From NCBI GenBank assembly GCA_001600815.1, contig BCKZ01000013.1:583621-647620 (forward strand): DNA of 64,000 nucleotides, given 5' to 3'. Source of the DNA: Alloascoidea hylecoeti (lineage: Eukaryota). Under the pieces are notes generated by a model. The model saw nothing but the letters and a program-made list of their open reading frames with translations. It made no database searches and had not been told where the DNA came from. The translations under genes and the position numbers were made by a program. Shown one piece after another: positions 1 to 64,000 of the stretch (position 1 is the first letter of the stretch; the number at the start of each line of letters is the position of its first letter).

Positions 1-3000
1 GGTTTCCGAATTAGAAGAAATCCAAGAAAAGATTCAGCGAGTTATACAATCTACAAATGCTACTGAATTTTCGATTGATATGAAACTTCGAAATTATATA
101 AGAAGATGTTCCAATGATAATCCTTATGTTGTAAAGCAAACTCTTGAAGAAATTAAAAAATATTTGATCTCAAACCAAGATCAATTTCTTACTTTAAAAA
201 GTGATAAATACAACACCTCAATCTCCAAGTTGGTGATGTCATTATTGGAGGTGATTAATAAATTCAAGGATAATATCACAGATATCCCAGCTCTTTCATC
301 TAATTGTTTGGGGCTTATAGGAGGCATAGATGTAAATCGATTTGATAGTACCAAAGAATCTGGTGATTTGATAATTCTCAGTAATTTCACTCAAGCTAAT
401 GAAAGTATTGATTTTGTTATAACATTTGTTCAAGACCATTTGGTGAGTCCTTTCTGGGCATCGGCAGATCCAGGAAAACAGTTATTCCTGGCATATGCTA
501 TGCAAGAATACCTCAGATTTTGTTCATTGACAGAGTCTGTTTTGAATGGAAATTTGCCGCGCGATTCACCAGAGGTGATTATGTGGCATAGTTTCAACGA
601 AATGTCCCGATCTACTTTAACTCCTTTGCTTAGTTCAAGGTACTCGGCTACTGTTTTAGCCCCGGAGCAAGTGACATATCCTATATATGATCTAACAAAA
701 ACCACCTATTCACAATGGCTTAGGAAATTTACTTTAGATTTACTGGGCCGTGCTAGAGGTCACAATTCTGAACAGATCTTTAGAGTTTGTCGTCGTATCA
801 TTAAAGATCAAGATTTATCTATTAGTTCATTTGTATTACCATATATTGCATTGAACGTTATCATTGATGGATCTGATTCCGAGAGAAAAAATATAACAAA
901 TGAAATTCTTTATGTCTTGAAAACAGATATATCATCTCTGGATAATGATTTGGCAGAGAGTTTAAGGTCATGTTATCAAACAATTTTTCTGCTAGTTGAT
1001 TATTTCAGCAAATGGTTACATAGTCATAAGCAAGCATCATCCTCTAAAAATCGTGGGCATACACTAGATCTTCCGTCTCCAGCAGCTATAGAGAACATAC
1101 TGGAAGTCATCCCATCAGAATTAATGGCGAAAAGATCAGCCGAATGTGGTGACTACCCACGAGCTATTTTGTACCTTGAAGAATGCTGGAGAGAATGGCA
1201 TGACGATCCAATTAAAAAGGATAAATTGACAAAAATTGATTTTAATGATACCATTCAATCAATGTATGCCAATGTTGATGATCCAGATTCATTAGATGGT
1301 ATATTTGTTAATTTTTCAAACAACAGTATCGAAGATAAAATCAAGCAATTAAGATATAGTGATAATAATTGGACTATGGCACAGGAATTCTACGAAACTC
1401 TTGACGATGTTAAAGGTGGTGATAAATATACCATTGATCTTTTAGAATGCTTAAATGAACATAGTATGCACGAAGAGCTTTTGAAACAAATAAATGAATT
1501 TATTGTTAGGAAAGATATCTCAGAGAGTGATATTCCACAAGAGTGGTTTGGTTTAGCATTAGAAGCATCATGGAGCACCGGCCGTCTTAATGAGATGAAA
1601 AAATGGATTAAATTGTCTGATACATCCCCAAACAGGAAAAATATACAATCATCATTTAACTTTAATATTTCAAAAACTCTTGTTGATTTATCCGAAGAAA
1701 ATTTGGAAGGAGTTGATGAATCATTAAAATGCTGTAGAGAAAAAATATGGATATCATTGACTTCAAAAACAATCAATTCTTTATCCCAATGTCGAAGTGC
1801 TCTAGTGAAACTCCATGGATTATCAGATTTAGAAAGTATTGCAAAATCATCATTGAGTGATGAAGATTTTATACCTGATAGTATCACAAGAATATTAGAT
1901 AACCGGATTTCCTCAGTGGGTGATGATTTTCAATCATTATGGTATTTGTTGTCTATTCGAAGATCTGCTGATATTTTAACAAGGTATGTTATCTGAATCA
2001 CTTTTTCCCTCCTTCCTTTTGTAATAACTAACATAATAAAAATTTTCTAGAAATGATTCTTTTCTTAAAGATGCAGTTTCAACTTGGACAAACAGTGCCA
2101 AACTTGCCCGAAAAAACGGCCGATTAGACCTTGCTATTAAATCCAATCTTCATTCTATTATCAACAATGATCCTGCAGGTACTGTTGAGTATGCCAAAGT
2201 ATTGTGGGCTCAAGAAGATCATAGAAAAGCATTAATCATAATGAAGGAAGTTTTAGAATCCAAAACTTCTCCAATCTTAGATAAATCAATAAAAGCAAAA
2301 GTTCAATTAAAATATGCCACATGGCTTGATGCATCGGCACAAAGTAATACATCAGCAGTTATTGAAGAATATCAAAAGGCAATCAAATTAAATTCTCAAT
2401 GGGAAAAAGGGCATTATTATCTTGGTCGTTATTATTTAAAAATTCTTGATAGTCAAGCAGCATTACCAAATGATCGTAGATCTAAATCTTTTAGAAATGG
2501 AGAATATTATCCTTTAATTTCAAGAAATTATTTAAGAGCTTTACAATATGGTGTTAAATATTTATACGAATCTTTACCAAAAGTAATGACATTATGGCTT
2601 GATTTTGCAGAACAAAATGAATTACAAAAAGATAATAGTGATCCGCAAATCCAATCTGGAAGACTTCATTATCTTCGAATATTAAACATTGAGATTCGGA
2701 AATTTTATAGAAGATTACCAAAATATTTATTTTATACTGTTTTCAATCAATTACTTTCACGTCTTTGTCATCCAAGTAAAGATGTTTTCAATATGCTTGC
2801 AGAAATCATTACATTGGTAACATGTGAATATCCACGTTATGTTTTATGGTTTTTATTTGCACAAAGTAAATCAGAATCCACAGAACGTTGTGAAAAGGGT
2901 AAACAAGTTCTTCGAATTGCTTTAAAATCAGATTGTTCAAAATCAATTTCAAAAGATAGTGGAGTTTCATTATTTTCATTTTTAGGATCTGCTGAAACTT

Positions 3001-4229
3001 TATATGATCAATTACTTCGAATTTGTACAACACCATATCGTTCCAAAAATAGTTTTGGAAGTTTAATAAGAGATTTCAAATTTGATCATAAAGCTGCTCC
3101 ATGTGGATTAGTTGTTCCAGTAAGGAAAACCATGTCATTAACATTACCAAGTGAACCAGCAGCAATTAAAAACCATCATGCATTTCCAATATCAACTAGA
3201 GTAACAATTGATTCATTTGAAGATAAAGTTGAAATTCTTCATTCATTACAAAAACCAAGAAAAATAGTAATTAGAGGATCTGATGGTAAACGTTATAATA
3301 TTTTATGTAAACCACATGATGATTTAAGAAAAGATGCTAGATGGATGGATTTCACAACAATGATTGAAAGATTATTAAATCAAAATCCAGAAACTGCAAA
3401 AAGAAAATTAGTTATTATGGGATACGCAGTTATACCATTAAATGAACATTTTGGTTTAATTGAATGGGTTAAAGGAACAAGAGCAATGAGAAATTTAATT
3501 CAAAAAGGTTACAATTCAAGACATATTAATATTAATTATACAAATTTAAGGCAAGCACTTGGTAATCCAAATATGCCATTAACAACAAAACTTTCAAATT
3601 TTAATAAATTATTAGATTATTTTAAACCTGTTTTATATACTTGGTTTATAGAAGCATTTCCTGATCCAAACTCATGGTATAGTGCAAGAAATAATTTTGC
3701 AAGAGCAACAGCAGTAATGTCAATGGTTGGTTATATATTAGGACTTGGAGATCGTCATGGAGAAAACATTTTACTTAGTGAAAAGAGTGGAGCAGTATTA
3801 CATGTTGATTTTGATTGCCTCTTTGAAAAAGGTATGGAATTAGAAGTTCCAGAACGAGTTCCATTTAGATTAACACAAAATATGGTTGATGCATGTGGTA
3901 TTAATGGTATTGAAGGATCATTTCGAAAGGCTTGTGAAGTAACAATGTCATTATTAAGAGCTAATGAAAGTACATTGATGAATATTTTGGAAACATTTAT
4001 ACATGATCCTGTTATCGATTGGTCATCAAAAAGACAAAAGAATAATGGTGGTACAACCAAGGGTTTACCTGAGGCATCCTTGCTTACTATTAGACAAAAA
4101 ATTCGAGGTATTTTGGATAAAGATGAGTTACCAATGAGTGTTGAAGGTCAAGTGGAGGCATTAATTTTACAAGCTACATCGGCTGAAAATCTTTGTCAAA
4201 TGTATATAGGGTGGATGTCATTTTGGTAA
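1..4229 (+). CDS. MEC1: PIKK checkpoint kinase Mec1/ATR, 5'-partial, one intron (1984-2050)
   Basis: Frame open from window start. The GTATGT..AACTAAC..TAG intron 1984-2050 joins the two ORFs in frame (…ILTR/NDSFLKDAVSTWTNSAKLARK). FAT region, kinase motifs KPHDDLRKD, LGLGDRHGENIL and HVDFDCLF, FATC ending MYIGWMSFW. Confidence 0.96.
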
Positions 4230-4288
4230 TCTTTTTAATTTACTATGAAGAATTGCAATTATTTGATAATATATTATATGTATAATTT

Positions 4289-6277
4289 TTATAATCTACC
4301 AGAGAATTTATAATTATCAAGCCAAATTTTTGCATCTTTACCCATTGCAGCAACAAATTCAGTTTTTCCACCATTATTGACATTTTTTAAATTTTCTTTT
4401 TTATCTTTCCATTTTCTAATAATTAAAACTTCTTTATTATTTTCTAATTTTGTCCAATAACACCACCAACCTTTTGAAGTTTTTATAAATTTTTCAGAAA
4501 TTGATTGTTTATCAATTAATATTGATAATAATTGTTGATGAACATGAATTGATTGAGAATGTGAAACATTTAAATCATATGTATATTTCGGATCTAAAAA
4601 ACCTGAATCTGATAAAGATTCTTTATTATCTAATGATTGATCAATATTAGGAATTTTTGGTAAAGAAGTTTGGATATACTTTTCATTAGGATCATATATT
4701 AAGGTATAGAATTTTTTTGTGGAATTTGTTGAAGATTTTGAAGAAGATGATGAAGGAGTAGTTGTTGGGATTGATAAAGGTTTATTAAGTATTATATTAT
4801 TGATATCTGAATTAATTTCAGATACAAGGGAAATTAAATCATCTTGAATATCATCATAAAATGCTAGACTTTTTAATTCGGGTGATTCTGAATCAATCAA
4901 TAAAAGAAATAATAAATCATTTATTTGAAATAAAATAACATTACATTTTGTATCATCTTGATTATCTTTTAAAAAGTCAACGTAAACATATTTCATTGTA
5001 ATTTGTGGGATCAGTGCAACAGTTGTTGATTCTGTTCGTGATAAAGTTTCCTCACTCTCATCATTTTGACTAACATCTTCTGCACTATTTAAAAGGGTTT
5101 CTTCAGTTAAAAGTGTTTCTCCATTTAAAGCTGTTTCTCCATTTAAAGCTGTTTCTTCGTTTAAAGATATTTCTTCATTTAAAGCTATTTCTTCGTTGCC
5201 TCCATTTGATGATAAAGAAGCAGTTGAAATAGGAATCTGTGTCTCAATATTTCTCCTTCCAATGATATACTCACCCTTTCTTAATATTAAAGAATTGTGT
5301 AAAGATTCTACAAGTAATTCTTGTTCAGTTTGTTGATCCCTTTGTTTTCCAAACCAGGAGAAAGAAGGTAATGGAATAGCATCAACAAGAGTATTAACAG
5401 CACTCATTGCAGCGCCAAAAGTAGCAGCAAATGGATCAAACTGAATTACATGATCCTGGTTTAATGTATCATCGTTATTACTTCTTTTCAAGCCAGTACT
5501 TGAGAATTTCAGGTTATCAAAGTTGGAATCATGATAATTATATATCCATTGGTATAAATCAATTATGGAGTTTGTGGTTAGTTTATTAGAACTTGTTGAT
5601 ATTATAGCATCTTTTCGTATTGGAGATTCATCATTTAAATCAAAAATTAGTAAATCTTTAATATCTGTATTTTCATTAATGAATTGTTGAAGATGATTAA
5701 TTGTATCATTTGATAAAATAAAATTTGATTTTTTAAAAGCATCATAATAATTAATTACACCATTATTTGAAAGTCTTAAATTCCAATTAAGAGACCATTG
5801 ATTCCACCATTTTGTTAAATTTTTTTCGGTTTTTTCCCATTTATTTTGAGATAAATAAGATTCAAAGGATCCATAATGTAATTTCCAAGTCCTGTATGCA
5901 TTTTTCAGATCAGATATTAATAATTCAGGTGGAGTCATATCTTTAGTGAGATAATCAATGGAACCATCATCTTCATCACATAATTTATACAGAGAAACAG
6001 AAGCAGCGATCCACCAGTCCTGCTCGACTTCTATCTGGATTATTCTTTTCTTCTGTGTGTTTATGATCGATAGTGGCATCCCATAGGAAAAGTCTCTAGA
6101 GAACTCATTTATTCCCTGTAGTAGACCAACGGACTTCAGCTTTCTGTTGAGGGAAATGGGGTCTGGGACGTCCTGTGGCCCCACAAAACACAGGATCTGT
6201 TTATATAGATCAGCTTCCGACAGGCCCAAGGAAGGGTTGTAGATGGCCAAATAAACCAGTTTTGGGGGAGAATCCAT
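4289..6277 (-). CDS. CCZ1: Vacuolar fusion protein Ccz1 (Mon1-Ccz1 GEF subunit)
   Basis: N-terminal longin motif YLAIYNPSLG…GLLQGINEFSRDFS…EVEQDWWI; C-terminal KTSKGWWCYWTK…KEVLIIRKW. Confidence 0.85.
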   Translation of the reverse strand: MDSPPKLVYLAIYNPSLGLSEADLYKQILCFVGPQDVPDPISLNRKLKSVGLLQGINEFSRDFSYGMPLSIINTQKKRIIQIEVEQDWWIAASVSLYKLCDEDDGSIDYLTKDMTPPELLISDLKNAYRTWKLHYGSFESYLSQNKWEKTEKNLTKWWNQWSLNWNLRLSNNGVINYYDAFKKSNFILSNDTINHLQQFINENTDIKDLLIFDLNDESPIRKDAIISTSSNKLTTNSIIDLYQWIYNYHDSNFDNLKFSSTGLKRSNNDDTLNQDHVIQFDPFAATFGAAMSAVNTLVDAIPLPSFSWFGKQRDQQTEQELLVESLHNSLILRKGEYIIGRRNIETQIPISTASLSSNGGNEEIALNEEISLNEETALNGETALNGETLLTEETLLNSAEDVSQNDESEETLSRTESTTVALIPQITMKYVYVDFLKDNQDDTKCNVILFQINDLLFLLLIDSESPELKSLAFYDDIQDDLISLVSEINSDINNIILNKPLSIPTTTPSSSSSKSSTNSTKKFYTLIYDPNEKYIQTSLPKIPNIDQSLDNKESLSDSGFLDPKYTYDLNVSHSQSIHVHQQLLSILIDKQSISEKFIKTSKGWWCYWTKLENNKEVLIIRKWKDKKENLKNVNNGGKTEFVAAMGKDAKIWLDNYKFSGRL
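5087..5194. repeat. Coding minisatellite, six 18-bp units, inside CCZ1
   Basis: Units resembling ATTTAAAGCTGTTTCTCC; on the minus strand they encode EEIALN EEISLN EETALN GETALN GETLLT EETLLN. Confidence 0.9.
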
Positions 6278-6414
6278 TTAGTACTGGTCAGACCAGAATC
6301 CGAACAGAAGACAGGAGGCCCGTGCTTACGTAAGGCGTACCGTACTGTTCAACTGTTCTGTTCCTGATGAAAATGAAAATGAAACCTCCCTGAAACTGCT
6401 TTCCACATCCACAA

Positions 6415-7992
6415 ATGCTCAACACTTCAAACCTCTCGTCTTTGTTCAAGAAAGGCGACCATAAGAAGTCAAGATCAAAATCGAAAAAAAGTAAGTCCAA
6501 AACCCCGAAGTCGCAGAGATCGATTGCCACATTGGATAGCGACCAGGATGGGGACCTTATCCAGGAAGGATTCCCCGAAAGCCTCCCATCGAGTCTTCAG
6601 GAAAGCCCGTTGGCTTTGACAGACGGTCTGGCAAACAACACACCCGACCTGACGAATGGAACACCAAATGGGGATAAATTTCGTGGAAGACGAGGATTAA
6701 TGGACGAACCTGGTGAGTGAATAAATAATATTGTTACCTGGTGAATATTTGTTGAATATTTGGTACCTTTTTCTGTTTATCCTCTTTTTCCCCCTCCACA
6801 ACCCTAGAACACCACTCGAACATACTCACAACGCCTGCTAACCAAATTTCTCTTTTCAGATTCACCCATTTCCCCTAGTTTAGACCCAAACCCTCATACG
6901 GCTTTCCTTCCGTCCTTCAATTCCCCAAAAGCCCCAAATTTCGCGTCTCGTTCGAGTCCGGATCTTACCATTCAGCATTCCCCTACTAATACCAACTCAA
7001 AACTAGAAATATCAAAAAGAAACCGTTCAAATATATCAATAAACATAATAAACCCCCAAAATTTATCGACTAAAGATTCTTTAGCTCCAATGTTTGTACC
7101 AACATCTCCTTTAAAATCCCCAACACGTTCTGTATCAACTTCAAGAGTAATCCAAGACCTTCAAAATAAAATCGATAAATTACGTCGTGAATCTAATCAT
7201 TTAAAAATGCAAGCCTCAGAACAGAAAAAAACGGCTTCAACCTATTCAAAAAGATTCGAAAGTTTAACTAATGAATTAGAAATGGCAACAAAGGAAAATG
7301 AAGCTATGTCTATTCAATTTGGAGAACGTGAGGATAAAATCTCCAACTTAGCTTGTGAAATCTCAACACTTGATACAAAACTTTCTTCAATTGGTTCAAA
7401 AGAAGTAGAATTAACAACAAAATGTCGTTCATTAGAAGAAACTTTATCTAAATTAAATGAAGAATCAAAAATGTTTGAAAAAGCTTATGAAGCTGCTTTA
7501 CAAGGTCAAACTGATTTGAAAATAAGATATAAAAATCAATTATCTAATTTAAATGAAAAATTAAATGAATTTCAATTAAAAAGAGAAAAAGATTTGTTAA
7601 TGATTGAAAATTTTAATAAATCATTAATTGAAAAAGAATCTTTACAAAATGAAATTAATGAATTAAATTTAAAATTAAAAAATTTATCAAGTCAAAGAGA
7701 AGAAGAATTATTAAATTTGATAAAAGATATGAGGAATGAAAATATAAATCAAAAAGAATCAATGGTACCAATTTCAAAATATTGTAATGTATTACTTTCT
7801 GATATAGAAAGAATTAAAGATAAAGTTAATACAATGCAAGCTCAAAAAACAATGAGTGAAATGGTAGAAGAATTAGAAAAAGAAGATTTAAGTGGTGATG
7901 AAGCAATAGTTCCTGGTGGTCTTACAAATAGTAAAAAACGAATAATAAAAAAATCCAATGGTATTAAAAGAAATCCAAGTTTAAGGAAATAA
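6415..7992 (+). CDS. SHE3: Coiled-coil protein, She3-like mRNA-transport adaptor; intron 6713-6859
   Basis: The GTGAGT..GCTAAC..CAG intron joins ORF 6415 to the frame of ORF 7090 (476 aa). The segment SRVIQDLQNKIDKL…NELEMATKENEAMSIQFGEREDKI resembles, from memory, the She3 myosin-binding coiled coil. Confidence 0.6.
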
Positions 7993-8673
7993 ACCAACTA
8001 AATTCTTGTTAATAATTTTTTTCTTTCTTTTTTTTTATTATTCACATAGTTTAAATTCATTTTCATCTTTCGTTCTTAATCTTGATCTTGATCTTATCAT
8101 ATATTATCATGGCATTATAATAGCATTATTTTTGAAGTTTGATTTAATTTTGAAGTATTGATCGAGGAGTTCACAAAACATATATCATACACATACAAAT
8201 CTTTTAATGTTTATCATCTATTTATTATACTACTTGTATAACTTATATATCGAAAAACAATTCGATTTTTATGTTTTTTCTAACAATCTTATAATTATAC
8301 CTACATAATTATATATTTAATACTTTATTGTTGAGATATGTCAATAATAGCTTTAACCATTTTATTCCTATATCAAGCCAAAATTTATGATTGAAATTAG
8401 CGATTTACCTAACTGCAGCTATACGTAATTATATCAAACAATAATGGCTGAGGCGGCGGGCCTCAAAAGAGAATGAAGAACAAGCTTAATTTGCACTTAA
8501 AATATACTCACACGAGATTTTTTGGAATCATCTCTAGAACACCTAGACACTCAATCGTTCAAAGCTGCACTGAATCTCATGATGGAATTAGATAACAGTG
8601 AAACGATATTGATAATCTGGAATTATGTACACTTTAGCCTAGATTAATTTTCTAACACAAGCTTAAATTGTTG

Positions 8674-10191
8674 TCACCTAGCCTCCGGATCCTTCGAATG
8701 CTCATAAACAAAAACTTCTTCTAGATCTCCAGACTCCTTCGGTTCTAATAACCCTTTTTCTGCCATAATTCGGATATCTTCATGAACTTGTACTAGATCT
8801 GTATCCCTATTTTCAGGTCCCAGAAAAGTAATAAGAATAACATATCCAAAAGAACAACCCAAGAAAATAGCCATAACTAAAGAATATTGATACATACCTT
8901 CTTTTACATTACCTTCTTTATCATATAGTGGGAAACGAGATCCAATAGTTGCTTCAATAGTAGATGATGCAGAAGCTGCCAAATTCCCAAGTTGATAAGC
9001 CGTCCCAACAACAAATGATCTAAAATGAGGTGGTGATAACTCTGATAAATGAATAATAGTAATTCCCATATTACAACCTACAAAAAATTGTAAAAAAAAT
9101 GCTCCTGCTGCAATTGCTTCACTTTTAACAAATGCCCATGGATAAATACAAGCACCACCAAGAATACAACATATTATAGTTATAAATCTTCTTCCAAAAA
9201 TAGATGATAAATGTGTCATGAAAACTCCTCCCAATACACAACCTAAAGTACCCATTGAATTAACTAATGTTGATTTGTTTGCATTGAAATCTAATTCACT
9301 ACTTAATAATGTGGGATATAAATCCTGAGATCCATGAGCCATGAATTGAAAGCCTCCAATAAGAAGAACCATATAAACAATAATTAACCAATGTGATTTT
9401 AAAGCTAATAACATCTCGATTGTAAATGTTTTATCAGATTTAAATTTTCTTTCTGCTTTTTGTGCAATATATGCTTTTGTTTCTGGTAGTAACATTCTCC
9501 AAATTATAATTAAAACTGGTGGACCAGATGAAAACCAAAATAATGCTCTCCAACTATGTGAAGAATTAACAGTTATTATTCTATTAAAAATAACTACTAA
9601 AAGATACCCAAATGCATATCCACCTTGAAGTATTCCAGAAAGTTCACCTCTTGCTTCAATTGGACTATCATCAAGACAGAGAGCACTTGCATTTCCAAGT
9701 ACACCACCCATTGCAACACCAAAAAGGGCTCGAACAGCTAAAAATTGTTTATAAGTTGTAACAAATCCAGTACCTATTTGAATTATTGATAGTAACATTA
9801 AATTAACAATATATGGCCATTTTCTACCAAATCTATCACCTAAAAGTCCAAATATTGCAGCACCAACAGACCTAAACATTAGTACTAAAGTAATTCCCCA
9901 ACTAATATCATAATTACTAACATTTAATGATTTAGCAATTAATTTAACATTAACACCAACTGCAAAAAAATCAAACCCATCCCATATCCAACCAGCTGTA
10001 CCAACCATTATGAAATTCCATTGTTCTTTTTTAATACTTTTTAATGATGAAAATGGATTTATTGGTACTTTTGAATTTTTTATTTCTTCTCTTGATGGAA
10101 TTAATGTTGTAAATCTTGTTGAAAAATATTTTTTAATAGATGGCCATGTTAAATCAACACCAGGGTTGTTAGGATATTGATGGGTTTCCAT
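8674..10191 (-). CDS. JEN1: Carboxylate/H+ symporter, Jen family MFS
   Basis: WIWDGFDFF, SWGITLVLMFRSVGA, GDRFGRKWP, HGSQDLYPT and AYQLGNLAASASSTIE are Jen1/Jen2 signatures. Confidence 0.92.
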   Translation of the reverse strand: METHQYPNNPGVDLTWPSIKKYFSTRFTTLIPSREEIKNSKVPINPFSSLKSIKKEQWNFIMVGTAGWIWDGFDFFAVGVNVKLIAKSLNVSNYDISWGITLVLMFRSVGAAIFGLLGDRFGRKWPYIVNLMLLSIIQIGTGFVTTYKQFLAVRALFGVAMGGVLGNASALCLDDSPIEARGELSGILQGGYAFGYLLVVIFNRIITVNSSHSWRALFWFSSGPPVLIIIWRMLLPETKAYIAQKAERKFKSDKTFTIEMLLALKSHWLIIVYMVLLIGGFQFMAHGSQDLYPTLLSSELDFNANKSTLVNSMGTLGCVLGGVFMTHLSSIFGRRFITIICCILGGACIYPWAFVKSEAIAAGAFFLQFFVGCNMGITIIHLSELSPPHFRSFVVGTAYQLGNLAASASSTIEATIGSRFPLYDKEGNVKEGMYQYSLVMAIFLGCSFGYVILITFLGPENRDTDLVQVHEDIRIMAEKGLLEPKESGDLEEVFVYEHSKDPEAR

Positions 10192-10714
10192 TTTATCATT
10201 AAACTATGATAATCAATTTTCCATAAATTTTATTCAGATGTATGTTAAAATGTGAATTTCCGAAAGTTGGACTGAATTATAGGTAATTTATAATTGGTTA
10301 TAATGATAATATTTAATTTTTTAAGTGTTTGGTGGTTCCCTGCATATATACCGTATGCGTCCAATTTAAAATACGAGATGAGAAAAAATTATTAATTTCG
10401 CTATTTGAACGTGTTAATTTCGCTACTAATACACACAATTTACGTAGATGGATAGAACATTATTGGTGGGGACTTAAATACTATTAGTGAATCGTTTCAC
10501 ATTCATTCAGTAGAATTTGAATATCAGCATCTCTAAGAAACAGAAGATAAGCTAACTGGATATTTAAGTATTGCCACTTAAATTAAATTTAATCGCTAAA
10601 GGCGAGAGCGAAAATTCAAACTAACATTTTCTGTTCCTTAAATTCCAATCCGTTTTCAACGTCCATCGAGTAAACTTAAGTATGCAGGAATTCATGGATA
10701 TAATTTCGACCTTC

Positions 10715-10940
10715 ACCCATTGTGTTTATTATATGCCAGGGTGAACAACTGCTCCAACCAATTTTTTAACCTTACATATAATTTCCAATTAAAATATCTA
10801 AATAATTTAAACCTTCTAGCTAAAACTATTAAATTGAGGAAATCACTCCAAGGGTATAAAATCTCCGCTTCTTCTTTATCTCTCTTGTTTTCTCTTTTTG
10901 TTGTCTCATATTCATTGTATCTCTTTATATTATCACCATG
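10715..10940 (-). mobile_element. Possible third, highly diverged LINE 3'-end fragment (copy C)
   Basis: The minus frame IVLARRFKLFRYFNWKLYVRLK aligns conservatively with copy A ILISKNLKKYLVI*FNWKIYEKLK. The nucleotide motif TTTAATTGGAAAwTATATGwAArGTTAAAAAA (minus strand) is shared at 10762-10793 and 11585-11616. Confidence 0.45.
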
Positions 10941-11200
10941 TTATTGTATTTTTAATTTATTTTATTATCTCAGATATTTTGACAATAAAATACCCTAATC
11001 TATTTCATTTAATAGTTCCAGTGGTAATCCTCCAAATTTGATGCTTCTTCTAACTTCCAGTACCTTTGAGATGAAGAGGCCTTTCGTTTTTATATTTTTT
11101 TCATCTTTATCTATTATCAAATTTTTGATATCTATTGTTTCTAGTATTTTCTTTTTTAGTATTTTCACTGTATTACACTTTTCAACCAAATTTGTCTTTT
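10941..11200 (-). mobile_element. 5'-truncated non-LTR retrotransposon remnant (copy B)
   Basis: LVEKCNTVKILKK…KFGGLPLELLNEID*GILLSKYL is paralogous to copy A LFEDCSTIRILKK…RFAGTPPQILNEIDWGILISKNL (TGG>TAG). An A-rich tail TAATAAAATAAATTAAAAATACAATAA follows. Confidence 0.75.
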
Positions 11201-11414
11201 GTAGGTAGTGTGTCAAATATCAATCTGTGGGTTACCTCTAATGTAAAGGAACAATCATGACATCGTCATTATTTTGGGTATTCCTTTGATTATCATTTCG
11301 CGAGTCCATTTAACATTTCTTGGATGCATTTTATTGGTTCCTGAAAAACATTCCACAGTTCTTGAACTAGCCAGTTCGTAGATATATACAATTGTATGTC
11401 ATTCTTACCGCACA

Positions 11415-12495
11415 TTTAATATATTATTATGTTTATTACTTCTAGGACTGTTCCTATTAATAGCTTTTGGATTTATCTATATAAACGTAAGATAAATCCC
11501 ACTTTAAAGGATAGGAGGTTAGCTTTAATACATTTTTCCTGTTTAAGATCTTGATCGTCGTCTGTATCTGATTCCGCCTTTTTTTTTTTTAACTTTTCAT
11601 ATATTTTCCAATTAAATTATATAACTAGATACTTTTTCAAGTTTTTAGATATTAGAATCCCCCAATCAATCTCATTTAATATTTGTGGTGGTGTCCCTGC
11701 AAATCTAACATTTTTCCTTAGCTCTAGTGCCTTTTTGATAAAAGCCCCATTTTTTTCTATATGGTTATCTTTTGGATTTATTATCAATAATTTGATCCCA
11801 ATTCTATCGCTTCCTAACATCATCTTCTTTAGTATTCTTATGGTTGAGCAATCTTCAAATAGATGTAAGATGTCGTCTTTACCTTGTTGACATAAACTAC
11901 AAATATCAGATTTTTTTGCATTTTTTTGCATTTTTTGCATTTTTGTTAGGATGTAGCATATGAGTAACGTATCCCAAGCTGAGTAAATGTATCCATTGTG
12001 TCTCCTCAGGGTGTTCCTTATATGTTTCTTTGATAAATCCCCACCATTTCTTCCAATTTTCATTTTTTAGTTTAACTGCATTCATTTGTTTGGTTTCAAT
12101 ATAATTTTGTTTTTATTATACCACTTTTGGCTTATTGATTTAATTGAGTATTTGGATATGTTTTCTTCTTTCATGTCTTTTATTCTTTTTTCGATATCTT
12201 CTCCTGCTGGGTTTTCTACCAGTTTTTGTAACGCTTCATTTGTCAGTTTTGGTACCGTTTCAGTAGTTGGTATATTTCTTAGTTTTGTATTATTTATTAT
12301 TACTCTCCATGCTTTCAAGTATGTAATTAATCTCCCGTTAAACTTATTGTTCGGATTTACTGGAATAACTGAGTGTAAACTTAGGTTGGTATTATTTGAT
12401 AAATCACCTATCAAAATATTATACCAGTGAAAATTCAACTCTGTAAGATTATTTCGCCAGTTACATTTATTGTAAGCTATTAAGTGATTAGTAGC
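11415..12495 (-). mobile_element. 5'-truncated L1-clade (Zorro/Ylli-like) retrotransposon remnant, ORF2 C-terminus (copy A)
   Basis: Correcting two frameshifts (about 12082, and the AATGCAAAA repeat at 11911-11944) gives KPNKWNAVKLKNENWKKWWGFIKETYKEHPEETQWIHLLSLGY…ICSLCQQGKDDILHLFEDC, i.e. the C-x2-C-x8-H-x4-C knuckle found after the RT in L1-type ORF2. There is an A12 run at 11579-11590. Element ends are approximate. Confidence 0.8.
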
Positions 12496-12517
12496 TTACT
12501 TTATATCTAATGTCTTT

Positions 12518-12590
12518 GGGCGTGTGGCGCAGTTGGTAGCGCGTTAGATTTGCATTCTAAAGGTCTCTGGTTCGATCCCTGACTCGTCCA
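12518..12590 (+). tRNA. tRNA-Ala(UGC), intronless, 73 nt
   Basis: Cloverleaf: acceptor GGGCGTG/CTCGTCC with G3:U70, D arm GCGC/GCGC, anticodon stem TTAGA/TCTAA with TGC at 12551-12553, T loop TTCGATC. An oligo-T Pol III terminator follows at 12594-12603. Confidence 0.93.
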
Positions 12591-13392
12591 TTATTTTTTT
12601 TTTCAGGTTTGAACAACGGCTGGGTCCTCGATTCGTGGCGCAGCAGTTGAATCTTTTGTATCCTCTTCTGTGTATTTTCTTCATTTTTCATAGATAGCTT
12701 AAATGATAAGATTATTAGGGAAGGCAGAAGATCTGTGTTGTAATTACTGTTTACCGGAAAAAGTGAAAAAATTATTAACGGAGTCAGTTTCATCATTGTC
12801 AAGCTATCTTCTCAATCACAGTTCAATAATGAACTGGTTTTCAATTTTTTTATCTGGGTATTATTAGGATTTCCTTTCTAAGCATGAGATTATGAAAAGG
12901 GTTTTCAACGAATTCAAATAGATACGAAGAGCCATCAAATCTTACAGGTACCAATCGATATATATGATTCTCCTTCAAGTTATAGCGGAGGTTAATTTTA
13001 TATAGATTCTAAATATGAACCATATGATGATGTAGAGTCAATAATTGGACTATCAACATCTTCATTCGATCGTCCTTCTAGGAATGTATAGAAACAGATG
13101 GGCAAAGTGACTGTGAGGAGTAAGTGAACTAGCTTTTCTAGTTTTCAGGAGCATTTATACTGCGGCTGGACATATATGCGTTGGACCCATAGAAGAAAGA
13201 AAATACGTAATAGTCAAAGGGTCAAAGAATAAAAACTGATTATTCCATAAACGAAAAATAAATCATTAAATTACTAGATTAAAAGGGGCCATAACTTGGT
13301 AAGATAATTCTGTTGTACTGTACACATAATCAGCAAATATACGAGTACAATAATTATAGGTTATAAATTAGCTTCAAAAAAGTGAGGTGAAA

Positions 13393-13473
13393 ATTGCTCA
13401 CATTTGCTCACGATTTTACCAAATTGGTAACTACATCTAATTTGCTCATTGAAAAGTTATAAATATATATAAA
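13393..13473 (+). promoter_or_regulatory. Cluster of Mac1-type copper-response elements plus TATA-like element
   Basis: ATTGCTCA at 13393-13400, TTTGCTCA at 13403-13410 and TTTGCTCA at 13441-13448, then TATAAATATATATAAA at about 13458-13473. Confidence 0.5.
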
Positions 13474-13615
13474 GACAAATTGTCCTTCCATTTAAGTTAA
13501 GTGATTACTATATTTAAACCAACTAATTATACATTTCGATGATTTAAAAAATTAACAAAAAATTATAAGTGAACATCATAGCTGCTATTTATACAACGTA
13601 TAAGCAATATTCAGC

Positions 13616-14338
13616 TTAGAATAAAAATGAAACTAATCCGGAAAGAACACCAATAATAGCAACCGAACTTCCACTCACTTTCACACCAGAATTTGAAATA
13701 GGAGCTGTGTAATTAGATGAAACTTTCTTAATATTGGCACAAGCAATTCTTGTGGTATTCTTAAAATGGATGACAATGCTTCTTCCAATTGGAGATTCTG
13801 CTGAACTTTCATCCTCATTGAGACTGATGTATGGATGGATATAATTGGCGGTAAATGGATCTTGGGTGATTTTACCATGGACACCAGCCAAGTCTCCAAT
13901 TTCACAGGTTTCTGGCTTGGAGGAATCACATACATTGGGGGGTGAAGCAGGAGCGCCGTATGGATTTAAATGAGCTAAAGTTGAAGCACAACTTCCATTA
14001 GCTGGGACAGGATCGACGTGAACTAGAAAAATTGTAATTGTTAGCAATCGGTGTTATTTAAGAGTTTTACCATTTCTTGAAAACTTACTGTGATAAGAAA
14101 ATGGACCTCCGGCGGTTGGGAAATCTTTCAAATCAACTGTTACTTCAACAGTTCCATTTGAAGTAGAGGAGAATTTAACATATCCGGAAATTGATTTTTG
14201 AGGGCCGCTGGCAGGGAAATCGGCTTGATACACAAGACCAGCAGGAGAATTGGCAAGTTCAGCAGCCGAGGTAGAAGCCTTGACAGTTTCCAAAGAAACA
14301 ATGGGTGCGACGAAAGAGAATAGAGTTCCAAATTTCAT
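13616..14338 (-). CDS. Secreted GPI-anchored Cu-only superoxide dismutase (Sod4/5/6 family); intron 14023-14088
   Basis: Splicing GTAAGT..GCTAAC..TAG restores FSYHIHVDPVP. Also AHLNPY, CEIGDLAGVHG and SIVIHFKNTTRIACANI, with an N-terminal signal peptide and a C-terminal hydrophobic GPI signal; 218 aa. Confidence 0.92.
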
Positions 14339-17300
14339 TTTAAATAACGTTTAATCGAGTAATGAAAGAAGGAGGAACTTTTAATTTATTTATAGTAAAT
14401 GTTTTTTTAAAAAATTTACTTTCGCTAATTTATTGAGCAAGGGAGGAATATGAAGTGCCTCAATTGTTTTGAAATTATCACATTTATTATTAAACTTTTT
14501 GTGTAATACAGAAACCTAATTATGGCTATCACTGAAACCTCATAAGATGGCAATACACTTAACACAGTTGAAAATGGGCTACATAAACTGCCTTCAACAA
14601 TATTTATAATTATCCAATTTGATTTTATATTTTGTATGAGGGGAGACTTAAAACTTTGTTGCTCTCAGGTTCTCTTTTTGTGTCTTGAAGTTGTTAGTTG
14701 AAAGCTTATTTTCAGGGACAACTGTGGCTACAACAATGGCATATCTAATCGATCATCTCGCAGATTACATATACGAGATCTACATGTTTACTATGCGTTA
14801 TTATTCAGCAACTTGCTTTTTTTCTTTCACTAAGAATGTACTAAATTTTTTGATTAAATTTAAATTAAACAACATATCTAAGTTTATGTTTTGAAATAAC
14901 AACCATGAGATTAAGTGACCCTCTTGATTCTTGAGCTGTTGATAATGAAATTATGGTGAAATGATCAAATTTAATTGAAAGAACGTGAAGTTTCAATTAT
15001 AGTTTTAATTGCTAAACTTTTTTTCGGCGCTTCTGAATACTTTAAATTTATACTACCACTCTAATAATTGCAACAATAAATGGATAGCAATACTAGTAAA
15101 ATTATGAATCGCAATTGATATTTATCGAATATTTTACTTTTGAAAGAATCGACAAGTGCATATAAATTAGCATCTATTTACTTAATACTTATAATGTAAT
15201 ATGAGCTATGGTTTGTTATTGGTATAGAGAAGAGAGCTATCAGTGATCGCCCAATCTTACCTCCTTATATATGGCGTTCCCTTCATTCCCACTGAAAGTA
15301 TATTGGCTGTTTGATTATAAATTTTCATTTTGGTAGATTGATCGATCATCCATTAATATTGTTAGGCACGCTTGCTCTGAGTGCTGTATGCTAAAATGGA
15401 GTTGACCCAAGCACTTGACCTTCGGTTCTACTCGTGCGATTCTATTTGTACTACAGTTATATGTAAAAATAAACCGCCGTGTAGTTGCAATTCAAGGTTC
15501 ATTATAAAAACTTCACAATTATGGATTAGATGGAGCATCTTTTAGCTTATTTTTGAAAAACGGTGCGTTAAAGCTTGATCTTCTTAGCCTTCTTAGCAAC
15601 ACGATTCAATTTGATTGAATTTTAGTGGTAAAATATAATATTTAATTATAGCGGATTGCTCAAGATGCATGTAGCTGGATAAGTTAATATGTATTCATAA
15701 TTTCATAGAATTATAACGTATATGCAATTAGTATTAATTACGGATTAACGATCGGCCAGTCTCGATGTTTTACATTCTATGTTTCTACCCTATAATTATA
15801 ACTTATACCGGCATATTAACGAATTCTAATCAATTATAAGACATAGGTATATTATTTATTTTTTTATATTTAGTTATTCCAAAAGGTTTGATAGTCATCA
15901 ATTCCGGTAATCTCGGCTCGAAAGTGGTTGAAGGGAAACAAATATTAATCTCAATTAAAATACACCACAAATTTCAGTTTTATAGTTCCAAGATATATAT
16001 TTTCCTGGTATGACTCCAATTGTGCCTCGATATAATTTCTGGTATTGGATTCTGGGTATCGGCACTATTTTAAAGCTACAAGTCGTTTACAAGCCCACAT
16101 CTCCGAAATAAGTATGGGAATCGAAAGCAGCATCATGACGTGAGCCATTTAGTCATTTACCACAATCTGACAAAGCTGCTGACTGTCCAGTATATCCACT
16201 AATAAGCTCAGAGTTTCTACAGTTTCAGTGATGCAATTCCATAAGCAACTGAAATTTGTTCTTCAATTAATTGTTTTATTTAATACATTGGGAGAAAACA
16301 TTGATAAAGATCCAGAATAACATTTTTATATCCCGGCACTGCCTAAAAAAGTCATGAATAAGTACAGATTTGCATTGGAACATCATATATATCCTTTCAA
16401 GTAAAACTACCAACTTCTTCAAAATTAAACACATAACCTTGTGGCTTGTTTAGTAGTTACTCAGAAACAACCTCCTAATACTTGTGCGTTTATTTCTCAG
16501 AACTCAGAAGCGGTTTGGATACCAGGTGCGAAGTCTTACAATCTCTTTTCTTTTATAATTAAAGCTATCTTGAACCCATTTTGTGATCTTGGCCATCTTG
16601 TCTCGATATTTACTCACCATTTGGGTCTTTGGATGTATGACCAAGTAAGGGTAGAATTGATACTATATAAGGATCTGCTTCGAATTCCATCACTAAACCG
16701 AATTGCTTTCTCTTTTTATATTTTCGTTAGTTTGAAGGAGTTGAAGCTACACCAAGTCACCATATTTAAAAATCTTTACAAAATCTGTGAAGACCCAGTT
16801 TAGAGAAACGTAACTTTTATATGTTCATTGTGGATCACTAGAGAAAGCGGAAATAGGTTACGTAACTGCACTTATGCCACAAGTGCACACATCACAGGAT
16901 CACATTTATTTTCTGAAAAGTTACCAACTCCCCTCTTCTCTTCTTTTACTTTCTACATCCCACCAAATAAATTAAATTCTTCTTTTTAATATTTGCAGTC
17001 GTGTTATAAACATCCCCAAAAAACTGTGAAAAGTGTATATTGCTATTTTTACTTCTGTAACTATTGGAAAAATAAATCAAAGCTTCGGTTTTTAAATTAA
17101 TCAGTAAGAACAAGAATAGAAGAAAATATAGGTATATTATTTTTCTGCTTATATTATTGAAATAATTAGAATAAGACAGCCTACCACTGCCTGTCCTCTC
17201 GAGATTAATATAAAGTACTACCGTATAATTCGTTGGTAAGAGAATTTAACAGAATCATAGTTGTATTGAAAATCTTAAAAAGCTGGATAATAACAACAGC

Positions 17301-17470
17301 CTAAATTATAACTATAAGGTACTTAAAACTTGCTACGTGGATAAAATTATCTGATATTCATTATAAATTGCCATACAAACGAACATCAATATAGTAGTTG
17401 GTGTAATAATTAGTGTAAAAACACTTAATATTTTAAAGAAGAAAAGAAACATAAGATAAATTTAATAGAC

Positions 17471-19327
17471 ATGACTGAAAATTTCGGGAATATTCTTTTG
17501 GAACTACAGTCTATAAAAGCTCCAGGTGTCTCTAAATCACGGATTAAAAAATTAACAGAAATTGCTGTTACTAATGTTCAGGTAAATAACCCTTACTTAA
17601 TATTGATAAAAAAAAGTATAACACATATACTAATGACAATAATTTTTTCTTATTATAGTCAGAATCCATTTTAGTTCAAAAATTGTATACTCATTTTATG
17701 AGTACACCTTCAAGCCATAAATTGGGATCTCTTTATGTAATTGATTCTATTGTTCGCGCTTATGTTGATGAATCTAGAAAGAAAGGTGAAAATATCAACA
17801 ATAATGCTCCAGAAGGGACCCCTGCAGCTGCTGTTAATCGCATTGAAGGACTCATTGAAACTATTGTTGATAATATTATGAGTTCTGCTTCTGACCAAAA
17901 GGTATGTATAAATGCTCTATCTGAGCTTAGATGTTTTTTTAATACTCGTACTAATAGCTCATTTTTCCATTTAGGCCAAAGTTGAGAAATTAGTTGATAT
18001 TTGGGAAAAGGCACAAACTTTTAAGCCTCATGTAATTGAGTCTATCAGGAGAAAACATTTTAAAGCTCCTACCCCAGTTAATGTTCCTACTGCAACCCCT
18101 CAATCTAATGTTGCCCCAGATGCTTCATCCCTTTTGCAAGTCCTTTCATCCTTGAGGACTAGCTCAGCAAACGCTAACTCAACCAATTCCGATCAACAAG
18201 CAAATAATTTACTTAATTTACTTGGATCACAACAGGGCAATCAGAATTTCTCTAACAATAATCAGCCTTCAAAAGATTCTTATGGCAGTTATGGAAGACA
18301 AAACGATAGACCAAGAAATCGTTCTAGATCTCCAGGACGTAGAAGAAATAATGATATGAGACGAAGATCTAGAAGTCCTCAACGATCAAGAGATCGTGGT
18401 TCTCCAGAAGTTGGAGAAAGAAATTTACCTGGAACTCCTCATTATAGACCAACAAATATTTCGTATGATGAAGGTTTACCTAGTGGTTGTATTAGAGCTT
18501 CAAGTCGTACTTTATTTATAGGTGGCGTTCCTCCATATATGTCAAAGGAAGAATTAGCGGGTGTTTTAAGACCATATGCTGAAGTTCAAAGTGTTACTAT
18601 TAATAATGAAAGAAAACATGCTTTTGTAAAAGTTTATTCTAGACTTGAAGCAGAAGCTATTAAAAATAAATTTGAAGAATTAAATGAAAGTGGTGGTTTA
18701 GCATTACGAGTTAGATGGGGTGTTGGTTTTGGACCTCGAGATTGTTGTGATTATTCAACAGGTGTAAGTGTTGTTCCAATTGCTAGACTTACAGATGCTG
18801 ATAAAAGATGGACAGTTCATGCTGAATGGGGTGGAACTGGTGGTAAACCATTAGTTCCTGGTATTTGTATTGAAGAACCAGATATTGAGATTGGAGCAGG
18901 AGTTTCATCAAAGGCTATTAGTAAACGTATGCCTACAAATTCAGCTAAGAATGGTCCTAAATCTACAAATCCCCAAGAGAGATGGGGACGAGGAGAGAGA
19001 GGTAGTGATAGTGGCAATGCTAATCATACACCATTGGGTAGTAGACAATCACATCAACCACCATCTCAAACACAACCTCCTGCTCCAAATTTCATGGGAG
19101 GTAATAATAATCCTTTAGGAATGCTTTTACAAAACTTTTCTCAGTTCCCTGGTGCAGGTAATCAACAGCAACCTTTACAACAACAGCAGCAACAACAACA
19201 ACCACAAATGACTCAACAACAAGCTTTACAAGCTTTACAAAATCTTCAAGCTCTTCAAGGTATGATGGGTATGAATCCTCAAATGGCTTCATTTTTCCAA
19301 CAACAAAATCAACATCCTCCAAATTGA
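17471..19327 (+). CDS. NRD1: Nrd1/Seb1 RNA-binding termination factor (CID + RRM); introns 17582-17658 and 17902-17974
   Basis: Spliced CID: PGVSKSRIKKLT…HKLGSLYVIDSIVR…KLVDIWEK. RS/RE region, RRM SRTLFIGGVP…LRVRWGVGFGPRDCCDY, Q-rich tail; 568 aa. Confidence 0.93.
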
Positions 19328-19641
19328 TCATGCATAATTGGTATCGATATCACTTATACGTGATATAGAAAATTATAAAAAAATATTGTGTTTGTATAGT
19401 TTATTCTTTCGTTTAGATATAGGTATATATTAATTATATATAAAATTATATACATAATATTTGTATATTATTATTATTCACTAGAAAGTCCAAGAAAGGA
19501 AGTAGATTTTTATATAATTATATGGTAATGGTAATGAGATGTTTGGATGTTATGGAATACTTTTTTATTTCAATAGCATCGAACAAATATTTCAAATATT
19601 TTCAAATAAATAATAATAATCGAAAAGATATTAATTCCATA

Positions 19642-20937
19642 ATGACTTTAGTTAAAAAACATACACCATTAGATACTCAGCCATCCATATCGATAGATTC
19701 AGCAACTCAATTTTTCAGAACATTACGTCCTTTCATTTATAACGATAGTTTACCAAAAAATCGTCCACATTATCATTTACCTACAGGTCCAAATTATTAT
19801 TCAAATGATCCTCCATCAGGACCAGCATCTTCAAATAATTCATATGGTTATGCTTCAAATAATTCAAATAATGGTAGTGGTGGACAAATACGATTTATAA
19901 CTTGGAATAATGCAGCAACGAGAATAGCATGTGGTAAAGTAGATCGATCAATACGTGTTTGGAATCCAGATAGACATGATGTTAAATTTTCAACAGAAAT
20001 TAGAAATGCTCATGATAAAAGTATTGAAGGATTAAGTTGGGATCCAAAACATCCTGATTTTTTAGCAAGTTGTTCAACAGATAGATATATAAAACTTTGG
20101 GATGTTAAATTAAAAAAAGAATTAATTAAAATTAAAACTGGATTTTCAAATTTATCTGTTAAATATTCACCAGATGGGAAATATTTAGCTGTTTTAAGAA
20201 AAGATAATGTTGTTGTTTTCTTAGATGTTGAAAATAATTATAAATTAATTTTCAGTTTTAAAGCAAATGAAACTTTATATGATATGACATGGAGTAATAC
20301 TTGTGATTATGTTATATTGGCAAATGGAATTGGAGAAGTATCAATATATAGATTCCCAAGAGATGAAATTGAATTGAAATTAAATGAAGATCAGTCTCAA
20401 GATGTTGAAATGATCGATGCTCATGATTCTACCATTAGTACTAACACAAGTTTACGTTCAATAAATAACAGAACAACTAGTCATGAAATTGTTATTGATC
20501 TTGAAAAAGCTGATCCTGATTTACATTTAGAAGAAATTTATACAATAGCAGGTCAACAATCAGCAATAACAGTTATTAAATTTGATCCAAAGGGGAAATA
20601 TCTTGTATCAGGTAGTAGTGAAGGATTAGTAAGTGTTATTGATTTAGAGGAATTTGTTTGTATTAGAACATTTGCAAAAATTGATAAACCAATTTTATCA
20701 GTTGATTTTTCACATGATGGAGCATTTCTCGCAATTTCTTATGATAATTCAAATCAAATTGATATTGTTCACGTTGAAAGTGGGAAATATGTTTTTAAAA
20801 TAACAAGAGAAAAAATGACAAGTTTACCAATTGTTGCATGGAATCCTTTAAAATATTCATTAGCATTTAGTGGTGATCCTGAAGGATTAAGTATTTTATT
20901 GATTAGTGGGAGAAGAGGAGATGATAAAAGACGATGA
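19642..20937 (+). CDS. TEX1: WD40 TREX/THO subunit Tex1/THOC3
   Basis: ITWNNAATRIACGKVDRSIRVWNP, SCSTDRYIKLWD, FDPKGKYLVSGSSEGLVSVIDL and VAWNP…LAFSGD. ATG 19642 is preferred over 19522, whose extension is AT-rich and not protein-like. Confidence 0.8.
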   Translation: MTLVKKHTPLDTQPSISIDSATQFFRTLRPFIYNDSLPKNRPHYHLPTGPNYYSNDPPSGPASSNNSYGYASNNSNNGSGGQIRFITWNNAATRIACGKVDRSIRVWNPDRHDVKFSTEIRNAHDKSIEGLSWDPKHPDFLASCSTDRYIKLWDVKLKKELIKIKTGFSNLSVKYSPDGKYLAVLRKDNVVVFLDVENNYKLIFSFKANETLYDMTWSNTCDYVILANGIGEVSIYRFPRDEIELKLNEDQSQDVEMIDAHDSTISTNTSLRSINNRTTSHEIVIDLEKADPDLHLEEIYTIAGQQSAITVIKFDPKGKYLVSGSSEGLVSVIDLEEFVCIRTFAKIDKPILSVDFSHDGAFLAISYDNSNQIDIVHVESGKYVFKITREKMTSLPIVAWNPLKYSLAFSGDPEGLSILLISGRRGDDKRR

Positions 20938-21532
20938 AATAAATATGAGCATAAAATGTAAATGTAATTATAGCAACTTCATTTAAATAGCCTCATCATT
21001 AGCATGTTAATATAGATTCTAGTTATGATTAGGTAAGAAGGGTAAATTTATATAACCAGGATCCATTTCCTTATTACAATTGTGATACACCGTATAGCTT
21101 AATTATAATATTAATATACGATTGAAAGCTATTATATAGGCCAGAATATAGAGCAAACAAAGTTTATAGATAAAAGCTTCTAATTCACCTCGAGATTTTA
21201 TAAGAGTTATTATTAAAGATAGTCATAAAGTTCAGAAAAACTTCCAGAGCATTCATTATATAATATCTAGTTTAACAGTCCAAGAAGTGGAGGATAAAAA
21301 ACTAATGTTTTAATGATCAACAAAAAGAAAAAAAAGAAGTGTAGGCCCATAAATTAAACAAATATATATATAAGAATACAAATGTTTTAGGGATAATTAT
21401 GAAATAAAGTAAATGTAACATTAAATAAAATAAAACAAGCAAGCAAACAAACAATAAAGTGAGTGAGTAATTTGTATTATATTATTACAGTGATTGCAAT
21501 TATATTAATTAGGTTAAAAAGGTGATATTAAT

Positions 21533-21920
21533 TTAGAAACCATGGATTTTTATATTTTTCTTTGGCAAGTTTAATTGAGAGGCTAAAAATTCCATTACTT
21601 TGATACGTTGATCACCTTGTAGTTGAATAACTTCACCAAGTTCTTTATCTTTTACAATATTTCCGTTACAGGCAAAATCCTTCTTTAAAACTTTTAAGAT
21701 ACGTTTCAAATCATATTCGTTTGGTAGGCCTTGAACGGTAGTCAAGGTTTTCCTTCCATTTCGTTGTTGGATACGGATATGGATGTAGTTTGTAGGCTGT
21801 GTGTCGTCATCGCCATCAGCAAAAGGGTCTAATAAGTTATAAGTAGGGTTAGCACGTATCGGACAAGAGTGTATTTAAGTACGCATACGTACCGAAGGCT
21901 TTGAGATTTTCAATGGACAT
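21533..21920 (-). CDS. SUI1: Translation initiation factor eIF1; intron 21829-21892
   Basis: Spliced MSIENLKAF/DPFADGDDDTQPTNYIHIRIQQRNGRKTLTTVQG…KIHGF, 107 aa; intron GTACGT..GCTAAC..TAG. Confidence 0.97.
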
Positions 21921-22045
21921 AATTAAAACTTTTTTGTACGAGGAAAAAAAAAGATTGAGAAAATTAAAAGATTAAAAAATGTTAAAAGAGAAAAGCAAAA
22001 GTTTAATTTCTACAACCCGAGTGTTACACCCTTAATAAGAGATAA

Positions 22046-23166
22046 TTAAGCCTGCGTAACTTTGACTCCCACGTGGTAATGGCGCAGTTGTTCTAACACC
22101 AAAAATGTCACTATTGTTTGTGGCCCCAAGCGAATGAAAGCTGGAAGCCACCCTCGGAACGCAAATAGGATCCCTTCCTTTTTCACAGCCCCTACAAGGG
22201 TCCCCACAGCACTCTGTTTCCCGTGCGACGACGGTGCGTGCATGATTCGTGTTTTCACGACATCTACCGGCGAGCACACCGTAGTTGCAACCAATCCAGC
22301 CAACAAACTGGCTGAAAAATGCGTCAATTTCTTCTCAGGGTCCATTGAAAAGCGTTTCGTTAAACACGTTTTAAATTCGTCGTAGGACACGACCTGCGAG
22401 GCTGTCATTAAAACTCCTCGTGTCGCATTTGGCCACACTCCACGAAGCAGGGTTTTTGCTCCTTCATTCTTGACGATTTTAACAATTCCATCAAGCGCAT
22501 GCTTATAATTTCGTCGTTCCTCTAATGGTAACACTTTATCATTTTGCATCCGAATATTGATAACATCTGCTGGGTTACCTACAAAACCACCCACAAACCC
22601 AGAAAACATTGACATCGGAAGCAATATGTAACCGGGCGGTTGAGCTCCCTTTGTCGTATAAGTAGCTGAATATGACTCTTTCAAGTATTCGTATACTCCG
22701 AATCTTGTTGTTGAGTATGTGGCTTGACGTAGCAAAGAAGCAGAAATACCTGAATAAAGTGCAAAAACACCCTCGTGTCGGAGTACGCTATAAAGGGTCC
22801 CAAAAAGTGTTGCCCCTCGCTCGTGTGCTGTCTGTAATCGAACTTTTGCCAGATCGAGTGGATGCTATATAAAATGTTTAGTATGTGTCCGAGGGTCCTA
22901 TCTGGGATTTCGCTTTTGAGTTTATATCAACTTACTGTGACACAAGCAGCAATCATACTAGCAGCACCTAATTATCTTAGATTAATATTTCTATCTCATA
23001 CTTGTTTGATTTAGAATATAATGTCTATAGCTTACCTCCATACCAAAATCTATTTTGATGCCAGAAATTAGTTAGTTTGTCTTCAATACGATAACTCCGG
23101 CCCAACCCCTATCCATACAAAAAACACTTACGGATAATGAATTTTCTGTCCCTTTTCTTTTGCCAT
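22046..23166 (-). CDS. DIC1: Mitochondrial dicarboxylate carrier; exons 23132-23166, 23036-23049, 22936-22967, 22046-22864
   Basis: Three introns give MAKEKGQKIHYPFWYGGAASMIAACVTHPLDLAKVRLQ. Carrier motifs PADVINIRMQND and PVDVVKTRIM; RQATYSTTRFG; 299 aa. Confidence 0.94.
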
Positions 23167-24145
23167 TTGTATATCAAGATAACCTTATGATGACTGATTG
23201 AAAATTATATGCAATATAAATATTTGTGCACGTGGTAGAAAGCTTTATATAGAAAAGCAAAAGAAAGCAGAGGAAATGTTATAAAAAAGAAAAAAAATAG
23301 AAGAGTGGATGATCTTATTTATAACCGTTTAATCTGGTTGTTGAAAACGGCTAGATCCAAATGAAGAATTAAGAATTCTTCCGATTTACTGCTTTAAAGG
23401 GTTAGTGGGGTAAAATAATATATAATTATCAAATTATTTTGTTTTGAAGTAATAATTTTGACAAATGAAGAAAATCAAAAATCAAAAATCAAAAATAATC
23501 AACATTCAACAGTATTTAAATTTTAATTATAACTTTTAATCATAAATTTAAAAAGATATATGTTGGAAAATCTTTTACCAAAATCTCAAATCATCTAAAA
23601 TTAAACAGATGCTACTCATTTATATATGAAAATTGATCATATAGATTATGTTTTTATCTTCGATTTATACAAGGATCTCTAATTATAAGCTAAGATCTAT
23701 AACTAAGATGAATGTAGCACTATCATTACGATGGATTTTACTACAACTTAAAAGTTCGACCAAATATTTGCAAGTTTACTAGATAAGTAATTATAATCAA
23801 TTGGTGTGAATAACATTATAATTATAATCGATAGTGTCAAAATATTGGTTTTAGTATACCCGATCATCATAACTATTTAAGAGTTACTATTTCGTTCCAA
23901 TTGCAAGTTCACAAGATAGATCTTAGTATACATTTCCGAGGTGGGGGTGCTGAAAGGATGTTTGTTTATTGTTGATCTTATAATTATAATTCACTTTGAT
24001 AGCTATACGGCGTAATATACGCCCATGCTAATTGGATATCTTCACCACTCTGAAATTTCTCTGAAAGTGTAAATATTTTTAAAGTTCAATCAATTGCATA
24101 TCACTGTTATAATCCAAAATTTTCACATTACATCATTCTCGATTA

Positions 24146-25243
24146 ATGATACGACCAATACGTTTATTAAGATCAACGACTCACTTTCGTTTGTTACACA
24201 CAAATGCTAAAGATAAAGATCCTTTAAGGATAGCGTTTTTCGGTTCTGATCATTTCAGTTCAATTAATTTAAAACATTTATTAGAAGTTTCCAAACAACA
24301 TCCAGAAGATATCTCTCATATTAGTCTTATTACAAGAAATCCAAAAAGAACTGGTCGTAATCTTAAAAATTTTACGGACCCAATAATTGTACCAATAGCT
24401 AAAAATGAAAATATTGAAATAATTAGAGCAGAAACAAATGATGAAATGGATTCATTATTGGATAATGAAAAATTTAATATTGTTATTTCTGTATCTTATG
24501 GAAATTTAATATCATCAAATTTAATAAATAATTTAAAATATGGCGGATTAAATGTTCATCCTTCTTTATTACCAAAATATACTGGTTCATCTCCTTTACA
24601 ATATGCTCTTTTAAACAATGATAAATTTACTGGTGTTACTGTTCAAACATTGCATCCAACAAAATTTGATAGAGGTGCTATAATTTCTCAATCTCCAGAA
24701 ATACCAATAGATTCAAATGAAACTATTGAATCATTAGGAAATAAATTAGCAATTATTGGTTCAAAATTATTAGGTAAAGTATGTCGTGAAAGATTATTCC
24801 TTAATATTGATAAAAATTCAATTATTTCAAAATATAATTTTAGTAAAGCATATAAATTAAAAAAAGATGATTCAAGAATAATATGGGAGAAATACGATTC
24901 TGAAACATTACAAAGAAGAAATAAAATATTAGGTCCATTATTTGTTTATGTTAATGTATTTTCAAATCCAAAAGATAAAAATAGTTCAATTGAATCAACT
25001 CGTTTAATAATTGATGATATAACAGCTATCTCATTAGATTCAATTTCAATTCCAATCGAAAATTTATCAATTGGAGAATTCTTTTATGATGAATCAACAA
25101 ATTCAATAATTATTAAAACATTAAATGGATTATGTAGTGTTAAGAAATTACAATGGAGTTGTGATAAACCAAAAACAGCAGAAAATTTCATGTTAGGACT
25201 TAAGAAAAAAGGTTTTGCTAATTCAAAGTTACAATTCAATTAA
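24146..25243 (+). CDS. FMT1: Mitochondrial methionyl-tRNA formyltransferase
   Basis: Arg-rich presequence; LRIAFFGSDHFS, GGLNVHPSLLPKYTGSSPLQ and GVTVQTLHPTKFDRGAI. Confidence 0.93.
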   Translation: MIRPIRLLRSTTHFRLLHTNAKDKDPLRIAFFGSDHFSSINLKHLLEVSKQHPEDISHISLITRNPKRTGRNLKNFTDPIIVPIAKNENIEIIRAETNDEMDSLLDNEKFNIVISVSYGNLISSNLINNLKYGGLNVHPSLLPKYTGSSPLQYALLNNDKFTGVTVQTLHPTKFDRGAIISQSPEIPIDSNETIESLGNKLAIIGSKLLGKVCRERLFLNIDKNSIISKYNFSKAYKLKKDDSRIIWEKYDSETLQRRNKILGPLFVYVNVFSNPKDKNSSIESTRLIIDDITAISLDSISIPIENLSIGEFFYDESTNSIIIKTLNGLCSVKKLQWSCDKPKTAENFMLGLKKKGFANSKLQFN

Positions 25244-25963
25244 TATTAAGTATATCGTTAATCTAGGATTAACACATCAAGCAGCTCAAAACTGTTACAT
25301 TTCAACCACGAATTGCAAAACCACCAACAAATTTAAATTATTGAAAATAGTATCATTAAAATCCACTTACTCTTGCAACTCTAATAAATATATATATATT
25401 GTACTGTAAATATTGTTGTCATGCGATTGTTCTCCTACGATTCAGTGCTCACCAACTCCAATCTCTAAACCTAATTTCAACTATGCCACGATTAGCTGAA
25501 AAGTGTCATATTTGGATCATATGATACTTTTAGGTTTATGGAAGAGTCTAGTGTCTCGTTAATCCAAGCGCCGTCGTGAAGAATAAGGATTTATGAGGCT
25601 TAAAAAGTTGTAGGGACCAATCTCAAAAAGTTGCAACTCAAAAGTTTTTCCACCAGATCATAACCAATAATTAAAATGGCACACACAAGGAATCTAAAGA
25701 AAGAGAAAGAGAAAAGGAACAAGCTCATACACTTAGCTGTTGAATTTAAAAAGAAAACAAACAGGTGACATGTGTGAAACTTTCCAAAAACAATTGAGGC
25801 TGCTTGATCTTTTAATTCTCCTCGGATCCTTAGACCCATTGCTTTCGCATTGTTCAGAGGTTTCGCACTCTCAAAAACAAATGTTTACTAAAACAACCAC
25901 CAACAACATAAGTAGATATGAGTTCACTAGATATTCTTATACATAAACTAGTCACCTAATAAA

Positions 25964-26410
25964 TTAACTTGACATTTTTGCACATCTTCTGTATTCAATT
26001 CAGAGTTAGAGGGTTTCTTCTTCCTTTTCACCCTGTTTATGATCGTATTTATCTCCACTTAGAGAAAAGTCCCTCTTACCTACATATCGCTAACTACTGG
26101 ATTTTCATTTAACAATTTGGCCTTGCCTATCCTTCCCTTTCTTAATTATCTCATTTTATTTTGAAAAAGCTCCTAGTGTTTAAGTCTGAATCTCATTTAT
26201 TTTTCGAGAGTTCTCAATCTAGCATATCTCCACATTTTGTTTGTATTCAGCAATTAGCCTCCAAAAGGTCTAATATAATTTACGATAAAATTCCCTTGAT
26301 TCATCTCTATCTTCATCATGCTTAAGCAAGTTATCTTCTGGTGTATCCATAGGAACAGAATTCACCAATTTGCTTAGATCAAATGGCCAACTTCAATCTT
26401 CCTGATCCCC
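25964..26410 (-). pseudogene. Possible decayed coding sequence, family unknown
   Basis: The minus frame reads SWPFDLSKLVNSVPMDTPEDNLLKHDEDRDESREFYRKLY*TFWRLIAEYKQNVEIC*IENSRKINEIQT*…, protein-like composition with scattered stops. Confidence 0.3.
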
Positions 26411-29001
26411 TAGATGATAGTAGAAGAAATTAATCCTTTATTCTTTTTTTTTGCATATATGATTACCGCAATAAAATCTCCTTTTTTGGTAGGTGACTTG
26501 ATTTCGGCGCATATACGTAAAGGATATGTAGAACCCATGAGATGACGGACCAAAACGGGTAATGCCGAACACCAGGGTCAGTTGTCCTATAACAAGGAAA
26601 TATCTATTGACAATGGAGACTTAGTGCAGAAAGAACGATACAAGTGAAAAAATGGCCATCTTCGATGGCCTGATGGCGTCTCATGCGCTCGGTGTGTTTG
26701 ATTATAAGGATTTCTCAACCCACTCCAAAAAAGATCTGAATTAATGTTGACCTTATTATAACTTCACAATTGAGGGTTGGTGGCACTGAGTTTCCCGCCT
26801 TAGACAGAAAGTTTTTGTTACTGTGTAGTACACAACATATACAAGTCTATGGGTCCCATGTTCATTATATTACCACATTCTATCTATTAGTTGGGTTAAA
26901 GTCATAACGAATGAATTAATATAAGCTTAGACGTTGAATACTATTTATAAACCACTACAAATTACGATGAGAAGCATATGCACTGTTATGTAGTCAAATA
27001 CAGGGATATCAATATACTAATTAATTACATATACAAACGGCTGCGTGACTTTCACTTTCGAATTCCCTTTACCAATATATTTGTGCGGGTTTTATAGTTT
27101 CCATCTTTTGGTCAGTTGATAAATCTCCGTTTAATCAATTTGTTCGTAAAAAATAAAGAAATAGTAGAATATCTTTCATCAATAATAAGAAGTGCTTCAA
27201 CGAAATTCAAGCAAGGTTTGGTCCTATGTTACCTTCTAGAGATAATAGACCTCACTCATATGATATCTAGGTAAAATTCGAAACCATTTTAGAGTTTTTT
27301 ACTGAACGAGATCGAATCTTATATTAAATGTGCAATTGTAACTGGTTATTTGGCGCCGTTCGCTTGTTATTACAATAAGAGAAAGAGGCATTGTTCCATA
27401 ATTTGCCATATACCAGCATATTTTCACCAATAGGTTATAATTTATTTGATATTATTTTTGGATAATTCAGTTCTGTTTTCCCGGTATTACAGCCGCTCCA
27501 TGCCCGCTGAGAGGTTCGAGAACGATTCATATATTACTTAGCCCTGGAAACCCATTACCCTTCGTGGTGATCAGCTCGCCAAAATTAGTTACTTCAGTCT
27601 AGTCAATACAAACTTTCCAAAGAGTGTTTACTGTTCATGATCATGGTATACCTGTGAAAATTATTGGATAATGCATTGCGGCACTCGATTGTCGCATCCT
27701 ATCGGGATTGAGACACAAGAGTGTCGCCAATAAAAAGCTGTAAACATATTTATGTTTCCTTATATTGAGGTCATTTACATAACTCGCCACTAATTCCTCC
27801 GATATACGTTTCTTGGTGGCAAATCACCCTTCCAAATGTTTCACTATATATATCAACCTTCCAGAGCTCAACACATGCGGCTGTTGTGTGAGGTGCCTGT
27901 AAACGTCATAACTATAGGCTAACACAAACTTTATAGATAAAGTGACGCTTTAAAAATTGGTTATTAATCGTAATACAGATTATAGACTACAGTGAGGGAT
28001 AAACAAAAGGACCAATCTTTCGATATTAAATTAGCAGCTTTCTGTAGACCATTTTATATTCTAGAATTGGACCAATTGTTTTCCGTTCATAGTGATTAGT
28101 TTTAAGCTTCACTGCTGTCTATAGTCAGTGATATACTATAGATGTAGGTGTTGATGATGTGAAATATTACAAACAATCTCTTATTTATGTTTTGTACTTC
28201 TTTTTTTTGTAACTTTTTAACAGTAAAGAGTTCTCTATTTCTTAAACTTTATTGTGCATCAAATGTAGTAATACATGACGATCATAATTTATAAACTCTA
28301 CTTAAATCAGAGGAAGAGATATCTCCTAGTCGCTCGCTATAAGGACGATCGAGCTTAAAATCTAAACATATAGATATAATTGATCACGTAATGAAGCATT
28401 GATTTGATACATCATGAGCATTAAAATTAATATTAATAATTGTTATGTATCACTAAATGTAAAAATATAAAATAAAAGAAATAGTAGTTTGTAATCTCTT
28501 TGTTGTAATGGTACGTTTCTTTGTCGTTTCGTTTCATATCACATCATGTGTTTTTTTTTTTTTATCTCTTCAAATGGTCCAATCCCTTTGAACTTATATA
28601 ATCTTTATAATAATGGTATACCGGTATAGTTAAGGAATAAATAAATAAAAAACATTAGACAAAAAAAACCCATCTCTTTTTAACATTAACTATATGCAGT
28701 AATAATCATTTTAAAGATAATTAATATTAATATAGTATAATTTACAATATAAAACAGTAGTAATAAATTCAAAAATATCTATCATTCTTATTTCTTAAGT
28801 AATATTCTTTTTTCTTTTTTTATAATTTTTAATCTTTAATTTGTAATCGTAATTGTAAACTATACAGTGTTTCTTTTTTTTTCTCCTTTTTTTATAAAAT
28901 AAATATTAAATTCAAAAATCCAAACCCATTCATTTCTCATCATTTTCGAAATCTCATAAATTTTCATTCATTTTTTTCTTCTTTCTAATCAGTGAAATCA
29001 T

Positions 29002-30681
29002 TTAATGAAAACTATGAGCTCTATGATATTTCAATCCATTCATGTTTTTATAACGTCTACCACAAACTCTACATAAATGAGGTTTTTCATTTTCCATAAT
29101 TTTTCTTGTAATTGCATCATCTTGTAAATCACCATCAGCACCTAATATACCATAAGTACCATCTGGATTTAATTGTAAATTTTGACCTTTATGTCCATGT
29201 CTCATATGATATTTTAATCCATTACTATTTTTATAAGATTTTGTACATGTTCTAACTGAACATTTATATGGTCTTGATGTTGAATCGGGTGATAAGATGT
29301 AAAGAGATCTTGATGGATCATCAAATTGTTGGATTTGAATATGAGTATGTGTTGGCATTTGAAAACTTGAAGCTTGTAATTGTAATTGTTGTTGTGGATG
29401 TAACATTTGATGTGATTGTAATGGAGTTGTTAATAAATCATTATATCCATCATCTAAATTAATACCAAAATTATTATAGGATGGAGTATAAGAAGTTGGA
29501 GTACTAACATTTGAAGATGAAATTGGAGATAAAAATTCATTATTTGAACCAGGGGTTCTATTTAAATTTGTATAATTAGTCGAATTATCAGGAGTTGAAA
29601 CAGTAATATTTGAATTGTTATTATTACTTTTATTTGCAAAAGGGTTACATAATATTAAACCTGATGAAGTTGGTATTCTTGATTGTGAGTTTATATCTTC
29701 AGTGTTTACATTTAAACTTGTAGGTATACTATAAGAATTTAAACTAGCCATTAAGGTATCATTTGAATCATTTGAATGTTGTGTCCGTATATTTGGAATT
29801 TGGGTTTGATTTTGAGATTGAGATTGGTTTTGATTTTGGGATAATGATTGAATTTGACCATGAATGTTTTGATTTATATGATTATTATTATTATTATTTT
29901 CATCTAATATACCTGGATGTTGTTGTTCATAATGTAGTAATAAATCATGCAGACTACTGATTCTTCTACCACAACAATCAAGACCTTTATTTTTACTGTT
30001 TAAAGAAGTGAAAGAAATACTATTTGAATAAAGGGGATCTAAACCCGTTAACAGCGAACCAGAATTCGAAGCAAAAGCTAGATTCGCTATATTGACGGTG
30101 GAATTATCGTTTGAAATAGGATTTTGGTTTTGTATCTGAGATTGTATATGATTTGAATGTGCAGATTGGCTTAAGGGAGGTTGAGAAGGGCCAGTCATTG
30201 GAGAGATCGTACCTACGATGTAATTATTATGAGGAGGGATGCCGAGGGAGTGGTCGGGTGTAGGGTGTATTTCTGAGTTGAGGGTGTACCCGTTCAGATC
30301 GAAATCCTCGTGGCGATTTTCATTTTCATCCATTGGAGCATCCATGGTTGCATCCATTGGGGCACGTAGGATAATTCTAGAGACTCAGTTAGTTTCCAAT
30401 TGGGTGGAAATGGTAGGAACAGATAAGACTTACTCGTCTCGGATCCAGGAGCCAACGCTCATTCTTCCCCAAAGAACACCCCCGATGCCCTGGGAATGGG
30501 CAATTGAGTCCCGTCTGAACTTAGATCCGGCGTCGGAGAACGAGTACTGGGGCGCACGGTATCCGTTCGGGGTGGCCACTGGCTGGGGGGAGGACGTGGG
30601 GAGAGCGGTGGAGATGCCCGTGGGGAGGCCGGTGGGAGGGTCTCTGTGGGGGGCGCTGTCCGGTTTCTCTGCGTAAAACAT
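29002..30681 (-). CDS. SFP1: Split zinc-finger transcription factor Sfp1; intron 30377-30433
   Basis: Conserved RRDSIAHSQGIGGVLWGRMSVGSWIRDE, CCGRRISSLHDLLLHYEQQH and two C2H2 fingers (YKNSNGLKYH, RRYKNMNGLKYH). The GTAAGT..AACTAAC..TAG intron restores frame. Start at ATG 30681 is inferred. Confidence 0.9.
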
Positions 30682-30983
30682 GTTTGACGACAAGCGACTT
30701 GGAAGCAAAAATTATTCAGCTGCAAACACTTGTCTGGGTGCACGGGTGTTTGCGTGTACGTACTTGTGGATCCGGATTTACCTACCTCAATTGCAAACGC
30801 CGAACTTGAAACGGCTGACGGCATCCGATGGCAAGCACTCTAATTATAACTTAATACAGCATACAAGATTTGGGTTTAGATTAAATGCGATTGAATTAAC
30901 TTTATTACTAGAATTATAACAACACTATTTCATATCTGTATATTAATATTAATTATTATTAATCATTAGACCAATTACTTCAA

Positions 30984-31217
30984 TTAGATCAACATGGCAA
31001 TGGCGGCAGCGGCAGCGGCTCCAGCACCGGCATAGACACCGGCAGCGGCTCCAGAACTTGAAGAGGCAGAGGCAGATGCGGAGGCAGAGGATGAGCCCGA
31101 AGATGTGGCGGATGAAGAACCAGAAGATTTAGCACCGACTGTTTGGGTGGTTGTGAGAATGGCAGCGTTGGCAGAGGCAACAACGGCGGCGAGGAGAACG
31201 ACAGATTTGAATTGCAT
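30984..31217 (-). CDS. Small Ser/Ala-rich GPI-anchored cell-wall protein (77 aa)
   Basis: Signal peptide MQFKSVVLLAAVVASANA, S/T-rich core, omega site GAAAG and hydrophobic tail. GC-rich codons; TATA-like TATAAA about 125 bp upstream. Confidence 0.85.
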   Translation of the reverse strand: MQFKSVVLLAAVVASANAAILTTTQTVGAKSSGSSSATSSGSSSASASASASSSSGAAAGVYAGAGAAAAAAIAMLI

Positions 31218-34200
31218 TGTGATGTGTTGCGTAATGTGGTAATTAAAGGAGGATCTGAAGAATAAGTTCGAATTCGAGGAAGAACGAAGGAGAGATGGAG
31301 AAAAAAGAAAAAAGGGGAAATCAGCAAAAACCTTTGCTTTTATATGAAATACCGATACCGATACCGATGGAAGAAGCTACCCGGACAGATATAGCTGTCA
31401 GCCATATTATAATTATAATAGAAGAAAAGAATAATGAACTGCCGACTGCGTTTCCGAGTCGACGTTATGTTTAACAGCCCCGTCCGGGTTCAGTCATTCT
31501 TTTATTGAAAATATATTTCCATTGTTGTCTTTCAATAATTAATTAGAATGAGAACAAAAGTAAAAATATAGAAATGTTGGTCCGACCTTTTTTTGCTTGG
31601 GGTTCCAGGACCTTAACCCAACTCCTCCTTATATCGTATATTCTAGGGGAATACGACAATTCCTCCTCACAAAGGATTTGGATTCTTAGGAAATTTGGAA
31701 TCTCATGATTCTATATCACTACGACTACCTCTTCTTAAATTATATCCCCTTAATCCTTTCATCAATGCATCCAATAATGCAAAATATGCTTATTTATTAT
31801 TCCAAGATAGGCTAATTCAATCTTGCAATTGGAGCAGCTAAAATATCTGATTTAAATTTTGTTCACACACTACAAAATAATTTATGGTGCTTTACTTGAT
31901 TATATGTGTTCTTTTGAATCTGGAATCATCTTTAGTGAATATCATTTCCATTTTTATTAATATGTGCATAGAGTTATAAACTTTTTACATTATTAGATTA
32001 CCCAATTAGTACAGTTGATATTTCCGGGTGTGTGGGTGTTGCATGTACTACTACCCTTTCAATTCTCATTCAACCATAAATTCTAAAAAGTCCATGGAAG
32101 ATCCAACCATGCCAACTCACTCATTCATTGGCCATTGCAGATAGCTAAACAAGATAAATAGGTCATTACATTTACAATTGCAGCTAGCTTTTAAAATTCC
32201 AAAATTTATATTTAAATGTAATCTGGGAAATAAGAATGTTAGCCAAATGTTTAGCTAGTTATACTTTTATGTTTTGTTTAATAATTATAATTATAATATT
32301 AGATCAAGCTTAACGGCGCAAGAACACTTGGAACTTGGAACTTGAAAATATTGATATATTTCTTTCTCGATATTTGTAAAAAGGCTTCGATGTACTTGGC
32401 AAATAAAGAATGCATATATGTCTGATAACAAGAAATAATAATTAATAGGTTTACAGAAACACCAAAAATGCAGCAAGCGATTTAACGACTTTCGTTCGTC
32501 AAATCTTCAATGAGTGAATTCAATATCTGGTGTTGTTTATACGTATCATATCTACATAATTCGTAATACATTAATCCCAAAACATAAATAAACATTCTCC
32601 TATACAGTATAAGTCTAGTGATAGATCTCATGAATTGATTGGTTTAAATTCAACTTTTAAAGGTGTATGATCTATTACTTTGCAGTAACTAAATGGATAT
32701 TACTGCTACAATCAATATTGCAAGCTGAGTCTGTCTTCGAATTCAAATGCCAAGCTTTGACTGATTAGCTATTATGTGAAATTGCCGTGCGTGTTGTAAT
32801 CTTTTTGTCGTCATACTCGTATGCATCTCAAACATTAAATTATAAAAGAGTAGCAGAGCAATAAATAATATTAATCACCAAATTCAAACTTCAAACCGTT
32901 TAATTACCTGCCCACCCGATTACTTGAAACTTTTGAGCTTTTTCATTGGCTCAAAATTTTGATCCGCTCCTCACGTGCACACCTCTGACCGCCGTGTTGC
33001 AGGTGTCATTACTCGAGCTCAGTAATACTCACTGGGGTTTTCTCGTAGCTATGCTCCATGGCAATGATTAATTAATTACCAAATTAAATTGATACTTCTA
33101 CACTTTTTATTAAGTTTTTATTGAACAAATTAGAATTTTAATAGTACTAATAAATTTTATTAATCGCATGGTGATATACAATTTGGCGTTATTTTAAGCT
33201 TACGAGGTAATAGTGCAAATGAAAATGACTGTATTTGAAAATTTAATATGCCGCGCGATATTGAGGTTCAATGTTCACCCAGATATATTGTTAGTAATAA
33301 TATGATAATTATATAATGTTATGTAGGAACTTAAGGCTGGCTTGTTATTTTCCTCGAAGGTTGTAATTGTCTTCAGTCGCACTGAATATTTAGCGAAAAA
33401 AATAGTAGAAACGTTGTAGAGTCAATGTAGATCTACTCTTCAACATGCATATGATCATCATTCATTGATACCATTTCATCATGAATTGAAATATTTCAGC
33501 CAGCCACATAAACCTACCATCGGTTTTAATAAATAGATATCATTTCATGTCGTTTATCGCAATTGTAGTATTGGTATTCAGGTGGCATTAGTAGGGACTA
33601 GATCTAGATTTCAGACCATCCACTGGCACTCAGCCATATCTTCTTCCACCCATGTCATAATAAATACATACAAGCTGTACAGGACCTACAGGTACTATAG
33701 CTACAGGCAGTTGTGTTGAAATTATCAGCCAGCCCAAAAACATTATCTTGCATGAAAAATATTTTTTCTTAAGTTTTGAAAGTATTTTATCGACTCATGA
33801 ATATGTTATGAGTCTTATGACTGTTATATTTCTCAAGCTAAAATACATCTTAATTAAGCTTATATTCATATAAATTTCTTTTAAACAGATAATATTGAGA
33901 ATTACATTTTTAAAAGCTTCCAATCATATTCTCATGTAATGTAGTATGTAGTTGAATGTACTAGTGCATATTGTGCTTGCAATTAAGGTTGTTTTGGGAT
34001 ATTACATCTTTGTAATGATCACAATAATGATCACCAAACGTTTATAATTCCTTGTGGGCTATGAAAAATAATTAAATTTAATATCATGGTTTTGAGAATC
34101 GTAGATAAATTTTATGTGCAATTGGTTCACTATTGATATACTGTATCTTAAGATTGAAAAGCCTATATTTTAAATTTACACATCTAGATCTAGCTATAAT

Positions 34201-34599
34201 ATGTGGTTCTTGTAAATGAAAAGTTGACTAATTAATTACTATGGATATATAAATAAGTTATTGCAAAATTTAGACATGGGTATGTATATACAGTTGTACC
34301 ACATATCAGGAACATGATTTTCAATAGAGGGTAGCGAAACGTGAATGATGATTGTGTGACAATTATCCATTAAAAAAAACATATTAAAAATTAGTTAATT
34401 GAGAGATAATATAACTTATAGCAAAAACTTATTTGATAGATTATATACCGTCAATTTCATAGAACTTGGATGTGTTTACATATTCGGATGTACAACATTG
34501 TTATGTTGTAACCACGAATTACAAACTCAGCAACAAATAGATACTATCACTAAAATCTACTTAATCTCATAATTTTGATGATACTTGTATAGCACACTC

Positions 34600-35060
34600 T
34601 TTTTATATTCTTTGTTGTCGTGTGAGATTTCTTCATACGAGCTAGCGTATTGAGCTCACTATATCCAATCTCCCGACACATTTTTCTTTGGTATTCCGGA
34701 AGACTTATGTATAATCAGGGCTTTCATTCTCTTGGATATCTGAATTCCACTTCAAATGGGGTTTAAGGGAATTTTGAGAATACTGGTGAAAATATGGGAT
34801 AATAAAGCTTGCTGCGTCCTTTTGATGTGATTTCTCCAAACGGGTAATTCATTATCAGATCGATGTATATGTTCTGAGACTACGAGATCAGATATTCAAT
34901 GTGTTTTGAGATTCTCCAACCACATTTCTAAAATTTCTTTCAAAAACTCTGGGGATTTCTGTTATTTGGCAAAATCTTCATATAAAGTGGATACCTCTTC
35001 TTCATTTTCACCCACCCAAACATGTAATTCAGAAACGACAGTTTTAGGTGTTATATCCAT
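34600..35060 (-). pseudogene. Decayed coding sequence, family unknown
   Basis: From ATG 35060: MDITPKTVVSELHVWVGENEEEVSTLYEDFAK*QKSPEFLKEILEMWLENLKTH*ISDL…; after a frameshift, FEVEFRYPRE*KP*LYISLPEYQRKMCREIGYSELNTLARMKKS. Confidence 0.4.
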
Positions 35061-36957
35061 CGTCTTCTGATATATTGTAATAAAAACCTTTTTTTTTTTT
35101 GAGGCCTGTGGTTGATGGGATTTTTCAACCTTTTCTCTAGTTATAAAACACTTGCATTTATCGACCAGTATGTGGTGAAATTAAGACTCTAAAATTAAAT
35201 GTGTACCTGTTTCATCAAAGGTCCAATTATGAGAGATTTGTGACGTTTCAATTGTATTGAGAAAACCTCGAAGTAATGCATATGTAGTACTATTCGCAAA
35301 TATATTTTGGATGCTCGCTTAAAAATCTTTACTCAAATTTTCTGGTTCTTTTATTTTATGTAAAAGTTTAGATTGTCTTGCACTGACCAGTATGTGATAT
35401 TTTGGGGAACAATAATGCTTTTGTTTTGTGTTGGCAATTTTTGAGACGGATCTTTTTTCACGCGCTCATCAACCAGGTCATTAAGACGCTCTATATTAGC
35501 GGACACAAACATTTTTGTACAAAACTAAAACTCTTCTATTGAGATCTTGATTTTCATTAGTTTATAAAAGTCTTTAATTTTAGCGGAAGTCTCATTTTGA
35601 TAATTTACCGTGGAAGTAATCGTCTAGAGTCGATTTTGAGATACAAGAGCTGGATTTGTTGGATATTAACAAAAGACATATCTCATGTATCATCTCTTAT
35701 TCAAACATTTGAAATTATGCTTTAATTTGATCATTCTCATTCATTAGAGCCCGTGTACATTAAATTCTGTCGGTGATTTGGTGGTTATTTTAAAAATTGA
35801 ACTTTTTTGGATTTTGGATAGTCATCCAAAACTTATAGATCTTCTCAATTCTCACACCACACTACGATAATCAAGACTATTCTTTGGTTATATATATGAT
35901 AGTGGCATAACGCGTTTTATGAATGGATCTTTTGAGCTCAATGAGCTAAGATTTAGAAAATTTCTGGCAGCAAAGAAAAGATTAAAAAGTGCTTATAAAC
36001 AAATATTATCAGAATTATGTAAGTTCATTTTAGTAAATATGAAAGATCTATTTTCAATTGATTGGATTGAAGAAGGTATGGTTTGAAGAGTACGTTTGTT
36101 ATGTTGAAATGAGTTATCATTACACCTTTTGAATGACTACTTATCCTCGATGAGAAGCAAGTTTTGACTGAAAATTTTCTTTCGACAATTGAACTGGTTT
36201 CAGTTTTAAATGGGGTGATGTTATAACAAATCTAAACTAAGTTGTTCAAATGTTACAATTTAAATTTAAGGGGTAGTAAACCTTATACATATGCCTGGGG
36301 TATCAGTATTCAAAGATACATATTACCCAATACTACCCATACCATGCAATGACTTAACCCTTAAACATTGAAACTAATGCCTTTATCTGAAATGATTCTT
36401 CACTTAGATTTATTATGTTAGTGAGATTAACAACTGAACCAATAAATAGGCATGCGTAACGAGAAACTGGTAATTTACCCGCAACCAAATAAGGCAACAT
36501 GTCATTATCATCAATACCATATTTAGTGTGCAAGATGTATGATAATATCTCTGATAAGTCAATAAATTGGTTAAAAGTCAGATATTTAAGTTTATGGAAC
36601 TGTTGAGATAACTTTATTTAGATATTGGTTCAGTTTCCTGTTCTGATGAATTCTCTGTTATACAGTGTATTGCCATATTGTATCCACAGTTTATATGGAA
36701 ATTTAGAAGTAATAAAAATCTCGAGGAATATAATTCTGAAGAAAATTTAATCGCTTAAATACATACAAAACATTATTCAAAGGATGTATACTTGTAGGCG
36801 CGGCCCTAATTACTTGCAAAATTATTGCCATTCATGACCCAAGATATGCGAATTTATGATATCTTATAAAGAAATTTATTAAATTTATAAAATTTTTACA
36901 ACCTAATATTAATGCCTCCTCTCTTTTAACGAGTTCAAAGATTTTTCAAAGTCCTTT

Positions 36958-38317
36958 TCATTTTCTGATGTTGGCAATAGTATTAGCTTTAACTCTGGCC
37001 ACAGCTGTGTGACCATCATCTCCATTACCCATATAATAAGCCACCTGTCCAGCAACAATAGCTGCAGACATTGAAGTCCCAGAATAAGCAACATGCTGGT
37101 TGTCATCTATAATTCAAAGTTAGAGAGCTAAAAAAACCAAATGGTATCTGTTTTGTTGGAACATACTTAGAGATAAACTTGTAACGTTAACACCGGAAGT
37201 GAATACATCAACACATGATCCATAGTTGCTGAAATGCGCAATTGTGTCATCATCGTCATCAATTGCCCCCACAGTGAGTGCTTCATAAGCAGAAGCTGGT
37301 GATCTTTTACAAGAGGCTACTCCTTTATTTCCAGCGGAGGTAATTATAGGTATTCCAGTTTCCACAAGAGCTTCAACAGCGTTATTCAAAATGGTATTAA
37401 TTCTCATATCTAGAGCAATAATAGCTGTGGAAGGTTTTCCTGTAATCTTTTGCGAATCTGATACATATTGCAAACCTCCAAGAATTTTTGATATAGAAGA
37501 TTTCCCATTTTTACCAGCAACTTTAACTTCAATAAGGTTTGCTTTCTTAGACACACCGAAGGTGGACGATCCGATTAGCCCAGCAACATGAGTGCCTGTG
37601 TATTAAATAGTTGGTATTAGTAATAAGTGGTTATAAGTTGAATTATGAGGGTATTGGTAAAACACACCATGACCGTTTTCATCTCCTTCTCCTTCTCCAG
37701 TAAAATCAGACCCAAATCTTGTTCTTGGAGCCAATTCGGGATGAGACAGTTTGATTCCTGTATCCAAGACATAAACATCAACTCCATTTCCAGAAGTACC
37801 ATCATACTCATACAAAAGTGGTGCTATACATTTATTAATGAGTTAGAAATTTGATTTCTGTTGAGTAATAAGAAAAACGCTTATATCTTTGGAAATATAC
37901 CTTGACCAGGGGGCAACTTGGAATCACTAGAAAGTTTGGCAAGATGACGAGGTGCATCTTTTTGAACATCTTGAATAGTCAAAACTCGGTCCTGAGAAAT
38001 TGATATAACCTGTAAAACATAATTTAGGCTATTATTAGAATAATAAATGGTATTAATTAGCAGATCTTTAAGAAATGGCATACAGATTTATCAGAAACTG
38101 CTGCTTTCAAAAGCTCTTGAGTGAACTCTCCATAAACTCCCAAAAAGTTCCCAAATTCATAGAAGGCTTCTATTTTCTCCAAAACGGGGTAGGAAGTTCT
38201 TTCATGCTGTTTAATAAAAGATTCCACCGATAAACCTGGCGCTAATTGGATCACATATTTATTCGCTGCCAACGAAAGGGTAGTGAAACAGAGCAGAGAA
38301 ATAGATTGTAATAACAT
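36958..38317 (-). CDS. Subtilisin-like (S8, proteinase K family) protease, Rrt12/Osw3-like; exons 38084-38317, 37901-38009, 37668-37823, 37167-37595, 36958-37106
   Basis: Four introns restore signal peptide, I9-type prodomain, QKDAPRHLAKLS, and the catalytic triad VLDTG / NGHGTHVAG / GTSMS plus oxyanion SAGN; 358 aa. Confidence 0.88.
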
Positions 38318-41300
38318 TATTAGAATAGATTCAAGTTTAAATTTAATAATTGAGAAGAATGTTATCACTGGTATGATAGTGAGAAGTTGGAAAGAAAATG
38401 AAAGAGACTTTGAAAATCAACTTTTATATTGTAGTTACAAGGAGGTATGGATTTATGCAGTTAGATTTAGACAGACTACATCAACAAATAACCTGCTGCC
38501 TACTAAAACAGTAAATATAGAGCAATGACATTAATTAAGAGTGTATCATTATTTACTAGACTGTTATAAGCTATTAGGCCATTAAGCTAAATCAATTAGC
38601 CAGATTGAAGGATTGGATTTATGCATTTCAATGTAATTATACCCTAGCTATAATTTATAGCTCATCGGAATGTCTACAGGGTATTCCATTCTACGACCTA
38701 AATAATATAAACCTATACTGAAATTTAACATACAATCCCATTTTAGAAGATCTTGCTATCCTCAAGGGTGTGAAACGAGACTTGAATCTCAAACAGTTTC
38801 CAATTAATTGATTAGTTAGATTATGTGACGAAGAAGAATATAATAATCTTATTAAAGTTTATGGCTTTTCTCGATTTGAGTAGATGTCTTTAATTTATTT
38901 GTTAATCCTGGAACACATGCCATCGCTCATGTTTGGTGAACCAGGTACAAATATCCAAGCCCGGGAAAAATGTAATGACCTGCCATACAGCTATTAACAA
39001 TTTAACATTTGACTTGATCAAATGCGTGTGCAAGCTTCTAATAGAAATGTGTAGCTAAAGAGAGACAAAACTGGTACATTTCCAGACTATTAAGATCTGT
39101 GACTCTAAGATTTTGTTATTTCAATAAATTAATATTCACTAATTATATATAACAATATAGTACCCCTGTTTTTCTTCGAGAATGTGAGATGTGATTACAA
39201 TTGTAGCTTCTCCGCAAAAGCACTATTAATATTGCACTTAAGCCTGAGGTCACCAGCACAATGCCAATTAGAAACTCAAAGAAACCAACGGAATTCTTGC
39301 AATTAGTATTGGATTTTATATAGTTTACACAATATTTAGATAAATAACTCCAAATTTGGGATCTAGCTGTAGCTATAGCCACAGCGCTAGGCTATTAGCC
39401 ATTGTCTATGCCAGTTAATGTTCTAATTTACTACCGGTACCTCCAGCTAATTAAAGATGTAAATCAAATTTGAACAAAATATTTGAAATTTACTATTATT
39501 ATCTAAAGAAGCTAAGAGCTTACTATATAGTAAAAGAATGAGTATAAAATTATATATTCAAAATTCTGTGGTAAATTGTTTGCCATAATAATATCAAACA
39601 ATAGATAGTTGTTTTAATAACAACAGTTCAACGACCAAGTTAATGAATTTCTAGAGTAGGGTATTGATTTCTACTAATATATTTATATTTATTACAAGTA
39701 AACTGTAACACCATCTATTAATAAATGTGTCCCCATATAACTTCCGAAATAAATGTTAGTGGTGAAAGATTATAATGATATATAATCGCTTACAACTACA
39801 TAATATGTGTTATATTTCTGCAATACTAAAATAGGACATATAGATAGTAAACATGGCGATTTATTATATAGAATTAGGCTTTATAGTACGAGAGAATTTC
39901 CAAGCCCGTTTTAGATCGTGGCACAAAGTTTAAGACACGGTAACTATGGATCGCTCATATTCATATGTATATGATATAACGTTAATGCATTTTTATGGGT
40001 GTATTAGCTAGTTAAAAGAACTGTATGATGTTATCAATGTTAAGCTTATACCTAGTAAATGTATAATAGTAAACTTAATTAGTGATCAGTGAGAAATTTA
40101 AGTTTTGTACATATTTAAATTTTGAATAGGGATGGAAAAACTAAATAAAGTGTCAAATATATAATGAATAATGTCAATTTCAAGATCATTTCTGTTCTTT
40201 TTGAACCTCATTGCCATATTATAATCCCTAGAATTGCAGTTGAGTTTCTGCAATATCAAAATTTTCGAGAATAGAGTTATAATATGCCTCTTTGGTCCTC
40301 TTTCTTGTCTGTTTTTAAATTCAATTAGATTGAATCACCAAAGAGGATGTACATCCAGAATATAATCACGCTGAGATGATTTCTACACTTGATGTCAAGT
40401 TGATGATCGTAATCGAAACTTACTTAAAGTATTGTGATATATGTGTATAATTACATAAGTAAAGATGTAATTACTTCTTAATGGATGTATGGTTCTGTTG
40501 ATATTTAACCAATCTTATCGATTCAGGATATTGAAGATATTTATCAAATGAATAGTCTTAATTACAATGATATCATTACAAATATATGCTTGAGAAGCCA
40601 AGTTGGGATACAGATCCTTTAAATATGTAAACTGATTAAATAATTGAACTCATTACGTACCTCATTGGAATTCTTAAATTCATCTGCAGTTATGTTTAGC
40701 TATAGTGAAATTAAATCAAATTTTACTCCTTATTTTTTGAATTCAATTTTTTGAATTTCAAACTATATTGATATTGATGTTGTTATCGCAAGATTATCCA
40801 TTGAGTGGATTTGAGGCTATAGCATATAGCCCCTGTGGATGAAATTTGATTCAATTAGTTAATAATTCTGACTTTAAATTTGATTGAGTTTAACAGAGAG
40901 TTATAGTTTGATGGCTAATTTCGACCATACTTTTACTATAAAATAATGTATAAAAAAAAAACCATTATAAAAAGCGCAGTATAGTGAGATTTTACGTTGA
41001 CAGCAAGGTAGTTTATAATTATAAATAGTTAAACTTAAACTAATGTAAACATTAAATGTTTATCCTACAGCTAATAACTATTAATTTAACTAATGTAATC
41101 TTCGGAGGATATATAGATATATTCACCATGAATTGTTGAGTGCCCAGAGGAATATTAATACATTCAGAAGTAATGGGGATATTGTTTCCCAGTTTGAACT
41201 ACAGATCTAAGATTTAGATTTGATCATCACTATATATGCAATGTTATGTAAGGGATCGAGCTTGCAGTGGTAGATTCACGGCTTCTCATGGATTCACGGT

Positions 41301-41614
41301 CGGTAACCACGACAACTTGAGTAAACGCGAGAAATGCAACATGAACAAACAGCCCAAACAAGTAATTTAGGATCTATGCATCGTAGCTTAGATCTTAAAA
41401 TCTCTTTCCTATTTTGATTGATCACCAAACAGGAAACTTCCTAGTCCGTGAAATATAAGATATATATCCAACCATTAAAGAGTTCCATTTCTGTCCCATT
41501 TTTCTTCGACTTCCAGAATTATTTGTCTTTTCCATTCTTTCTTTCTTTCTTTTGGGGTTCTCACTATCGTTCACTATTTTATAATAAACACTCTCTAAGT
41601 TACTAAGCTTCTAA

Positions 41615-43141
41615 ATGTTTCCAGTTACCCAAAACAAAAATCTGATTTTCGATACAACATTGTGGCTGAATCCAATGGGCCCTCCAATCCCTCTCAAGTC
41701 AAAAGCATATCCTTCCATCCTGGATAAACACGAAAAAGAAGCTGCAAATATTGTAATAGATGAATATCAAGAAGAGATTGTATCACATTTATCATCAATG
41801 GAACATCTTTCTAACATTGATATCTATTTAATTGACATGCAGCCAGAAATACAATGGCACATGAGGCCATATCTTTTGGACTTTCTTATCGAGTCCCATC
41901 TGTCATTTAGACTAAAATCAAAAACTTTATTCCTTGCCTGTAATATTATTGATAGATATTGTGCAAAGAGAGTGGTTTTCAAACGCCATTATCAACTTGT
42001 TGGATGTACTGCATTATGGATAGCTTCAAAATATGAAGACAAAAAATCTTTAGTACCAACATTGCATGAGTTGGAAACGATGTGCCGCGATGCTTATAAC
42101 GAGGAAATGTTTATTCAAATGGAGTCTCATATCTTAACAACCCTAGACTGGGTGATGAACCCACCAACTATTGATGATTTTTTACAATTTTCAATTTCAT
42201 CAACCGAATGCCCGGAATTATCTCCAGATTTTACAAACATTGATAGACAAAATTGTCCTTTGATCTCTCAGATTTCTCCCAATAAAACTGTTTATGCAAT
42301 TACTGCCATAGCGAGATACTTCTGCGAAGTATCCCTCTACCATAGATCTTTTCTTACCTTCTCTGCTTCAACCATTGCTATAGCTTCACATATCCTAACA
42401 AGCCAAATTTTAATGCTATCAACTAAACCTAAAACAACAATACCTGGAATGAAAGAGAATCCAGATTCTGAAGCACAAATAGCAAAGTGTATCTCGTTGC
42501 TGTTAAAACTAGCCCCTACTTCTTCTCCATATCTCCAGTCTAAATATACTGATATTGGTGTTATAACAATTGTCAAGAACTTTTTCACAACCTGTACCAC
42601 ATCTTTTACTGGTTCCTCTTTTAATGTTATAACGCAAAAGACACCTAATGGAAAACCGTTGAACAATTCTTCAGCATTGAGCATTGATTTTAAAACACAT
42701 ACCAAGACAATTGAATATAATCCCGGAACTCAACACCAATATTCGCTCCCCACCCCTGTAACACCTCCACACTCAGAGAGATCAAGCTCCTTTTCATTTT
42801 CATCTAAAAGTAGTCTGGTTCTCACTCCACAATACGCTGACTCCCCTTCTTCTTCTATCGGTAGCCCCGTTCAAACTTCCGCGCCTAAAAGATGCAAATT
42901 GAACTCATATTCCAAGTATAGAAACTCCTCTGTTACTTCCTTAAACCTAAAGATTAAACCACTGAACAGGAGGTATTCACAAATTTCAGATAATAGTTAT
43001 TACACTACTGAACTCAAAAATGTTAACACTAATTTTAAAAATGATCAGGAAAATATTAATATGAAGAGTAAAAATCCAAGGACCAGTTATCAGAGATTTT
43101 CATTATCTTTGTCAAGAGATGAAAATGTCAATTGCAATTAA
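41615..43141 (+). CDS. G1 cyclin (Cln/Ccn1 type) with PEST-rich C-terminus
   Basis: QPEIQWHMRPYLLDFLIESH, IDRYCAKRVVFKRHYQLVGCTALWIASKYED and FIQMESHILTTLDW; multiple S/TP sites in the tail. Confidence 0.92.
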   Translation: MFPVTQNKNLIFDTTLWLNPMGPPIPLKSKAYPSILDKHEKEAANIVIDEYQEEIVSHLSSMEHLSNIDIYLIDMQPEIQWHMRPYLLDFLIESHLSFRLKSKTLFLACNIIDRYCAKRVVFKRHYQLVGCTALWIASKYEDKKSLVPTLHELETMCRDAYNEEMFIQMESHILTTLDWVMNPPTIDDFLQFSISSTECPELSPDFTNIDRQNCPLISQISPNKTVYAITAIARYFCEVSLYHRSFLTFSASTIAIASHILTSQILMLSTKPKTTIPGMKENPDSEAQIAKCISLLLKLAPTSSPYLQSKYTDIGVITIVKNFFTTCTTSFTGSSFNVITQKTPNGKPLNNSSALSIDFKTHTKTIEYNPGTQHQYSLPTPVTPPHSERSSSFSFSSKSSLVLTPQYADSPSSSIGSPVQTSAPKRCKLNSYSKYRNSSVTSLNLKIKPLNRRYSQISDNSYYTTELKNVNTNFKNDQENINMKSKNPRTSYQRFSLSLSRDENVNCN

Positions 43142-43581
43142 TATCTACGTATATGTACGTTTGTAATATTTATGATGCTCTCACTGGCCATGGGTAAATG
43201 GCATCTTCCTCAATTGGTGAAAATATCATGATCATTCATTATCATGAAATATACAATACCTACTATATCTATACGCGCAAGTATGGTTAATCAATTATTT
43301 TTCTTTGGCGTTTGTTTATGAATATCTTGTTTATCATTATTTTTTTATTGGATTGGATTAAAATGTTTGTTTTCAATTTAAATTTGTAGTATACTGAAAC
43401 AGCAGTAAATCATGGACTGACAAGTTATTGTCTCTATGATTTTTCATAACTTGAAACTGTTTAATCTATTTATTTTGTGATAATTCATGCTTTTTTCTAA
43501 TCTTTAAATTTATCTTTTATAACTTATGTATAACTCATTTCGATAGTATAATCCTGCTGGTCAAATTATATACCCACATTT

Positions 43582-43619
43582 AAATATGTACCTTATATAT
43601 AAATATGTACCTTATATAT
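43582..43619. repeat. Perfect 19-bp tandem duplication
   Basis: AAATATGTACCTTATATAT twice in succession. Confidence 0.9.
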
Positions 43620-44175
43620 AAATAAATTACTAATTTATAATTAAACACTTGGAGTTATACCGGTACTGGTAGTATCGATATCACTAATCACTTCACTCCA
43701 TATGTGTATTGTAGTAACTAGTATACGAGTGCTTGTCATATCAGCATAAAGTAGGAAAAAGGAACTAAGTATTGATTCCATGTATTTTTCATTTGTTTAT
43801 TTATCTGAATACATCTTCAGAATTGTTACTCATAGTTGGAGGCAGTTGGTTGAGTTAGTTTCAACAAGGGGTGTTGAGAAAAGTTCAAAGGTTTAGAAGT
43901 CAAAGTTATACCGGTAAAGCTATAATATTGAACCTTTGATCGTGGTGAGACCCTTGGAAAGTTATACTTTGAATTTACGAACTCTAGCCACTTTTCCTGA
44001 TATAAATCTTACAGTTTTTTCACCTAGGTATTTTGGAAACTAATATAATACTTAAAAATTATGATCTACTTTTACTGTATATGAACCAAATAACAAATAA
44101 ACTGAAACTGTAATAAGAATTGACGAAAAATGCCGATGCAAATAAAACAAACTATCTTATGCTTTTTAGAAAAAA

Positions 44176-47046
44176 TTATTCACTGGCTTCTGGAGTTGGG
44201 TAAGATTTAAAAGTGGTTGGAGTAATAGAGTCAAGCTTTTCCGTATCAGGAATATTATTTGTTGTGTTATTATTAAGAATATTTTGCTGATCATTTGAAT
44301 ATATTGATCTCTTTCTTTTGATGGGAATTGTAGAATCTAAAATTTGTTTCATCGGCGACAATGTCTTTGACTTAATACCTAAGTTAGAATAGTAACTTGA
44401 ATCGCTATCAGAGTCACTACTATCTGATGAAAATGGTGGCTCTGGTGTTCCGGTATTCACAATTGATTCTTCAAGACTTCCCTTTACATCATTTTTAGGC
44501 GAAGAAAAAGAAGAATGTTCAAACACTGACGATGATATGAGTTCATCCTCCACCTCAGGTTCTGGCGATTGTTCGAATTCCCCTGAAGCAGAACTAGAGT
44601 TGAGATATAACGGCGATGAAATTCCGTCACTTATTTTCTCGTATTCTTCAATTATTGGTGAGATAGGTTGCATCCTCTTCATCCCTCCTCTTATATTTGT
44701 TGGAGTCTTCTGATTTATTGGTTCAGTAGGAGAACGAATATCACCACCGTCAACAGTAAATCTATGGAAGCGTCGCCTCGGTCCCCATGAGGACTTCAGT
44801 CTACCACCAATTCGTCTCAATGGAGTATTGTCACTACTGTATACACCCGTACCATCAACCTCATAATCACTAACAACACCAGTACTTCTAGTTAAGAAGA
44901 CGGCTAACAACGTTGCAATCAGTAAGCCTGATTGTAATATAGATAGTCGCCACTGAAATGCCAGTTCTTCTGATAATTGAGAGACTCGTGATGCAGTGGC
45001 ATAAATATTCTGTTGGTTTATTAACTCGTCCTGTGTTAATTTGGTTAATAGCTCTGATCTTAAAACTTCATTTTGCCTTTGTATAGCCAGCATTTTCTCA
45101 ACTATTTTTTGATTTAAATTTTCCATATATGTATTGATTTTCTCTGTTTGGTGCTTTTCTAAGCTGTTGAAAGCATTTGAGAGTAATCGGTTTTGCTCTT
45201 CAACATATAAAAGCGATAATGTTGCATTTGATTCTAGTAATGTCAGTCTCTTCATAATATTCTGGTATATCGACTCAACATGTGCACCCCCATTAGAGGA
45301 TGGTAATATAGTCGTTGAATGATCATTTATATAGTTGTCTTTTTTAACCGGCGATGTAGCTTCACAGCTCTCTTCTTGTACCTGATTTAGGAGTGTCGAA
45401 ACATCAAGTAGTCCCAGACGCGGAGGACATTCACCTTCAAAATCTATATCATCCACCGAATCATTAACAATATTATCTGTAAACGTGTCATTAATATTAT
45501 CCTGGCGTGTTACTGGATTATCATCAGTATTTGATACATCCTCTGTTCTTGTCGACTTCTCAATATTTTCGTCCAATTCCGTAGCTTCTTCTTCTTTAAA
45601 CTTTTCCATCATTGTTATGCCATGGACCCTAAGTACTGATAAAGGACAATAAAATTCATTGCCAAAATGTTCCAATATCTCGATTCGAATATATCTTGCC
45701 CATACTTTTGGATTACTGATCATGAATGATTGTAAGTCTCGGATATTAGGAGCCTCAAACTCCCCAAGAACTTTCCATCCGTTCATTGGTACAGGATATT
45801 TTTCAGAAACCGATATCCGTAGTTTTTTAAACATAGAAGAGAAGAATTCGAAGTTTCCTAAAACAACCGTCTTTACCAAAATATCCTGACATAACTCGAC
45901 AATAACGAATTGATTAGGAGCATTACACTCATTAAGCATGTAACTATCTTTATTCTCCTTCAAAATAGCAGACGCTCCTTTGGCTTCTTGATTCGTCTTT
46001 AGTATAGTCGCAGCACAATCAAAAGAAGCATAGTTAAATTGTTCAGAATAAGTTTTACCTTCCAGAGTTGAATCCTGGGATTTCTCCTCTTTAGTATCTT
46101 TAATGGTAGATTCTACTGCGTCTTTTCCAAATGAAAAGAAGCTTAAATCTATTTCGTCATCCCCTAAAGTATATCTATCATCCGTTTTAACCTTCTGTGG
46201 TCTCTTATAGCCGGTATTTTGCTTCTTTAAAAGATCAGTTTGGCCTATACTCTTTAACTTTTCTTTTTTCCAATCCTCAAAGGAAAGAAATTTTGTATCG
46301 AGTATGTCTTCAACACTGCTGTTCATTAAACTTCCAGTCTTATTTGTGGAGTTATAGAATAATGAATCGTTTAATGAGTTTGGATTATTCTGATTTGACA
46401 AGCTGGCTTGTGGATGAACATAGGATGATGTTAATTGCTCATTATTGTTTGAGGGTACTGTACTCTTTGAGGTTACTGTATGTTTTGTATTTTGTAAATT
46501 GGACGTCGATTTATTTGTCTTTTTGGCAATATAAGTGCTGAATACCTTCGATTTCGATTTCAGCGTGGTTAATGAGGGCGATGGAGCGTAGAACGGTATA
46601 AGTCTTTTCTCTATTTCACAAATCCCATTAACATAAGCCTCGTTTTTTGTCTTGCAAAAGTTATTACTGCCCTTTTTCGGCGGGATGATTATAGTCTTTT
46701 TGATCTGCTGAGTATCACTTGAACTTTCAATTATCCGTTGTTTTTGTAATGTCTCTTTTTCACTTTCTTGATGAATTTCAGGCCTTTCTTCATCTACTAC
46801 TTTTGAAATATAGACAGGCAGATCTAAATTTATGGTATTTGTTTGCTCAAGACCTATGCTTGTGGTAGAAGCTATCGATGTCATTTCAACTGTTGGGCCC
46901 ACCGTTTCAGAAACAAGTCTACTACTCTCAACGGATGCTACCGTGAGAGACGGAAGATAACATAACGATATAAAAATATAGATGGAATAGCCTATTGATA
47001 CCGAAAGGTCCCGGTATTTCGGGTGATGACGATGGAACCGCCCCAT
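44176..47046 (-). CDS. SLP1: ER mid-SUN-domain membrane protein Slp1/SUCO
   Basis: FLSFEDWKK, FNYASFDCAATILKTN, KDSYMLNEC, IEILEHFGNEFYCPLSVLRVHG and ESIYQNIMKRLTLLESNATLSLLYVEEQ; first ATG at 47046. Confidence 0.9.
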   Translation of the reverse strand: MGRFHRHHPKYRDLSVSIGYSIYIFISLCYLPSLTVASVESSRLVSETVGPTVEMTSIASTTSIGLEQTNTINLDLPVYISKVVDEERPEIHQESEKETLQKQRIIESSSDTQQIKKTIIIPPKKGSNNFCKTKNEAYVNGICEIEKRLIPFYAPSPSLTTLKSKSKVFSTYIAKKTNKSTSNLQNTKHTVTSKSTVPSNNNEQLTSSYVHPQASLSNQNNPNSLNDSLFYNSTNKTGSLMNSSVEDILDTKFLSFEDWKKEKLKSIGQTDLLKKQNTGYKRPQKVKTDDRYTLGDDEIDLSFFSFGKDAVESTIKDTKEEKSQDSTLEGKTYSEQFNYASFDCAATILKTNQEAKGASAILKENKDSYMLNECNAPNQFVIVELCQDILVKTVVLGNFEFFSSMFKKLRISVSEKYPVPMNGWKVLGEFEAPNIRDLQSFMISNPKVWARYIRIEILEHFGNEFYCPLSVLRVHGITMMEKFKEEEATELDENIEKSTRTEDVSNTDDNPVTRQDNINDTFTDNIVNDSVDDIDFEGECPPRLGLLDVSTLLNQVQEESCEATSPVKKDNYINDHSTTILPSSNGGAHVESIYQNIMKRLTLLESNATLSLLYVEEQNRLLSNAFNSLEKHQTEKINTYMENLNQKIVEKMLAIQRQNEVLRSELLTKLTQDELINQQNIYATASRVSQLSEELAFQWRLSILQSGLLIATLLAVFLTRSTGVVSDYEVDGTGVYSSDNTPLRRIGGRLKSSWGPRRRFHRFTVDGGDIRSPTEPINQKTPTNIRGGMKRMQPISPIIEEYEKISDGISSPLYLNSSSASGEFEQSPEPEVEDELISSSVFEHSSFSSPKNDVKGSLEESIVNTGTPEPPFSSDSSDSDSDSSYYSNLGIKSKTLSPMKQILDSTIPIKRKRSIYSNDQQNILNNNTTNNIPDTEKLDSITPTTFKSYPTPEASE

Positions 47047-47310
47047 CTTTCGAAGTGGGAAAATCTGTGGATTAATTAGTGTGTTAAAACGCAACCTTGT
47101 TGGCGATGTCTATTTAATGTGTAACAAATTGCAACTCCGCTACTATCTCTATTACTACATACAACTTTCATAACTCAACCGCTTTTTCTTTAAAATCCCA
47201 AAATAATACATTATGAGATTCTAGTAATTTCAATAACATTAAGATCTGCAATATAATTGAAATTTCTCGCTTTTATGGAGCATATCTAGTCGGGTACGTT
47301 GATTTAAGAA

Positions 47311-47322
47311 AATATCACGTGA
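47311..47322. promoter_or_regulatory. Cbf1/bHLH E-box upstream of SLP1
   Basis: AATATCACGTGA; the identical 12-mer occurs upstream of LIN1 at 63079-63090. Confidence 0.4.
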
Positions 47323-47611
47323 TGCTAAAATTAACTACTAAACTTGTTAAAATCCCCCAAAAATCATTTCCTTGAGTCAGAATCGACGAAATAAAAAGTG
47401 AGACGTTAACAAGAAATACGAACTGTCATCTTGAGAATGAGAGCATAATAAAAGGGTAGAGCTCGTGAAAACAAAGAAAGAAGCTTAAGAGAAACATCAC
47501 ATAGCATTTTTGATTAAATTCACTACGGTAATTAGATTTATTAATTTAAATGGAAAATTTTAAAAACAGTAATTTTAGTAAAAATACACTAATAATATTA
47601 TTTAAGAACAG

Positions 47612-50600
47612 TCAAGAATGGTTATTAAACTTCAACTTTAGCTTTAGTTTTTGTTTCTTTGGTGGTGGGACTGATGGTGGAACTGGTGATTGTGATTTAG
47701 TATGAGGGCGGAAAGAATTTGGCAATTCTTCTTTATATCTTTCATAATGATTGTGAGAATCTCTCATCGGTGGTGGTGTTGGGGTGTATCCAACCCTATT
47801 AGATGGTTTTATTGACAATTTTTGTGTGGGTGTATGATTATTGTGAGAAGGTGTCATTGACCTAGGAGATATAGAAATTGATGGCTTTTTCTTTTCCATT
47901 ATATTTCCATTTGTAGAAGTACGCATCTTTTTTGAAGCATGTTTGATAAGATGTGGTTGATCTCCGAGAATTGTAACCTTTTTCTTTTTTAGAGATATTT
48001 TGACAAAATAGCTTAATGGAGTGTTTCTCCTTTTGGGCATCTTCGGTTTTTTAGATGTATTATTAAACGAAAAATTTCTTTCTAAAACAGGGGTTCCCAA
48101 TTTGATCTTTGGAGTCTTCTCTATTTTGATTGGTTTCACATTAAGTGTCGATAAGGATATAGATTGTTTAGTTGATGATTTTGTTACCGATTTTATGATC
48201 GAGTTTGAAATAGGGGTAAGCGGTTTAGAAATAGATAACCTATTCTTGGGAGGTGCAATTAATTGAATTTTTAATCTTCCCTCTCTTTTAATAACAACAT
48301 GCCCTGTACCGAGATGCTTGGCCACAAGCTTTTTGGATCTTGGTGTTGGTAGTGTGATAAAAAATTTATCTATTGGAATAAATAATAAGTCGCACACATC
48401 CAAGATTTTTCGTTTTTGCTTGACATCAAATAATGGAGACTGCAACACATTCCAAAACTGTGTTTGTAGAGATTTATTTCCTGCAAACTCCCGTCGTAAT
48501 ATGCTAATACAACCATCTAAAGTTGTACGTGCTAGCTCATCCCTTCTGGCATTAATCTGACTCGAACCTGCTTCTTCAATAACTATAAAGCCATTATCGG
48601 CGCTGTTATACCCTGAAGATGGTCTTACGATCTGAGGTCCATATAATGCGAAAGAACCAATACCCTTCAAAATTTCAGCGATTATTCGTTCTCGTATTAA
48701 TTGTGATCCTTCCATAATACAACACAACAATGAGTAATGCAATATCGTCTCATTCATCCAACCTCCAAGAGCAAAAATACATTTAAACGCTGTGGTTCTA
48801 ACCCTATTAGGATAATTTGGTTTAGTATATTGAACCAATTCATAAAACGGTAGATCGGCTATTCCTTGGAATGCAAGAGTACACCTATGTTTCAGTGACT
48901 CAACCGTAACTGTATTCATATAAGAGGGTATCCATTCATCCATTTTTTGATACCGCAAAATCTCAGAAATGGCTCTTTCTTTAAACTCAATATCAGATTC
49001 AGATAATGCTTCTTGTGGATCACCTTTTTCCATTGATACTGTAACTGAACGAATCAGCTTGCTGGTATAACTCCCATCAGAAAATTCATTACTTGAGTTG
49101 TCATTATAACGAAGCAAATCCAATAGAAAGTTTTTAATTTCTAAAGAACAATTACCTGAAGAATCTCGAATCGATGCTAAAGCACCAGGTATGGCAACTT
49201 GGACGAAAAATTTAGGAAAATCAGAGAAATCATTAGGTAATGGAATTGTGGAATTTTTAAAGCAAAACATTTCCTGATAAGCTTTCAATAAATGTTTCAT
49301 TCCGATTGATCCTAATTCAGCTTTAGCTAATCGTGATAATGCAACTGCAGCTTCTACCCTGATGCCATAAAAATAACGATCATCCACCAAAGTTCGAACC
49401 AAAATAGTAGAGTATAGTCTAGATTGTGGTTCATGACTTTCGAAATATCTTACAGAATCAAATTGTGCTTCAACATCTCTATCTTGTTGTAACTGAGAAG
49501 CAAACATATAATCAGGTTGCTGTAAATGAACTTCACAAATCCATTCGAAATCAGCATCCACTCGAATCCATTCAAAAGCTTCATTAGTCATTTTATCTTC
49601 TTCATCTTTTGTCCAATCTACTAGACCCCATTCTTCAACTTCTTGATCCGATTGTAATACATCACCTAAACAATGTAATAAAACCCCATCGTTATCATCG
49701 CCATTTTCCTGTCGTTCTTTCTGTCTTTGATTTCTCTTTAATCTCTTATACTTCGTATTATATTGGATGTCCAGTTTCGTAAAACCTTCTTTTAAATCAA
49801 CGATATGTTCATATGGTGTACCATCAGCCTCATGTATTCGGATTGTCATAGGCCCAGTAAAAACAGGTTGTATAGGGGGTAATTCAACGCCCGATAAGTG
49901 CTGTTTGGCATCATTAACAAACAATTCTCTTTTTATAACTGGCATTTTTCTCTCTGATACTTGCATTTGTCTTATACCCATTTCAACAAACATACGCTTT
50001 TTGTTGAAACGCTGGGTTATTCTAAATATCGGATAACCAGACCCATAAACCCATTGTTGGAAAAAATATTCAAGTTTATTATAATTGACTCTTTCACAAA
50101 CATGTAAGAAATGTGAAGTACTAAGACAACTATTACTGAGATCGCCACTCATAGTTTGTAATAAAATTTTGGGTATGACGCGTAATAAGCCAAATGATTT
50201 ATCGGTTTTTGTCATTCTTCGATCAAGAATAAACAGTACTACTGGCGACTTGAGTTTAATAAATTCTAAATCTTCATCGGAAATCGGAAAATTAAAATTA
50301 GGATTACCAATTGGTGGTTTCCCTATATCTTGTTGTAAAATCTCTCTCGACGCTCTTTTCATTTGATATTTAAATTGATTATTACCAAACAATCTTCGAG
50401 AAAATTGCCCAGCCATAAAAGAACTAATTCCCATTGTAAGCCACATATCATTCCAATTTTTTGGAACCATATTCACACCACTCCATTGAGATGCCAGAGC
50501 TATACTCAAATCTTCAGTTGACTTTAAAATAGGTTCTATCATATCAGGTGTGTATAATAGTTCATTGCTGAATATTGATAAACCAGCAAAATTGGCAACT

Positions 50601-51956
50601 TTAATAGGTAAATCTTCCACAAAGCAAAGTGAATAACTACTAAAAGGAAAAGAACCAAATTCATTAGAATAAAAATCAATTGCTTTATACATAAATAAGC
50701 AAGTGTTTTTTGCTTCTTCTACTTGTGAAGGCCGACAGTAGATTGCTGCAGGGATTGATGTTGTATTATCATTTTCATCTTCATCTTCAGCAAAGCTTGG
50801 TAATGGGATTTTTTGAAATACACCAACCATGAATCCAATGTGATGAGCCGAAACAGGGTTGAACACGCTGAAGGAGGTCACCTTTTTTGTAATATCTAGA
50901 GGATGGGCATTCTATATTTTTTCACTGGTTAGTCTATAGAAAACGATTAAATACCGAACCAGTCAAAGTTCTATTATTATCACTTACTTCTTTGGCTGAT
51001 AAATCTCCGCAGGCAACAATGACATCCATCTCATCATTGGCATCATCATCATCTTCCTTATCTTCATCATTTGCACCTCCATCATCTGCAGTATTGGTGT
51101 TGCTTTGTAATTCTTCAGTCTTTATGTTTGATAATGATTTCCTCCTATCCAATTTCAAATCATCACCAATTAACTTAGATTTACCGATCAATCCTACGTT
51201 TCTAGGTGTTCCTATTTCCAGCTGCCAAGTGCATCTCTCCCATAATGAGTCAATACACGGTACCCAGCAACTTGTTGAAACACCAATGGCGGAGTTATTG
51301 GTATACGCATGCCATTCTGATTTATCTAAGGATGTGTGCGAGCCGCCTATAAAACAAAGTCCTGAGACTGGGTTTTTAACTGAATATCTTATCTTTATTG
51401 TTAAAGGAGTGTAGATTAGATCATGACCTGTATTACTCGGAGTCAGGAAGGATGTCAAATGAGGATCTGGGGAGTTATTAGATGTACCTGAGATAGCTTG
51501 GGCCAACACGCTAACATCATTGGTAGTTATTTTTAGGTTTTCGGGTAGTTCAATGAGTAGTTCACCACTAGTTGTTCCTTTTAAAAGTCGATGCAGTTTC
51601 TCCCGCTGGAGCTTGTGCTGATGAATATCAGTCCCTGGAGGCATTGTTAATGAGACAAAATCATTATAGTAAAATGTAGCTTTTTGGGAATTAACGGTAG
51701 CTTCCTCGACAGACATTTGCCGACAATCAAGGGATATGAATCTAATAGATGGGTCAAGCGGTATAATTGTTAATTCCGTGTAACCTCCAAGAACACGTTC
51801 AGCAAGGTCAACATCGACAACTATTCGCTGATGTGCAACTCTGAAATGAAGATCATCTAGCCTCCCACTTGAGCTGTGTTTTCTGGATGATGTTTTATCT
51901 TTAGCAACGGGTGTTGAAGCTGCGTTGACTGGTAAATCGAAATCGACTGAAGGCAT
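47612..51956 (-). CDS. TAF2: TFIID subunit Taf2; intron 50912-50987
   Basis: M1-aminopeptidase-like fold: FRVAHQRIVVDVDL, WVPCID, FFQQWVYGSGYP, GPMTIRIHEADGTPYEH, WIRVDADFEW and QDRDVEAQ. The GTAAGT..GACTAAC..TAG intron joins the two ORFs. Confidence 0.95.
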
Positions 51957-52229
51957 ATCTCTATAAGACAATATGGATTTGAAAGATGAGGGTTAAATCA
52001 GTACGCGATATTTTCAAACAAAACAGTCATTAGCCAGCGCGTATAAGCAATAATATTTTTATGAGAGGGTGATGGGCAGCTGCGAATTTTATGGAGGTTT
52101 TAAGCCTGAAAATGGCCGGATTCTTATTTCGTGTTTACGTACAAAGATGAGAAGCAAAAGTGTGGAAATTTCGGAAGTTACCCGGATATCACAATATCTA
52201 AATCATAAATATTATCACCTATGTATTTC

Positions 52230-54071
52230 CTATATACTTTTTAATTCAATGCCAATTCCTTTTTCCTGTTCTGTTTGTTTTTCATTTTCATCCCTTGATT
52301 TTTGTTCTATTTTTTGTGGTACACCGCTACTGGTACTGGTGGTGGATTTATACCTTTGTTGACGATTCATGTACAACCTTGTGCGAACTCTCCATTCCTC
52401 CGCAACACCAGCAACGCACTCCTCAACACTGAACTCACTCTTCCAACCTAAAATCTTCCTCGTATGTCTCACTCCTTCACTTCCAGGTATATGTGTAATT
52501 TGCCACACGTTAAATTTTCCTGGCGTCATGGTACGTAGTAGTGTAGAAGCTAATGAGGACTGCTTCCGGGTAGCGCCGGAAATCAATGGTGTTGTAATCG
52601 CATAATTTGTAAATCCGAAGAAATTGAGAATCTCCGTAGTAAGATACTGATACAACAATATTAAATAGGAGAAGAAGAGAACTATGGCCGGATTTATCTG
52701 TTGAAGCCGCATATTAGGAATACGAGGGCTTTGAGAAGACTCCGATCTAGATGTCAAATAACTGAACACATGCCCTGAAGTTGTAACATTAACTGCAGTG
52801 CCCGGGTATGATGATAGACTAGACGTTTGTGTTTGTGGTTGTTTCTGAGGGGATTGAGATTGAGAATGGGTTTGGGGATGCAGATTGGATGCAGATTTAG
52901 ATGCTAATGTTAATGATGATGCAGATTTAGATAATGTCGATGATGTGTTTGCCAGAATAAAAGATTGTCCTTCTGTATCTAGTGGATTGTCTAATAGGAC
53001 ATTGCTCAATTTCAGGGCAGCTATTGCAATATCTTCAACATGAATTAGCAATAACGGGACATTCCATGAAAATAATAAAAACAGCTTTGATTGCAAAGCA
53101 ACGTGTAGAAAATTATCATCCAAATGACCTGTAACTATCCCACTAGGTACCAAGGTTGCAGTTTTTAGATATTTCGCTTTCCCATGGTCACGGTTGCTAT
53201 TGGAACCTTGAATTAAGGGTGAATTGTTTGCTTCTAATACCAGTATTTCACTTTCATACATGGATTCGGCATAACAATTTATGAACTTTGGCTTATTCTG
53301 CTTCGTTGCTAAGCCAGTCGAGTTAAATGTTTGAATAAAAGGAGAATTTATTTGCTTTGCCAATTGTCTCGGATCAAACCAATTAGGCGCAGATCTATAT
53401 GCAATTTCATCACCGAATCCAATTAATGATATCCCACTAAAATTTAATTCACATTCATTTGTTAAAATGTTAATGATGTGTCGTGTCCCTTCCACATTTA
53501 CCTTCTTAAAAATATTAGAACCAAAAATGGAAAGGGTTTGATGAAATTGCCTAGTTGCTGCACAATGGAAAACAACCAGTTCATATGCTTGGAAGTCCGA
53601 ATCAAGAACACCATCTGTATCTACCCAGACACAGTTTATGGCATCCCGTAGTTGCGCTTCGTGAACCACATTTGCCCGTATATACTGCGCTCCATGTGCA
53701 ATTACATCTCCCGGTGGTTGTCTGATATCGATAATACGAACAAACCTCTCCTTACGGAACAACAGGAAACGACACACCCATGAACCAATAAACCCAGAGC
53801 CACCCACAATAATAAACCGAGTGTTCTTATTTGAAGAGCATGCAATTTTTTGACGAGACCTCGATAAAAGGGCAGAGGGTGAAAAGTTTCGCAATCGTAT
53901 GGGTTTGGTTTCAATATGCGATGCATATGAGGATAACCGGGAATCAAAAAGCACCATTAGAAGTAATAAAGGACCTAGTAAAGTGACGACAGAAACCAAA
54001 CTGAGTCCCCCAGAATTCATGGGACTCTCCTTTGAAAGAACCTCAGAGTTGGATGACAACTCTGCACTCAT
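52230..54071 (-). CDS. Membrane-anchored 3-beta-HSD/Erg26-like extended SDR protein (divergent)
   Basis: N-terminal TM segment; Rossmann motif IIVGGSGFIG…RIIDIR, VVFHCAA, VNVEGTRHII and IHVEDIAIA. Confidence 0.75.
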   Translation of the reverse strand: MSAELSSNSEVLSKESPMNSGGLSLVSVVTLLGPLLLLMVLFDSRLSSYASHIETKPIRLRNFSPSALLSRSRQKIACSSNKNTRFIIVGGSGFIGSWVCRFLLFRKERFVRIIDIRQPPGDVIAHGAQYIRANVVHEAQLRDAINCVWVDTDGVLDSDFQAYELVVFHCAATRQFHQTLSIFGSNIFKKVNVEGTRHIINILTNECELNFSGISLIGFGDEIAYRSAPNWFDPRQLAKQINSPFIQTFNSTGLATKQNKPKFINCYAESMYESEILVLEANNSPLIQGSNSNRDHGKAKYLKTATLVPSGIVTGHLDDNFLHVALQSKLFLLFSWNVPLLLIHVEDIAIAALKLSNVLLDNPLDTEGQSFILANTSSTLSKSASSLTLASKSASNLHPQTHSQSQSPQKQPQTQTSSLSSYPGTAVNVTTSGHVFSYLTSRSESSQSPRIPNMRLQQINPAIVLFFSYLILLYQYLTTEILNFFGFTNYAITTPLISGATRKQSSLASTLLRTMTPGKFNVWQITHIPGSEGVRHTRKILGWKSEFSVEECVAGVAEEWRVRTRLYMNRQQRYKSTTSTSSGVPQKIEQKSRDENEKQTEQEKGIGIELKSI

Positions 54072-54229
54072 TTTTTTGTCTGTATAAAATAGAAATTAAT
54101 TATGTCAGAAGAAGCATCATTTCTCCATTTTTATGTAAATCTGGATGTGCGGGTGTTTTGTCAACCTTCCCAGAATTATCTGTATTCAAATTTCAACCTT
54201 CTGAGGTTTGAAATAAAGAGATCGCAAAT

Positions 54230-56590
54230 ATGTCTTCAGATCATATCGACACAGAAGTCACAAGGACTAAACTGACATTAAAGAAAATTGTTAAAACTGC
54301 TCCTGACCCATCTTATGATCCAAACTTTATTCCAACTCATGATCAACCACCAACTTCCCAAGTAGATTTACCTGACGCTGTGAGCATTGCACAAGAGAAA
54401 AAGATTCTGGATTCAATATGGTTATTAAAGGCACAATACCTTGAACTTCAATCTGCTTTCCAATTACAACAATATGACTCAGTTTTCTATGCTGTGTCAA
54501 AGACACGTGAAAAGATTAAAGAGTTTGATTTACTATTAGGTGGTAAAGCTTCACAAGTTCTCATTATTCAACGTATGCAAGAGTCCATTCAAGAAATTGA
54601 AATTGAGTCTTTAGGTCAGATTAGTGATTTATGGCATATTATGGTTTCATATAAAGAAAATGACGAATTAATTATACTGAAAACTAAAAAAAGATCAACT
54701 GAAGAAGAGGATGAAATTACCTTAGAAGAAGTCGAAGAACTTTTAAAAATTCATAATGCTGAAAAGCACCATAAAGAATTACAAAAACTAAGGAGTTATG
54801 TTGATAATATATTAAAGGGGATAGTTGAGTTAGAAATATCTGTTACAGCATCAACAGATAATATATTTTCATTGAAACCACAAAAGTCACAAATCAATTC
54901 ATTAAGCGATTTCGCCAATTCCGTTAGAATATTTTTAACGTTTATTAACAAGGCATTCACCCCTGGAATCTTTGGTTTTATTAAAAATCAAACACAAACA
55001 AATTTTATATTTCAAATTAGATCAAAAAGTTTACCCCAGCTTCTCAACAGTTCATTTGAATCTTCCTTGAATTCTTTTGACCTACAACCTTTGAAACAAT
55101 TAAGCACATTCTTAAATAAAGTTGGATGGTCTCGGTATGATGTTGATGATTGGATTGACAATATCGAGAAAGAATTTTTGGAGTTCAGAAAAATTAAATA
55201 TTTCAATACGTTAAGGCAAGACCTAATTTTAGCGTCTCACCAGAAAGAATATATATTAAGGAAACTTGTGTTGGTAGAAGGCAAAAGTAAAAACAACGAA
55301 GGACCTTCTACACTTACTGCAAATTCAAACAGTGATGGTGTGATACAAAGTTCACATAGTACTAAAAGATCAAAGGATGATCCACAGAATTTGAAAGATG
55401 ATTACGATGATATAGAAGAGGACGATGCTTGGAATATGGATGATGATGTTGATATTGATTCGGATGACCAATCAGAAAAAAAGGCTTCATCTGCTAATGA
55501 AGAAGATAGCTGGAATATGGATGAGGATAATTTTAACTCGGATGACCAATCAGATAAAAAGGAGAATAGTGAAGGTGAAGAAGAAGAGGATGCCTGGGGC
55601 TGGGATGATCCTGATTTAAATCTGAAAACACCAAAAACACCTTTCTTTGAAAAGAAAACGGAGATACAACATAATCATCCTTCAAATTCAACACAATTAG
55701 CATCTGTTGCTACCTTTCATTCAACTTTTATTTCCGAGAAAGTACTTGATTTAATCTTTGAGTTCTTAAATGAAGGGGATTCTATTCAACAACATTCTAT
55801 CCCTATAATACCAGAATTGAGAAATGTGGGGAAACTATATGGTGAAGCTTTACCAGAATTTTATGAATTATACTTTTCAATGATTCCTCTCTTGTATACA
55901 GATACAGATAATTGGTTAGTATACAATGATCTATTATATATTTATCAAGAGACAAGTTTATCACCGAGAATAACTGACATTTCATTGGATGCAATATTAC
56001 AAAAACAAATATCAGCAAAACTAATTTCAATATTATCAAACTACAAAACGACCCTAAAGTACAAATGGAGTCAAATGCATTCATTCACTGGATGCACAGA
56101 TGAATCAATTTTCACAAAATATGATGATATAATAACAAATATACACCTCTTTCTAACAAAACTTAATAACATTTCAAATATATCAGTTGTTAATCTTGAT
56201 AAAATGGTAGCAATGCTATTTGAATTTTTCTACAATTTAGTTCTTAATGAAATATTAGCATTCGGTGATGTTTCTACAAAAGAATCTGAAATCTTATCAA
56301 AATGGGTCGATAAATTACTTGAAATTGTTTCTCTAAATCCACAACTTTCAGTAATATCGTCTAAGAATTTAGATTTTAATACAATTGTTCCATCTTTTCA
56401 TAAACTATTAACAGTGAAGAAGATCTTGAATTTGCATTTAAAAGAAATTCTTACAATGTTTTATAATGGAGAATTATTCGATTTAGAAACCGCAGAATTG
56501 ATAAAGTTAATAAAAGCGTTATTTGCAGACAGTAGCGCAAGGAGTGAAACTATTTCTGAAATTGAGGAAGTAAGGGCCGAAGTTCTATAA
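54230..56590 (+). CDS. DSL1: ER tethering factor Dsl1 (ZW10 family)
   Basis: Central acidic Trp lasso (EDDAWNMDDD, DSWNMDED, DAWGWDD); C-terminal LKEILTMFYNGELFDLETAELIKLIKALFADSSAR. Confidence 0.85.
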   Translation: MSSDHIDTEVTRTKLTLKKIVKTAPDPSYDPNFIPTHDQPPTSQVDLPDAVSIAQEKKILDSIWLLKAQYLELQSAFQLQQYDSVFYAVSKTREKIKEFDLLLGGKASQVLIIQRMQESIQEIEIESLGQISDLWHIMVSYKENDELIILKTKKRSTEEEDEITLEEVEELLKIHNAEKHHKELQKLRSYVDNILKGIVELEISVTASTDNIFSLKPQKSQINSLSDFANSVRIFLTFINKAFTPGIFGFIKNQTQTNFIFQIRSKSLPQLLNSSFESSLNSFDLQPLKQLSTFLNKVGWSRYDVDDWIDNIEKEFLEFRKIKYFNTLRQDLILASHQKEYILRKLVLVEGKSKNNEGPSTLTANSNSDGVIQSSHSTKRSKDDPQNLKDDYDDIEEDDAWNMDDDVDIDSDDQSEKKASSANEEDSWNMDEDNFNSDDQSDKKENSEGEEEEDAWGWDDPDLNLKTPKTPFFEKKTEIQHNHPSNSTQLASVATFHSTFISEKVLDLIFEFLNEGDSIQQHSIPIIPELRNVGKLYGEALPEFYELYFSMIPLLYTDTDNWLVYNDLLYIYQETSLSPRITDISLDAILQKQISAKLISILSNYKTTLKYKWSQMHSFTGCTDESIFTKYDDIITNIHLFLTKLNNISNISVVNLDKMVAMLFEFFYNLVLNEILAFGDVSTKESEILSKWVDKLLEIVSLNPQLSVISSKNLDFNTIVPSFHKLLTVKKILNLHLKEILTMFYNGELFDLETAELIKLIKALFADSSARSETISEIEEVRAEVL

Positions 56591-58322
56591 CATTACTGTG
56601 GTATACTGAAAAGGCAACGTTAGCATAACTAATATAACTTATAGTTACATATAGCATCTTAACTATTCGAGTTCTTCGTACGCATGGTATTTTCATTTAC
56701 CCCAAATTTAAAGCTAAAACTGAAAATTAACGATGTATAACAAAATGATAATGCAAAATAAAGTCGTCATGTGAAATTAAAACGGTTCTACAATTGCAGT
56801 ATGTCATAATTCGTAATTTTCTTGGTTACTGTCAAATAGTGTCAATCGCCTGTTAAGTAAATTAATTTGTTCATCCTGTTGATAAATCTCTAAGATCTAG
56901 ATCTACAGTATATCTAAATAATCTAGTTCATGGTCACATTTATTATTTGTTGTTATGTAGTCATTGGATTTGATTTCGTCCACACTGTTTACTAATTTCT
57001 GGTTTGCACCATTGACAATTAATATAGTTAACTTGTGGTCGAAAATTAGTACATGTAAGCCTTATAGTATGACCGAATATTTAGTCCAAAAGGTCGCCGA
57101 ACTTAAGTGGTATGTATTATTTTAGAATTACAAATAATTAATTGTAATCGGAGCATGTAGATAGGAAATCGGTTGATCATTCTTCCGATATCGTCAGGAT
57201 TTGAAATATAATGCTACAACGCTCACCCACCTCTCTTTTGTGATCATGATGCTAGAAATAACTCAAGATACACACAGATATATCATTATCCATCTGACCC
57301 ACTTTAAAAAGATGTTATTAATATGAATTAATGTTAATTATAACTTAAGTCTTAAACTTGAACTTGTAATCGTATGCAATACTACATAGCATCAACTATT
57401 CAGTTAATGGTCTTCGGAAAACATTACGCTTTTGGTTATCTTTATCCGCTTATTACATTGTCAAGCCGTTGTAAATTAGGGTATATTCAGTCAATTTTTA
57501 GACAAACAAAATTAATTCAAAGACAATCTTGACGATTTTCATTACAATTGGCCATAGTATAAGTTAAATAATTAAAAATCAATAATAGTTTTAGGTTCCA
57601 TCCCTGTATGTAGCACCTAAATATTGATGGCCATGGTGTATTTAAGTGCACAGCTATAGGCGTCGTATCAGCTCTTTTGATAAAAGACTATTTTATACAT
57701 ACAACTAAATGGTTTACTTTATTCGGAGTCCAGGACTTAATATAAAACGTGTACAATATTATACCCCAATTTAAATTCTTCTGTTTTTAATTTTAAGCTA
57801 TGTATGAATGAACAATAATCATAAAATAGAAAGTCTACATAAGAATCGGTAGATTGATGCTCCTATATATTTTTCATATTTGTCAGTCCTTTAAACTTTG
57901 GAATACTTGGAATTTAAATTAACCTGAATCTGTCAACACGGAAGTTAGACAATTGCAAAAGCCTGTTTAGTTCATATAGCGCTACATATTGAGTACTGTT
58001 ATAATTACTATTCTAGATCTCCCCTTATTACTTAAATAGTTACTTATCAAATATATTTCAAATTGGATTACCGCCGTCAACTGCAGAAGATAACCGCATG
58101 GATAAATAATCCGCGGCCGATAGTTAGAAATATGTTGAAAAAATACCCAATTAACTCATTGTAGTAGTAATATATAAAATGTTGTTCTATTATTCGGGTT
58201 TTACATACAAGAATAGGTAAACATATATCATTAAATGGAATACTAGTATAAATACTGCTTTCATTGCTGTGTTCTGTCTCTTTGTGACAAACCTTAACTA
58301 TATTGTAATATACCAAATAGAG

Positions 58323-59528
58323 ATGTTGAAGACAGGATTAAAATTATCTCAGAAGACCCTTAACGTCAGGAGCTTCTCAACAACAAAGTCAGCTTTGGAT
58401 GTCACCGAATTTCATATGCCACCAATTTCACTCTTTGGTCCGGGTTCAGTTGAACATGCTATGGATCTTATTAAGAAGAAAGGATTCAAGAAAGCTTTAA
58501 TTGTTACAGATCCAGGTATTGTTAAAACTGGTCTCTCTGACCAAGTTGCAACATTATTAAAAGAAAGAGGTATTTATACGACGTTGTATGGTGAGGTTCA
58601 ACCAAATCCATCCACCAAGAACGTTGATGCTGGTCTAGCATTACTCAAAGCTAACTCATGTGATGCTATTGTATCCATTGGAGGTGGCTCGTCGCATGAC
58701 TGTGCTAAAATTATTGGGCTTATTGCAACAAACGGTGGTATTCCACAAGATTACGAAGGCGTCGAGAAATCAGAAAATCTCCAGGTTCCACAAATTGCAA
58801 TTAATACAACAGCGGGTACAGCAGCAGAAGTTACCAAGAATGCCGTTATAACAGACCTTGAAAGACATGTTAAAATGTTAATTGTTGATTCAAATACCAC
58901 TCCTTTAATTGCAGTCAATGATCCGGTTACACATGCTGGCATGCCAAAAAGTTTAACAGCTGCTACTGGTATGGATGCTTTAACACATGCCATTGAAGCC
59001 TACGTCTCAACTGGAGTTAACCCAATATCTGACTGTCTTGCTTTAAAGGCAATTGAAATGGTCACCGATAACCTTCCTGCAGCGGTTGAAGATGGATCAA
59101 ACTTGACTGCTAGACAAAACATGGCATACGCTGAATTTATTGCAGGTATGTCATTTAACAGTGCAGGTCTTGGATATGTTCATGCCATGGCTCATCAATT
59201 GGGAGGAATTTACGGCCTACCTCATGGTGTTTGTAATGCCGTTTTATTACCACATGTGGAAAAATTCAATTCTAGAGCGGTGAGTGAGCGACTTGGGGAA
59301 GTGGCCAAACATATGGGATGTAGCGAACATACAGCAGAAGCAGCCATTACTAAGATCAAGGAGTTATCAAAGACAGTTGGAATTCCCGCAGGTTTGGAAG
59401 AATTAGGAGTTAAAATAGAGGATTTTGGATTACTAGCCGACAATGCCATGAAAGATGCCTGTGCTGGAACAAATCCCGTTCAGCCAACAAAAGAGGAAAT
59501 CATCGATATCTTTAAAGAGGCATTTTAA
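58323..59528 (+). CDS. ADH4: Group III (iron-containing) alcohol dehydrogenase with mitochondrial presequence
   Basis: VQPNP, IGGGSSHDCAK, NTTAGTAAEVT, TGMDALTHAIEAY and GYVHAMAHQLGG…PHGVCNAVLLPHV. ATG 58323 begins MLKTGLKLSQKTLNVRSFSTT. Confidence 0.93.
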   Translation: MLKTGLKLSQKTLNVRSFSTTKSALDVTEFHMPPISLFGPGSVEHAMDLIKKKGFKKALIVTDPGIVKTGLSDQVATLLKERGIYTTLYGEVQPNPSTKNVDAGLALLKANSCDAIVSIGGGSSHDCAKIIGLIATNGGIPQDYEGVEKSENLQVPQIAINTTAGTAAEVTKNAVITDLERHVKMLIVDSNTTPLIAVNDPVTHAGMPKSLTAATGMDALTHAIEAYVSTGVNPISDCLALKAIEMVTDNLPAAVEDGSNLTARQNMAYAEFIAGMSFNSAGLGYVHAMAHQLGGIYGLPHGVCNAVLLPHVEKFNSRAVSERLGEVAKHMGCSEHTAEAAITKIKELSKTVGIPAGLEELGVKIEDFGLLADNAMKDACAGTNPVQPTKEEIIDIFKEAF

Positions 59529-59704
59529 ATAATTTGTATTGCTATTTATTTACCAGTAGATTAATTAACTTAATAAAAAGAATGTGAAATGTCGCAATAA
59601 TTAACGATCATCGGACTCAAAACACCCCTGCATCTGTCAGTAAAACGTATGGAAACTCCGGTTTCCCCCCGAGAAACCTTCAAGAAACCTTCAAAAAAGT
59701 AACA

Positions 59705-59999
59705 ATGTCCGACCACCAATACCATTACGATGTTACCATGTCCTGTTCTGGTATGTTCTTTTTTTTTTTCCTTTTTGCTTGTGTCCTTGATGCATTGATC
59801 TGATCTGACCGCCCCCACAGGATGTTCTGGTGCCGTCACTAGGGTCCTAAACAAGCTTCCCGGAGTCAAACAATTCGATGTCTCATTAGAAAAACAATCT
59901 GTGGATGTCACCACTGAAAATGCCCTTAGTTATGACGCCGTTTTGCAAACCATTGCTAAAACAGGGAAGAAGGTAGTTGGTGGAAAAGTTGTTGTTTAG
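59705..59999 (+). CDS. ATX1: Copper chaperone Atx1; intron 59751-59820
   Basis: Spliced MSDHQYHYDVTMSCSG/CSGAVTRVLNKLPGV…IAKTGKKV, 74 aa, with MxCxxC and KTGK motifs; absent from the ORF track. Confidence 0.95.
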
Positions 60000-60099
60000 C
60001 CTGAATTCCCCTAATAGTTAGTTTAATATATCCGGGTGACCCTAAATTATACTCTTATCTTGTGCTTAAATTTCAAAAATAGTATGTAAACAAAAAAAT

Positions 60100-61620
60100 A
60101 TGCTCCTAAACCACTCACAGTATTCACGAGTCGTTCAAGATGCCCCTCATAGAATTAATCAATGCTTGATTCTAAATACCTACCTATCGTCTGATCCTGA
60201 AATAATGCCATCCTCCTTGTTAGTTCATGGCATTGCATCTACTGGTAAATCGTACTTAACTAGAAAAATACTAGATGAATCTCACATAAAGTATACGTGG
60301 ATTAACTGCCCTCAATGTATATCTACACGAATATTACTACAAAGAATCCTAAGAGGTATACAAAAAGATAGTGATGTTGACTTGAGCGAGAGTAATAAGG
60401 CAAACAATGAAGGGAAGTTGATAGTAGCGGGGGAAGAATATAACAGATACGACATATATTGTGAAAACTTTACTTACTTTGCAGCTGAGCTTGAGCTATT
60501 CATAACAAAGTACAATTATACCGGAAGGGGCCATATATTGGTTTTGGATAATATTGATGAGATGGAAATCGACCTTAACGAGATCCAACAAATCATTTCA
60601 TGCTTCTTAAAATTAAATGAAATGACAAATAATCGTACCAAAAATTTTACAATTATTTTTATAATGAAAGGTGGGAACTTTGGTAGAATCGGTAGTACTA
60701 TGAATAGTATCCCTACTGTCTACTTTCCTACTTACCAAGATGATGAAATTCTTGATGTTTTAAATCGTGATATTATAAGGTTACCAAATGACTGTTTTGA
60801 TTCCAACTTGTCAGAGTCAGAAAGGGAATTAGAACAGAAGAAATTTTGGAATAATTTTATCAAGGTAACTTATAGTGCCAAGAAACAATTTACAGGTTCG
60901 AATATTATTGTTCTGCGTGATATTATACAAAAAATATGGCCACTTTTCACTAGAAGGATTATATCTGGTGAGAGAACTGTAAACGATTTTACAAAATTAT
61001 TAAGGGAAGAAAGAAATCTTTTTTCGGGTTCTTTTGGTTGTGATGTATCTTTAGTCGATGATATGAATGAGAATGATAGTAGGGTTGCTTATGAAGATAC
61101 ATCAATCGAATATGAATTACCTCTATTTTCAAAATATATCCTATGCGCTGCTTATTTAGCATCATACATTCCTTCAAAATACGATATTACGATATTTTCC
61201 AAAACAGGGCAAATTCGAAAAGGTAAAAGACATATGACATCTTCAAAACGGAAATTGAAAATAGATAGGAAAAACTTATCACCACCATCATTTGATTTAG
61301 AAAGACTATTTGCTATTTTAAAATCATTATTAAATGAAAGTGGAATATCCGAATTGAATGATAATGTAAATAATTTCAATGATAAAAATGAAGCTTGGTT
61401 GGCAAAAGGGACAGAGATTGGGATAAGAACGAATGTTGATTTGATGCAACAGGTTGCTAATTTATTAACTCTGAAATTACTGACTAAAACTGGCTTTGAT
61501 TCATTGGGAGAACGGAGCCGCTGGAGAGTCAATGTTGGATGGGATGAAATCAGAAAAGTAGCAAGCACCATAGATTTGGGAATAGAAGGCTACGTCATGG
61601 AAATTGATGGAACCAAATAG
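60100..61620 (+). CDS. ORC5: Origin recognition complex subunit 5
   Basis: Walker A HGIASTGKS, INCPQCISTRILL, VYFPTY, LPLFSKYILCAAYLASY, PPSFDLERLFAI and RWRVNV. Confidence 0.92.
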   Translation: MLLNHSQYSRVVQDAPHRINQCLILNTYLSSDPEIMPSSLLVHGIASTGKSYLTRKILDESHIKYTWINCPQCISTRILLQRILRGIQKDSDVDLSESNKANNEGKLIVAGEEYNRYDIYCENFTYFAAELELFITKYNYTGRGHILVLDNIDEMEIDLNEIQQIISCFLKLNEMTNNRTKNFTIIFIMKGGNFGRIGSTMNSIPTVYFPTYQDDEILDVLNRDIIRLPNDCFDSNLSESERELEQKKFWNNFIKVTYSAKKQFTGSNIIVLRDIIQKIWPLFTRRIISGERTVNDFTKLLREERNLFSGSFGCDVSLVDDMNENDSRVAYEDTSIEYELPLFSKYILCAAYLASYIPSKYDITIFSKTGQIRKGKRHMTSSKRKLKIDRKNLSPPSFDLERLFAILKSLLNESGISELNDNVNNFNDKNEAWLAKGTEIGIRTNVDLMQQVANLLTLKLLTKTGFDSLGERSRWRVNVGWDEIRKVASTIDLGIEGYVMEIDGTK

Positions 61621-61762
61621 TTATAATACATATAATTATAAATGTTATGTATAACTATAATTTATGTTCATTCATTATTTTTGTATTCCAGCACAGTAAA
61701 AATCCCAAATGTAATACGTATGTACAGCTAAGAAATAAACGTTTCCTTAAGACAAAGATATA

Positions 61763-63040
61763 TCAGAGATAAGCAATGGTGTTGAATAATACAAAATCAG
61801 TCGACCCTACTGGTCGTACCGATACTCTACTATCAAAATATGACTTTGCCCAGGCATCCATTTCAATGGCAGAATAAGGACCGTGAATCTCATCATTCCC
61901 TTCCCATTTGAATTCCCATTGCTGATTTGGCTCTGATATATTAAGTTTCTTCAATTGTTTTGTTGGTTCCCATTTAGAGGATGATGGACTTCTACTTCTC
62001 TTTCGTACTCTTGCAGGATCTTCATAATCATGGCCAGTCTTTTTTCTATATTGTCGCATTAATAATTCTCTCTCGGTGTCGTAGATATCTGTATAGCCGC
62101 GTTGTAAAAGTTGATCGCAAGCTTCTGTTATATTTAGTACTGATCGCTTTCGTGCATTTTCTTTTGTTATATCTTCTTGAAGTTGAGTTAGATTATTATT
62201 CCTGGATTTATTATGCCTACTCTTCTCAGAATTCAATTCTTGTAGAGCTTCAATAGGGGTTTGTGCTGGTTCTAAGATTTCGATTAACTGTCTCAATAAT
62301 TCTCCATCTCCGATATAAGAATTCTCTAGTTTCATCTTCTCTTGCTTTGCTTTTTGACTTAGTATTCTTTCTGCTTTTTGGGCTTTCTTTATATCTGATT
62401 TCTTAACATCTAAAAGCCACGAATCTTGATGTTCGTTTTCATCAGCCATATTTCTTGTAAAATTCAAATCAGCATCAAACTGACCTTCTTCTAAATCATC
62501 TTCGAGTCCGAATCTTTCAATTTTCGGTTGGCTTTCGTCGTTGTCATCATCATCATCATCTTCTTCTTCTTCTTCTTCCCCTTCTTTGTCACTATTAATC
62601 GTGTCATCAAACCTAACCCCAGATTTTTCGAAAAGTCTCGTTTCCTCGGCATCTTCTGTTCCTAGAGATTTTTCGAAAGCATCTACATCCAATGCTTCTA
62701 CCAGGTCATCGTCATCATCATCAACTACATCTCTACCATTAACAAATCCCCTTTTAAGCCGTATTTTTTCCGATTCAACTTCCTTTGAATTATTGCTTTT
62801 AACTTCCTTTAAATTATTGTTTTCATCATCACTATTGAACATATCATCGTCCGAATCATCAGCTTCTTCATCGCTACTATCTGGACCCTCATTAGATATT
62901 CCTTTCCGACCAGTCTTTTTAGTGGAACCAGGTAAATCCTCTTCTAGGAACGCCTCTTCCTCTGTTATTTTATCATTCAGGTTTGGTACATATAAACGGG
63001 AATGATCACGAGAGTCAAAACGAAGAATTTTTTTGGCCAT
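61763..63040 (-). CDS. LIN1: U5 snRNP GYF-domain protein Lin1/Snu40 (CD2BP2)
   Basis: IERFGLEDDLEEGQFD, DSWLL, ILEPAQTPIEALQ and ITEACDQLL; C-terminal WEFKW…HGPYSAIEMDAWAKSYF. Confidence 0.9.
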   Translation of the reverse strand: MAKKILRFDSRDHSRLYVPNLNDKITEEEAFLEEDLPGSTKKTGRKGISNEGPDSSDEEADDSDDDMFNSDDENNNLKEVKSNNSKEVESEKIRLKRGFVNGRDVVDDDDDDLVEALDVDAFEKSLGTEDAEETRLFEKSGVRFDDTINSDKEGEEEEEEDDDDDDNDESQPKIERFGLEDDLEEGQFDADLNFTRNMADENEHQDSWLLDVKKSDIKKAQKAERILSQKAKQEKMKLENSYIGDGELLRQLIEILEPAQTPIEALQELNSEKSRHNKSRNNNLTQLQEDITKENARKRSVLNITEACDQLLQRGYTDIYDTERELLMRQYRKKTGHDYEDPARVRKRSRSPSSSKWEPTKQLKKLNISEPNQQWEFKWEGNDEIHGPYSAIEMDAWAKSYFDSRVSVRPVGSTDFVLFNTIAYL

Positions 63041-63670
63041 TATTGTATTCAGTGGGAAGAATAGTCCTTAAAGTATTTAATATCACGTGAAATATGCGTG
63101 TGTAAGCTTAAAGTTCAAAAAGTGGATGCAACTGTCTGATGTTAAAAGTCTGTTTTTGAATCACTTTACACGAATCTGAATCATTTCTCAGTGAGTTTAA
63201 ACCTATCTAATTCATTATCTCTAGTGTAGTAGCATATCACAACTATTTCTATATTTCGTTCCAGCGAATTAAGATCTGTTGCAATTGAAATGACATTTCT
63301 GCAGCTGGCTCTTTTAATATGTTTGATGAAAGTGGTAATAAATGTTATACTGCAGCGTTAACTGATACTTCTTCTTAAGCTTGTTCGTGCAATTTTACAG
63401 AATGATTTTGTATTCTATTGCCGGTGATGAAACGCCCTAATTATTGAATAACACAACTATAGTTGATAATTAAATTTATAATAATCATGCAGATACTTTC
63501 CTTTATCAAGTTGCCATGATTGGATACTTGCATTTTCTTACCTACAATACAGTACAGCAAGCTATATTTCTGGGCTAAAACTTTCCAACAGTGAGTTTAT
63601 TAGTCTTACAGCAGATGTAATCAATATCTATGATCTAGAAGATGTTTAAATCTAAAATATTAAAGTTCCT

Positions 63671-64000
63671 TTATATCAATTCAGAGATCATATCATCTAG
63701 TAATTTCATATCATACCATTCGCTGACATGCTTGAGTAACTTTATCTTTTGGAAGATTTCCTCTTTTGGGACTGTTTCAATCCATCCCCCAGAACAAGGA
63801 CAATAATCTGATAAATCATCAGCTCTGACTTTATTGCATTTATTACATTTAAAATCCTGTGAATGATAAGAGTAGCAAATCTTATCTAATTCATAAATCA
63901 GTCGTTCTTCAATAAAAATCTTATTGCAAGGCTTTTTGCAATCTTCACATCCCCAGATCAGTTTATCATCATCAATATCATTAACGCTACACAGATCAAT
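63671..64000 (-). CDS. POL2: DNA polymerase epsilon catalytic subunit, C-terminal CysA/CysB end (5'-partial)
   Basis: Hand translation IDLC…WGCEDCKK…IEERLI…QDFKCNKCNKVRADDLSDYCPCSGGW…EWYDMKLL…*; not in the ORF track. Confidence 0.92.
   Translation of the reverse strand: MDLCSVNDIDDDKLIWGCEDCKKPCNKIFIEERLIYELDKICYSYHSQDFKCNKCNKVRADDLSDYCPCSGGWIETVPKEEIFQKIKLLKHVSEWYDMKLLDDMISELI

Follow-up and report, generated by a model that had tools for sequence, protein, structure and literature searches.

A probably TRE5-like, tRNA-gene-directed LINE family in the budding yeast Alloascoidea hylecoeti

The targeting of tRNA genes is a textbook route by which mobile elements survive in compact genomes. 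In Alloascoidea hylecoeti, fragments of a LINE are stacked upstream of a tRNA-Ala(UGC) gene, which raises the question of whether this family is directed to tRNA genes or whether its presence at this one is a coincidence. The window, that is, the whole stretch of DNA that was analysed, comprises 64,000 nt (assembly GCA_001600815.1, contig BCKZ01000013.1, positions 583,621-647,620 of the forward strand). Because it was selected for its tRNA-adjacent LINE stack, the statistics calculated from it are post hoc. The tRNA-Ala(UGC) gene, with a T-run after 12591 that represents the Pol III terminator, is the sole tRNA and Rfam match within the 64 kb (ARAGORN, Rfam).

Three fragments, designated A, B and C, lie on the minus strand upstream of the plus-strand tRNA gene (Table 1), as described in the initial annotation. 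That no similar fragment occurs elsewhere in the 64 kb was also confirmed by tblastn and blastn, and with the same programs no LINE copy was found in the ORF-poor stretches at 12.6-18.4, 25.2-29.0 and 30.8-41.6 kb of the window. All three fragments in the 64 kb point the same way and form one stack next to the single tRNA gene of the window. They were compared with 11 ORF fragments from outside the window (P0001-P0005, P0007-P0011 and the odd P0006) and with contigs from the public runs X1, X2 and X3, of which 394, 320 and 316, respectively, aligned to the stretch. Depths derived from these contigs are a rough proxy and not copy numbers. As a control, local alignments to A were compared with those of 200 shuffles and expressed as z scores.

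Table 1. Features of the LINE stack upstream of the tRNA-Ala(UGC) gene (positions within the window)
Feature	Position	Strand	Basis
Fragment C, short 3'-end piece, third variant	10762 to ~10935	-	blastn, shuffle control, contigs
Fragment B, 5'-truncated, second subfamily	~10949-11198	-	secure homology 10968-11195
Older repeated sequence	11204-11574		joint 11574->12455; contiguous with 12455 onwards in other copies
Target-site duplication copy 1, CGCC	11575-11578		directly after poly(A) tail; joint lists "both = 4"
Fragment A, 5'-truncated LINE copy, 876 bp	11579-12454	-	ORF pieces, zf-RVT, outside copies, alignment break
Target-site duplication copy 2, CGCC	12455-12458		first 4 bp of spacer
Spacer, A 5' junction to tRNA, 63 bp	12455-12517		joint 11574->12455; sequence check
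tRNA-Ala(UGC) gene	12518-12590	+	Rfam RF00005, 61.4 bits; ARAGORN 12517-12591, anticodon tgc

Fragment A retains the final ~280 codons of ORF2, among them those for a CCHC knuckle (~11848-11901) with the motif C-x2-C-x8-H-x4-C, for which the Pfam match to zf-RVT has an E-value of 5e-4 and is below the gathering score. These codons are followed by a 3' UTR of ~25 nt, and positions 11579-11590 form a poly(A) tail of 12 nt. Relative to other copies, A lacks 7 bp after 12071, and a short repeat of the GCATTTTT type at ~11916-11945 carries an indel. It is a dead copy, and its identity to the outside copies P0001-P0005 and P0009-P0011 ranges from 55 to 91%. The initial annotation extended A to 12495, only 22 bp from the tRNA. 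This placement did not hold, since the LINE homology ends at ~12447-12454, as indicated by the point at which the alignment to the outside copy P0011 breaks off and by a contig joint from 11574 to 12455. Together, the break and the joint place 59-63 bp between the 5' end of A and the tRNA. The open frame up to 12495 is a chance extension, and the spacer beyond the 5' end has no similarity to A in the shuffle control (z -1.2).

The site of A bears all the marks of a target-primed insertion, namely 5' truncation, the poly(A) tail of 12 nt, a 4-bp duplication and an uninterrupted form of the site. The duplication, CGCC, was found on both sides of A when target-site duplications were looked for, as had been advised. 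Contigs joining 11574 to 12455 represent the uninterrupted site in X1-X3, with a depth in X3 of 52.5 compared to 8.4 in the flank by the rough measure described above. In addition, the loose end behind 11578 continues like the sequence from 12459 onwards, and loose ends before 12451 occur in 4-5 contigs. A comparison with empty sites had been proposed. An uninterrupted form is present in all of X1-X3, but it is a paralogous copy of a repeat and not an allele. On the plus strand, the nicked site reads TCCGCC/AGTTAC, contains no T-run and is not A/T-rich.

The sequence split by A is an older repeat, and at least the left part of the spacer at 12455-12517 belongs to it. The stack is uniform in orientation, as initially described, but it is not purely head-to-tail, since A is nested inside this repeat. 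The two parts of the repeat, 11204-11574 and 12455-12517, have no similarity to A in blastn, in tblastx or in local alignments compared with shuffles (z ~0). Moreover, the repeat is not matched by any family ORF in tblastn, and no TG..CA ends of an LTR were seen by eye. Values of z ~0 against A were likewise obtained for 11204-11400, which had been taken for the upstream half of B, for 11400-11574 and for 10805-10948. The older repeat may be a badly decayed piece of a LINE, as was thought initially, when 11255-11400 was read as ORF2 sequence belonging to B.

Fragments A and B are mutually diverged LINE 3' fragments, as proposed, and belong to different subfamilies. The truncation point of B falls inside the zinc knuckle, stop codons are present, and an A-rich tail is found at its end. 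B and A share 46-48% amino acid identity (48% over 77 aa, E 7e-17) and 67% identity over 193 nt (z 11.5, with 0 of 200 shuffles as high). The identity of B to the outside copy P0007 is 79% over 42 aa. A 5-bp direct repeat, TTGTA, flanks B at 10944-10948 and 11199-11203 and is not significant alone. Both TTGTA and TGTCTTT (11193-11199 and 12511-12517) were considered as target-site duplications and rejected as too short or too post hoc. If B entered the older repeat, as TTGTA would suggest, it would have landed at least ~440 bp away from the tRNA. The assignment of C as a probable third fragment is borne out for its last 43 bp (10762-10804), which are homologous to the 3' end of A (86%, E 3e-8; z 10.4, with 0 of 200 shuffles as high), but not for the region upstream of them, 10805-10948, which has no such similarity. 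C possesses a 6-nt A-run at 10762-10767. The segment 10772-10935 recurs in the genome as a unit, covered in X1-X3 by contigs of 164-171 nt; before 10762, the flanking sequences vary among the copies (agreement ~0.5).

Outside the window, the family is present in high copy number. As a proxy, summed contig depth in X1 is ~2000 over the element and ~22 in the flanks, and it rises toward the 3' end from 296 at 12280-12413 to 1985 at 11610-11743. Head-to-tail stacks recur at at least eight other loci. Among the 15 joints listed out of 44, there are eight in which a truncated C-type fragment directly adjoins the poly(A) start of a further copy, and only one joint is between opposite strands. The spacers between stacked copies at other loci are unrelated and 13-38 nt in length.

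The protein encoded by these copies is represented mainly by its C-terminal end. Three of 11 family sequences match zf-RVT, with E-values of 3.5e-4 to 9e-4 and scores of 20-22 bits against a gathering score of 27.5 bits. When a 149-aa C-terminal query was compared to 1.84 billion representatives, no full-length ORF2 was found. The 8 matches were short fragments except for the odd P0006, a protein of 2550 aa that itself has no Pfam family. This result indicates that no deposited ORF2 closely resembles the family in the C-terminal region. A search for longer family members found none, and no copy reaching the endonuclease, the RT domain or ORF1 was recovered in the searches; P0011 spans only the post-RT segment. 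The L1-type label of the initial annotation is accordingly a putative one. In metagenome contigs, 179 stretches matched the pattern and none was confirmed, and a 29-nt 3'-UTR pattern had no match in metagenome, prokaryote-genome or viral contigs. A PDB profile search with the zinc-knuckle alignment returned matches at chance level only (E 0.4 and 2.5), and the AlphaFold2 model of P0009, built from 8 sequences, was unusable (mean pLDDT 48.3). Look-alikes of P0011 in the ESM Atlas, a weak lead, included unnamed eukaryotic clusters and some Prp8 U5-snRNA-binding clusters. Other look-alike clusters contained zf-RVT or RVT_1 in 13-21% of their members, at low scores.

A second locus is represented by P0004, which alone among the 11 outside ORF fragments extends past a LINE 5' end. 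The extension contains a GC-rich island of ~31 residues that includes PGVEPG. This hexapeptide fits an antisense T-arm with a 5-bp stem and a TTCGACN loop, and the island parallels the antisense translation of the tRNA-Ala of the window, SGIEPETFRM. LINE homology begins ~18-23 codons after the island. The order at this locus would be an antisense predicted tRNA, a spacer of ~54-69 nt and a truncated LINE in sense. The peptide encoded by the spacer is unrelated to the spacer at 12455-12517, and therefore P0004 represents a different tRNA locus. In a test of cloverleaf compatibility, 267 of 300 and 456 of 1000 shuffles were as good as the degenerate back-translations of P0004. Since this test has no discriminating power, the tRNA reading of P0004 depends on the T-arm hexapeptide, the GC-rich island and the parallel to the antisense tRNA-Ala, and the tRNA gene at this locus is a prediction from the peptide.

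The case for targeting is based on two informative 5' junctions, those of A and P0004. Both of these readable junctions fit the distance of ~40-65 bp upstream of the mature tRNA that is expected of a TRE5-like element (59-63 bp for A and ~54-69 nt from the predicted tRNA for P0004). Moreover, A, B, C and P0004 are all antisense to the tRNA, with the 5' end of the element facing it. For a site placed uniformly in non-ORF DNA, the chance of falling 40-70 bp upstream in this orientation is ~5e-4 per junction, a value that is post hoc for the window. Based on the current evidence, these copies probably belong to a high-copy, poly(A)-tailed LINE family in a budding yeast that is directed, like TRE5, to sites ~60 bp upstream of tRNA genes and in antisense to them, and the probability of this reading is estimated at roughly 0.6. 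The guidance by tRNA genes or Pol III suggested in the initial annotation is supported by the geometry of P0004, by the site of A, which is at the same time close to the tRNA and not A/T-rich, and by the recurrence of head-to-tail stacks at other loci; the genome-wide preference for tRNA genes, the Pol III tether and the type of endonuclease are inferred.

By analogy with TRE5-A of Dictyostelium, the RNA-protein particle of the element would be held at a tRNA gene by a tether to its Pol III initiation complex. A nick would then be made at a fixed distance upstream, irrespective of the target sequence, and reverse transcription would be primed there from the poly(A) end, usually stopping early and leaving 5'-truncated, dead copies. 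Repeated hits at one tRNA gene would place new copies beside or inside older ones, in the same direction.

A stack of this kind might also be formed by an untargeted family whose dead copies persist and nest in tolerant intergenic DNA, the tRNA gene being either a coincidence or a marker of a gene-poor safe zone. LINE nests are common, and A is indeed nested in an older repeat. Only two junctions are informative, and the window was chosen post hoc. However, other long ORF-poor stretches of the window contain no copy, and random nesting predicts opposite strands in about half of the joints rather than in the 1 of 15 among those listed. In addition, two unrelated loci share the orientation and a spacer of ~55-70 nt to the tRNA, each against the low per-junction chance given above. 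An untargeted family is thus an unlikely explanation, although it is one to be taken seriously.

The recurrence of one junction requires separate consideration. In other contigs, an A-type 3' end is joined to 11457-11578 at ~95% identity, which could reflect repeat targeting or a composite duplication and not tRNA targeting. The target of the family may be the older repeat itself (11204-11574 together with the sequence from 12455) or the A-rich tails of copies already present, in which case the presence of the repeat by the tRNA would be fortuitous. Insertion into resident poly(A) tails could also yield stacks, and head-to-tail joints are frequent. Furthermore, Zorro3 is described as poly(A)-targeted (PMC7175516, PMC3956500). 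In contrast, the target of A is flanked by CGCC and has no A or T run, the spacer of P0004 is unrelated to that of the window, and the spacers between stacked copies elsewhere are unrelated as well. Specificity for a sequence or a tail is accordingly improbable.

Finally, despite their common orientation and adjacent positions, A, B and C can hardly be local tandem duplicates of one insertion that later diverged, because B is nearer to P0007 (79%) than to A (46%), A is 73-91% identical to P0001, P0002, P0003 and P0010, A splits older sequence and has its own duplication and tail, and the three fragments differ in length and in the point of 5' truncation. The subfamily relations rule out tandem duplication, which had been named as a possible refutation. 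With the duplication, tail and uninterrupted site of A, they uphold the proposal of independent insertions.

Returning to tRNA-gene targeting, the closest known parallels are in dictyostelids, where TRE5 is reported to integrate 40-54 bp and NLTR-B 39-64 bp upstream of the mature tRNA sequence; TRE5 is antisense to the tRNA, and its 5' end faces the gene (PMC5911963). TRE5-A ends in an oligo(A) tail and has two ORFs, of which ORF2 carries a zinc-finger domain at its C terminus (PMC5911963, PMC5006619). The yeast family resembles TRE5-A, TRE5-B and TRE5-C in its orientation, its two spacer lengths, its poly(A) tail and its CCHC knuckle. The hosts of TRE5 and of Polysphondylium NLTR-B, however, are amoebozoans rather than budding yeasts, and the likeness is one of geometry and of tail and knuckle features. 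If the reading is true, the yeast family would be a case convergent with TRE5 and NLTR-B.

Among yeast LINEs, Zorro3 of Candida albicans is reported to integrate into poly(A) tracts, where poly(A) flanks it at either end, and Zorro1 and Zorro2 to be subtelomeric (PMC7175516). Ylli of Yarrowia lipolytica has no recognised target-site duplications, and no link to tRNA genes was found in its published description (PMC5014426). Like the present family, Zorro3 and Ylli, which are L1-like, end in poly(A), are often 5'-truncated and have a zinc-finger region at the C terminus of ORF2 (PMC3956500, PMC7175516, PMC5014426). In contrast to them, A has a 4-bp duplication that is not A/T, ~60 bp upstream of a tRNA gene. 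Dewa is also a LINE associated with tRNA gene regions, but it is described as target-specific for one repeated spacer (PMC3706591). In A. hylecoeti, two tRNA loci with unrelated spacers are involved.

LTR elements of the Ty3 and Ty1 type are integrase-based, with duplications of 4-5 bp and TG..CA ends. The fragments described here differ from them in that they are 5'-truncated, end in poly(A) and encode a zinc knuckle of the LINE type. What they have in common with Ty3 and Ty1 of Saccharomyces cerevisiae, Tca8/beta of C. albicans and Tyl3 and Tyl6 of Y. lipolytica is the niche upstream of Pol III genes and the pile-up of dead copies (PMC7175516, PMC5911963).

In conclusion, the balance tips slightly towards a budding-yeast LINE lineage whose integration became position-specific and sequence-independent, at ~60 bp upstream of tRNA genes and always in one orientation. 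This habit would have evolved independently of TRE5 and NLTR-B, presumably through docking onto the Pol III pre-initiation complex, and the lineage would be the first of its kind in fungi. Among target-primed elements, tRNA-gene targeting is listed in reviews only from dictyostelid amoebae (PMC5911963, PMC5006619), and no report of a fungal tRNA-gene-targeted LINE was found in the literature consulted, including the accounts of Zorro and Ylli. For annotation, such stacks would account for long "empty" regions upstream of tRNA genes in A. hylecoeti. Because Zorro3 already retrotransposes in S. cerevisiae (PMC7175516), a LINE of this kind could be tested by yeast genetics. If the reading is true, access to the niche of the integrase-dependent Ty1 and Ty3 would have been invented independently for a third time, and integrase-based docking on Pol III factors could be compared directly with docking by a nick-and-copy element.

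Three minus-strand 3' fragments of a LINE family, designated A, B and C, lie upstream of tRNA-Ala(UGC) (see table). The initial annotation described A and B, and probably C, as diverged LINE remnants, and on sequence comparison A, B and the end of C are indeed judged real. B is 48% identical to A over 77 aa (E 7e-17) and 67% over 193 nt, and the end of C (10762-10804, 43 nt) is 86% identical to the 3' end of A at 11585-11627 (E 3e-8). When local alignment was repeated on 200 shuffles, neither score was equalled (0/200; z = 11.5 for B and 10.4 for the C end). By the same control, 12455-12516, 11400-11574, 11204-11399 and 10805-10948 resembled A only at chance level (z -1.2 to 0.1), so that the upstream extension of B and most of C, as first drawn, are not demonstrably LINE. 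No further copies resembling A, B or C occur elsewhere in the 64 kb, as had also been noted. The last of the three stop-free pieces (11617-12066) contains a C-x2-C-x8-H-x4-C motif and matches Pfam zf-RVT with E 5e-4 at 21.1 bits, below the cut-off of 27.5; among 11 family sequences, three match this model (E <= 0.01), all with scores under the cut-off.

Features of the window, in window coordinates
Feature	Position	Strand	Remarks
LINE fragment A	11579-12454	minus
LINE fragment B	about 10949-11198	minus
LINE fragment C	10762 to about 10935	minus
Older repeat	11204-11574 + 12455-12517		split by A
Stop-free piece	12082-12495	minus	upstream of tRNA
Stop-free piece	11906-12112	minus	upstream of tRNA
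Stop-free piece	11617-12066	minus	upstream of tRNA
tRNA-Ala(UGC)	12518-12590		Rfam, 61.4 bits; ARAGORN 12517-12591; sole tRNA gene in window
ATR/MEC1-like kinase	80-1996 + 2241-4229		two long same-strand ORFs
Subtilisin-like protease pieces	37123-37842 + 38060-38416	minus
Neighbouring open frames	13619-14350	minus	145 + 98 aa; nearest gene downstream of tRNA

The family extends beyond the window. A 149-aa C-terminal piece searched against 1.84 billion representative proteins (E <= 1e-3) gave eight matches, seven of them short ORF fragments (63-159 aa) from assembled contigs. The eighth, P0006 (2550 aa), has 13 stretches that match the zinc-knuckle query with 32% identity, but looks unrelated and has no Pfam family; it could be either a repeat protein or an artefact of low complexity. 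Word-based searches added the fragments P0009, P0010 and P0011; a further search of proteins found no longer family member, and neither an endonuclease nor a reverse-transcriptase sequence of the family was recovered. P0009 reads uninterrupted through the frame-change site of A, and comparison with P0010 indicates that 7 bp, present in contigs of the public runs X3 and X5, are missing from A after 12071. At 11916-11945, A has a short GCATTTTT-type repeat in place of codons present in other copies (KQWWH in P0009; loose end at 11915 in X2 and X3), and this repeat accounts for its second frame change. Because B is closer to the outside fragment P0007 (79% over 42 aa) than to A (46% in the same comparison), A and B represent different subfamilies, and both subfamilies have copies outside the window. 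Their origin by tandem duplication is thereby removed, which bears out the earlier proposal of independent insertions.

The limits of A were defined with contigs of four public runs aligned to 9600-13600 at a likeness of at least 80%. Of the sampled words of this region, 77-80% were found in two runs of one sample and in one run of another study under the same organism label, and a wood-decay metagenome run contained a similar share. An X3 contig (depth 52.5) joins 11574 to 12455, omitting 880 bp, with four letters fitting both sides; X1 and X2 contigs reach 11578 and then continue with letters like those from 12459 onwards, and four to five contigs per run have the mirror-image loose end before 12451. 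CGCC stands at both 11575-11578 and 12455-12458, and twelve T (A on the element strand) occupy 11579-11590. From the joints, the repeat and the T-run, A is an 876-bp, 5'-truncated, poly(A)-tailed insert with the kind of target-site duplication that the initial annotation had proposed to look for, here of 4 bp. P0011, which reaches further toward the reverse transcriptase, agrees with the window at 29/33 residues after a break upstream of TELNF (~12447) and at 3/12 before it. The frame of A had been read as open to 12495, 22 bp before the tRNA; the 41 bases by which it is extended up to 12495 are not LINE sequence, and the LINE ends about 60 bp away, the target site lying 59-63 bp upstream of tRNA position 1. 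The sequence that A entered is older and has further copies of its own in the genome. Thus, the common minus-strand orientation of the proposed head-to-tail stack stands, and pure stacking does not.

A second locus is provided by P0004, the sole outside ORF fragment that continues past a LINE 5' end. The N-terminal 96 residues lie outside the LINE, to which homology sets in at about residue 96. G+C at codon positions 1+2 is 0.5-0.7 across residues 41-80, against about 0.3 on either side, and PGVEPG at residues 51-56 requires the other strand of the coding DNA to form a 5-bp stem around a TTCGACN loop, as in a T-arm. The antisense translation of the window tRNA-Ala in the matching frame reads SGIEPETFRM, compared with PGVEPGIFRC in P0004; a full-cloverleaf test on degenerate back-translations had no discriminating power. 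The LINE 5' end would lie ~54-69 nt past the 5' end of the predicted tRNA, depending on tRNA length. Since the peptide encoded by this spacer bears no relation to the window spacer, P0004 appears to derive from a different tRNA locus of the same architecture.

These distances resemble those of dictyostelid elements, the only tRNA-targeting non-LTR elements named in passages of a 2018 review on Pol III-directed retrotransposons (PMC5911963; see also PMC5006619). According to these passages, TRE5 integrates 40-54 bp upstream of tRNA genes in opposite orientation, NLTR-A at 2-6 bp and NLTR-B at 39-64 bp, and TRE3 also targets tRNA genes (PMC5911963). The zebrafish element Dewa inserts specifically into the spacer of a tRNA-Leu array (PMC3706591, in part), and the available part of PMC5014426 describes Ylli without a tRNA link. 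The freely accessible full-text literature that was searched contained no report of a fungal tRNA-directed LINE. In the window, all three fragments, which represent two to three subfamilies, have the orientation opposite to that of the tRNA, and the best-preserved copy, A, is the nearest to it. A uniformly chosen site in the 28 kb of non-ORF DNA would fall 40-70 bp upstream in this orientation with a chance of ~5e-4, in a window selected for the feature. Overall, TRE5-like integration directed by tRNA genes is the best explanation, with a probability of roughly 0.6, and it rests on two readable 5' junctions, those of A and P0004.

Integration could instead have been aimed at the older repeat, or a composite could have been duplicated, as an A-type 3' end is joined to 11457-11578 in other places too, with about 95% identity; this recurrence also follows from position-specific integration if the older repeat keeps a fixed distance to tRNA genes. 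The contigs bear on a second alternative. Those on 10762-12547 number 394 (X1), 320 (X2) and 316 (X3), with single-copy flank depths of 21.9, 9.55 and 8.44, respectively. Summed depth in X1, which is not a copy number, increases toward the 3' end of A, from 296 at 12280-12413 to 1985 at 11610-11743, a direction that fits a family of 5'-truncated copies. Among the 15 joints listed, eight link a C-type fragment, with its cut between 10792 and 10932, to the point where the poly(A) of another copy begins (11581-11600); these eight are at single-copy depth and occur in two or three runs. Further junctions of this kind contain spacers of 13-38 nt that are unrelated. Only one of the 15 listed joins opposite strands (29 further joints lie beyond them). 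Repeated integration at a fixed landmark would yield such same-orientation stacks, and insertion into the tails of resident copies could do the same. Poly(A) targeting, reported in parts of two papers for Zorro3 (Zorro1 and Zorro2 being subtelomeric; PMC7175516, PMC3956500), is disfavoured by the target of A, which is not A/T-rich and whose nicked plus-strand site, TCCGCC/AGTTAC, has no T-run.

The window has 33% G+C and budding-yeast-type genes by Pfam (MEC1/ATR, CCZ1, SHE3, NRD1, TAF2, DSL1 and ORC5), and a T-run lies 3' of the tRNA gene. The FAT domain of the ATR/MEC1-like kinase is divided between its two ORFs, which suggests an intron or frameshift. The 10.8 kb at 30820-41620 contain no ATG-initiated ORF of 100 codons, and the subtilisin-like protease pieces there look interrupted by introns or decay; LINE fragments are absent though gene density is low. 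The open frames downstream of the tRNA look like halves of a single secreted or cell-surface protein, with a signal-like N-terminus and a hydrophobic C-terminal end.

The older repeat around A is repeated, yet shows no resemblance to A or to any family ORF. One of its frames, broken by several stops, has a C-x2-C...H-like string, which had been taken for the zinc knuckle of B; B's own remnant lies ~10 codons beyond, and by our reading of the translations it seems unlikely that both come from the same copy. In each of the four runs, a contig links 11334 to 11451 at single-copy depth, omitting 116 bp (11335-11450), so either a paralogue lacks this piece or the window copy gained it. A TTGTA direct repeat flanking B is too weak to build on, as is the 7-bp direct repeat TGTCTTT (11193-11199 and 12511-12517). 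The latter brackets the older repeat and A, its right-hand copy adjoining tRNA position 1; it could be due to chance (1.3e-4 per site, before allowing for the positions tried). Should it represent a target-site duplication, the insertion of an earlier element would have taken place no more than 7 bp from the tRNA, and B would formerly have lain directly beside the tRNA.
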